Shown: positions 1 to 64,000, counted from the stretch's first letter. The stretch is DNA of 64,000 nucleotides from Lepidodermella squamata (GCA_047495785.1 JBLDXI010000055.1:496001-560000); one strand, 5' to 3'. Program-made: numbers and translations. The notes: generated by a model not told the origin, from the sequence alone.

Positions 1-867
1 GCTAAGCAGTAACATAATTAAATAGTACATCAGCATTTGTACCTTCATAGCCCTTTCAAGCTTGCATATAAATGATTAGCAGGTTATTACACATCGCTGT
101 TAAAAATATATGGGGAGAGCAGCAGCAAATTTGAGTTCACGCTGAAGAGTAGGATGGAGGAGTAAATAGGGACAAACGAGTAGCAATCATTGAAAAATGA
201 TTCCTTCATTCTTATAGATGAACAGAAGTGAAGTCAATCGCCAATCGACAACATAACTCTGCAACGATAAAGGCTCGGAGATCGGCAGCTTTATCAATCA
301 ATATATCATTTAATTAAAATGTCCTTGCAGCATCAGGTATTCAGGTATCCTGTCGAAAACGCTGACCGCTGACGCTTGTTACCTTTGAAGCGCTTCAGAA
401 TTGAGCAACGAACTTCGACAGGGAATGAAACGCTTACCCCTTCGCGTATGATGGCTCTAACCCTCCATTTTTTCAAAAGAAATTAGTGCTATATTAAAAA
501 TATTACATTTTGTTTTAAAATATTTACTTTATTTGAACACTGTAAAATTCATTTTTAAAGTTGAATAACCGTGTTGACGAAGTTCAAATTTCCAAAATGG
601 CGTCCGATGATCCCGCGGAAACTGTTGCACAGCGTTGCGATGTCCCCGTTGCTTTTTAGTTTAGCTCAACACATCGAGCTTTGTTTCTCTTTTAATGTTG
701 CTTTAGATTTGGCTAGATCATTTAATCACATGTCCTACATGCCCCCTCTTAATTGTTTATCCCATGACTATGTCCTTCGTCCTTCTCTAACAACAATCAA
801 TTAAGTATATTATTTTTGACGTCGTAGGTGATCGCTTTGTTTCGCTGTTATTAATTTGATACGTGCT

Positions 868-1065
868 ATGGGTCGTGCCAAGAAAGTCGAGAAGAAAACG
901 GAAGCAGCTGCTGAGGCTGCCCCAGCTGCTGCTGCCGCGGCTCCCGCTCCGAAGAGTCCTGCCAAAGCGAAAGTAACAAAGAAAAAGGCGGCAAAGAAGA
1001 GTCCGAAGAAGGCCGGAGGTGGCAAGAAGAAGGCGAGTCCCAAGAAGGCTGCGAAGAAAAAGTGA
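868..1065 (+). CDS. 65-aa Lys/Ala-rich basic protein resembling a histone H1 C-terminal tail / protamine-like protein, no globular domain
   Basis: ATG868-TGA1065: MGRAKKVEKK...KSPAKAK...KKSPKKAGGGKKKASPKKAAKKK; SPKK-type motifs; acceptor-like ttttt...gtag at ~827 upstream. Confidence 0.6.
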   Translation: MGRAKKVEKKTEAAAEAAPAAAAAAPAPKSPAKAKVTKKKAAKKSPKKAGGGKKKASPKKAAKKK

Positions 1066-1435
1066 AACTACAGCAACGTCTAACCCCAGTGTCAATCCCG
1101 GCAAACTTCGCTTGCCTCTTGTTTTTTCTTGACTACTTAGGCCTTACATTCCTTTACTTTCCGTGTCATCTCATTTGTAATAGTAATTCATGTTTTATCG
1201 ACTTGTTCGCCAACCTTGGCATGCTTTTATGACAGTTTTGGCACATCATCGCATCTGTCGATTGTTACTAGTCCTGTTGCCTTGATAAGTTGCCATTGTT
1301 GATGTTATTAAGCCGATGCTGTCGAGTAAACTAATCACTTGATACGAAGTTACTGACTTTTTCTGTTGGTGTATTTAGCGTCGTCTTATAATATGCATAT
1401 AACCATGGTTTGAAATCCTGCCGCCCGACCTGCAG

Positions 1436-2938
1436 ATGTCTGAGGAACGAAACAATTCGTTGCGGAAGTTTGCGCTATGGCGAAACTGTGTCACTCCTAA
1501 AAGGTAATAAATCCTGAACGTAATGGATCTTGTTAATGATGGCTTGAATTCCGTCGAAAATAAAGTTCGCGTAATAGAGGTTCACCTCAGACTCCGCTGA
1601 CTGGCGAAAATGCTGTGACCAACCCTTTTGCCAATCCGCATGAAAATTTGCATCAGCCTTTCTGCAGTCCTGAAACGTTCTATTCAGCTATATTTTCTTA
1701 TGAAGCGACGCATGACAGTCTGCAAGGAATATCAGAAGAGACGCCTTCAGGTTTGAACGAGAAACTTTGATCTGTTTGCTCTGAATTGATATTTAGACGT
1801 GGAGGCGAGTCCTAAGCAGCGCCGGTCCAACGTGCCACCGACCGCCAGTGGCATGATGTGGTCGCCGGAGCAACAAGCGTTACTATTCCCTGTCAACATT
1901 GATGATCGCGACGTAGCGCGTCAAGCAAGAGCAGAAGCTCGAGCTATTCTCATGTGCTCCTGTCAGTCATCCAATAAAATGCAGTTTTGTCACATACATG
2001 CGGTCGAAGCGGCTAACCAAGCTAAATTAAATTTATTTTGGGGCGGCCCGGGTGGGCCTCCTGGTCTTCATTCGCCCGCTTCTGCTTCACCACCGTCGGC
2101 CCAGCTGCGCCGGCTCGCGACCGCCTCATCGCGGCTTAACATCGACGACGATGATTACGTCAGTTGTAGCAGCAGCTGCAGCAATAAGCACCCTAACGTG
2201 GACGACGTTCCTTATCGCGAGGGTTTTAACTCGGTTGCGTGCCAGACGGACTTCCAATTACCACCTCATCCGATAACGCAGGCTGAATTGTGTGCAGCCT
2301 TTCACGCCGCTATCGCTTATAATCCGCTGTTTAAAGCCCTATACGAATGTGCGTCGGAGAGGCTGCGAGCGAGCCCAAGCACGGTTGTTCCTCCCGTGGG
2401 CCACGGTCGCATTGACTGGTCGCCGCCTTCAGATGGCAAATCGGATGAAATAATTAGGCGAAGAAGGTCAAGGCAGTCCCGTGATGACGGAGCGCTAACT
2501 CCGCGTAGGCCGCCATCTTTCGGCGCCACCCCGTCGATATCTTTACGCAGACGGTCATTCGGTGAATTGGATTTAAGCCCTATCCATGGCGAATGGACGT
2601 CATCGTCATCGTCGTCAGAAATAAACGAAAAGGCGCGAAGTTGCAACCATGTTGGAGTTGAGTCTGATGAAATTATGTCTCTACAAACGACTCCGGCCGC
2701 GAGTTCACGGCCGGTTATGTCAACGGACCCGCAACTTGAAAATCGCGAAAATATTCACCAGGATCAAAATTGCATATCACCTATAGCCGGATTCGTTGAG
2801 GGCGACGTGATGTCCTCGACATATTACACGGACAGCGTTCACGCTAGTAAAGCCGACTTGATTTGCTGCGAAAAAGTCACGGAAGTTGATAATGGGTATC
2901 AAAGCATGGCCGCGTCTCTTCACAGCACAACTCGATGA
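1436..2938 (+). CDS. bora: Protein aurora borealis (Bora), Aurora-A/Plk1 activator; 3 exons (1436-1503, ~1566-1750, 1797-2938)
   Basis: Spliced translation gives TNPFANPHENLHQPFCSPETF, MMWSPEQQALLFPVNIDDRDVARQ (cf. Bora NPFE..LH..SPSVF / FRWSIDQLA..NPVEID..DIHRQ), VACQTDFQLP, LSPI and C-terminal DNGYQS (cf. DSGYNT degron). Introns 1504-1565 and 1751-1796 keep frame. Confidence 0.75.
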
Positions 2939-3905
2939 CGACATGAAAAATATCTCATCGTACATGTACAGCACATGTTGTGTTTTCTTATATAACTCGG
3001 ATAGTCTCTTTCTGATCACTTTTCTGTATTCCGTTTTGCGGTGATTTTTTTTGTTAAATCGTGGCAGCGTCTTTCAATCCCGATGTTCGCTATTTTATAA
3101 AAATGGAAATCAATCTTTCATATTTGCGATGAATTGTTCGTGTGACTTGCAGCTCTTATTGTTATCCTCTTTTGTTTTTACTGTCATTTGTGTGTATAAA
3201 GAACAGCGCATAATTAACCACCTGAAATCTCCACCTTAATTTATACCTAACTGCTTACCACCATTAATATGCGCTGGTGGGTACACAATGAATTTTGCTA
3301 TTAAATTAATCCCTGCTCATTATTTCCACTGGTTATATGGTGGTGGTAATGATGACATTTGTTGACGTGATGTTTACTCGGTATTTGCGTGCGATTTGGG
3401 TGCTGCTCACAATTTTTGCACGTAGTCTCTCCTCTCCTTCCTACTGCTGGTCTTTTGAAGAACACACGAAATGTAATTAAATAAAACGGCGGCACGGTGG
3501 ATTTTTGGCAGCGGAATAACGAGTCTTTTTTACGAGGCGTGCGATGAATAGGGATGGCAATTTGGCGGGTTTGCCGGTGGCACCTTTTTGTTTATTCGCG
3601 GCGAGAGCTCTTGTACCCGAAAGAAAGCGCCTTTATTTTTCCTGAGGGTTTCCTCACGGTTGTTTGCATAAACACGCAAATTGGGCATGTGTCAAATGAA
3701 GATACTTATTCACGAGCCGGCCATTGATCTCACCAGGTGCATATCTCTGAAGAGTAAACAACAGAGGAACAAAAACAGCGGAAGGCCGCGCAGGCGTCGC
3801 CACTTTTTCACATTTCGCCATTTGAGAAGGTTTGTTTTTGTGAATATTTAAAACAACAACATCAACTTGAGGCGTTTTGTTGGCTCATTTCCAGACACCT
3901 TTGCC

Positions 3906-5923
3906 ATGAAATTGGCTCTGCTCGCTTTGCTAGGCGTAGCTCAGCTTTTACCTTCAGTCCGGTCTTCGATCACGTGCCGGAGCCAAGAAAACGCGGCGGT
4001 TGAATGGTTCACAGTATATAAAGTTCCGCAGCTAAGCGATTCCTCAGTGAAATGGGCTGAGGCTAAAACAGGAGGCGCGTTTTTCTACCAGGTATCAATA
4101 AAATTTCACACTAACAAAATAGCGCGATATAACATGATTTCATATTAGGACTCCCATGCTCCTGGAAGCTGGAAGAGGTCTGCCGTTTTGATCAACGCCA
4201 CCAATCAGTTGGTTAGCCATACTCTCGACCAGCTATACTCGGCTACGAACCCGGAAAAACTCACCTACGTATTGTACAACGAAAATAGCCCGGTCGATAA
4301 GAAAAACCATGGTGGCGCCGGTCATGGCAAAGGCTTCATCATCTTCGACGATGTCTCCGGCATCTGGGTAACCCACACGATTCCTTATTTCCCTCCTCAG
4401 AAAAGCAAAGGTTTAAAATTTTCCCAATTCATACCTTCGCCTATATTTTGATTTATATTACAAAAATAGGCTACAGCTATCCAAGCGGAGGACACAATGC
4501 GCACATCTATGGTCAAACTGTATTTTGCGCAACTTTCGCGACTGCTGAGCTTGATAAAATCGGTAAATTCCTTGTCTAGAGCATCAACAAAGCCTAGCTT
4601 TTTTCTCCAATAGCTCATCAGCTGTGGTACTCGAACCCGTACATTTACGATAGCCACATTTCACCTTCGATGTTGGCTACTCACAAGAACCTGCGCCACC
4701 TGATTTCCAGCAAGGAAGGTCGCGAGGCGCCTCCGCAGCCACTGAAATCGATTGTCCAAATGGACGGCTTGACTGGCGCTCGCATTGTCTCGATCGCAAA
4801 GGACAGCCACCTTAATACCGAAATCTACGCCTACATCGTTGCGCCCCACTTCGGCGGCAGCATGTTAGCGCAGGCGTGGCGCCACGGCGGCGGCAACTAC
4901 CCATCGACCTGCTCGACAGCGACGAGCAGTGTAACAAACGTTCATGACGTTACCTTCACGGAGCGCCAAGTTAGCTGGAAGACAAAGGACGACCACTCGA
5001 ACTGGGCTGTTTCCAGCGACGCCAAGCGCGACCAATGGACATGCTTCGGTGACCTCAGTCGCCAGTTCCGCAGCTTCGAGCGCAGCGGTGGTGTGATGTG
5101 CATCGCCCATCACGGCCTTTGGCTGTCGTATCGCAAACTCATCACTGGAGTTGAGCACTGCGATAAGGCTGTTGGGCAGCAGTTTGAAAGCGATTTCGAC
5201 CTTCTGCCTCGACGACATGAAGAGCATAACGATCTACTCCAGCGGAAGAAGCGCCGAGCTGACGACGATTTTGACCGATCCTCCAGAGATGGAACCTGGG
5301 AATTGGCGTTTTTGCCAGGTTACAACAGCACTCCAAACGGTTCGTGGCCGTTTGAGACACGTAAATGGATGTTCCGCCCGCATAGCCACGAAAGCCATGA
5401 CAGCAGCCGTCCACGCCGCATGCCTCCAGGCCCGCCTCTACGTCCGGGTTTCGTGGATGTCGCCCCTGTCCCAGTTGCCCCCGTTCCGGTTCCAGTCGCG
5501 GTTCCACGCCCGGTACCTCGTCCTGTTCCTCGCCCAGTTGCGGTCCCTATTGCGTGGGATAAAAGCTGGAGCAAAGAACATTCATGGGGCAGTTGGGAAC
5601 GTGAATGGGGCCGTCGCGAGATCGAAGTCTATCGCCAACACCTTCGCCGGCTCCAGAGCCACGAGCGCCATGCTCAGGAACGGTGGGAAAGCGCGGAACG
5701 TCACCGCTGGTACCAGATTGAAATGCGCCGCAAGTGGGAGGAGGAGCAACGCCGCCGCTTGGCTCAGGCCAGAATCGACGCCTACAACCGCTATTTGGCC
5801 TCTCGCGAAGCCAGTGCTGAGCGGTCGCGCATTGAAGACCGAAAATGGCTGAACCACGAAGATTCATACGAAAACGAAGACTCGCGAAGCTCTATTATTC
5901 GCAACAAGGGTATTGAAGGCTAG
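3906..5923 (+). CDS. Secreted deoxyribonuclease II (plancitoxin-like family) with long C-terminal extension; exons 3906-4091, 4149-4410, 4470-4562, 4614-5923
   Basis: Signal peptide MKLALLALLGVAQLL; ITCRSQENAAVEWFTVYKVP, GHGKG, WVTHTIPYFPP, YGQTVFC, DHSNWAV, WTCFGDLSRQ, RSGGVMC are DNase II hallmarks; three GT-AG introns of 51-59 nt preserve frame. Confidence 0.85.
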
Positions 5924-6112
5924 AGAGGGAGATTCAAAAATCACATTCTTCAAAACACAATTCCTGTTTGCTCCAACTATTGATTCACGAAATGAATTTG
6001 AAACTTCAACGCATAGTTTTTATCAAAATTAGTATTTGATTTGTTTTGTTTTGCGTGGCGCAATAAAACTTTTATTTTAAACAAAAAATATGAGTATTTA
6101 TTTATTACACGT

Positions 6113-6835
6113 TTATTTGCCATCATGCGTTGATACATCAACACGAAATAGAGAATTTTTAGCTGAGCCAGCAAATAGTCCATAGCCTGCGATACCTACA
6201 TAAGTTCCAGATACGAACTTGAACATTCTTTTCACCGCACCTTTGGTTAGAAAATTGACAAGACTGAGAGTGGTTTTTGGCACGACGTCGTGGGTACTCC
6301 GCGATATCTCGATGAGCTTAACGACCCCAGCGGCTGCCTCTGGGCTACAGTCGCGATAGTGCCGCCTTAGGTGTTCCAAGGCCTTCCGACAAACGTCACG
6401 GCAGTTGTTTTCGATCGGGTCGTAAGCTTCACAGTAAATTGTAGCGCAGGTTCTTAGAGCATTGAAAATTCCATGGGGAGAATCATTAAGTGACATTGCT
6501 AGTTGCTTCAGCGAGATTTTATCTTCAGGGTAACAGCCATTGTATAGGAAAATAGCGATACTTTGGTCGTCATTCGCGACTTCGTAAGTTAGTTTCTCAT
6601 TGTCGGTGAAAGTTCCGTCGCCATTCATGTCAACATCGACTTGAAGGGCAGTGTGGTAGGGCCAATAGTTGACTTGGATGACGTAAATTTTTATCGCGAC
6701 AGCATCAGGCGGTGGAATCCAGGGTCCTGCATTGCTTATCGGTTCAGCGACTTTTGGCTGGGATAAACCCATCGACTTATACAGGGTTTGCCCTAGCTTT
6801 GTCGCCGTTGGCTTAATGTTTGCTAGCTTCTGCAT
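6113..6835 (-). CDS. Permuted papain-fold peptidase (PPPDE/DeSI- or LRAT-like), single exon
   Basis: ATG at 6835; His motif PYHTALQV precedes Cys motif YDPIENNCRDVC (cf. YHTGV...YxLLxNNCNHF). Confidence 0.55.
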   Translation of the reverse strand: MQKLANIKPTATKLGQTLYKSMGLSQPKVAEPISNAGPWIPPPDAVAIKIYVIQVNYWPYHTALQVDVDMNGDGTFTDNEKLTYEVANDDQSIAIFLYNGCYPEDKISLKQLAMSLNDSPHGIFNALRTCATIYCEAYDPIENNCRDVCRKALEHLRRHYRDCSPEAAAGVVKLIEISRSTHDVVPKTTLSLVNFLTKGAVKRMFKFVSGTYVGIAGYGLFAGSAKNSLFRVDVSTHDGK

Positions 6836-7367
6836 GAGATTCGAATGACAGATAATTGAGGCTAGTGGCACTGAGGCTAGCAAATTATATGGTATAAAAC
6901 ACCTGATCCCGCCTACGTCATTTTTCGTTTATGATGGCTATGAGCTGAGTCATCGCTGTTTTTTTGCTCACTGTTTGCGACCAGAGTACGTTTGAGCTTC
7001 ATGAGTGTTTCAAGCGGGCTGCGCTATGTAAATCCCAGAAAACGTGCTCTGCAGACCTGATTAATCACTTCAGCTCAGTGTGCTATAGCAGCAGGATTAG
7101 TTTTCCACGCTAACCGCTAACCACCGGCTGCTCGGAATGTACCTATAAGATTGAAAATTTGATGAATGATATAGTGTGCCAGTCTGATAATCAGGTATAT
7201 GGGCCATATCAACAATCTCAACTCTTATCAATTGTTGACAATATTCTTATAAATAAATTTTATCAGCAGCAGTTGGGAGAGCACCACAGTTTTATCAGTG
7301 TATAACACTTTCCCTCGACATTCTTTTATGAGCTAATAATTGCAAGCATTTTCGTAAACATACAATA

Positions 7368-9584
7368 ATGGCACAACTTACTAGTGAGGACTTTGACATA
7401 ATTGGCAAACCCTTAGGGAGGGGCGGTTTTTCTACCGCCTTCTGGGTGAGGCGAAAATCAGACCAAGCTGAATTCGTCTTGAAAGAGGTTGACATCACCT
7501 CGTTAAGGGCCTTAGGTGGCGATGGCAACCTTGAGGAAACGATCAAACGCGAGGTATTTTATTAAAAAAGCTGTTGGAATAACGAAATTTAACCTCCTGT
7601 ACTCCAGTATCAAGTCATGAAAGGCCTCGACCACCCGAATATAGTTCAAGTTTTCTCGCAATTCGACGAGGTTGTTAATGGCCGCGAATGTTATTTTCTT
7701 CTCATGCAATTTTGCGAAGATGGCAATCTTCAAGCCGCTATTTTAGAGGCTCGCAAACGCAATGTTTTGTTCGAAGAATGCCTCGTTTTACGCTGGACCT
7801 TCCAGCTGATTTCAGCCGTCAAGTACATTCATGATAAGAATGTTGTCCATCGAGACATCAAACCTCACGTAATTGATTTAGAAATATCAAATTTATCATC
7901 CAGAACTTGAGCTTTTCAGAATATTTTCATGACTAACTCGAGGCGTAATTTGAAATTGGGGGATTTTGGTATCGCGAAAAGTCAAGACAGGTAGATGAGA
8001 AAATGCTTCCTACAAATGAAATCCTGAAATCGCTTTTACAGTGTTCGAAGGTTACCTGGTTCAATAACATTCTTGGCGACCCCTGAGTACAGCTCGCCAG
8101 AATTCAGAACCGAACGCCATCCGTTTTGTGAAAAGTGTGACATTTTTTCACTTGGAGCGACTTTGCACCAACTGCTATCATTGACAACCTATCCTGTTGT
8201 TGGACATGTGAGTTTTTCGATGAAGCTTCAATACTTCACCTCGAGATCTTTTATTAGGATCGAGAATTCCCCCTCAAAACTCGCCAGTATTATAGCCAGG
8301 AGCTGCGGAGCTTCGTGAAATGGCTACTAGCTGAAGAAGATGCTGAGCGGCCAACAATCTCACAGGTCTCTTCAACAGGCCTAGTCACGCTTCAAGCCGC
8401 TGAATCAGTTCGCTGCAATCTAGATTTAAGGGTAATAAACCGCGACTTAATTATTTAATTTTTTGAACTCTTTGCGTTTATAGAGAAAGAAATCGGGTCC
8501 CAGTTCCTCAGATGTTCAACCACTGCCGAAAGTCACATCCCAATGGGTGTCTGTAATCATCGAACGGCCTACTCACTTCCTGGTCTTCGGTTACAGCGGC
8601 GATTTAATCGCACTGTCTAAAAATGCTGAATCAGTTCTATGGCGCAGCAAGATAGTCACGAAAGTTGCAGGGGTTTGGCACGCTGTGATTGATGAACATC
8701 GCCGCCGGCTTTACATAAGCTTCCACTGGCGATTCGATGTTGCAAATACGAAAAGCGTCGATGTTTACGTCGTAGACATCAGCCAGTGGTCAGAATCTGC
8801 GGCGCCAAACCCATCGCCAGTCACGCCTGAGTTGTTCTTCCATAGAAAGGACTGGCAGTGCTATGGATTAACGATTTTGCCCGACCAAGATTGTGTCTTT
8901 ATCTGCGACTGGCACAACGCTCAAATCGGGTTGTGGCGACTAGACGAATGGGGATCGGTTGCCGATGGGCAAAATGTTGAACCTAAATACTCAGTGACAA
9001 ATAAAGTTGGACCGTTCTCTAAGACAGGATTCCGGCCGACGAGGTGCGCGTTACTACCCGTCAATCGTATCGCCTCAGGCATGGAAGCATCACTGCTTGA
9101 TGCTGGGTTGGAGCAACGCCGTGAGAGATCAATTTCAATCCCAAGCAACTCACACGGTGACTCATACTACCTAGCTGTTTCTGATTGGTCGAATGATAGT
9201 ATTTACATTCTTCGAGTTACCTTCCCATCCGACGACGCACAGGCTACAGGCGATATCACGTTTGAATACCTACGGACCCTGGGCACAAAAGGCACTGAAG
9301 TTGGGTCATTTCGAGGTCCGGTTGATTTGAAATTCGACGTAGGCAGCGATTCACTTATTATTTGCGATCAACTCAACTGCCGTGTGCAATGCGCACAGCC
9401 GAACACGAAATGGCCGAATTGTAAGGTCAAAGCGATCAATCAGAGTTTGGGCAGGTATTTCTCAGCGATTGCTATTCAGGACAGAATCAGCGATTATCAC
9501 CACCAGCATTCAGGCGATGAATTACTTGTAGTAGCTGGGCTTAACAACGGCGATCTTGTTCGTTGTATCATTCCTCTTAATTGA
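7368..9584 (+). CDS. NEK-like Ser/Thr kinase fused to C-terminal NHL-type beta-propeller; exons 7368-7553, 7608-7868, 7920-7990, 8042-8207, 8258-8431, 8484-9584
   Basis: GRGGFS, FVLKEV, HPNIV, HRDIKPHNIF, LKLGDFGIAK, TPEYSSPE, CDIFSLG, YSQELRSFV..ERPTI; last exon has FICDWHNAQI, AVSDWSNDSI, GSFRGPVDLKFD..IICDQLNCRVQ (NHL-like). Confidence 0.8.
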
Positions 9585-10004
9585 ACAAACGCTATTCATT
9601 TTCCTATGCGACTGATATAATCAAAAAATAAATGATTTATTTTTATGGGACAAGACAATTTATTAGCATATTATCTAGGTCACATGTTTTCATTTGTGAT
9701 CAATTTGATTACTGGTTTTTTAAAGAGGTTATTTACTTCGCTTTGATAGCAGCGCGTCGAGATGAGCAACCGTCGCTCGGAAACTTGAAGAGCCTTTCAA
9801 AAGGGCCGTAACATCTCAATTCGGACATCTCAGAGGGATTTTTTCAGTGCAAAAGAGGCTCTCGGCTGGACACAAAGGCATTCATAGAAAAAACGAGATG
9901 TACTTGCTTCGTTAATTCACTCATACACTCCTGTTCTGTAAACCAGTATACCACCTACATTCTAGTATTTCAAGAGGCTCTGAATACTGTAAAAACAGCT
10001 GAGA

Positions 10005-12794
10005 ATGCCGAAGCCCTATAAGAAAACCCGCGAAATGGGTGATTACGAAGACGACTACGACGATGCCGAAGAAATAGCCCCAGCTAAACCTAGTCGGCAA
10101 ACTAAACCTGAAAAGTCATCAAAGCTGCCTCTAGCTGCAATGAACACTAGAGCTAAACGGCGCCAGGTTCTCGAGAGGATGTCAAGTGATATCGACGGCG
10201 AGGAAAAAAGCCTCTCATCGACTATTAAACAACGCATGAGTACTGCTTCGTCACGCCGAATGGGCAAAAACCAGGTAAATTTCTCGGAGATTGAAGATTA
10301 AAATTGAAAGAATTCAATGAGCAGCCTCAAACTAAGAAGACATTGGTAAAACAAAAGCAGCGAATCGGGAGCGTTCCACCATTACATGCAGCTGCCGATC
10401 GAGGCGATGCGGCTAAAGTTCGGCGAATGCTTAGCCACGACGTTGGCGATGATGCGAGTACTTCTAACGCATCGACGCAGCACGTTTCCTCGCACGACCC
10501 GGAGGATGACGGCAACACGCCCCTGCATGTTGCTGCTCGAGCCGGCCACATTGAGGTGGCCGGGGTTTTGCTAGAATTTGGCGGTAAAATCGAATCGCGG
10601 AACAAACATGGCGACACTTGCCTACACACAGCGGCTGCTAGTGGGCAGATCCGAATGGTTCGATACTTCCTCGATCGGAATGTTAAAATCGAAATGTTGG
10701 GCGGGCGCAAATTCACAGCCCTTCATTCTGCGGCTGAGAATGGCCAACCAGCGACTTGTAAATTTCTGATCCTCGAGGGTGGCGCCAATGTGGAGGCGCA
10801 GTCCAGCCGAGGCGATACCCCGCTCCACGTCGCGTCATTCATGGGCGAAACTGGGGCGATGAAAATGCTGATGCGTATGAATGCTGATGTTGAAGCTCGC
10901 AATAAAATGCTAGAAACGCCGCTCCACCGAGCTTGCGCTTCGGGGCAGGTTGAAGCTGTGAGGTTACTAGCGCTGAGGAAAGCTGATTTGGAGGCGAGGC
11001 AGAAGTACGGCTGGACCCTACTTCACACAGCGGCTAGCAATGGCCACGTGCCGGTTGCTCAATTGCTACTTGTGGACTTTAGAGCCGATATTAACGCTCA
11101 GGATTATAATGGCAATACTCCATTGCATGTCGCCAGTTTTTTCGGCAAAACAGGGGTAAATGATCAACGATAGTTGAATTAATTTAAACTAATTTGCTTA
11201 AGATTAATTCAATTTTTTAAATAATTTTCAAATAATTAAATAATTTTTAAATTAATTTTTTTAAATTAATTTCAGTTTTTTAATTTTTTGCGGAAGAGAT
11301 TCTCCGTATCCAAAATTTGGGACATCAAAGTCCTTCTTAATTAATATCAATTTATTGTTCTAACAGGTCGTTGAGTTGCTATTAAGCAAATCACATTGCG
11401 AAATCGAGACGAAAGACACGCATGGGCGAACGCCTCTACATCACGCTGCCTGGTGCGGCCAACGATTTAAATCTGGCGGCGAAATGCCAGACTATTCCAC
11501 GCTGCCAATATGGTACGGCTTCGCTAGAACGGGCGAGGCAGTTTGCTCGTCGTGGCAAAGCAAGTCAAGCCCAACTGGTGCGTTCAACTTCGGTGCCGAA
11601 GAATTGCCGCCGAGCAACGCCGCTATAGTGCGACTACTCCTTTCCAATCGCGCGAATGTGTTAGCTAAAGATTTCCACAACCACACCCCGGTTCACTTTG
11701 CGGCTACAACCGGCCAGCTAGACGCGTGCAAGCTAATAATGGCGGCCGGAGCTCGACTCGAAGAACGAGGCGAGAATAACCGAACTATTTTACACATGAT
11801 TGCTTGCGGCTGCGGGCAACTAGACATTGGCTCTTTGATTATTGAAAGAAATGTCCCAGTCGAGGCGCGAGACAAAAACGGCGATACCGCCTTGTCTTTA
11901 GCTTGCAAGTTCGGGAAAATGGACCTTGCTATTCTTTTGGTTTGTGAGAAGATATCAAACGAAATTAAAAAATGTTGAAAATTACTAATTTTTCAGGTGC
12001 AAAGAGGCGCTAACCCAAATGGTGTGAATCGAGCGAGTGGAGGCGACGCACCTCTTCACCGAGCTGCCGAGTTCGGTCACGTCGATGTCGCCAAAATGCT
12101 GCTATCTCTCGCTGTTGACAAGGCTAAAGTTGTAGACGTCGACTCGCTGAATGGCAGCGGGGACACGGCCTTGATTCGAGCTGCAACTTTCGGCCAGACA
12201 GCAGTTGCCTGGCTTCTTATCACAAGTGGCGCCAAGATCGAACACCAGCGGTCTGAGGTGAACAAAAAACGCCGCGCGCTTCACATGGCGTGCGAGGGTG
12301 GTCACGTGGACACGGTTCGCTTGTTGCTAGACAACCGAGCTGATCACTCAGCGGCTGATACTGACGGAAGAACAGCGTTGCATTTAGCGGCTATTGGTGG
12401 TTTTACGTCGTTATGTCGACTCATGATTCAGGACTATAAAGTCTACGCTCAGGCTGTTGATCTCGCCGGTCGGCAGGCTATCCATCTGGCGGCGATGCAT
12501 GGCCACGTGCAAGTCGTTGAGTTTTTCCTCACCGAGGCTCAAATCAGCGTGGAAGTTCGCGACGATTCCGGAAATACGCCGTTACACTACGCTTGTGATC
12601 GGTTTTCGCTGAGCGAAGACGACATCAAGCTGATTAGGTTATTTGGAGAAGATAGCGTTACTCGCTCAACATTAGGCAAGCTGATGCGGGTTCGGAACAA
12701 TAGCGGTGAAATTCCGTACATTCGCTTGAAAAATGTGGCTACGAAGTCGAAAGCTTATGATGATCTGCTAAAATTTGTCATGTCAAGAATGTAA
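10005..12794 (+). CDS. Ankyrin-repeat protein (about 17 repeats) with disordered basic N-terminus; exons 10005-10274, 10325-11155, 11367-11939, 11997-12794
   Basis: Many G-TPLH-AA..GH..V..LL repeats in consecutive ORFs joined by GT-AG introns in frame. Confidence 0.85.
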
Positions 12795-13227
12795 GCCATA
12801 AATAGCGTTGTGAACAGGAATAAATTTTACGAAGATATTAACGATAATGTGTGAAGTTTGGTGCCAATTTCGATTTTTCAAAGACATAGGCGTGGTCTTT
12901 GACCTCGATTATTTATTTGTTGAAATTGCATATTTCTCGACTTGGATCAATTTTTTGCGAAACTTTTTTGCGTCGATTTTGGAGTCGGCACGAGCCGACT
13001 AAAAAGGGTGATATTTGGCGTAAATATCCAGAGGACAAGGACCCTATTCATTAGCTGGGCAGTTGTTTGAAAAACACGCGATCGGCGCAGTAGAATTTTA
13101 GTAATTCGTATAGCACGTGCGCCAGAATAAGTTCTGATGTGAATTCAAAACTGCGGTATATCGTTTTTATTTGAGGTTTCAAAATATTGAGTTTGAGCTT
13201 AATCAATTTATTGGAGTTTTAACAAAT

Positions 13228-16200
13228 ATGTTGATCCCTCTGCTTCTCATCACAGTGGGAAGCCTGTCCCATGTTGCCGAATGCGACTTCCAGGTAAAAT
13301 TAAGGATAATTTAACAATGTTATACGCTATTTTACCCTAGTCTGCTATGAACAGTCTGAAAGCAATGGTGAGTTGAAGCTCCTTAAATAAAATAGAAAAA
13401 TATCGTTTCGAATTATCAGCTGGCAGAAAAGCAAGCCAAGGTGTTAGGATCAGCCGTTAATCCCGTATTGAAAGCTGAGGTCGGCTCTCTTTCTGTTTGG
13501 CCCTCGTCAACTGTGCCAAATAACATGGTTCCAATCAATTACGCATTTGCTGACGGATCTTTTAGTAAGTTCAGGCTGATTATTTTTAGCCGCAGTTTTT
13601 GAACTCTAAATATATTTCCAGCCAATGATCAAAAGATAATAATAAGAGCCGGAATGGACGTATGGTCGAAGGAAACCTGCGTGACGTTCGCTGAGAATCC
13701 GTCGGCTGATAACATCGCCAACATCAACAGCATCACATTCAAAGCTGACAACAAGTTTATTATTGCTTCAATCTGATATTATCCTGATCCTAAATTAAAT
13801 TGACGCTTTTTAGGTGTACCAGTGATTACGGCATGAAAAGCACCGTTGAAACACAATTTATATCTATCGCGCCGTCCTGCTTGACGGTGAGTTCAAAACG
13901 GCAGCAGCGCGTCTGATTTTTTTTTTATCAACAACACGCAGGTGTGGGGCGTTGCTCGTTTGATTGGCCGTGTTCTCGGCTTAGTGAGTTTGCCAAAAAA
14001 ATAAATAAAAAACATTTCCGTACATTTTATTTGCCAGGTCGAGGAACATTTGCGGCCGGACCGTGATTTATATATTCGCATTAATTGGGCGAACATTCCA
14101 ACGTGAGTCGGCGTTAACAAATCATAAAAGATCATATTCTGAACAAATGTTTTATTGGAAATTCACAGAGATCGGCTTGCCGAGTTTGAAATCGTTACTG
14201 ATCATCCAAACATTGGAAATTCGTACGATTATTCTTCCGTAATGCATCCTGATGCGTACTATATGAGCAAAAGCCCACTTCTGAAAACAATCGAGCCTGT
14301 GAATGTTTTCTACCAAAAGTCAATTGGCCAACATTTGGAGCTCTCTAAGTATAATCTCTTGGCAATCAATAATAATTATTGTAAGTTCCTAAATTTGATA
14401 ACTGTTCAAACTAAAATGGTATCTTCAGCGTGTACCATTAAAATTGCGCAACAATATTGGAATTTTGAATTATTTTCAGGAATAATAAAACGAATTTTTC
14501 AAGTTAAGCCCACTGAGGGAATCTTCCAAACTCTATCCACTATTACCGCAGAAATTAAAAAGTTGCCAGAGAGAACCTGAAAACCCCGATGGTTACTGGT
14601 TCGGTAATTTTCGGTTTTTACCTGGTTGAATCAGATTTCTTCGTATTTTTTTTTAATCCAAAAGAGACATACTTGATTGACATTCTTACGGCATTTTAGA
14701 TTTTTTCAAGATTTTTCTTGCCATGATATATTATGACTTCCCCTCTCATTTCTCATTTTAGAGTTTCACTTTGTCTCAAAATGTGTCTCACTCCAATTTG
14801 TAACATTTTACAGGTTATTGCGATTCGTCTCCTGCGAATGGATGCTTTAATTACGGAATAGTTAACACGAAAGCCTGCGAGTCATGCAGATGTTTCGCAC
14901 CCGGGCTGCCGGGTGCCTGCTCGGTTGATCAGTTGCCATATTCGAATGGATTGGAGCTTCGGAGTTGCTCGGCTGTGCATAACGTCGATGGCTGTAAAAC
15001 ACTGCACATTTATTCGCCTAACTATCCCAATAGCTACCCAGCTGGACAAGATTGTACCTATTTCATCAGCAACAACGTAAGAATTTAGCTAATAATTTTT
15101 CGTATTCGTCCATATCTTCTCTCAGGACAATAGCGATGGAATGATAGTTGCCTTTGAAGATCGCCCGGATTTGCCATGCGATGAATCAGGTGAGCGCTGT
15201 CTTACGAGTTATTTCTTCGTAAAACCGAGGCTTTTCCTCATTGCAGGGCAATGTTTGGACTACGTAGCCATATCAGATGAGGGTTACTTTGCTGATGGCG
15301 CGAGGTAAAGGAAGAACGCTTACATCTAATTAAAACCGGCATTATTTTCCTAGATTTTGTCGCTGTGGACCTTCTTCTGGCCGAGTTTTCATCACAACGT
15401 CAAGTAGTATCTATATCAAGCTGTTTACTCGCTCGGCCGTAGCTGGGAAGGGTTTTCACATCGCGGTTTACACAATGTGCCAGGGCAGATTGCCGAGTAC
15501 TGTGTCAAAAGAATGTCGCATCAGCAACAGTGGCTACGACTACCAGGGTTCTGTGATAGTTAGCAAGGCTGACAACTCGTGCCTAAATTGGAAATCGCTC
15601 AACCTTTATGATTCTCTTGATTTCCCAAATGCCGATATCTCAGCTTCGAAAAGGCAGTGCCGTAACCCTAAGCCATCTAAACAACAACCTCTGCCGTTTT
15701 GCCACACGACCTCGGGTCCAGAAACTTGCTTAACCTATCAATGCGGTATGAACTATATTATTCATCATATTGACCATGAATATTTGTTATTTTCCAGCGC
15801 CGTATGTTCGATGTGCCTTAAAAACCGCCCCGTATGGCTTCAAAGGCTGCCGACCGCAGGCTCAGGGTTGCAAAAGCAATGAATTCAATGTGAGACGCCA
15901 CTTCCTAAACAGTTTCCTATCTTTTTCTATACTGTCGCTAGATGGATGCCGATTTTTTCATAGACCACTACGGTTGCTTCGTCGGGGTATGTTGACTTGA
16001 CACCTGAAACTAGAATCTACCTTGAATCTAATTTATAGGCTGCAATCGCCTGCCTTGACGTAGCTACGCAAACCTATCGATGCCGATCTTCGGAGTTTGG
16101 TTGTCCAAGAGGTGAAATTGAGGTGAGAATCAACAACTCTATCATCGTCAATCGTTTTTCATCGTTGTATCCAGATCGCCTTTTTCTCATCGCAACCGAC

Positions 16201-17371
16201 CAACTACTTCGAGAATAATCATGATACGTGCCTTTACATGGCCAAAAATGGAGTAATTTCTTTTAATACCCTTACAACTACGTTTCGGAATAACATAACA
16301 AATTGAATCTAGGTGAAATTCGTTAGGTGCATGCTAAATGGAAAATTTTCGTCGTGCCAACGTGGAACGTCATGTCCTTCTAACCAAGTTAGCGACGGCA
16401 TGACGTATACCAATTTTGCTCATTGCGTTCGAGGCATCACATTCGGTAAACCATTAATTGCGACCTATAATTCGATTATCTAATTTCGATTTAAAATCTA
16501 GTTAAATACTTTTTACCTGACCCAACTCCGGTCACGCGCGATGTCGCTGAAACCACTTGCGAAGTTAATTCTGGCATTCTGGCCAAGGTTGTTACTAGTC
16601 GAGATCGCGCGGAAGCTACCTTGCTTATTGCCGATGAAAGTTGGGCCGGAATAAAGAGTACCACCAAAGTTTTTACCTGGTCGAGTGGGCAAGAAGTAAA
16701 ACCTGAGATGTGGATCGGCAACTCTCCTCCTCAGGAAGATTCAGGAGCTTGTAAGCTATTTCCGTCAATTTTTTATTCTCATAAAAAAAATGTTGCCCCA
16801 TAGGCGTGGCCTACTTCCTCGATCAGGGATTGGCCGCTGCGGACTGTTACAACGACAAATTTTTTCCGTTCTGCCAGAATCGTAATAACTTGGTAATTTT
16901 TCCAATTTTCCCCCGAGCTTTTTATGGTCACTTTTGGCTCGCATAGAATGATATAAAATTCAACCCAACAGCAAGGGTAGACCGTGCGGGTGCTGACCAG
17001 TGGTGCAGATTCATCTTCAGCGGCAGAGCCGCTCCCGATCTAAATAACGATGATACTGTCTTGGCAAGCCTCAAGACTGTCATTTCGAATCAACAAGCTC
17101 CCTATAACGAGGGAAAAGTATGGGTTGCTGCAAGTCGACGGATAATTGACTACAAATGGTCGGACGATACGGCTGTAGGCTCGAGCAGCCCACCATGGAG
17201 CCCCGGATACCCCCAGGGCACGCAATTTTGTGAGAAATTCAATGCGAACCGAACTTCAATCTTCATACTAATTATTGTTTTTTTGCAGGCGCATCCATCT
17301 CGTCTAAAGGCCTTTTTCAAGACGCCGATTGTGACACCGCCCTCCCTCCACTATGCGAGCTTGTCAGCTAG
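13228..17371 (+). CDS. Secreted mosaic protein: signal peptide - inactive astacin (M12A) domain - EGF-like - CUB - kringle - three 4-Cys repeats - two C-type lectin domains; about 20 small exons
   Basis: MLIPLLLITVGSLSHVAEC; WPSST..PINYAF; GMDVWSKETCVTF; CTSDYG..QFISIAPSC; RLIGRVLGLVEEHLRPDRDLYIRINWANI; YDYSSVMHP; SPNYPNSYPAGQDCTYFI; GYDYQG..CLNW..CRNP..PFCHT; CTL-like WAGI..FTWSSG..W..NSP and WVAA..YKWSDD..W.PGYP; stop TAG 17369-17371. Confidence 0.75.
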
Positions 17372-17817
17372 GCTGGAATAGTTGACTTGCAACTATCAAA
17401 CCTTAACTATTTCCTTTTTTGTGATTAAACACTTTCCTCGTGTGTGTATTTCGTTGTATATCAAAACGCTTTATTCAATTTTCAGTCATCCAAGTGGGCT
17501 AGAATTGATGCATCCATATGCATACAGAACATGAGCATAAATGAGTTTTGGATATAACATTGGTAAATTACATTGAGCGATCAAATCAGCTCAGTATAAA
17601 TTAAAACTTCGAGCGCTGTAATTTTCAATTTTTTGTTTGTTAAAAAAGTCACAACACGGAGAATTCCAGCGGCGATACTGATATATAATAATTATTGAGG
17701 GGATTCATGTATATATAGGAAGAGAAGGGACTAGTACAAAAAGGAGAATTCTCTGCGTCGATTTATCAGACGATCTCATTATGGCGACAATTTGACGGAT
17801 ATTATAACAGGGGCGGG

Positions 17818-20800
17818 TCACCTCGCATTCGGGTACCAGGATCGAGACCGCCTCCGCCGGATCGAATAAAACATTGTCAAGACAATGCCGATAGCAGCAA
17901 CGAGACAGAGACCAGCAAAAGCCAGAGTTAGGCCTGATGTGAAAAAATCATAAGATTACATGGTAAAAACTCGATGAAAAACTTACCTAGTTTCTGATGG
18001 GAGAATTCATTTTCTGGCATTATCGGGTACGGGTCGAAGGTGAGAGCAGCCGGAACTGAAGCTTGGCCAGCCATTGAGCACCCTCCACCGCCAGCGCCGT
18101 CGCCAGACCATGCCTCATCTCCCCACGCATCCGACGACGTCAAGTTGTAATCAATCGGCCTGCATTCCGTTGCCGAGTGGGGGAAAGCTCTTCGTTCGAT
18201 CGAAGTCGCCGCTCTGAACCCAGACCGGCAGCGGCACACGCCTTCCGTACAGCTCTGGTCGTACCAGCGGTGGTAGCACTGCCGCGTGGCGTCGCACCGT
18301 TCGCCGCGTAGGGCGAAGGCGAGCCCGGCTGTTGGCGAAACGGGCCGGCAACGGCGGCCGTCCGACGCCGGTTCCCAGCCGGACAAACACTCGCAGACGC
18401 CGCGCTCGGAGCAGCGGCTGTTAAACGCCTCACAGGCTACCGTGCTATCGCAGCGTTGGTTAAGCTGGACGGCAGGCAGGCACAGGGTGTTGTTCGCATT
18501 CAACGCGAAACCGTCGCGGCAAACACAGGCTGGCGCGAAGCAGTTGCGCCGTAGACAGTCGGAATTGCCCGGGCAACGGGTGTCGCCGTCACATAGGCCG
18601 TAAGGTAGGACCTGGGCGTTGTCTACTAGCGCTTCAAGGCGGGGTGGCGGCAGGCGGCGGCGAACTGCCGACGCAAACCGATGTCGATCTCCAGCTCGGA
18701 GGCTGGCGTGGAAAACTGGCGCGAGGATAGCCTCATGCGGCGCTGGGTTTTCGTCGTTTTCATCAGCCGCCGCGACCAGGACAACAGGCGGTTGACCCGA
18801 TGCCATCGTGCTGATCGGAGACGCTGGCCCATCGTAATGCCAGCCGACGAAATCGCCAACAATCGCGAAGAGCTGGCTTTCGGGTGGCACGCGATACGTC
18901 AGCACAGACGAAGCATTCAACGCATCGTTATTCGGCGAAATCGAGATGGTATTCGTGCCGACTAAGACAAATTCCTGATGAGAATCGCCGCCTCTATCCC
19001 GCTCTAGCCCAGTTTGGTGGGACATTGACCCAGACGCAGGTTCGACAATGCGCCAGATGTCGATGTGTACGGTGAACGAGTCAGACGAGGCGTATTCGTC
19101 GTTCAATTTCGGCGACAAAAATCGCCACTCTTTCACAAGACCCGTGCAGCGAATCGGCAGGGTGGTGAAAATTACCATTTGACTGACCTCCTGCTGCAAA
19201 TCGGCCGTGACAACGGCGGATGAGACCGAAGCGTAAGACTTGGATGCTTCGTTGTTGTTGCGATTTTCGGATTTTTCGCCGCTGTTTTTCGGCCTGTGGC
19301 TGTTCCAGAGGCAGTGGCCAATCGGTCGGCAAGTTGGCAAAGTCGACCACTGGCCGTCGCTATTACAGGTGATAGAGGCCGAGCCCAGCATGTGATAACC
19401 TTCATCACAGGCGAAACGATGAACAGCAGATTGGCGCGTCCCGTGGCCTGTTATTAAGGTGGCATGAGGTACTGACGGAACAGCGCCGCAATCGATGAAT
19501 GAAGCTGTGACGATAGCTTGAAGAGCCGGGATTCTCCAACGTTTCCTTTCGGGCTCATCGAACGCGATTAACCCGTTACTAACCATGATATCGCCATGAC
19601 CAGCCGCCTTAACGCGGCCGGAGAATAGTTGATCACGTGACCAAGGCCGTGGCTCGAGGTCATCTGCGAATGGGATAACCAATTGAGACGCGGCGATGTT
19701 GGCGCTTGGGTAGTGGATGCCGACTACGTCACCACGCCGCACTGCTACAGTCACCGGCTGTTCGATATTGTGAGTTTCAACCCCGTGAGCGCCGTTAGTT
19801 CGGATCGTATTCGCGCCAACCAGGCGATAAGTCGCCGAATCGTTGACCTGCCGCCATATGCCGAGGTAGACAGTTTGACCAGCCGCGAGACTGTAAAACC
19901 GCCATGACGTTACAATGCCGTCGCATTTGAACTGCATGGACGTGAAAATCATGAGATAGGACCCGGATGACGTGAAATCAGGCCGTGCTGGGGGTTCGTA
20001 GCCAGCGACGCATAACGGCTTTGGCACGCACATTGGCGCCGGGGTCCAGCCGCGTTCGAGGCAAGTCGAAATCCCTGTTCCACGCATTTCGAAATGCTCG
20101 AAGCAATGATAAATCGCCTTCTGGCCGACAGTTGTCAAAGCACTCAACGGCTGGGTCGGGATTGCTGCCAGTGACGTAGCGGATCTATCGAACTGGAATG
20201 AGCCCCAGGATATCGCCTTTGGCACTCCGCAGCCAGGTAATGCTATAAATTAAATCAAATTAAATTTAGTAATTTTACGGAATTTTAGACTCACTTAGGG
20301 CCAATGCGACAATGGCTGGTGTCCTAGCACTCTGTTGCTTTTGGCTGTGTTGCATTGATACATAGTGATAGCCGACGATTTCCGACCTCAAGTCGCGTTC
20401 TGCCAAGCGGCGGCTCGCAAAATCGTGCATTTCTACCGCGCTTAAATTAGCCGCCTCAATCGACTGACTCGTCCAATGAGCAATCGCGCCGATCGATGGG
20501 CCAGACTCGCCGTCTTGCCGCTCAATTTCGCCGTAATGCAGTCCGATAAAACAGTCGTGGTCGACCATTATTCGAGACGTTGTCGGCACTCGAAGTGATA
20601 TGAGCCCCGGTGAGGTTAGGGTGAAGTTGTTGGAACCAACTAGTTCAAACCATTCGCCGTTAACTTTACGCCAGACATCTAGGAAAACTAGAGTAGGCTC
20701 AGTTGCGATCGAATACACCTTCCATTCCACGATTTCAGCCGAGCAGCCGAACCGCATTGACGGGTACATTGTCAACCAACGACCCGGCGGGTTGACAGTT

Positions 20801-23800
20801 TCGGGTAGCGGCGACAACGCCCAGTCATGGCCAACCCGGCAGTTGGGTGTTTCAGGGACGCAGAGCGGAGCAGCCGGGGTCCAGGAGCCATCGGCCTGGC
20901 ACGAAATCTGAGCAGTCCCAGCCAACTGATAACCAGAGTCGCAGGTGAATGTGACCACGTGACCAGGCGGGGCGTACAACGACGACCTGACTTGCCCATT
21001 CATTTCCAAGTCGTTCATCGTCGCGTCGAAATTATGGGTGCCATGAGCTACGGCAGCTGGGGCAGCGCAACCCCGGGCGGGTCGGATTAGCAGTTGAACA
21101 GCGGGACGAGTCGATCGCGAATGCTGCTTCTCAACCTCGGACGGCGATGCGCTAAGGGCGACGTAGTTCACGCTGGACATAGCCATCGAAATATCAGCGT
21201 CGTTCAACGGCAAGCGGTAGCACGACGGGTAGGGCGAATTCCGGTGCCGGGTTGGGTCCGAATCGCTGATTGGCGGGATGACTGGGACATCAGACTCTTG
21301 CTCGTAATGAACCCCGATAACATCGCCGATTTGAACTCGAATCGCTGTAGTTTCGTCCAGGGTGATCACGTGACGGCCAATAGCATTAGCCGCCCACCTG
21401 GTGGTTCCGACCAGCTGGAACCGATTGTCACTCAACGGCCGCCAGACCCCGAAAACTACAATACTACCGTCATCACGCTGGGACAAAAAGATCCAACGAT
21501 CAGCCTCGCCAGTGCAAACGGCTCGCATTGATGGGCAAATCGATAAATCAGCCGAGTCAGTTATCGCGTCGGCTAGAACTGGTTCGTTGTGGTTGCTGTG
21601 GAAAACCGGGGCGGGCATGTATAACGCGCTTGGAATTTCATTCGGCACGACTGAGCCTAACCGACACAACGGATTGCCAACGTCGATACAACGGGGCAGT
21701 TCAGACCACGATTGGTCAGCGGCTTCGCAGGTGACCTTGGCCTTACCGACCAGTTCATACCCGTATTGGCATGAGAATTCGTAAGCGACCTGGGGTACGC
21801 TATTAGTGCCGTTGTGGTTATTCAGGACTAATCGGTTCGAAACGGCTGTGAGGACAGAAGGAGGATCGCCGCAGTCGACAAGTTCGCAAGTTGGCGGGGC
21901 AGACCACTCGCCGTTTGATAGGCAAACAATGGCTGAGTCACCCTCTAATAAATAGCCGGGTAGACATGATACGTGCCGATGAGCACCAATCTGCAAAAAA
22001 TCAATTTTTCAAAAAAATCCGATTTTTCCCTCGATTTTTCTTACCTGAGTTCCATTATCAGTATCGCTGAGCAAAATGCTGTTAGGCACGTAAGGAATCG
22101 CATCCAATCGGCACGATATCATTTTGGTTTCGCAGACCGGTAGTCTGCCAAATGAGCCGTCAGCATGGCAAGTGACTGTGTCATAGCCACCGACTGGCGA
22201 GTAACCAGGTGCGCACTCAATCATAGCAGTTTGACCGGCTAAGGCGACCAGCGGGTCGGCTAAAACTGTCGGCTCTGCGATGAGTTGAAGCCTGCCGTTT
22301 TCGATATTCGGGAAATTTCCGCACGATGTTAGGCATTTCGGCAGCGGTTTCACCCAACGGCCGTCGGTTCCGCATGAAATCACGTTGTTGCTACCCGGTT
22401 GACCGGTCATTGTAAGGATGAAGCCGTTTTCGCACTGGACCGTGACCCGATCGCCGGCTGTGAAAACCGGGCTCTCCATGCTAAGGGCAGAATCGAGGGA
22501 AACCTCCGCCGAGGCAGGTGTCAACAATCGCGCATTTTCGATTATTGGCAAAGGTTCACATTGCACTACAAAAAATTAAAAAATACACCAAAATTAAATT
22601 AAAAACTCAACATTTGAAAAATTTAAAATTCATTTAATTTTTAATTAAAAATGGAAAATTACAGCCATACTTACCAACGCAACGAGGCATAACTGAAGGT
22701 GTCCACGTTCCTTTATCAGAGCACGTGATGATATTTCGCCCGACCATCAAAAACCCGTTATGACACGAGTACGAAAATGTATCACCGGCAGTTGCCACCT
22801 TAATTGTATTGCGTTCAACGCCGCCCTCGTAAATGTAGTCGATCGAAGCGTGGGAAACTCGAGGCGGTTCGCCGCAGGACCGAACGCAGTTAGGCAACGG
22901 CTGGGACCATGTGAAATTCTTCTGGCACATAATTGCTGGTGGGCCGGTGTTAATGAAGCCATCAGGGCAGTCATACTGCACTGTATCGCCGATTTGAGGA
23001 CCGGCCGAGCCGCCGTACGAAAATTTCGCCTCTGCGCCCTCGATTTGAGGCGGCGGTGGGCAGTTCCTAACGCAAGATGTTGGCGGTTCAGGGTTCCATT
23101 GACCATTTTCGGCGCAGGTTATCGTGACCTTGCCCGATGCAACATTCTCCGTAGTCGAGTTGAACCGATAGCCCTGATCGCAGGAATAGACTATTCGCTG
23201 ACCAACAGGCGCCTCTTCGCTTTCAGAAGCTGACTGAGAGGTATCGCCTCCAGCTACGATTAATCGGCCATGTTCAAGCGGTGGCGGAGCTTCGCAGGTA
23301 AGCGGACCCTTTAGCAATAGGCCTACAGCAGGTGGGGCGGCTAATCTCGCTTTCGCCTTCCTCGGAGCCGTGATGAAACCAGGATTTCGCATGGCTTGTC
23401 GGATGTCAGTATCGAATTTTTGATAGGCGAAGCAATCAAAGTTGTCAATAGGCCCGCCTTCATCCATATGTACCTTATGGCCAATAGGCGAGATCAGGGA
23501 TACAACCGGGTTGTTGCTTGCCTCTTCGTAATAGACACCGATAAAATCACCCCGCATAGCCTTGAATTGATCACTGGGTGGGACACCCTTGATAACGCGG
23601 CCTTTATGGGTGACGCGGAATTTATTGGCACCGACTACAACAAACCGACCGTCCTCGATTTTGCGCCAAACCGACAAAATCACCGAAGCGTTATCGTCTC
23701 TGTCTGACAAAAATATCCATTTGTCAACAATTCCAGTGCAATTAACGACCAATTGCGGGCATAGCAGAGCTTCGGAAGATCGAGCTGATTGAACTACGAG

Positions 23801-26800
23801 GGGTTCGGAGTGGGGCAGCGAGGTTGGAGGGACTGCTGAACACTCTTGGCTCGGGTGGTGCTGGCTCCTTTCTTTCGAGCTGTCCTCCAGCGCGCCCTTT
23901 GAATTGAACACGTTTTCGACATCGGCACAACGAGGCAACGAGTCGGTCGGCCACTGCGGGTTCCCATCTCCGGCCTCTTCGTCGATGGTGCACGAAATCT
24001 GCCGTTGTCCGACCAGGACGAACCCAGGGTCGCATTCGTACTCAGCGACTTCAAACGACCGCCGAACAGCGTAGCCGTGGGCGATATTGGGCGGGGCGCC
24101 GCATTCTAGCATCGCAGCAGTAGTTCCGTAGGCAGAATCGGTTTCATACTCAGTTTCATCCTCGTTCACAGTCGAAAATCCAGGCCGTTTCGTCGTATGT
24201 TTCGGCGATTTCCGACCAGAGGCTGTTCAATATTGAATTATTAATAGTTTATAATCGATTTTAAATCTCACCTTTATTCGCTAATTTACGCCACATTCGC
24301 GGCTTTTGACCAGCATCGCCAGCTTCTTCGACGTCCATCGGAGCGATTGAAAAGCAGTAAGGGACAGACGGCTTCCACTGACCAGCTTCGCAAGTCACCA
24401 CAGAAGGGCCTTCAAGTCTGAACCCTGGTTTGCATTCGACCAGGCGTTTCGAGCCTGGTACCAAGCCGAAACCGCTGACGACCAACGCGGCGGTTCCAGG
24501 GTCATTCGAAGTGGATGGCGCAAGATCCGGGCAAAGCGGCGAGGCTAAAAAATCAAGCAATTTGTTAGAAAGCGTGCATTTTTTAAGCAGTGATTTTAAG
24601 CGTTAATTTTGGCACCTACAGCTCTAAATGAAACAAGACCTCATTTTTATGACAAATTTTATTATGACACAAATCTTTCTTTATCCAAAGTTCGACCATA
24701 AAATATTAAACGAATGATATAATAATCGTAATACGAGTGATAATCGAGATTCTGCGGAGAAAGCTGACGGCGAATTTGGTGTTTAAAAAGCGCATTTTTC
24801 TTTAAAAGCTGGGCATTTTGTTAAAAAGCAGCGCTCTCGTCGATGCAAAATGACGTAAAAAATCTACGGTTATCGCAAAGCTAAAAGCATTTGATGGCAG
24901 TTAAGCTTTGAAACATGACATAATCTCCTCTCGGATGTTGCTGAGATAGGAGATTTGAGGTAACGATCGTGCGTTTTTTTTCTTCTATCAACTACTTGTG
25001 TTACTTATCAAAGCCTTATAAATGTTGTCCGATGTCAAATTAGGCGCCCGTTGGTACTGAAACCAAACAGGGCATAGGACGCGCTGCATTACATTGCCCT
25101 GTAGCGATTTGCAGTAGCGGCGGATGCAGGACGGCGCCGAGGCGTTCCAGTTACCGCCGTCAAGGCACTCGATCGCCGCCGCGCCTACCATCACGTAATC
25201 ATCGAGGCACTTGTAGCGAACCTGAATAGGCGCCCGCTCCGTGCCATTCAACGTCCGCCAGCCCGAGTGGGGCACCATAGGCGGCAAACCACACCGGCCT
25301 AACGGCTCATTCGACTCATCTGAATCGTCTAACAGTCTCACAACTTTCAATATCGAAAATGTTAAATTGCCTCAATCAACTCACCATTATCGATGTGCCC
25401 TCTTAGAATATACTGCCGCGGCTCGACGCTAGTTCCAAGGAAGAGGAAGCCACGTCGGCTCAGCTCGGACATGACCCTTGAAGACAGGTAGTTGCCCGTG
25501 TAACATTCGCCGATTCCGATGTCATTTCGGTAGGGCACAATGCCGGTCAACGCGCTATCGGCGTAGTAGATGCCGATGAAATCGCCGACTTCAACGCGAA
25601 TCTGTTCGGACGGCTGAACTTCGTACATGTGAATGCCCGGACGCGGTTGAACTTTGTTGGCACCAACCAATCGGAAAGCACCGTTCACTTCAGACTTCCT
25701 AAAAATCAGAAAAAAAACTGTTAAGAAGGATTCATTTTAAAATTAATGAACTATTAATTTAATTTAATTTAAATTAAATAATAAATTATTAATTATAAAA
25801 TAAATTAAATAATTAAATAATTGATAAAATTAATTAATTTCAATTTTAATTAAATTTAATTATTTTCTAGATTTTTCTAACCTCCACACGCTGACGAAGG
25901 CAACTATAGCACCATTAGCGGATGGCAATGCTCCGATTTCCCAGTGGTTGACGTAGCCAGCGCATGAAAAGAAAGCTGAGGGGCAAATCGCCATTTCAGG
26001 CGTGTTCGGCTCAACTAGTGGGCCGTTGCTGCTGATGGGCGATGAAGGTCCGGCGAAGCAGCCGTTGTCAACCGGAGGAGGTTCGTGCTCGCAAGATGGC
26101 GCAGATGACCACTGGGTGCCGATGCAAGTCACACGGCCTACGTTGACCACATCGGCGGTCAGGCCCATGCCAGCGGCTAATTGGAAACCAGGTATGCAGG
26201 CATATCGAACCCACTGGCCGTCAGCGTAAGGTCCGTCGTGCGGCTGGCCGTAGGAGTTCTCGACAATCTGCGAGTTGGCTACAACAGGCGGAGGTCCACA
26301 CTTGGAGTTGGCCACTGAAAGAAACAGCGGGATATTAGATCGTTATTAAACAAAATATTTGAGGTTAAATTATTGGAAAATTGCGAACTTGGCACGCATT
26401 TAGGAGCAGAAGACCAAAAGCCTTGTTGGCAAGTGACGACAGAATCGCCTTCAAGCTCGAAGCCTGTCTGACAGCGGTAGCGGACGCTGTGCCCGCGACC
26501 GACCAGCGGTTCCGAGAAAGCATTAGCGACAAAAGGCGGCGAGCCGCATCCTGAATAAGTTAGAAAAAGCGTGAATAGAAGCAGTAGTTAGAAAGTGTTA
26601 AGCAAAAGCATGCAAACCCGTGCATTTCGGCACACGTGACCAATTTCCGCTAGTCATGCACTGGATAACAGGTTCGCCAGACATTTGAAAGCCCGGCACG
26701 CATTCGACGGGGATTTTTGTTAGTACCGGATACCGTGGCTCGGCTTCTTCTTTCAACACGTTGTTATTGTTAGGGTCGAAATCTGACGTTATCGGCAGAA

Positions 26801-29800
26801 CAGGTTCGGGCATTTCAGCCGGTGATGAATTCGGGAAAATAGGGTCACGCATTATCGCATTCAAAATTGAAGGAGGCGAACCGCATGCAACCGATTTAAC
26901 AGCTTGAAAAGAAGGGGTAATAAGTTCAAGCAAGGCAACTTCATGCTATTTTTTTAAGGTGGGCATGCTAATACGGGTATCCCTGCCTACTTTTAACACA
27001 GGACGGTGGTATCGTCCACCGGCCTGATTTTCTCTCGCAAAAGACCACAGGAGGGCCGAGTAGGTCGAAATGAGGTTTGCAGTAGTAGAAAAGCAGTGAT
27101 GATGGGTGGTCCTTAAGGCGGCGGAATCTACCGTTTCGAACGAACGGCGGTGGCGAGATGCAATTACTACCAATGTAACCACCGTGGATCAACGCCGCTA
27201 AAACTAGCGATTTGTCAATTTGACACACGGGTGGCTGCGTCCAAATGCCATCTGGGGAGCAGTCTACGTAAGGGTGGCCTATCATTTGGAACCCAGGCAG
27301 GCATTCGAAACGGTACCGGGCCACGGAGACAGCCGGCATCAGCCGCCCGGTCTCGTCGGCCACGATAAAGCTACTAGACATGTTGGAGTAATAACCGCCG
27401 TCGTACAACGGAATCAAGTAACGACGTGAATTTTTCACAATAGGGGGTCGGTAAGCACAGTTAGGGTGGACGGCTATTATTAGTTAAGCGAAGCAGTAAA
27501 TTTGTTAGAGATTGTTAATATCGATAAAAAATGACTGAAAGTACCTTGACATGTTGGTAGCGTAGCTGGCCACAATCCATCCGGACCGCAGGTGATGAGA
27601 TTATTTCCGATAAGGGCAAAACCAGGTAGGCACTGGAACCGAGCTGCCGAAGATCCGCCAGGTCCATTGACCATCTCGTAGAATCCATTCGCGAACGGCG
27701 GTAGTGGGGCGCAGTTTTTCGAGGACGAAACGCCTCTCGGAACGGCTGAGTTAGCATTTCGGCTAGAGATATTCGGTTTGCAAGACGGGAGAGCGCTCCA
27801 AGCGCCGTTGTCGCAAAAAACATTTGGATCACCCTATTTATTTTAAATTTAAGGTGGACTTTCGAGATTTTCGGAAGGACTTACAGAAAGGTGATAGCCA
27901 GGCAAGCATGAAAATCTAGCACCAACACGGCCACCAATGTTGTCCAGGGCAGTTCGAACCGAGTTCGGAATTTGTGGAATCGGAGCGGAGCAACCTGAGC
28001 GGGGAAAAAATGTAGGTTAAAATTTCCGTCGAGAGTTGAGCAACAATCGCGGCTGAATTAGGAGCAGCAATCGTGTGCCCTTCAAACAATTTTGCATAAA
28101 CATAAGCATGCGCGATGTACGAACGATGCAGGTTATTTTTTCGGAGAAAATTTACAGTGATCTCCTAAGCATTGACGTTAATAACACAAGCAAAAAAAAC
28201 AAGCAGTGCTTAGCCATTCAAAAAACCCGTAATAACTAATAACTTTTAGGCGCCTTGAAAATTGAGAAAAATAAAAATGCAGATCATAATTAAATGGCAG
28301 AAAATCGAATAGAGATCGAAAAACTACCTTGTTGCTCGCAGGTGGGCAATCGATTAGGTGACCATTTGCCTTTGCTGCATCGCACAATAGGTACGACACC
28401 CTTCGGCATGGCGTAGCCTTCCGAACAAACCAAAACCGCTGCAGCCGCCGCACCGCTGGTAATCAGGTGATAGGAACCACCCTCAAAAGTTGGCAAATCC
28501 GGGCAAGCTAGCTCAGTAGTTGTCATAGCAGTAGTCGTTGTTGTCGTAGTCGTTGTAGTCGTAGTCGTTGACCGGCTAGTTGGTATGACATCCCGCATCG
28601 GTACTACAGCAGGGAAGGGCGGGATATTCAGCGGCAAAGTTATGTTCATCATTTCCTGTTCCTTGTTCGGAACAAGTTCGCAACGAGGTGCCTCCGGCTC
28701 CCAATCTCCGGTCGCGTTGTTGCAAGACAAAATGCCAGCAGTACCGCCATTGGCGTACATTCGCCGATTGACAAGGCAAATGTATCGAATTCTCGTCGGG
28801 TTCGACTGTGTACCGGCTATAACTGCAAATTTAGCCCCGTCGACGAATGGTGGCGGCTTGCATGTCTGCTTCGTAGGTTTAGGGATAGGTTCACACCTCG
28901 GTACTGTTGTCCATTGTTCGCCTGGTAGACAATCGGCGACTGGGGGTCCGAACAGTACAAACCCGGGCTTACAAACGAATCGAATCGAACGAACAGCGCC
29001 GTTGTGCTGGGGAGACGGTACAGCTAGGAAGTAGCCGTTGAGAAAATGAGGCATTTTCCAACAAACAGCTTCAGCTGGTGTTGTAGTCGGCATTTGATCA
29101 TTCAGGCCTCGGGGTAGCATAGGCAACGGGGCTCGAGATGGCGGAACAGGCCGCGGCGGGATTTCAGCCTGGCTAGGACGGGGTAGCGCCCACTCTGGGT
29201 TGTATTCCTCAGCGAAAAATTGAGGTGGAGTGACTACGATTGCTTCCTTCTCCTTAACGCATCGAGGCGGGGCGGCCCACATGTTGCCAGGTAGGCATTT
29301 TACATCGACAGAGCCAACTGGCTGGTAGCCGGATAAGCAGTGATAGCGAATTAGCTGGGGGTAACGGCGAGTCCCTCGAATCACCTGATAAACCGCGTTT
29401 CTAACCACCGGCATACGCGTCGTGCAGATAGCATTTTCTGGCGTGGTAGACTTCGTAATTTTCGAAGTTGTAGTACTAGTTGTCGTAGTTTTAGCTGATG
29501 TCGTCGTGGTAGATGCGGTTGTAGTCGTTGGAGTTGTTTTCGGAGCAGGAGTTGTCGATTTTGGGACGAAAATACAGTAAGGAGGCTCGGACCAATAGCC
29601 GGACTTGGAACAGCTTATAACCGATTGGCCGACTATTTTCAGCGGGGAATTACACTCGTATCGCACAGATGACTGCGATATCTTCTCCGCACGCGCATGA
29701 ATGACGATCGGTTCCGGTCCACATTCGGAATATTCATCTAGAGATCAATAGACTTGAGATAAAATTGAGGTGGGATTAGCGCAAACTTACATGGAGAATC

Positions 29801-32800
29801 GTCCATCTGAGAGTTGAAAGCGTCGTTCATCGGCGGCATTTCTTCCCTAATAAATTCATCCTCAGCAGATTTTGAGTTGGGTACACATTTTGGGGGCGGG
29901 GCAGTTGGATCCAGTTTGCGCCAGCCTCCACTCACACAGCGAATCCGGCTATCCCCCTTAATAGTGTAACCCTTTCTCTGGCAGTGATATTCAATTTCTA
30001 ACGGGTTCTCGATTGAGCCTTCCAGCAGCCAGATATGCGCGTCTGAAATAGTCGGCGGCTGCTTGCATTTTCGAACAACCGGAGGCGGGACTGGCTCAAC
30101 GGGCACAAGGTGTCTCGGGGCGTCGGACGGGCTCCGTTGCAGAATTGGGACAAATCCGAATGGTTTGCCTTGACGAGTTGTAGTGGTAGTGGTTGTAGTA
30201 GCAATTGAAATTGTAGTAGCTGTATCAAGAGGCAGGCATTTCGGCGGTTCGGCATCAACGGCTCGTGACCGCCAAGAGCCGTCAATGCAATACAGCGTGT
30301 GATTTCCGACCAGGCGATAGCCAACATGGCAGTCGTATTGAATAATTCTAGGCTCGCCGGGTATTTCAGGTAGTGGGAATATCACTGAATTAGGGACACT
30401 GGGAGGTGTGCCACAGTGCCTGAGACGGCCATCTGAATAAAAAATGATTAGGTTAGATTTAATTTTTTGTAACTTGACGAACTGTCTGGCCGACATAGCG
30501 GCGGGGCAGGCGTCCAAATGCCGTCGTTCCGGCATTCAATTTCAACAGGGCCGGTCGGTTCGAAGCCGTTGTAGCAGACGTAGCGGATTCGAACGACCTC
30601 GGACATTTTGTCGCCGGCTAGGATGTGAAAGCGGGCGTTAGCGACGGCCGGGATCATTTCGCACGACGATGATTTGTACGACGATTGCGACATCAAACCG
30701 TCGGCGAGATTATTAGCGCGATCGTTACCATCAGTTTCAGAAGCTGTTTATTTGTTTTTAGCATGCGAGGATGCGTTAACAAAAGTAACAAAAAAAAAGC
30801 AAGCAGGTGCATTCATTCTTTTTACATGCTGAGGGTATCAAAAATAAAAGGTGCGATTTTGAAGGAGAAGGAGGTGCGAAACTAAAAATAAAACTACAGG
30901 GAGATATAAGCCTATCACCGTTTTACGCGAAGGGAAAGAATCTGATTAGTATACCTCCAGGTGTTAGACGCCATGTTGATCGTGTAGGTCCGAAACCGGG
31001 AAAATTCCCTAAGAATGGGAAGCTGCCTGAAAGCATCCCTCCCCCGAATGACTGACCTCCAAAAGACGAAGCAACAGCAGCTGAAAATACGAATGCATTC
31101 AAAAAACAATCAATTCAAATTTTTTCGAAACAAACCGGCATCTCCATCAACGAAAGGCAGAGTCTGGCCCGGGAACATACCGATACCACCTCCAACGTTA
31201 ACACCGCCAGATGCAGACCCGCTTCGAGCATTTGCTGCGACAACGCCACCAGGGAACCCGTTTCCGAAACCGGGGAAACCAGCCGATCCGCCGAAACCAT
31301 TCATTGGTGGAATAGCAGCAGCCATTGCCGGAAGGCCAGATCGAGAGCCAGGCTGTTCGAGAGCCTCTCCAATGACACCGTTAGCTTGAACAGATCGAAC
31401 ACCAGGGAAGACGCCGCCATTCGGGAGGCTGCCTGAAATAACACCCCCTGGGACCACGGCCAAGCCTCCACCTAATCCATTACCCTGACCATGACCGCCA
31501 TGGCCGCCGTGACCGCGTCCACCTGGAATGATACGCTGCACTGTTGGAATGATCGGCGGAAGCATGCTGGGGAAAACAGGCGGTTGAAACACGTTGATTT
31601 CCTGTTGCGGAGGCTGATGGCTGAAGTGAGGCATCTGGCTCGGGAAAACAGGGAAATTAGGCCGGTTGACGATAGAAATGATCGGGGTTGGGTTGATCGG
31701 TTGGCAAAGCGGCACAACAGCCGGCTGCCATGTCGCGCAGTCCTTACTCCTGACACAGGTGAGGCGAACAGGTCCGACCAGGTTGTAGCCGTCATTACAG
31801 CAGTATTCAACCGAAAGAGGCCAGCTTCCGAGTTGAAGAATCGCACGCCACGTACCGTAGACGACGCCCGGTGGCTGACCGCAATATTCCTCGGGCACCG
31901 TTTGATTGGCGCATTTCGGCGGGCGAGACCAAAGTGAGGAAATACATGACACTATCGGGTCGCCTTCGAGCTGGAAGCCCGACAAACATTCGTACTGAAC
32001 ACTGGTAGGTTGGCCGTTCTTGGATGCGATGATTTTGGTCTGAGAGTTGGCCACTGTTGGAATGGGGCCGCATAGTGCAGTACACACCGGCCTGGGCTCC
32101 CAGTCGGAACCGCGGCAGTAGATCGTGGCCTGGCCAATGAGCTCGTAACCAGACAAGCACTTGTAAGTCGCGTATTTCACAGTTGTATTTCCATTGAAAT
32201 CGCCCGAGTCTGTTGTGGCACCGTTAGCGATCGAAGGAGCAGCAGGGCACTTGACAGAAGCTATAAAAGTATGATATTATGAAAGCTGATTGCTGAATTT
32301 GCAATGACTTACGAGGAATCGGTTGGCAAGTTGGTGCACCCGGAGACCAGACACCGTTGGCACAACGAAGAACAGGAGATCCAACGAGGCCGAAACCTGC
32401 GTCACACTCGAACCGAACAGCGACTGGTAAAGCATCAGTGCCCTGGATGACAAAACGGCGGGCATATGCGACACCTGGTGCGGGGCCACAGTCAGCCATG
32501 CAAGTCGGCAGGGTGGACCAGGTGTTCGGCGCCACGCAGGAAACGACCGGGCTTCCGATGAGACGGTAGCCGTTATTGCAGGTGATTGTCGCTTGCTTGG
32601 TCGAAGCGCTTTCCAACAGCTCGACACGGGCATTTTCAACTCGAGGCGTGTTAGGACAGGCCGCTGAAATCAAAACAAATTTAGAGATGAAATCTTTGGA
32701 AAATTTTCTTATTACGTCGGCAACGAGGAAGAGGGGTCTGCCAGGCACCATCGACGCACGGAACAACGTTGTTACCAACGAGCTCATAGCCAGTGTTGCA

Positions 32801-35574
32801 GGCATAGGTGGTTGGGTCGTAGCCCTGAGGGTCGAAGTCAACAATTGAACCTTGCTCGATTTGCGGCGCGCTGGGACACGGATCCGTTGTGCGACCAAGG
32901 GCGCATTTCATCGCCGTCATTCCGTTCGGGACGCAATACGACTTCCCGGTATTGCCGGCGGGCAAGCACTGAGCAGTGCCTTTGCATTGGAAAGTCGCAG
33001 CGCAGATCTTGCAATCGTCGATTTTTTCAATGGTCGAACAGCCCCATTTGCGGAAAGACCGGCGGTTCTGTTCACGACGCAGTTCAGCCGAGCTCGAGAA
33101 CAAAATGCATGTGCCTTGACGGAACGGGTTCGAATACGTGAAAGAAATGCATGATTGGGTGTAACGGCACGCCAATTCGCAGTCAGCTGCGGTTTGCAAC
33201 TCAGGGCCGAGCGGCAAAGTGTTACCATCAAACGCCAAATCGAATCCTTCACCGTCAGATAGCAGCTTGGTATCGCAGTCAGCTTAAAAAATTAACAATT
33301 ATTTTTAAGGAGGGCTTTTCAAAATCGATTTACCCTTGCAAAGCTTGACCATTGAGCGCACATTTGGAGTGAAATGAACCTCAGTACTGACGTAAGAGAA
33401 AGTGCGGCAAGTTTGCTTTGATGAGTCGAAAGTAACTGCGTAACAGTTGGGTTGATCGCGGCAGAACTGCCAGCAAGCATTTTCTGTCGTAGCGCCAGCA
33501 ACAACGGTGTTGATACCGCTGAATGTTACCTCGTTCAGCGTTTGCTCAGGACAATCGGCTTTTTAAATAAAAAGAGACATTTTTTAGAATGTTGTTTGTC
33601 TGTCGGCAAATAGTACGAAAGCCATTTAATCGAGAGAAAAATAAAACGCGGCGCCAAATGTGTAATTGACCCCAAAATTAGCGCGCATTATCTCGGTATA
33701 ATAAAAAGATGGGTCATCTCTCAGTGTAAAAACGCGCTTGTTTTGTTGAGCGTAAAAACGTACTCGTTCCAACGTATATCTGTAACAGCGGCAATAGACG
33801 GCGGCGAGAATTTGGGTCCACTGAAATAGGTGTTCCAGCCACGGCGTTGATATCTTCCACGTTGATATCGGCGACTTGAGCCACGTACAAATCAGACGCG
33901 CGTTGGCTGCTTGGCAGATTCGATGAATCATACATGTAAACAGCGCCTTCGGTTGTCGTGCGCTTGTACAGGATACCGAACACATCGCCAGCCTGAACGT
34001 CGAAACGCTCCTGCGCTGGTACTAGGTATTGAACTGTGGGCTGTGTTCTCTTCACAGTGATCTGATTGAAGCCAACAAGGCGGTAGTTGTTATCGCCACT
34101 CGGACGCCAAACGCTGAGATAAACAGGCGTGTTCCCGGAAACTGGGTTCGCTAAGAAAACCCATCGCAAGAGCGATCCTGAGCATTTAATCGGGTTGTTC
34201 GGAAATAAAATCAGCTGTGTTTCCCTAAACGAATTTTGGCTTGTTTGCGTGTCCGCTGAAAACGGCTGGCCCCAGACGCAGTCGAAAGCTGAAATAAGGT
34301 CATAAAATAAATCGGTACAACGCCTAAAATGGGAAATTACTTGAAATAGAAGTTGGGGGACGCTCCTCAGCTAAAATTTGGATATCGAGCGGGTCATGCT
34401 GCAATTCCGCTGTAATAAAGAATAACTAAAAAAAACTCGAAATCTCAAAAATTCCGAAAAAATTACCGAAGCGTTTAGGCGACTGTTGGATAATGGGGCG
34501 ATTCGGCGAGCAAATGGGCGGAGTTGACCATTGTCCATCAAGCATACATGTAACTACTGACGGGCCCATCAAATCGTAGCCTAGCATGCAGCTGTAGGTG
34601 ATCTCACTGCCAGCGCTCAAAGTGTGGCCGTAAGGAATGATAGCCTCACCGGCGATAACGGCGGGCGGGGCTCCGCACAGGCCTTGATGACCACCAAACA
34701 GATCTTCATCTGATGAGCACAAGCCCTGCGTAACTTTAATGTCATCAACAGCTACATAAAAATCTTGGCCGCCAGCTCCGTTTCGGGCTTCAATAGCAAT
34801 CTAGAAATATTTCAATGCAAATGACTATGCACTAATCTAGTTCGAAATAACTAAAAAGAAATTATACCCTGAAAGGCAGATTATTCGCGTGGAATGTACG
34901 TTGAACGTTAGTCCAATAGCTGCCGAAGGATGAGAAAGATAAATTTGCGAGGATAGTTGAAATCGGGTCAGCGCCATAAGAGTCCTGGATGATGTAGAAA
35001 GCCAAACTTCCCGAATTGCTGTTATTTTTAGCCGCCGACGACTGGCGCATCAACGAGTAAGCGTTGAAGCAACATAGCGTTGACGAGCAATTTATGGGAC
35101 CGGTAGTCAGTGCTGTTTCAACACGAGTCAGCGAGGCAGGTGCGCCGCCGCTCGCGAATAGCAGCGTACCATCAGCTGCATCTTTCGTATGGTCGTAAAG
35201 TATGGTCGAGTTTGACAAAATAACAGCCTGCCGCCGGAACCAGCGCAGGTCGCTTTCGTCGTCACGGTTCGGCGCTTCACCATCAGGTTCAACCAGTTCG
35301 AAATCGCAGGCACCGGATTCGAACGTACATTCATAGACAGATGACTGCTGTGTTTCGGTGGGTACAAATGACACGTCACTTGCTGACGTTTCTACCGCGC
35401 TGTTGTCCGGAACGAGAAAATCATCGAGCGAGATTTGACCTAGTACTAAAGGTGAGGAGGGAGAGAGGAAAAAGTAATCACAGCGGTCATTATATTTCGT
35501 GGCGGTCATTAAAACTAACCGGCTCGACAGCTAACGGCGCTTAATAATAAAAATGAAGCTATGACTAGCTTCAT
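17818..35574 (-). CDS. Giant type-I membrane protein (roughly 4,800 aa, >30 exons): signal peptide - MAM - CCP - X - 2 PAN/Apple - about 35 CCP/Sushi interspersed with Gly-rich and Thr-rich linkers and 7 copies of unnamed domain X - EB-like Cys repeats - TM - short tail
   Basis: ATG35574 MKLVIASFLLLSAVSCRA; MAM (CTFESGACDF..DHT..AVDDIKV); repeated C-x-x-PP...Y-x-C-x-x-G[FY]-x-L-x-G...C...G-x-W...P-x-C; PAN (C..[FA]C....C...T[FY].....C); last exon GLTLAFAGLCLVAAIGIVLTMFYSIRRRRSRSWYPNAR* ending 17818. The junctions checked (first, last and those across 30740-31136) are frame-compatible; not every junction was verified. Confidence 0.75.
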
Positions 35575-38408
35575 AATGATAGCTCGCGTCAAGACCAGCA
35601 CGCAGAAAAAACAAAATGATTAAAAAATCTATACGTTGGTTATGATACGTTTGAATGAAAAAAAACCGGGAAATGTTTGAGAGAAATCAAGGTTTCAACA
35701 CAAGCTGGAGGCTTACGAAATTCATGTTGTAAACGCGATACTTTCCGAACAAAAGCTAAGATGCGAGCGTAACCGGCCTCGATTACCACACGCGCACCTT
35801 TGTTGCCGGTGGCGGAGTCGATCATGACCCTTGTGACTTGATGTGCGGAACTGTGTCATATTGCTCGACCCGCCGATAACTCTCGATAATACTACCGCGT
35901 TACGACTCGCTCCACAAACGTGAGACATGCGAAAAGCACTTTTGTCATCGAGAGGGACTAGTACGACGAATTAAATTTCGCGGCTCTTCGCGTGTTCAAT
36001 TGCCTGATGACTTTGTTCTACAGCTAGAGCAGTGTTTTGCGAAATATTAATAATAACCTTACAGAAAAATCCAAGAACCAAGTTAATATAATAACTTGCT
36101 ACGCGCAACGTATCATCGTACTCAAAAAGTAAACACGCACAAAACTCGGAGTGTTAAAAACATACAAAGAAGCGCATGCGACGGCAAAATTATTAGCCTT
36201 CGCTAAAATAATTCATTAAGCGCGTCGCCGCTCAACAGATAGTTCTGTTGTTGATGCGCGAGAAAATTTCAAGGCAGCGCGCTGCCACTTAATTTTAGCA
36301 CGTGATAATATTTTGCGCAAAAATAACAAAATCTCGATGATACTACACCTGCGCACGAGACCTTGTTTGAACGTTGCGTCGCGGATAAATAACATTTTTT
36401 TATTTGCAAGTTAACTATAGGAAACGGAAGACCGTTTTTAAGTTTAAAATTTCTCGGCCAATGGCTAAGAGCGGATTAGGTATATCTACAATCTACAAGA
36501 GGTTTTTGATATTCTGGGATACTTGAAGAAGATTGTTTTTTTCTCGATGAACGTACGAGAATAAGAGGTGGCTATGACGCCGTATCGAGAGAAGTTAGAT
36601 TAAACCAGCCGCTATAGTGGCGACAAGAAAAAGTTAGCCATTGACGCCGCAGTGGCTATGTGCAGTTTGTGGGAGATTTGTTTCAACGCCGTGCATTGTG
36701 TTAAAAGACGTGTTGGCTAAAAAAGCGAAAAAGTAATAACTTTTTTATTATTTTCACGCTACGATTTTAATGATAATATTCAAGCATGTTTCTACTGCAG
36801 AACCGGCGCCGGCAGTACTGTTGCTACTACCTCCACGGGACTGTCGTATCGCAGGCCTAGACGTTACAAAGCTAACACTACCTATAGAGTACCGGGCATT
36901 TTGTTATGGCATGTTGCATGAAGTTAAAACGAAGATGCTGCCACCAAGAGCTGCATGATGAACAAGATTGGTGCGCGTATTTTTCTCGCAGGAAGCTGAT
37001 GAATTTCGCGATAATTTACAGCATCTATTAATACTACGCGGCGCCTCGAGTGCGCGCTTATGCGTAATTAGTTACCGGAATAACTTCCAAGGTAGCGAAG
37101 GTATATTAGCAATAAAAAAACAACACAATAAACCGCAAAAAATCCTAACGCAAATAAACAAAACCTTAGCCAGCAGGGGTATACGCTTGATGAAACATGA
37201 ACTACTGCGGTGACCTTGGAATAGTTTTACAGCATCTTAGACGTTGTTGAATAAATAGTAGGCGCCGATTGTTATGGCAACGCCGGATAGTTTTAAGAGG
37301 GTGCGTGAAGGCAATTAAATTTCCACTCACTTTTGGCGCGTGTATTCAAGCGCAATGATAACAACACCTGCTTGACATTGACACTGTTACCTACAAAGGG
37401 CTGCGCGCCAAGTGCTTATACTGAGAATTCTCCCTCACGTACGAGGACACGCCAATATTATTCAGGTGTCAGCGCTGAAATTATTTTAAGGCAGACGCGT
37501 TTGTTTTATTGCCTCATTCGCACATCGTCGGACGTCATCTGCGCATCCGTAATTGGCTCATCGCAAAACACTGCCGTTTAGCCGACTGAGCGCAAACACA
37601 TTGACCCGCCCCTGACCGACGCCGTCTGTGAGCGTGTCGATCGAATAAATCGGCTCACCTGAAAATAAGTGCGCGCACGCACACCGGCGACACCTTGGGC
37701 CGGTACTCTCATGCTACTACTCGATTGACCTTGAAACGTTCACGCCCAGCTAGTCAGCCGGTGATTAGACCGTCATGCTCTTGACACCTCGGAAGACAAG
37801 ACAAAGTGTTTTCCCAAATCAACATAATGTTTTATTGCGTAAATATCATGTAATAAGACAAGAAACAGATAAAAGAGGGCAGTTAACCTCACTCATAACC
37901 AAAGATTTGAAACCATTAAATATCAAAGAAGTGACGCGATCATCGTTTCTCAATAAATAAGAAATAGAAGTAAGAATAATAAGAATAATGCAATGCCACG
38001 CGAAAAGTGTCGAATTTTTCTCCCCTTGCCGTGCTGTAGGTAATCTAAATTACTGATTTTGATCGAATGAGCTCGTCATGGAGAAAAATCCATGAATAAA
38101 AAACACAACAAATTTAGCGTCAATCCACAACAAACTTTCGTTTCATAGAAATGGAAGATAAATAGCAGCCTTTTAAGATGGAAAAAGAGAACGTAAAGTC
38201 GGCACCAAATATTGCATAAAAAGAGACAGGATTAAGAAAATTCGAAGGAAGACTCCCGCGGCGTTTTTGCTGCCTTTGGCAAGTATTTCGTTAAAGCAAA
38301 ACCCAAAAGACTAGATACGACATCTTTTAGGCAATAACAACAGCATTTCACGATCGACGTTTTTGATTGGCAAGATTGATTATCAACACATGTCCCTTAG
38401 ATCAAATT

Positions 38409-39470
<1,062 letters not shown>

Positions 39471-40072
39471 GATTACTTAAGGCCTAGCTTCAATAAAAGC
39501 ATAATCAATTCATGATGTGTCTTTTGGCAAGTCGGCTTTAGTTTGGACAACAGGGGCGGGCGATCCCGATCGATTAATTAATGCCACAAGACGAGCCCGG
39601 AGCCCAACATTAATCATAAGCAAAAATAACTAGGTACGCTAAATCTTAATGCAGTTCTTTCGCCAACAGATTTACAGTTACATGATTGTCTGATATTGTC
39701 AACCTTTAGGAACGTACTGAACTACACTAAAAAGATTGTGCCAGAAGTATTCAATAAATTGATATAAATTATTGAGAATGAGAAAATATTAAGATAAAAA
39801 TAACACTTGTGATTCCTATAAGTTAGATCGATTCAGCTCATGCCCGATGCTCTGGAAGCGGGTGTTCCAGCTACAAGAACTATGAACAGGTTCAATGTTC
39901 TACGTGCGTTCACTTCAAAATGCTCTCAGATACAATGGTCATCTCCGGAATGCATTACCAACGGCAAATGAAACCTAGAGTTCTCCGTTCTCCCTGGTTG
40001 ACGCATAATATCAGTACTTTAAATACAAAGAATGCTGATTCTTCAGGCTTCACCCGTCTAGAATATAGAATA

Positions 40073-40803
40073 TGTCGTAGGGGAACACGCGCATTAGATG
40101 AAAGCGCGTTCCGCTAGAATAGCTAGGGGAACACGCGTTTTTTGCAATTTTTAGGGGAACGCGCTTTCACCTAGGGGAGCAGCGTGTTCATCTGAAAATG
40201 CTCGTAGGTGATCACGCGTTTTAGAGGAACACGCGTGATTTTAGCGGAACACGTGTGCAAAACGTGTGTTTTAGCGGAAATTATCTTTTCCAGCTGCATT
40301 ATTGCGAAGATCCGCAGAACTTTCGGGTGCCGCTTGGTACATCAATCCGGCTTCGTCAAAAAACGACCCAAGAAGGAGGAAGCCACAGGCAAAGATATCC
40401 GGAAAAAGCCTCGACATGCGCGAAAAACGCTGTGCAAATGCACCAAGGGTTGTGGAAAGGGGCCCTGTTACTGTAGAAAAGAAGGGTTAAAGTGCGCCAC
40501 TAAATGCCACCCGGGCATTGAATGCATCAACCGCTAGATCCGGAGTTCAAAAATTTCACTGACTACTGATTGACAGTTTTTGGTTGATCAATTTTGATTT
40601 GATTCGCATAAAATGTAAATAAATGTTTAGTGTTGCGCATTCATCTAGCGGAAGGCATTTGTTATTTCAATTGCATTCTTATTTGAATAGCATTTGAGTA
40701 TACCGCGGAAAGCGCGCATTTCGGAATGAAAGCGATTTCTAGCGGAACGCGCGATCCTCTAGCGGAACGCGCTTTCATCTAATGCGCGTGTTCCCCTACG
40801 ACA
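40073..40803. mobile_element. 731-bp non-autonomous DNA transposon, Ginger-like (TGT...ACA ends, 46-bp perfect TIRs, 4-bp AATA TSD) retaining a Cys-rich transposase C-terminal fragment
   Basis: 40073-40118 tgtcgtaggggaacacgcgcattagatgaaagcgcgttccgctaga is the exact reverse complement of 40758-40803; aata at 40069-40072 and 40804-40807; internal ORF end CKCTKGCGKGPCYCRKEGLKCATKCHPGIECINR (40431-40537); subterminal ggaac(a)cgcg repeats. Confidence 0.85.
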
Positions 40804-42238
40804 AATATCTTATATCCAATATTCATTAAAATGTAGTTAATTTTCCTCAATTTCGCAAAATTGATCTTAAATCGACCCAATTCGCAAGGGTGCCAATCAA
40901 CTGTTAGGAACTGAGAATTTTTGTGCGAGAAACCACTTGACTGATAGGGCGATACAAAGTTTATCGAAGGTGCGTGCGTGTCGCATACACTAGCAGAAAG
41001 CACCTACCGCCCCATATCCCATACCTAATCCGTACCAAGTACCAAGCCAAACCCCACGGAACATCGAATGCGTTAAGCATCCTCATCGACAGTGATTTCA
41101 TGGCAACCTGATTTCTGGACGATAAAAAAAACTCTAATTCAATTACCAAGGCGACTGGCGTCGCTATTACAGGAGGCTTGCGTGTTCAAAAGGAATACGG
41201 AACGTTTCACCACTACTAAAAATGACGTGTTTTGTTAAATGACGGATGACTAAAAGTTCAATCGTATCCGGGATTTACGCATCGTTTACGAAAACTCTTC
41301 CAACAACTCTTTTTTGGTGCGCGAAAAATATCAAAGTTGAAAAGAAGATCTTCAAGCAAATTAATTTTATAATCTACCATCTGAAACGATTATAGCAAAA
41401 ATTACCTGAAAATTGTTTTTCGAAATTTTTATAATAATTTTGCCGCAGCGCATTTTCTGTCGCCCGCACCTGGCGCGTTCAGTTCTTTGATCTTTCATCC
41501 GCCGTCTTTGCCACGATCGAAAGCGATCGAGGGAATCCCTTACCTGACAGGTCGCTCTCTTTTCATCCGTTTGAGCAGCCCCTGTCTTTTTTTTAAAGAA
41601 TAGCCATTGAATGAATAGCCTGTTTCGAATTTAAAGCTTGAAGTTTGGCGTTTGGCTGGGACTCGGTCGCCAGTTTCTGCTTCCAGTTGCTTCCCTAGCT
41701 ATTGGACAGCCAATCCTTTTCTTCAAGCTGTGACCCAACGGCCCCAGGATGGAGATGAGGGTCTTCTTGAGTTCGTTTGGCATGGTTGTGATCGCTTACT
41801 TTCGTACATTACACACAGCCCACGCAAATTTTGACGCTCGCGATTCACCGCTATTAATTTCATCTTAGGCTAAATGATAAATGTCAGCTTCCCTATCAAG
41901 CGTACCTTTTCGACCGGCTGAAGAGCATCAGGCGACTCACAAGCAGATTTTATTTTCAACTTTCGAGTTGATTTTACTGCAAGTCTGAGGATGACTCGGT
42001 CTCTCAATGTTATCGAGCACTTCAAATAATGCTAAACTCAAGAGAAAAATAAGTAAACACTTACCTTAACAATAACGAAGTCATGGGTTCATTTATATCT
42101 TTCAGTAGATTTAGACTTTGTATTATAAATCCCAAGCACCGTTCAAATCAGGGGCCATAACCTTTCGTAGCGCAAATTTTCATTTGTAAACCTGGATCTA
42201 TAATTTTCCTTTTTTAGTTGCACGTTATATGATATTGA

Positions 42239-44266
42239 ATGGCTCAGGTTTCTACCTCCGAATTACGTTACGAGGCCAGTCTCCACGTGGCCATATCAAA
42301 CTATGATAAGTTTATCAAGGATGGCGAACGAGCGTTGGCCATACTTCAGGCCTCTTTGAAAAAACCTGCTACCCCAGTTGTTACCGCCGAGTCTGCGGAG
42401 AAAAAGCAGCCGACTAAACCTGATAACACTGCCGGGGAGAAAAATGGCAAAAAAGCTGAAAAAGAAGTCAGTCCAACGAAAAAGAAGTCGAAGGCCCCAA
42501 AGACCAATGTTGAAGAAATTGTTGCTCAGCCAGAAGTGGAAGCAAAGCCTGATGCAGCACTGCCACCTAATGAAGTTGCTAACCCGAAAGTCGAAGAGGA
42601 CCCTGTGAAATCGAAAGCTAATGGGCTCTCTGATATGGCGGTTTCCCTTGCTCGAAGTAAAGACCCGCAATCTTTGCGACAGGCTGTCAACCTCCTCACG
42701 GAAGCTATTCGATTGATTCCGCAAAATGCTGCGTATTACGGCAACAGGTCTCTATGCTTCTACAAAATGGGCGATTACCCTGCCTCGCTGAACGATGCGA
42801 CGCTAGCACTGCTGTTTTCTCCTGACAACATCAAGTTTCTAAACCGTAAAGCTACTGCTTTGATCCGACTTGAGCGAAATAAAGAAGCTCGGGACATTGC
42901 TTTACATATGCTGGAAATTGAGCCTGGTAACCAGCGAGCCATTCAAATAATCGAAGAAGTCCAAAAAAGTGAACCAGCTGTTGCTCCTAGCAATCTAAAC
43001 GAGCCTCTGGACGTCGCCATCGTTACTCGTTTGCCTAAACGTATTAGCGCCCAAGCCGTTCGCGATCTAGTCTGTGGCCTCTGTGACGTTTCACTCGTTG
43101 AACCGGTTCATTTTGTCGTTGATAACAACCCTTATACAACCAGTGTGTTGTACTTAACCGACCCGAATGCTGCTAGCCGGGTTGCGGAGAAACTTGAGAA
43201 ATATCCCTACGGGATTCATTTTGTTGGTGTTCAAGTTGTTCGCAGATCTGACGCTGCGAAGCTCAATTTAACTACGAATGCCCCTGAGGCCCGTGAGTTG
43301 TTGTCCAACGAGTCATCGGATGACGAAGCGTTGCATGCTCATGGCCATTCACGTCCTTACAGTGTTTCGTCGGATTCATCGTCGACTCGTGGAACTCCTG
43401 GAAATGGGTCTAAAAACCCCAGTGGAACTCGTGGCTTTTCCCTCTTTGTTGGAAACGTCCCATCTGATACTGAGGTTCCTGATATTGAAGCTCTAGTGAA
43501 GGAAAGAGCCCCGGAAATTGTTTCGGGGTTCAACGTCGTCAAAAGACCGCAGTGGGATTATTGTTTCCTGAATTTCACCTCTCAAATTGACGCCGATATC
43601 GCTCAAAAGAGTCTGCATAAGACGCGCTTCGGCCCAGTCGTACTCGACGTTAAACATCAAAATTCGACCGCTCGATCGAATTCGGTCGATAACCCGACTC
43701 GTGCTCCGATTTCGCCGGCGCCTAGTAAAGTAGCTGGTCAAACAGCGGTTTATATTCAAAATTTCCCAACCGAGCTGCCTCTTGTTCAAGTTTTGGAGAA
43801 AATTTATGACGTGGTGTCACCAGCTATTCCGTCCGATTTCGCTTTGTACAAGCAAACAGCCTGGCGACATTGCTTTTTAAACTTCGAGGACCAACGTGGA
43901 GCTGAATTAGCTTGTTCCCTCATCAACAATCGACTGACGATCGGCTCAACGACTCTACTAGCCTCGATGTCAGAATCGAAAACGTTTACGCCGAATTCGA
44001 CCCATCTCGGGCGGACTGATTTTGTTTTTTCGACGAAAATTCCGTCGACGTGGTTGCGAGTCGACAACGTCGATGGCGCTATCAACGATGCTGAGTTACG
44101 CGATAACTTCCGTGGACACATTCAAATGGTGCGTGAGATCGACTTCAGCGTCTGTTATTTTCGCTACCCGTCCGATCATCTTGCCTACGAAACGATGGGG
44201 CGAATGCAAAATGTCATTCTACGCCGGTCTGCCCTTGCCATTCGCTTCGCTATTCCGAAACGATAA
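42239..44266 (+). CDS. TPR-repeat plus multiple RRM protein (675 aa, single coding exon)
   Basis: AVNLLTEAIRLIPQNAAYYGNRSLCFYKMGDY..ALLFSPDNIKFLNRKATAL (3 TPR); SLFVGNVP..YCFLNF, AVYIQNFP..HCFLNF, WLRVDNVD..CYFRY (RRM RNP2/RNP1-like). In-frame TGA directly before ATG fixes the start. Confidence 0.75.
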   Translation: MAQVSTSELRYEASLHVAISNYDKFIKDGERALAILQASLKKPATPVVTAESAEKKQPTKPDNTAGEKNGKKAEKEVSPTKKKSKAPKTNVEEIVAQPEVEAKPDAALPPNEVANPKVEEDPVKSKANGLSDMAVSLARSKDPQSLRQAVNLLTEAIRLIPQNAAYYGNRSLCFYKMGDYPASLNDATLALLFSPDNIKFLNRKATALIRLERNKEARDIALHMLEIEPGNQRAIQIIEEVQKSEPAVAPSNLNEPLDVAIVTRLPKRISAQAVRDLVCGLCDVSLVEPVHFVVDNNPYTTSVLYLTDPNAASRVAEKLEKYPYGIHFVGVQVVRRSDAAKLNLTTNAPEARELLSNESSDDEALHAHGHSRPYSVSSDSSSTRGTPGNGSKNPSGTRGFSLFVGNVPSDTEVPDIEALVKERAPEIVSGFNVVKRPQWDYCFLNFTSQIDADIAQKSLHKTRFGPVVLDVKHQNSTARSNSVDNPTRAPISPAPSKVAGQTAVYIQNFPTELPLVQVLEKIYDVVSPAIPSDFALYKQTAWRHCFLNFEDQRGAELACSLINNRLTIGSTTLLASMSESKTFTPNSTHLGRTDFVFSTKIPSTWLRVDNVDGAINDAELRDNFRGHIQMVREIDFSVCYFRYPSDHLAYETMGRMQNVILRRSALAIRFAIPKR

Positions 44267-44435
44267 TTTCGTATTTGATCAAAATTGACTCACATGAGTG
44301 CTGCAATACATCCTTTCATCCGCTGATTATACCTTCCTATATATATTATGTACAACTTGCTTTGTTTTTTTCTCAACCAGTGCCGAGAGGTGTTGCGCTT
44401 TTCTTGTACCTCGAATGACATCTTGCCATTTCCAC

Positions 44436-44490
44436 AATAAATATTGACAGTATTATCACATGCCTTTGTTGTTTTTTGTAGAAGAACAAA
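44436..44490 (+). promoter_or_regulatory. Putative intercistronic element: AATAAA (44436-44441), U-rich tract and unpaired 3' splice acceptor (AG 44480-44481) 9 nt before virilizer ATG
   Basis: ...caataaatattgacagtattatcacatgcctttgttgttttttgtag|aagaacaaaATG; only 224 nt between upstream stop and ATG. Confidence 0.45.
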
Positions 44491-47400
44491 ATGGAGCCGT
44501 CCGTTTTGTTTTTTGACACATTTTATCACTCGAGCGAGCAAACTTACACCGATGTGGTGAAATTTCAGCAGCCGGTCAAGATTACTGAATTGCGGGTTGT
44601 GCCGAATGGAAATATCATTCGTGTCGGGTTTTTGATGCGGGAAGGCTGCACCAAGGTTCGAAAGTACATGAAGCTCGAATGGTTTTAATGGGTATTTTTC
44701 TGTTGTAACAGCCTGAAGAAATCGAGTTGGATTTCTATGCGCGAGATGTTGAGAAACCTGAGGCAGCTACTTTTGTCGATCTTGGCGGATTCGATTACTC
44801 AGAAAGAAAATCGCTCAATTATGCCGTGGACAAGCGCTTTCTTACCGATGTTTTGCTCATCAAAGGAACATACAAAAGCTTGACCTTGTGAGCTAATATT
44901 TTTTACTATAATTTTTTGTTAAAAGTTCGAAGATTTAAATATTCGAATAAATTTTAAAGTCTACTTACTTTCATCTGAGTTTTTATTAAGAAAAATGCTA
45001 AATCCGATTTTTTGAATAATTTTTGCGAAATTTAAGCTAAATGATTTTCCAGGGCTATTATCGGGATCAGCAGTCCAGCTCAACCTCAGCCGAACATGGC
45101 TCAGGGCATTATGCCAACTCCGGCGCCTATCGTAATGCGCCACAACGCTGCCGCGTCTCAATTCGACCCGTCGATGCTTCTCGCTCAGCAATTCGGCGGC
45201 GATTCGTCAGATTTCGGCAACAATCGTTTCAACAACAACCGAAATATGCCGCAAATCCCAGCTGGTAATTTTGTAAAGCGAGGCATTGAACCTATCAGTT
45301 CACAAGGGGACGAAATGCCCCGGGCGCAGCCTAATTTGACGTCGACAGGGCTCGAATTTGACGAGCTGCACGGCGCTCCAGATTGCAATTTTGACGACGT
45401 AGCCAGCCGTTTGAGCGGTCTAGAAGACATATCTTCCGTCGATAATTTCGCGGTCTATTGCCCTCAAGAAGCCGCTCAAACGCCCAGCCAAATTAACGCG
45501 TTACAATCTAACGTGAATGATGCCTCGAGAAATGCTAAGCCAGACTCGCAGGAATCGAAACAGAGCGTGTCTAGCTGGCTGGATAAGAGCGATGAAGGCC
45601 AACAGGGCCAGCCAACTGAAGAAATTGAGTACGCGGTTGATACGTTGTCGTATTACCAGCAAGAACACGAGCAGTTAGCGGCGATTGTTGCTGCAGCCGC
45701 TGTTGCCCAGCAGGGCGTAGGCGAGCACCAGTTGCGAAATTTCACGAATCCATCTCTCAGCGCGTTTGAAATCGCTGTGAATAAATACGTGCGGGAACAG
45801 GCGGCTAACCCAAATTCAAACTCAAATCCGCCGAAAGAAGCGACTAAACTGCTTAGTTTGGTTGAAGAAATGCTGACCAGTGGCGAGGATACGGCCCAGG
45901 CTCGAGAGGGAATGGTGAAAACGCTGGAACAAGCCCATCAAAATCTAGCAGTAGGGCTCGGGTATTGGTACGTATACTCCGAGTCCACGTTTGCCGATCT
46001 GCTTGATTCATTATGCGAATGGGCCAGTACAGCGGCTGATTACGAAAAAGCTGTTCGAGTCATTGAAACCGCCCCTTTATTCAAAGTTCGCGCCCTGAAA
46101 GCTGGGCTAAACCTGCTGAGCGAATTAGTCACCCTGTCACCTGATTGCGCTAGGCGGGTGTTGAATGACGGGAGAATCCAACAGCATTTGATCGATATAT
46201 TATCGGCGAATCATCACCCGAGTGAGGATTCCACCTCAATAACGCCGCTGTTGACATCACCCCTCGAGAACTTGATCATCCGCACGATATTCTATACTAC
46301 TGTTTTCGAACAAGGCGCTTCAGCCTTCGTCGAACAGCTTCATGTAAAAACCGGTGATTCGAGCTACCTTAAATTTTTGTCTTGGCTTGTCGAGGAGCGG
46401 AAGAAAAACGGCAGTAGGAAACGATGCTTGCAACGACGGAGTTACGAACCGGCTTCTCTCGTTTTGAAGTCGATTTCAACCTACGAGGTTGTCCATCAAT
46501 GGCAAACTTTGATCGCGAAAATGGAGAAAAATCTTGAGGCGAGCGAAGACTGCAGCAATGAAGTCGCGCAAATTTGTGAAAGCTTCGAATGGCTTACGAA
46601 AGAGTGGGAGCAGATCTCCAATGATAAAACTAACATGGACTTTGAAGCGCGTCTGCTATCGTTTTGTCGACACCTCAGGTGAGAATTTCTTCAATTTTTC
46701 GATCCCGTAAGTATTTTTTTTATTTTAAGGTCGATGAAACTCGTGGATGTGATCCTAGTTTTGTTGTCCGAACCAGCTAATGCGATTTTATCACGAGATT
46801 TGAAGCGGAATGTGACGAATGCAGTCGCTTGTTTCATCGAATCTCTCGCATCAACCAAAAGTGGCCTTCTTTTCTTGCTCTGCGATGGCTCGACTACGAC
46901 CCAGTTGATTCGAGAGCTCGTAATGCTGCCTGGCAAACTTCAACAAATCGGAATCGATCTGTCGTATCGACTACTCATCTTGCAAATGCTTGACCAACTG
47001 GTCGCGACAACTGATTTGAAAGACGAGCATCATTTAGTTGTGCTGCGAACTCTGGCTAGTTTAACAGGCCGCCAGCATTGCGTTCACTTATTGGCTGAAG
47101 TCATCGCATCTGACCCTAGTCACATTGATCACCTCCTTAAAATCGCCGAAACTAACTTGCCGCAAGTTACGGCTGAGGTTGAACATGTTTTGACGTTATT
47201 ATTAGCTCTGGTGCAGCACCAGCCTTTCAAAAACGTTGAATTCGGAGATCGGATCGTTGCGATTTGCAAAAATTCTGGCGAAAATTGCGCCCTAGCCGTT
47301 GAATTACGTTCGGTGCTGTCGTTTTTAGACGAAAGTCAAGTGTTGGGCGTTGATAAAGTCAAAAAGGCCGATGACAGTAATTTCAACCCGTTGGATATCA

Positions 47401-50400
47401 CCCGTCTCTGTTCGTTGCTGAAACAGTTGGCTCAAGTTGTGGTTTTAGAACCGTCTCGCGTAATTTCCGGCAGTTTACTCGCAATTCTACGCCTGATCGC
47501 TCACCTTGTTAGAAAAGACGAGAAGAACTGGGTCGATGAACGGGTTGCGATTGGAGTTTTGTGGGCTCAGGATATTCATTCCTCCTTAATGCAAATTTTA
47601 CGTGGCGCTTCCGACGTTCGGTTAACGTGCATCCAGCGCAATTGCTACCCACCGGCTGCTCAGCATCAAATGCTGTTTTCACTCGTCGATGTTTGCCTGA
47701 AAATTTTCTCGGCGATGATCGCGACCATGGCGCCGAATGGAATGACGTTAATTGATAGCAAGCAACTAGTCATATCTATACTTGAGGTTCATTCCGCGTT
47801 TTGCGCGATTCCGCCGAGTTCAACCGCGTTTTCTTTGAACGACTCAATTGAGATCCACCTTAATTTACTAGCTTTTCTTCACGAAATACTGCTGTTACCT
47901 GCCAAAATCACCACAGCTGCCCGCCCGCCTGTTCAAATCAGGCTGTTGTCTGAAATAGTCGAGCAGTGTTTGAGGCTGCCGAGTCTGCATCTGAGTGGTT
48001 TGATCATTTTAGCGGATCTGCAATCGCCTAGCTCGGCAACCGGGCAAGAAAATGCGGAAACGTTGAGCCACCTTAATAATTCGAAGTTAGGCGCTATTCG
48101 CCAGACGTTTGTCGCGTCGTTTTTCCTGGCGAATAAAGGTCAGCATTTATGTGATCTATCTCGCCTAGTCACCGCGGTGTATTTAACCGACTCGCCACCG
48201 CTTCAAGCAGCTTTATTTCGCTTTTTGAGGGCTTTTTCCTCCGTCTCGAAATTAGCGGCGTCGAATGTTTTACGCGTCGCTGTTTCGTTAGCTGTTGACA
48301 ATTTAGCGAAAGTAGCCGCTTCGTTGCGCACCATTGACCCGGTGGCGTTGTCACGCGGGTTGGGTACGTTGAATACCGACTCGCCTGATTCTTCGAAATC
48401 GATATCAGCCGAATTCGGTGATTTTGTCTCGTCGCCGTTTTACGCTGCCTGTAAGGCACTGGCGTTAGTGACGCATTTAATCGCAACGTCATCGACAACC
48501 CACGCCACCTTAATTGCTGAAATCACGCATGCCGGGTCAGATAAGGCTGGGTTGCCTTTCAAGCAGATTGTGCCCGATTTGGCTACGGTAATTGCTGGGT
48601 GTTGTCGCCGGCTGAGTCGGTTATCCCCGCTATGCGCGGTTGAATTTATGATGCATGCCTTTGATTTCTACACGCAACTGATCACCCCTGATTTACCGAA
48701 CAAGGGCGGCCTGACTCGGTATTTGCCTAGCTCGATTTTGGTGGTGATTGCCGAAACTTCGCTGCGATGCCTGGTCGGGACGAAATGTTCGCTATCATCC
48801 GCCACCGGGAATTTGAATAACGATTTGGTGAATGACGGCAACTTATCGCCTGATTTTCTATCCGGGCAGGGTGGCAATTCAGTCCCGTCTGGGGTGCAGC
48901 AAGCGGCCTGGCGGTTGGTGGCGATGTTGGCTGAGGAGCGAGATGGATCGGCGATTTGGGCGGTAGCCGACGCCCATCCCGCCTGTTTGAATCACGCGGT
49001 TATGGAGGCCTGTGAACCAATCGCATCGGGCGTTTCTACGCTGGACGAAGACGCTATAGTCACCCTATCCGAAATGGCTCTCGCCTTAACTACGCTGGCT
49101 AATCGACCAGGATGCGGGCAAAAAGTTGCGAATTTGCTGAGTCAGGGCGGCAGTGGCGCTGGCGAGCCGTCTAATCAAATTGAGCAGTTGATCCAGCAGG
49201 TGACGATGCTGGACTTTTTCACCGGTGATGAGTCTGGCGATGCGCAGATGAAGAACGCGGATGCGGCTGGGCTCAGCGAGCGGTTGCAGCACCTATTGGA
49301 TGCGATGAGGCGCCCGGCGAGTTCGGAGGGCGGCGCTCTCGATTCGGTGCCATCGACGAACGAGGTTGAAATGCCGCAGTTTCTCGATGAAGTTTTCGCC
49401 GAAGCCCCGGTTGACCCGTTTGCTGATCAATCTATCGATGACTCACCCTACGATACTGTGAGTTTGCGTCATGATTTTCTAAATTTTTATTTCAATTCTT
49501 AGGCAGAATTTGAAATTTTTGGATTTTGTCCCAAATCGGATGAATATTAATTTATTGCGTTTGAAACCTCATAATTAAGTAATTGATTTGATAGCACATT
49601 TTGACTTCGATCGCCTTTCGTGTATTTCATTTGGTCATGTTAATTATGGGACATTTTCTTTGAGAATAATGCATATTTATGCGATTTTTCAAATTTATAT
49701 AAGAATATCATAGAATTTTTTTACATTTCTTGCATTTTTTTAATTAAAATTTTTGCTTTCAGGCCAGGTTTTGGTGGTTAGTTGCCGAGTCTGTGCATGA
49801 CGCGAGTTGCACCGTCGAAAGTTGCCAACGAGTGCGAATCGACCTGGAAGCCGCCCTTCGGCGCTTCTGCGATGTCGACCTGACCAACGAGATCGGCCAG
49901 AAAACAGCCACCTTAATCGATACCGTTACCGCACCTGGCCGGTTCGGCGGGACTGACGCTAAGAAAGGCCGGACGATTAATACCAGTCGGCAGGTTAAGA
50001 AGTACGTGGCGCCAATGCGAGGTCGAGGCTGGCTGGGTCCGCCGTCCGGGTCGGGTCACAGGGCGCCGCCGCCGTCGCTCGCCTCTCTCGGGCTGGACAT
50101 GCGGGGCCGAGCGCCAAACACATCGCGACCGCCTTCGATGCACGTCGACGATTTCCAACGAATCGAACGCTCAGCCCCGCCTGGCCAGTCCTCTTTAATG
50201 GGTGGTTATCGAGGCACCGGCTACCGGGCTAGAGGGTTCCGCGGCACCTACCGAGGTCTACCCGGTAGATCCGGGCTGTTACCGACACCCGGGTTCGACC
50301 GGGAGAATGTTTCGAAATCAGCTATTGACGAATTGCTAGCTCTTGCGAATGATCCAGTTGTCATGGCGGCATCGGCGGTTTCGTCCGGTAACAACGACCT

Positions 50401-50719
50401 AGCAGCTTCCATGGCCGCCTTGCCGTTTTTCAACGCGATGACGCAAGCAGCGCAGCAGCAGCAATCGCAGCAGTCGAATGCGGGCGACACGCTGCCGCCG
50501 TTCCCGCTTCCGATTCCGCTGCAAATGTTGCCGCTGCTGCAGCCGGAGGAGCTGCAGAAATTGGCGGCGTCGATGTTTGAGTCGAGTGGCGGCGGGTCTG
50601 GGAATGGCGATGACAGCAGACGCTCGCCCACCCGGCGGAGTCGACGCGATCGAAGCGAATCGAGCGATAGCGACCACGACAGGGATAGTCGACATCGAAG
50701 TGGCAGTCGGCGAAATTGA
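44491..50719 (+). CDS. VIRMA: Protein virilizer homolog (m6A writer complex subunit); exons ~44491-44656, 44712-44887, 45053-46678, 46730-49457, 49763-50719
   Basis: N-terminus VLFFDTFYH..TDVVKFQQPVKITELRVVP matches VIR_N; C-terminal RAPNTSRPPSMHVDDF is the conserved virilizer motif; long helical middle. Confidence 0.88.
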
Positions 50720-51906
50720 ACGCAGGGGCACTTGATAGCCTGGTGAACTAAAGGCGACAGAGCTCAATAAAATATTATTGTCTTTTATTTGCGTTTTTTT
50801 TCAAAAAGGAAAATCAAGTACTGCCAGTGCATTCGGCTTACTGCTGACGTAATTACCGCGGGTTGATCGTAGGTCTCTCATGGACTAATCGAAAAATTAA
50901 TGACTGAGGAAATTGAGGACATCATAAAAAATAGGTCGCACTTGAGGGGACATTTACTTATTAATCTCAACCAAGTTCGATAGCAGAAAGTAACTTTGTA
51001 ACATTGGTACTTGCATTGATCATAAAATCCTTGAAAAATCCACGTCAACCATTTCAGCGTAGAGTTCGAGTGGGACGTGAAAACAAATGCTCGCTTTCTC
51101 TTTCGTTCTCATATTTTTTTACCACACGAGCCCGCGTATTTTGACTCAAGATACACAAAGTAATTATTTTATTGATGCGCATTTATTTTATATTTTTTTC
51201 TCCTCATAGCGATTAGCGATTAGCGCATGCATTAATTTTCCGGAAGAGTTGTTCCGCGTTCCGCGGCGCGGTAGTTAGCGGCAACCGGGTGTAATAAATC
51301 CGCGTTGCGCCCGACCAGACGCCTCTCTGTTGATAGCGGCGTGTGCGTGTGGGATATTGCGTAATCCGCAATCGTCGCTACGCTCCAGAGATGCCGCCAT
51401 AACTTGTTTTGACGGTTTATATCCCGGCTAATTGATGTGGCCGGTTATGTCATTGCGCTTTGATAGATGCCGCCGAAATCGACGCTAACTTCTTGACAAA
51501 CCTAATGAGACCGACGTAAAGACAGTGGGGAAACTGAAGAAACACCGAAGCGTAAAAACGGGTTCACTCCGTTCTGTATGATGAGAGGGCCGAAGAAAAT
51601 GAAGAAAAATTGAGGGCAGCCAGCGCTTTCGTTTTCTGCCACTCTGCTGACGAGTGACGGTGCGGCAGAGATCATCTGTTGAACACCTTCACGAAGTTTT
51701 ATTAGGACCTAAACGCTTAGCATAATAAATAGGTAATAGGTAATAACACGCAAAAATCACGCAAAATAAAGTAGTAGATGCCTATCTATTAGTTATTAGT
51801 ATGTAGATAATAATTGCGTAACTTTTACAACCCATCCTCTAAATGACAAAAAAATTGTTTGATTGTGATTATGATTTTGATTGCTCCGGTGGCATCACGA
51901 TCCGAT

Positions 51907-54681
51907 TCAATCTCTGTTAATTCTCGTACGAGAGCCCATAATTAGTGACCTGAGGCTCGACGAATCATCGCCGTCATCTTCGTGTTCATCGGCCCAATAT
52001 ACCCAAAATGAGTCGAGATCCTGCTTCAGGCGTTTGTCCTGTGGAAAGATAAAATAAAGCCATCCCATTCAGGGTTATAAAAAATGGTTTACTTCGACGA
52101 TGCCAAGTTTGCCCCTGTATGCGAATTTTACCTCGTTAGGAAATCTTTCCAACCTTTCCTTGACAGGGCTTGAAACCAAGACTCGATCAGCTGTAAGTAA
52201 AAAATGGCAAATGATGCCCTATGATTGAAATTCGAACCAACGTAAGCTGGAGGCATGAACGATCGAGGTAGTAGGTAAGACACTGCCGACGAGCATCATA
52301 CGCGGCACTTGTAGATGGACGATCTTGGCGAAACAATGCCCAACATGGATACCAATGCGTAGGCGAAACACATCATCACCATCTTGCTCATCGCTGCGCT
52401 CGCTGATGACATCGCGAAGTTCGAGTGCGATCGACACCATTTCGTAGACATGGTCCTATACTTGGATGGTAATAAAATCTTATTTTTCAACCTTGAATAC
52501 TCACGATAGCATGATGTTCGCCCACGCCGGCAACCAGCAAAATTCCGTCACCAGACGCTTCGAACTTGAAGCAGTTGTATTTTATGAGGTAGGACTCGAT
52601 AGTTTCGAAAAATTCATGCAGTTGCTCAACGAATTCATCACCGTCTTTGCCTTGGAGCAGGCCGTAGACATTAAAAATGTCCAGAAATACAACGCAGGTA
52701 TCAGAGTGGCGCTTAACAGGGTAAGGATCCAATCGTTTCGCCAAGCTTATCATCGAACGCGGCAGGTAATCGAACAAGTTATTCAAGCTCTGAATCACGA
52801 ATAAGCTCTATAACATAGTTAAGCTTCTAACTTGTCACACCTGTTTCAATTTTAGGAGATTTTTGTGGTAAGTAACGATTTGGGCTTGCAAGCGAGAAGT
52901 TCCAATCATATGAGCGACAACAGCCACTACCGTCATCACTCCCGATATTACCATTATTATCAGCGCTGTTCGCATATAAATAATAATCCTTAAATAAGCA
53001 AGTTTTCAAATTGAAATTACAAAATTCGTCGGTACTATCCCAAGTTCCAGCATTTTGCCCAAGCAGTATATTGACTCTAATTCGAACTTGTTGCACAGCC
53101 CATTCAATATTGGCGCTGTGCCGACTTGCATAATCGGCGAAGGTATCGCCATCAACCAGCTCGAACCGACCCGTCAGTACCTGAATTCTTACCAAAATCG
53201 GAAAAGCTGCGAGGCGGTGTGGTTAACTTACGTTGATGTGCATGCGCTCGACGTCTCTGTAAGAATCCAAGTCGGTCATATTGTCCATTTTTAGACTGAC
53301 GAAGGCAGCCGTAGTCGATGTCACATCGATTTGCTCAATATAAGAGTTGTAATACATCAAAAGGGACCGAAATAGTGGGCTATCATCGACCGTGACAGAT
53401 CGGTCTAAGAGTTCAGAAATTTTCAAGTTTCACTTAAAGAAAAAATTTATCTCACTCTCAAACCCAAGTCTTTTTCCAACCAATGCGTACTTCCGAAAAT
53501 TCATCCACTAGTAAAAGAAATAAATGATAGCTCACGAAGAAATAACTCTTGAATTTAGAGCTTATAACCATTTGAAAAATTGCCGTCAAAGACAGAAAGT
53601 CTTGCCATCCGGTATATCGGTAAGATCGGACGACGATTGCTCGAGCCGCAGTGGAGATGAAGTCGATAGAGTCGGAGAAAAACGTCATCACGTCATTTTC
53701 TATTCACCCCAGTGTTGAGATTCTAAAATCATAGGGAATATCTTACCATCGGTTCCATTTATTAACGCTCTACGTTGGTCGCGTTGAGCTTTCACGGCTG
53801 CTCTTAAAACTAGAGCCGTTGTAATGTTTACTCGCTTTTCCGACGGAATTTCCGACAGATCTTCAGCCGTCGGCCATTTCCTGTTATCCAACAGTTTCTA
53901 ACAAATTTGTGGATATACATTGGAATATCCTTATTGAGCTGATAACTCAACCGTGTCGAGGTTCTTTTGAGCCTGAGAAGCTCTCTGTGCGGAGGAACCG
54001 GGTTAGAAAATTTAATTGCGATTATAATTTCTAAATCCATGCCTGAATGTAGATGTCATACGGCCCAGAGTTGAAGCTGCGAAATCGTAATAAGGAAAAT
54101 GTTTGCATGACATATAATATTATCCTTACTCATATGAGGGTTCCATCTCGGATGCCAACAGCTATAATATATTCCATATTCCCAAAACAATAACGTAAAA
54201 GAAAAGTTGGGAGGATATGAGCTTACTTGAATGACGTCGTACATTTCATTTACCAATTGCAAAGTTTCCTGTTAACGTGAAGATTTGAACAAATTTCGAT
54301 TAATGTAACCCGTTAATTTTGACTATTGTGCGTCAATTTTGGCGGGAGAAAAAAACAGTCTTACGTAAAGCTGCTCCGTTTTATCATCACGTTGATTAGC
54401 CATTTCCACGTCTGTTATGACCTGCACCGCTATTCCCGCCACAAATATGGAAACAAAGAACATTATCTGCAAGAAATTTTGTTGAAAACTTAACGGACAA
54501 TGCGGTTGACTCTACTACGAACCCATGCGTATTGCAGGGCTCTTTCTGATTTGAATTGCGGATGTGGATTGAAGAAGCTCGTCAGACTGGAGCTCAATTG
54601 CGTAAACAAATTTTCAGGTAAGTGCTGATAGGATCCATAATCATCATCGGCGTTGTGCATTGAATGTGAACTCGAATTCAT
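51907..54681 (-). CDS. Divergent membrane guanylate cyclase-like protein (TM - NIT-like helical sensor - TM - coiled coil - cyclase), catalytically incomplete; about 11 exons
   Basis: TM1 IMFFVSIFVAGIAVQV (~54420-54467), TM2 LTALIIMVISGVMTVVAVVAHMIG (~52905-52985), LFDYLPRSM, CVVFLDIF, CFKFEASGDGILLVAG, LRIGIHVG..VPRMMLVG, DRVLVSS, FAYRGKLGIV, DSFWV; stop 51907-51909; start ATG 54681 tentative. Confidence 0.65.
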
Positions 54682-54809
54682 CGGCTCAATGTGCTTCAAA
54701 ATAGTAGGTAAACGTCAGGGCAAATGTCTTTTACCTGCAATACTCTGGGTACTCTGGGCCATACCTGAACATGACCGATCTATTACGGCATCAAATTTTA
54801 ATTAAGAAT

Positions 54810-55040
54810 TAAGATGTTTTTTGTACAATTTTATAAGACGTCATTTATTTCTTTAATTTCCAATGAAAACTGTTCAGCTTAAGCCATGAAAATTACAGTT
54901 GGCATAATCGATGATAAACGTTTATGGCCCAGGTGCCTTTATTAATTACAATGAGGCAATTAGAAAAGCTTCCCATAAGAAGCAATTATGAAAGAAAAGC
55001 CTAATAGTTCATTTAATTCGCGTCAGATCAACAGAGCTTT
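54810..55040 (+). repeat. Diverged non-coding direct repeat, copy 1 (copy 2 at ~56895-57120)
   Basis: Shared blocks in the same order: aagacgtcattta, ttaagcca..aaaatt, aatcgatgat.aacgttta, cccaggt.cctt, ataagaagcaatt, gagagctt/cagagctt. Confidence 0.6.
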
Positions 55041-55573
55041 AGCAGTAGGATATGAAGAGGATGACGGTGATGAAGATAAGACCCGCTTAATTGATGCTCA
55101 TGTGATCTAGCTACAGCGTGCAATAAAGAAAGTCTTAGGTATGAATATTGGAATCTCTCAAGCTAGTTTATCGTTGACATTTTTTGAAGCGTGGCCTATG
55201 ACCCACACTTATTTATCTCGGTTACATGCTGGCTACATACCCTGCATCCACTATCTCAACCAGCAACATGAGGAAACTCTACGTTCTGACGACGGCTGAG
55301 CATTTAACTAAAGCTAGCTTAAAGTCACTTACTGCCGCGTGACTTGTAATTCGAAAGGATCCAAGATCAACAAGTTCACGTACCTTATAGGAGAAAGAAT
55401 AAAGCATAATATAACACCAAAAATGGCAACCTTTTCTGGTGAAAAAATGCCACTAATACTTCTTCGATCTAATCTCTTCGCGCATCATTTGCTACCTAAA
55501 AGCTCGGTCTGAAGAAATGCGCCCGCTGGATAACGCTGGATAAGGACCTGATGAGGAAGAAAAAAACAACTGC

Positions 55574-56407
55574 ATGAGTGTAGGCGCAATATGGATGGTA
55601 GATGGTATTGACAGGATTATAAAATTGTGTTTAAGCTTGAGTGCTTATGCGTCATTGCCGCGATCCATCCAATATGGGGTTTACAGGTATAAAAGTCGGC
55701 AGTCAAGTTAGCAGAAGCGTTACATATCATTCAGATTTAATCAACATTTTTCTTTGTTATTACACAGCCTACACTTTCTGCAAATGCTGCCTCGCCGCGA
55801 CATGGTAAAGTTCACGCTCGGTAAAATCGATCCTGAGATCGCGAAAGCAAATGAAGTCATCCTACAACCGGATCCAAAATCTACAACGATGCCTATCAAA
55901 TCCTCAATGTTGGTGAAGGAGAAACCGCTGCCACAAAGGTTGCCGCAGCCGTTGGCAGCTTCCCTGGGAAAGGAAAGCTGCCAGGCTGATTTTTTGGCTC
56001 ACAGGTCGGCTTTCAACATATCAGCACCGCCAGGCAGTAAGAGTCATTGACTATTGCGGTTACCGGATGACGCTTCCCAGCCACTTGAGGTCGATAAAGG
56101 ACGATCGATCAAAGAAGCGTCATCCGGAATTAACAGCAGCACTGTCGACGGCGATCTTGGACTTCTCATTGAGACAAAACCTTCACGGAAGCTCCCTTTC
56201 GATTCATTCGAACCTAAATCGCTAAACAGACTGCTGTCCAAGTGCGAACAACTCTTGGCAAAAATGTTGAGGAAACCGTCGAACGCTGCTACACGACCAA
56301 ACGAAAACAGCGAGATTGCAGGAACTACGGAGGCTAGCAATGAACCACAGAGGTGCGAGGCAGGGAGAAGCAAATGTTCTTACGCTGGGATTCCCCAAGA
56401 TATCTGA
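55574..56407 (+). pseudogene. Low-complexity orphan ORF interrupted by one in-frame TGA (56048-56050): pseudogene or readthrough candidate
   Basis: ORFs 55754-56050 and 56054-56407 are in the same frame; possible first exon 55574-55686 splices in frame to acceptor 55768. No recognisable domain. Confidence 0.3.
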
Positions 56408-56894
56408 AATTCGAGCGCCTCATTCATGAAGCTACTATGAAGGGTTATGTTGACATATTTCATTGACTTCTAACGTGGCTACCTAACGAAATATAGAGCT
56501 TTGTTGGCCAATTATGATTTGATATTGTCGAAACATTTGATATTATTTTCATGATTTGATTGCTTTAAGACTAATTTATACATTTTTCTCTATGGTCAGA
56601 TATACAGCATTCCGTATTTATTTCAGTCTAGATCTATCTATGCATCTACGCTGCATACGCAACACGTTCCTACTGCCCTTTCCGTGTCATGTTAGCGTTA
56701 GCAACTTATCAGCCAGGTGTTGGTGTTCGACTTCGGCGAAAATAAAAAGAATTATGTACATCAACAATGAGTGTCTTGATCATTATTTATTTCCATTATT
56801 ATTTATTATTTTATTATTATTTTGCGATTACACCTTACTTAGGAATGGCTATGATCTTTTGTGGCTGAGGGCTGAGCCTCTTTTAATAATATTT

Positions 56895-57120
56895 TAATAA
56901 TCTTCTAAATTAGGAAGACGTCATTTACATTGTCTTTTTGCCTGACGTTAAACTGGCGCTGCATTTAAGCCACTAAAATTGTACAATCGATGATTAACGT
57001 TTATTTATTACCCAGGTACCTTCTTCAACCAGTGTACGTGCAGATTAAATTGAGCCTCGATAAGAAGCAATTTTAAATCCTAATCCTTTGACATCGCGAA
57101 GCACAGTTACGAGAGCTTAA
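56895..57120 (+). repeat. Diverged non-coding direct repeat, copy 2
   Basis: See copy 1 at 54810-55040. Confidence 0.6.
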
Positions 57121-57710
57121 AAGGCCATAGCTGGCCTTAAAAAGAGTCAGACCGACCGATTTTGCGGCAAAACTATTGCTGGGGAGTATTACCACGGCGG
57201 GGCAGTGCTAATTCATCATTCAGAAGCTGGTCAGGTTATGCTCAAATATGCAGCTAAAATCGTTCGAATTTCGAATACATTGCAGCAACAACTATTGAAC
57301 TATTGAAAAATTAGCAGTTTTCTATTGTGAGGTGACAGATCGTTGTACATCATGGGCTGAATATTAGTTATGCTTCCGGCGGCAATCGCGGCTCATTTCT
57401 CCTGTGCAGATTCTCTTCGATATAAGACTGCTGCTTTTTCTTCAGATGGTATAGCAGACGTTGACATTTGGATCCAGTCCAGCTATAACGTGCTATTATG
57501 TATAAGCTTCTATTATCACCACTACGTTAAGTAGCTTTGTGCACGATGCTGACGTCAACCTTTCTCGGGTTATACGTATAACAGCTTCTCGCTGCTGGGC
57601 TTTATTGCACTTGGAAGAGAAAAACATAAAGCTTTACTTTATTTTTCATACAATACTTCGCACCCTTCGACAGTTGTCAGGCCTGATTGTTTTCTGGAAG
57701 GAGCAATAAC

Positions 57711-59610
57711 ATGCCTCCGATAATGGTGCAGTGCGGCGCATTTCGCCGCGAAATTTTGCCGGGTAAAAAAGCCGATCCGCCGCCCGCGCCACCAAGGCGG
57801 TTGTCAAATTCCTCATTAGGCTCAGCTTCTGGAGCTCCATACTTCAATTTCGATCCGCGATTCGGTAATAAAGAAATTAGGTCACTGGAACGGGCTTATG
57901 AAACTACTCGCTCTCGCGTCGATTATTTGTGGGACTCATACAACGAATCTTCAACAGTTGCATCTCACTCTTTCATCAATCAAGAATCTCTCTATGTCTT
58001 GTGGCAAATTAATGTCTGCACTAAGGACCTGCCAGACGAATGGCTGGACGTCGTTGTCCGTGGATTGATAGTCAGCGAATTCCCAAGTTAGTTTCCTGAT
58101 CCTTTCGTGCACAGAAAGATGAATGATTTTCCTGATATTAGGACTGGCGGTTGAAACCTATTTGAAGCATTTACTTTCCGAGGGAGTAACGTCCTCGGAT
58201 GAAACATATAGATGGACAGAAAACCTCTTTGGTATACTGATTAATTTTTCCGAGATATCGGAGCCTTTCAGAAATGTGAGTAATCATTTCATTTGGTATC
58301 ATATTTGGAATTGCGAAAATTTTCAGACGGTTGCCGAAGTTGGAGCCATCGAAAAGCTGATTGATTATCTATCCAATAGCGAGAAGGTCATGGAGGAGGC
58401 GAAACAAGACCGCAAAATGGAAAATCTCCTGGATTTCATGCTTCAGTTGTTATATAATTTATCACGAGGCTTCAGAATGAAATCTCGATTCGTCTCATGT
58501 GGAGCTTCGAAGATTCTCGAGCCTTATTTCCACTATATGGAATCGACTTACGTTCGAGTTGTATCAGTCATGTGCGGAGCGAGGATCGACGCCGGCTGGC
58601 CAGAGGCGACCCAGCTTTGGTCCGAAGATGACACCGAACACACCGGGGTTGTTTATCAACTGCTTACTTACCTCCAATCAGCTTATCAGAACGAGAACAG
58701 GCGCTTCCGCGGCATCGCTGTAGAGGAGTTGGCCGAATGTCTGCGCTTACTCTCAGTTACAGATAAGGACAAAGAGCTATTGGTTAAGCTGGGCATCCTT
58801 CGATGTGCTGGTGGCCTTTTGAATAGCACTGTCGAAGCTGAACAATCACAAGGAATCGATCTATTGTTTGCCGTGTGTTCGGGCCGAACGAACAGCGCTG
58901 TCACTTGCTCGGCGGTTATCGACAATGAAGAAGACTGTTTACAGCCGCTGCAATATATCGCTGATCATGATGATACCTCGGCTGAGTTGAAAGATTACGC
59001 GGCAAGGTTCTTGGAGTATGCTCTAGCCCAAGCTGCAAAGGCCGGCAGTAAGGCTACAGCAGCGACTAAAGCAAATATACTCGCTAATAATGTAGTTCCT
59101 GTTAAACAAAAACCAATGGTATTCCTGAGCTACCAGAAGAAAGACCATTCCAAGGTGAAAAGAATCGAGCGCCTGCTAATTGGCAATGACTTCAAAGTTG
59201 TGAATGCGGAAAAAATGTCAACCGAAGAGGTTAATTCGTTGAGTCGTTTTAGCTGCCAAGTTTTTATCAGTGTTTATAACAGGCCATGCAAAAAGCTAGC
59301 ATTGTAGCTATTTGCCACTCGTCTCATTACTTTCAGTCACCATCATGCCGACGAGATGCAGAATTAGCTGTCTCTTTCCAAAAGAAGTTGGTCTCAGTGA
59401 AAATCGAGAAAGAGTAAGTTCATATAGGATTTTTTTCAGCTTTAGAAACTAATTTTTCAATTGGCTTCACTTGAAAGCTTCGAGCCGGAAGGTTGGTTGG
59501 CGCAAATTCTCGAGTTCAGCCTTGTTCATGTCGAGGGAGACGACTCGTTGTCTCAGATCGGCTCTGGCAACAAGCTGCTGCAGCAATTAGCAATTTTACT
59601 ATGCGACTGA
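57711..59610 (+). CDS. ARM-repeat + C-terminal TIR (TIR_2-type) domain protein; exons 57711-58086, 58142-58275, 58327-59229, 59283-59413, 59478-59610
   Basis: ARM-like VAEVGAIEKLIDYL, LQLLYNLS, LRLLSVTDKDKELLVKLG; TIR: MVFLSYQKKD..VKRIERLL..DFKV; AICHSSHYFQSPSCRRDAELA..KKLVSVKIEKDFEPEGWLAQIL. Confidence 0.75.
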
Positions 59611-60370
59611 GCTATTCGTCATCTTCGATTTCCATTTTTTACTGTACTTGGGTTACAATTATTTTGGCGTGCTATATATGGGAATACTTGGCTACCTGTT
59701 ACCGAAAAAAAACAAAATAAAATTCATGATAATTTATGTGTTCGATGTCAAGTTTTCTGTGCTAAACGGCCATAGCTGAAACTCACCTGAAACTCAGACA
59801 GCTCAGTACTATTTTTTTAATTATTTAGAGAGGAGGAATCACGTGATGCGAAGTGCATTATGAGTTATGATCCAGTATATAGAGCCGCTCCTGTTGGCTT
59901 TACCCTTGGAGCTGTTTTTGCCAAATGCCATGACACAGTTTCATGCTGGAATTCGTCACAATAATAATTAAGAAGAGAACAAAAAAACGAGCCGGCTATT
60001 GGCACTTATTATTTCGCGACCTCCGAGTGCGCACGTCAATAAGCGGCGACAATTTAGTGATGAAACAAGTAGCCCACTGGGGTTATAATGAATTAATACC
60101 AGCTCAGCTAGTGCACGCATTAAAATCATAGCGCGTAAAACGCTGCCGAGAAGTACACAGGCACGCTTACATTCCTGCCAATGACGCCATTATTCGAACT
60201 CTTCTGACGTTGGTAGGAATCTTTTAATCCTGAATTACCAAGCGCCTAGCCTTCAAAAGCCTCTTTCGTTACAAGGTCACATCACTTTTCAAACGGCGTT
60301 ATATTGTCATATTGACCTAGTTCCTTCATTGTTATTAGTCGAATTAGTAACATAGTTTTTTATAACAACA

Positions 60371-64000
<3,630 letters not shown>

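What the first reader, a model, noticed from the sequence alone, without database searches (positions are those of the whole stretch)
17818..35574. Giant CCP-array membrane protein with an unusual mosaic architecture
Seen: one minus-strand gene of about 17.8 kb with a signal peptide, MAM, two PAN domains, about 35 Sushi modules, mucin-like Thr tracts, EB-like Cys repeats, one TM helix and a ~15-aa tail (RRRRSRSWYPNAR). Known: long CCP arrays occur in CR1, factor H, CSMD, SVEP1 and LEV-9, but I know none that combine MAM+PAN+CCP+EB with the repeated domain X. Inference: a very long surface rod for adhesion, glycocalyx/cuticle scaffolding or complement-like recognition, with no signalling domain of its own. 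This is the best candidate for an undescribed system in the window.
Basis: partly seen in the sequence, partly recalled or inferred. Interest (0 to 1): 0.75.

Follow-up and report, generated by a model that had tools for sequence, protein, structure and literature searches.

The report
Giant Sushi-array membrane protein, gastrotrich
A microscopic freshwater animal (probably the gastrotrich Lepidodermella squamata) has a real 17.8-kb gene for a roughly 5,000-residue cell-surface protein made of about 50 binding modules. It is a lineage-specific variant of the known giant adhesion or matrix proteins, and its unnamed repeated module turns out to be a widespread lectin-like fold.

Summary
On the minus strand, from the ATG at 35574 to the TGA at 17818, I could thread one open reading path of 28 exons. 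It gives about 5,063 aa and 546 kDa.

The modules, in order:
- signal peptide
- a divergent MAM domain
- two PAN domains
- 35 Sushi modules
- three Thr-rich tracts and one Pro/Gly-rich spacer
- seven copies of domain X
- three EB modules
- one TM helix and a 15-residue basic tail

At least seven of the 27 predicted junctions are corroborated by ORFs of a related species (52-68% identity). Those ORFs are continuous across them, and at two they skip exactly the predicted intron.

Domain X has no Pfam family, but it is not unique to this gene:
- 1,323 cluster representatives match it. The ten with a species name are molluscs, nemerteans, echinoderms and hemichordates, always in extracellular mosaics.
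- It has at least 150 matches in this genome, often in alternating X-Sushi arrays.
- It folds (pLDDT 96) as a jelly-roll sandwich of the lectin/CBM type.

I found no characterised ortholog or identical architecture.

My best reading is a passive, multivalent surface or cuticle-matrix rod, similar in design to CSMD. This function is inferred, not tested.

No transcript evidence could be obtained, so the single-transcript claim rests on gene logic and on the colinear ORFs of the related species.

The scan also noted the same stretch separately as s1-422896, on the same DNA.

The parts
35520..35574 (-). Exon 1: start codon and an 18-residue signal peptide, followed by a GT donor
   Evidence: Direct reading; splice model
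34710..35341 (-). Divergent MAM domain (model aa 52-240), split by a 67-nt phase-0 intron at 34801-34867
   Evidence: No Pfam hit. Language-model neighbours are all MAM. Aligns at E 4e-9 with a paralog ORF carrying Pfam MAM at 3e-54.
34510..34677 (-). Sushi 1
   Evidence: Pfam Sushi E 3.9e-10; local HMM
33771..34286 (-). Domain X, copy 1
   Evidence: Alignments A1 and A2; local HMM i-E 7.5e-50; related-species ORF P0033 covers it
33335..33556 (-). PAN/apple domain 1
   Evidence: Pfam PAN_1 E 2.3e-7, above cut-off
32879..33280 (-). PAN/apple domain 2, followed by a short unassigned Cys-rich linker
   Evidence: Pfam PAN_1 E 1.8e-5, above cut-off
31704..32878 (-). Sushi 2-7 (exons 7-9)
   Evidence: Pfam Sushi; local HMM; P0033 is continuous across junctions 7/8 and 8/9
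30744..31703 (-). Pro/Gly-rich low-complexity spacer. Includes the doubtful small exons 10-11 (31080-30927 and 30881-30826).
   Evidence: Composition and splice model. The end of exon 9 is conserved in P0033, after which both species' ORFs read on into apparent non-coding sequence.
26091..30663 (-). Sushi 8-22 with three Thr-rich mucin-like tracts (30152-30232, 29436-29564, 28497-28595). Contains a 333-nt intron at 27995-28327.
   Evidence: Pfam Sushi; local HMM and composition
25392..26015 (-). Domain X, copy 2, split by a 183-nt intron (25699-25881)
   Evidence: Local HMM; related-species ORF P0110 runs across the split
23927..25293 (-). Sushi 23-25. Contains the longest predicted intron (24545-24995, 451 nt).
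   Evidence: Pfam Sushi; local HMM; sequence of the gap
23303..23848 (-). Domain X, copy 3
   Evidence: A1/A2 alignments; local HMM i-E 5e-65; P0004 covers it
21688..23296 (-). Sushi 26-32 (exons 24-26)
   Evidence: Pfam Sushi. P0004 is continuous across junction 24/25 and skips exactly the intron at 21991-22044.
21073..21675 (-). Domain X, copy 4
   Evidence: A1/A2 alignments; local HMM i-E 1e-62
20860..21069 (-). Sushi 33
   Evidence: Pfam; local HMM
20293..20850 (-). Domain X, copy 5
   Evidence: A1/A2 alignments; local HMM i-E 4e-64
20028..20231 (-). Sushi 34
   Evidence: Pfam; local HMM
19500..20021 (-). Domain X, copy 6 (the copy that was folded)
   Evidence: AlphaFold2 with alignment A3: pLDDT 96.1, pTM 0.91, all-beta; fold searches
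19329..19490 (-). Sushi 35
   Evidence: Pfam; local HMM
18615..19322 (-). Domain X, copy 7 (with an insert)
   Evidence: A1/A2 alignments; local HMM; 68% identical to P0001
17988..18614 (-). Three EB modules (also matching cEGF) and a juxtamembrane stretch. This is the part best conserved with the related species.
   Evidence: Pfam EB E 1.6e-14 in 3 stretches; alignment with P0001
17818..17933 (-). Last exon: the single TM helix, a 15-residue arginine-rich tail and the TGA stop
   Evidence: P0001 has the same layout of TM plus short basic tail.

Best explanation
This is one real gene for a type I membrane protein of about 5,000 residues. The whole mass is extracellular. It carries roughly 50 small disulfide-bonded binding modules and is anchored by one helix with a 15-residue basic tail.

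Layout (shown):
- The membrane-distal head is MAM, Sushi, X, PAN, PAN.
- The middle is a long Sushi stalk. Thr-rich stretches (probably O-glycosylated) and one Pro/Gly-rich spacer interrupt it.
- The membrane-proximal third alternates X with Sushi and ends in three EB modules.
- X is a jelly-roll sandwich of the galactose-binding/CBM/lectin type.

How it most likely works (inferred): the protein stands as a long, partly stiff, multivalent rod on an epithelial surface. By analogy with other Sushi arrays it would be well over 100 nm long. With seven X, two PAN and one MAM module it would bind glycans or matrix proteins. That would tie the cell membrane to the glycocalyx or cuticle, or mediate cell-cell or cell-substrate adhesion. 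It would not signal by itself.

It is one member of a large, lineage-expanded family of X-Sushi array proteins. Its design parallels the CUB-Sushi alternation of CSMD proteins.

Odds: the gene is real about 0.95; it is one transcript about 0.7; the passive adhesion or matrix role about 0.5.
For: One coding path:
- A single stop-free path runs from a canonical signal peptide to one TM helix.
- 21 of 27 introns are phase 1 and lie between modules.
- G+C is 0.49-0.58 across most of the gene, dipping to 0.45 around the long introns at 24-26 kb, against about 0.42 in the flanks.

Junction support from a related species:
- ORF P0033 covers exons 4/5-9, P0110 exons 20-22, P0004 exons 24-26 and P0001 exon 27.
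- They are continuous across at least seven predicted junctions.
- At two they skip exactly the predicted intron: 33284-33334, and 21991-22044.
- The contig lengths recorded for these proteins coincide. This suggests the N-terminal and C-terminal parts share one contig of 41 kb or less.

Only one entry into the secretory pathway:
- No other in-frame start with a signal peptide exists downstream.
- Every downstream exon encodes disulfide-rich extracellular modules.

Modules: Sushi, PAN and EB by Pfam; MAM by transitive homology.

Domain X:
- High-confidence beta-sandwich model.
- Best structural matches at Z 9.4-7.8 are phage tail-tip, baseplate and capsid-associated proteins, the lectin-like domain of Cwp84, and the N-terminal region of two esterases (a carbohydrate esterase and a polyvinyl-alcohol esterase).
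- At Z 5-6.6 come PHR domains, F-type lectins, discoidin domains and CBM32.
- In other animals X sits in extracellular mosaics next to lectin domains (C-type, SUEL, discoidin), in polycystin-1-like proteins and next to Sushi.

Family context: at least 150 X matches in this genome, with alternating X-Sushi arrays at five other regions.
Against:
- Four predicted introns are unusually long for this gene (451, 333, 205 and 183 nt). The 205-nt and 183-nt ones are bridged by related-species ORFs. The 451-nt and 333-nt ones are not.
- Exons 10-11 are doubtful.
- The 451-nt gap follows an in-frame stop and contains an AATAAA about 110 nt before the next acceptor. Earlier notes of this scan say this genome uses spliced-leader operons.
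- The function rests only on module types and fold class. A shared fold shows no function, and Z around 9 is only slightly above the usual background for this tool (note).
- The assembly probably derives from amplified DNA, which can give chimeras (PMC11660948).
Confidence: 0.55

Rival explanations
1. The span holds two or more genes, possibly cistrons of a spliced-leader operon. For example, a secreted N-terminal protein (exons 1-9, or 1-22) followed by a separate membrane protein. Alternatively, internal polyadenylation gives shorter secreted isoforms alongside the full-length form.
For: - Long gaps lie at 30744-31135, 27995-28327 and 24545-24995.
- If not spliced, exon 9 and exon 22 each run into a stop within a few codons.
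- An AATAAA lies about 110 nt before the acceptor at 24545.
- Earlier notes report spliced-leader operons in this genome (s1-407664, s1-374127; not tested here).
- The related species' proteins appear as separate ORFs.
Against: - No in-frame start codon with a signal peptide exists downstream of any gap. The one candidate, at 30812, cannot be spliced in frame to exon 12.
- All downstream modules need the secretory pathway.
- The end of exon 9 is conserved up to the predicted donor in both species. After it, both ORFs read on into apparent non-coding sequence.
- The separate ORFs of the related species look like the output of an ORF caller stopped by introns. They begin inside modules and end by reading into introns.
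Confidence: 0.22
2. It is an immune or complement-like component. The long Sushi array would work as a receptor or regulator for thioester proteins, as CR1 and factor H do for C3b. The lectin-like X, PAN and MAM modules would recognise microbial surfaces.
For: - It has 35 Sushi modules, the module class of complement regulators.
- The genome holds at least 11 loci with the thioester domain of the C3/A2M family.
- X has a lectin-like fold and is strongly expanded, as many invertebrate recognition families are.
Against: - Sushi arrays also occur in purely structural and synaptic proteins.
- Nothing links this gene to the thioester genes by position or co-variation.
- The EB region and the X domains are well conserved with the related species (52-75% identity). 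This does not suggest fast diversification.
Confidence: 0.13
3. It is a gamete or egg-envelope recognition protein.
For: In hemichordates X sits at the N-terminus of polycystin-1-like proteins that carry a REJ domain. From my own knowledge, relatives of that class include sea-urchin sperm receptors for egg jelly. Mucin-like tracts and lectin-like modules are common in egg coats.
Against: This is pure analogy. There is no ZP, REJ or polycystin part here. From general knowledge, not tested here, the animal reproduces mainly by parthenogenesis, so there would be little selection for such a large gamete receptor.
Confidence: 0.05
4. It is an assembly chimera or a decaying pseudogene that only looks like one gene.
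For: The probable source assembly was made from amplified DNA, which is prone to chimeric reads (PMC11660948).
Against: - There is no frameshift or in-frame stop along a 15-kb coding path.
- Order and module content are colinear with the ORFs of a related species.
- The cysteine patterns of all 35 Sushi modules are intact.
Confidence: 0.03

Closest known systems
CSMD1-3 (CUB and Sushi multiple domains proteins, vertebrates)
   Same: Giant type I membrane protein. A beta-sandwich module alternates with Sushi, there is a long pure Sushi run, and it ends in one TM helix and a short cytoplasmic tail. (The CSMD architecture is from my own knowledge.)
   Different: No CUB domain was found anywhere in the gene, and X did not match CUB structures among the top 50. 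The alternating part is membrane-proximal here. MAM, PAN, EB and mucin-like spacers are added. The likeness is one of design, with no sign of common descent.
Complement receptor 1 / factor H type Sushi arrays
   Same: Dozens of tandem Sushi modules forming an extended rod. CR1 is also type I with a short tail.
   Different: Those proteins are made of Sushi only. Here 7 X, 2 PAN, 1 MAM and 3 EB modules plus low-complexity spacers interrupt the array. No link to thioester proteins was shown.
SVEP1/Polydom, LEV-9 and Hikaru genki (invertebrate and vertebrate Sushi mosaics)
   Same: Extracellular Sushi-rich mosaics used in adhesion or synaptic matrix. Hikaru genki was the only named hit of the word search, and through Sushi alone (E 1e-6).
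   Different: Their defining partners (vWA, HYR, pentraxin and EGF for SVEP1; WAP for LEV-9; Ig for Hikaru genki) are absent here.
Uncharacterised X-bearing mosaics of other invertebrates: Haliotis and Babylonia astacin-ApeC-CUB-Kringle-C-lectin-Sushi-X; Ptychodera and Glandiceps polycystin-1-like; the Patiria vWD/discoidin/SUEL protein; Lineus X-PAN
   Same: They share domain X at E 1e-16 to 1e-37, often next to Sushi, PAN or MAM.
   Different: They have entirely different overall architectures. None is characterised, and none combines MAM, PAN, a 35-Sushi array, X, EB and a TM helix.
Pfam DUF4082 and the Cwp84 lectin-like domain (bacterial surface proteins)
   Same: The same broad jelly-roll class. 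One X copy hits DUF4082 at E 0.0013. Cwp84's lectin-like domain matches at Z 8.8 over 147 residues. The language-model search also lists the Lectin_like family.
   Different: All of these are below Pfam cut-offs. Only 1 of 33 family members touches DUF4082, and sequence identity to the structural matches is 7-11%.

Membership tests
Sushi/CCP-containing protein (PF00084) | Sushi modules with four conserved Cys and the Trp, scoring above the Pfam gathering cut-off | tested here: met
   Every large ORF scores 23-134 bits against a cut-off of 20.7. A local HMM finds 35 modules.
PAN/apple domain (PF00024) | Match above the gathering cut-off | tested here: met
   31.0 and 25.0 bits against a cut-off of 21.4
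EB module (PF01683) | Match above the gathering cut-off | tested here: met
   54.1 bits against a cut-off of 24.3, in three stretches
MAM domain (PF00629) | Match to the Pfam model above cut-off | tested here: not met
   No Pfam hit even at E up to 10. No PDB sequence hit.
MAM domain (PF00629) | Homology to a bona fide MAM domain, collinear over the domain | tested here: met
   Exon 2 residues 34-182 align at E 4e-9 with residues 143-270 of a paralog ORF whose residues 146-304 match Pfam MAM 1-158 (E 3e-54). Language-model neighbours are all MAM.
CSMD family | CUB domains alternating with Sushi | tested here: not met
   No CUB match in any exon of the gene. The alternating partner is X.
CSMD family | Type I topology with one TM helix and a short tail after a Sushi run | tested here: met
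SVEP1/Polydom | vWA, HYR, EGF and pentraxin domains together with Sushi | tested here: not met
   None of these families appears. The only EGF-type match is cEGF, which overlaps the EB modules.
Complement regulators of the RCA type | Binding of C3b/C4b-like thioester proteins by the Sushi array | not testable with these tools
   Only the presence of at least 11 thioester-domain loci in the genome was shown.
Domain X family (unnamed) | About 160 residues with a conserved Cys, Trp, Trp-Arg, Val-Gly, Gly..Tyr and a C-terminal Pro motif, and significant profile matches | tested here: met
   Seven copies at i-E 1e-22 to 1e-65. The profile finds 1,323 representatives. Conserved columns are in A1 and A3.
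DUF4082 (PF13313) | Match above the gathering cut-off (28.4 bits) | tested here: not met
   19.2 bits for one copy only; 1 of 33 family members

The most novel reading that the evidence does not exclude
Domain X is a so-far unnamed lectin-like recognition module of marine and freshwater invertebrates. Gastrotrichs would have expanded it, together with Sushi, into a repertoire of at least 150 modules in many giant alternating arrays. This gene would be the membrane-anchored flagship of that repertoire. The family would then be a lineage-specific surface recognition system (for microbes, self/non-self, or patterning of cuticle scales), analogous in logic to other expanded invertebrate receptor families. 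It would be more than a set of passive matrix proteins.
Probability: 0.15. Interest if true: 0.7.

Novelty: new variant of a known kind. Interest (0 to 1): 0.42.

Why it matters
Three points give this some value.

- It provides a curated model of one of the largest genes of a phylum with almost no molecular data. It is also a concrete candidate for how the gastrotrich epidermis is tied to its cuticle or glycocalyx.
- It shows that the 'repeated domain X' is a real domain absent from Pfam and confidently foldable. It has more than a thousand representatives across Spiralia and Ambulacraria and a large expansion here, so it deserves a family entry and a binding assay.
- X-Sushi alternation is an independent reinvention of the CUB-Sushi design of CSMD proteins. 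This is useful for thinking about why such alternating rods evolve.

For a specialist in extracellular mosaics the gene is not very surprising. Lineage-specific giant mosaics are common.

Tried and rejected
**Searches that gave nothing**
- Pfam and PDB sequence searches for MAM in exon 2 were blank. I settled MAM by transitive homology instead.
- A PDB profile search with X was blank.
- Foldseek against the PDB gave only one match below E 0.001, a phage capsid protein at TM 0.55. I used the wider aligner instead.
- The DUF4082 link for X holds for 1 of 33 members only, below cut-off. I kept it as a lead and not as membership.

**Attempts to reach transcripts or a related locus**
- The word search with exon 23 found no candidate.
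- The JGI metagenome scan with the conserved C-terminal alignment found no relative.

**Readings considered and rejected**
- A 39-codon ORF at 30812 has a signal-peptide-like start. I rejected it as a second gene start. It lies in the pyrimidine tract before the acceptor of exon 12 and cannot be spliced in frame.
- The plus-strand neighbour (astacin/CUB/Kringle/C-lectin) was tested for X or Sushi, to see whether it forms a split mollusc-type protein with this gene. It has none, and it lies on the other strand.

**Model building and housekeeping**
- The first splice model mis-joined several modules. It was replaced by a model with retrained intron-length and site scores.
I redid it with coordinates and HMMs only.
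- The joined 28-exon protein was never handed to any search, fold or family tool. Those were done exon by exon, by reference. The joined model was used only in local scripts, for counting modules and converting coordinates.

Full report
**Origin of the window.** The window is G000:C55:496001-560000 of a 121.2-Mb, 151-contig assembly. Earlier notes of this scan take the animal for a gastrotrich, probably Lepidodermella squamata. The published assembly of that species has 122 Mb in 157 contigs (PMC11660948). That is consistent, but I did not test identity further. Nothing suggests human sequence.

**Is the gene there?**
- The minus strand between 17.8 and 35.6 kb is packed with long open segments, and G+C rises to 0.49-0.58 over most of it (0.45 at 24-26 kb) against about 0.42 in the flanks.
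- The ATG at 35574 opens 18 hydrophobic codons that end at a GT donor.
- The last exon (17933-17818) encodes the only TM-like stretch of the whole model and a 15-residue arginine-rich tail before TGA.
- I wrote a small splice-aware dynamic programme.
- It threads the span with 28 exons and 27 introns. Most introns are 50-57 nt, 21 of 27 are phase 1 and nearly all fall between modules.
- The product is 5,063 aa, about 546 kDa, with 211 Cys and 29 N-glycosylation sequons.
- Weak points of the model are exons 10-11 in the Gly-rich region and the long introns of 451, 333, 205 and 183 nt.

**Independent support for the exon joins.**
- The word search with the last large ORF found P0001 (578 aa, from ENA). 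It is 68% identical and runs through EB, TM and a short basic tail.
- The exhaustive profile search brought in further ORFs of the same related organism. By tblastn against the window they are 52-64% identical.
- They cover exons 5-9 (P0033, with its N-terminus resembling exon 4), exons 20-22 (P0110), exons 24-26 (P0004) and exon 27 (P0001).
- These ORFs are continuous where I predict junctions 5/6, 6/7, 7/8, 20/21, 21/22, 24/25 and 25/26.
- At two junctions the alignment gap equals the predicted intron almost to the base: 33284-33334, and 21991-22044.
- These ORFs start inside modules and end by reading into apparent introns. They therefore look like ORF calls on genomic contigs of a species that has fewer introns.
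- The contig lengths recorded for the clusters coincide (70,433; 40,866; 31,367; 30,899). This suggests the N-terminal, middle and C-terminal pieces are neighbours there too. That is an inference from equal lengths.

**One gene or several?**
- I could not obtain any transcript evidence.
- The case for one gene is logical. There is one signal peptide, at the 5' end, and one TM helix, at the 3' end.
- Every exon between them encodes disulfide-rich extracellular modules.
- A scan of all three frames found no other start codon with a hydrophobic leader that can be joined in frame.
- The end of exon 9 is conserved up to the predicted donor in both species, after which both ORFs read on into apparent non-coding sequence.
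- Against it: unspliced exons 9 and 22 would terminate within a few codons.
- The 451-nt gap also holds an AATAAA about 110 nt before the next acceptor. Other notes of this scan report spliced-leader operons in this genome.
- I put a single full-length transcript at about 0.7. Shorter secreted isoforms made by internal polyadenylation are a live possibility.

**Modules.**
- Pfam finds Sushi in every large ORF, PAN_1 twice, EB three times (with overlapping cEGF) and nothing else above cut-off.
- An HMM built from the gene's own Sushi copies counts 35.
- MAM is not seen by Pfam or by PDB sequence search.
- All 30 language-model neighbours of exon 2 are MAM clusters, the best at 0.95.
- The only paralog of exon 2 in the genome is an ORF with two Pfam MAM stretches (E 3e-54). 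Exon 2 aligns with it collinearly from MAM position 1 at E 4e-9.
- I therefore accept a divergent MAM domain.

**Order of modules along the protein.**
1. Signal peptide
2. MAM
3. Sushi 1
4. X1
5. PAN, PAN
6. A short Cys-rich linker
7. Sushi 2-7
8. Pro/Gly-rich spacer
9. Sushi 8-22, with three Thr-rich tracts
10. X2
11. Sushi 23-25
12. X3
13. Sushi 26-32
14. X4
15. Sushi 33
16. X5
17. Sushi 34
18. X6
19. Sushi 35
20. X7
21. Three EB modules
22. TM helix
23. Tail

**Domain X.**
- Six complete copies align with an invariant Cys, Trp, Trp-Arg, Val-Gly, Gly..Tyr and a C-terminal Pro. A seventh copy is split by an intron.
- No Pfam family covers X. One copy touches DUF4082 at E 0.0013, and only 1 of 33 family members does so.
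- A PDB profile search is blank.
- The profile search of 1.84 billion representatives gives 1,323 proteins at E 0.001 or better and 172 at 1e-10 or better.
- Named examples are all automatic or 'uncharacterized':
  - gastropod proteins with astacin-ApeC-CUB-Kringle-C-lectin-Sushi-X
  - hemichordate polycystin-1-like proteins with X near the N-terminus
  - a starfish vWD/discoidin/SUEL-lectin mosaic
  - nemertean X-PAN proteins
  - a brittle-star 'hyalin-like' protein
- With a 33-row alignment, AlphaFold2 gives pLDDT 96.1 and pTM 0.91, an all-beta sandwich.
- Foldseek finds nothing close.
- The wide structural search gives Z 9.4-7.8 for phage tail-tip, baseplate and capsid-associated proteins, the lectin-like domain of Cwp84, and the N-terminal region of two esterases (a carbohydrate esterase and a polyvinyl-alcohol esterase).
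- At Z 5-6.6 it gives PHR domains, F-type lectins, discoidin domains, neuropilin b1b2 and many CBMs.
- X is therefore a jelly roll of the galactose-binding/CBM class. A binding role, probably for glycans, is the natural inference. The fold alone does not prove it.

**Family context in this genome.**
- The X profile has at least 150 matches (the listing is capped), clustered on several contigs.
- In eight fetched stretches from five regions, the order of X and Sushi matches on one strand is a near-regular alternation.
- The membrane-proximal third of the present gene follows the same pattern. The gene is one member, perhaps the most elaborate, of an expanded X-Sushi family.

**Surroundings.**
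- Downstream on the plus strand, convergent with this gene, lies a secreted mosaic gene. It has an astacin domain, a weak CUB, a Kringle and a weak C-type lectin (13.9-17.4 kb).
- That is the same order as the N-terminal half of the gastropod X-bearing proteins, but it has no X or Sushi.
- Further out lie an ankyrin-repeat gene (10.3-12.8 kb), a zf-C4H2 gene fragment (38.5 kb, minus strand) and an RRM/TPR gene (42.2-44.3 kb). Nothing suggests a functional cluster.

**Mechanism.**
- Shown: topology, module content and order, the fold class of X, conservation in a related species, and the family expansion.
- Inferred: the protein is an extended, partly glycosylated rod that binds several ligands at once and has no signalling tail of its own.
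- The closest design is CSMD, where a beta-sandwich module alternates with Sushi before one TM helix and a short tail. This gene is not a CSMD member, because it has no CUB.
- Complement-like regulation is not excluded. The genome has at least 11 thioester-domain loci, but nothing links them to this gene.

**Verdict.**
- It is a new variant of a known kind of protein. It contains a widespread but unnamed domain.
- Interest is moderate.

The joined spliced protein was not submitted to any search or fold tool. All such calls were made exon by exon, by reference.

Noticed in passing
window 13900-17400, + strand: The convergent neighbour gene encodes astacin (14155-14577), a weak CUB (14804-15085), a Kringle (15334-15879) and a weak C-type lectin (16495-16800). 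This is the same order as the N-terminal half of the gastropod proteins that end in Sushi-X (P0015, P0018, P0020). No X or Sushi is detectable in it here.
   Followed up: partly
G000 C19:852000-880000; C15:4982000-5042000; C55:100000-120000 and 144000-152000; C19:3238000-3252000 (loci L003-L010): The genome holds at least 150 matches to domain X. The fetched stretches show near-regular alternating X-Sushi arrays on one strand, so several more giant X-Sushi genes probably exist.
   Followed up: partly
L002:814-2199 (-), i.e. G000 C15 about 5004438-5005823: A paralogous open frame carries two clear MAM domains (Pfam E 3e-54) directly beside an X domain (C15:5005419-5005871). X-MAM adjacency also occurs in P0050 from another organism.
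   Followed up: partly
window 33284-33334, 21991-22044, 22566-22678, 33559-33763 and others: The related species (ENA ORFs P0033, P0004, P0110) has continuous coding sequence where this genome has introns. This implies substantial intron gain or loss between two fairly close relatives (52-68% protein identity).
   Followed up: partly
window 30696-30812, - strand: A 39-codon ORF with a signal-peptide-like start lies in the pyrimidine tract before the acceptor of exon 12. It cannot be spliced in frame to the gene and is most likely chance.
   Followed up: yes
G000, e.g. C13:714982-721993, C38:318301-326829, C9:1712157-1713050: At least 11 loci match the thioester domain of the complement C3/alpha-2-macroglobulin family, so the animal has a sizeable thioester-protein repertoire.
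   Followed up: no
window 10304-12791 (+), 38541-38861 (-), 42239-44263 (+): Other neighbours are an ankyrin-repeat gene, a zf-C4H2-type fragment and an RRM/TPR protein. None has an evident functional link to the giant gene.
   Followed up: no
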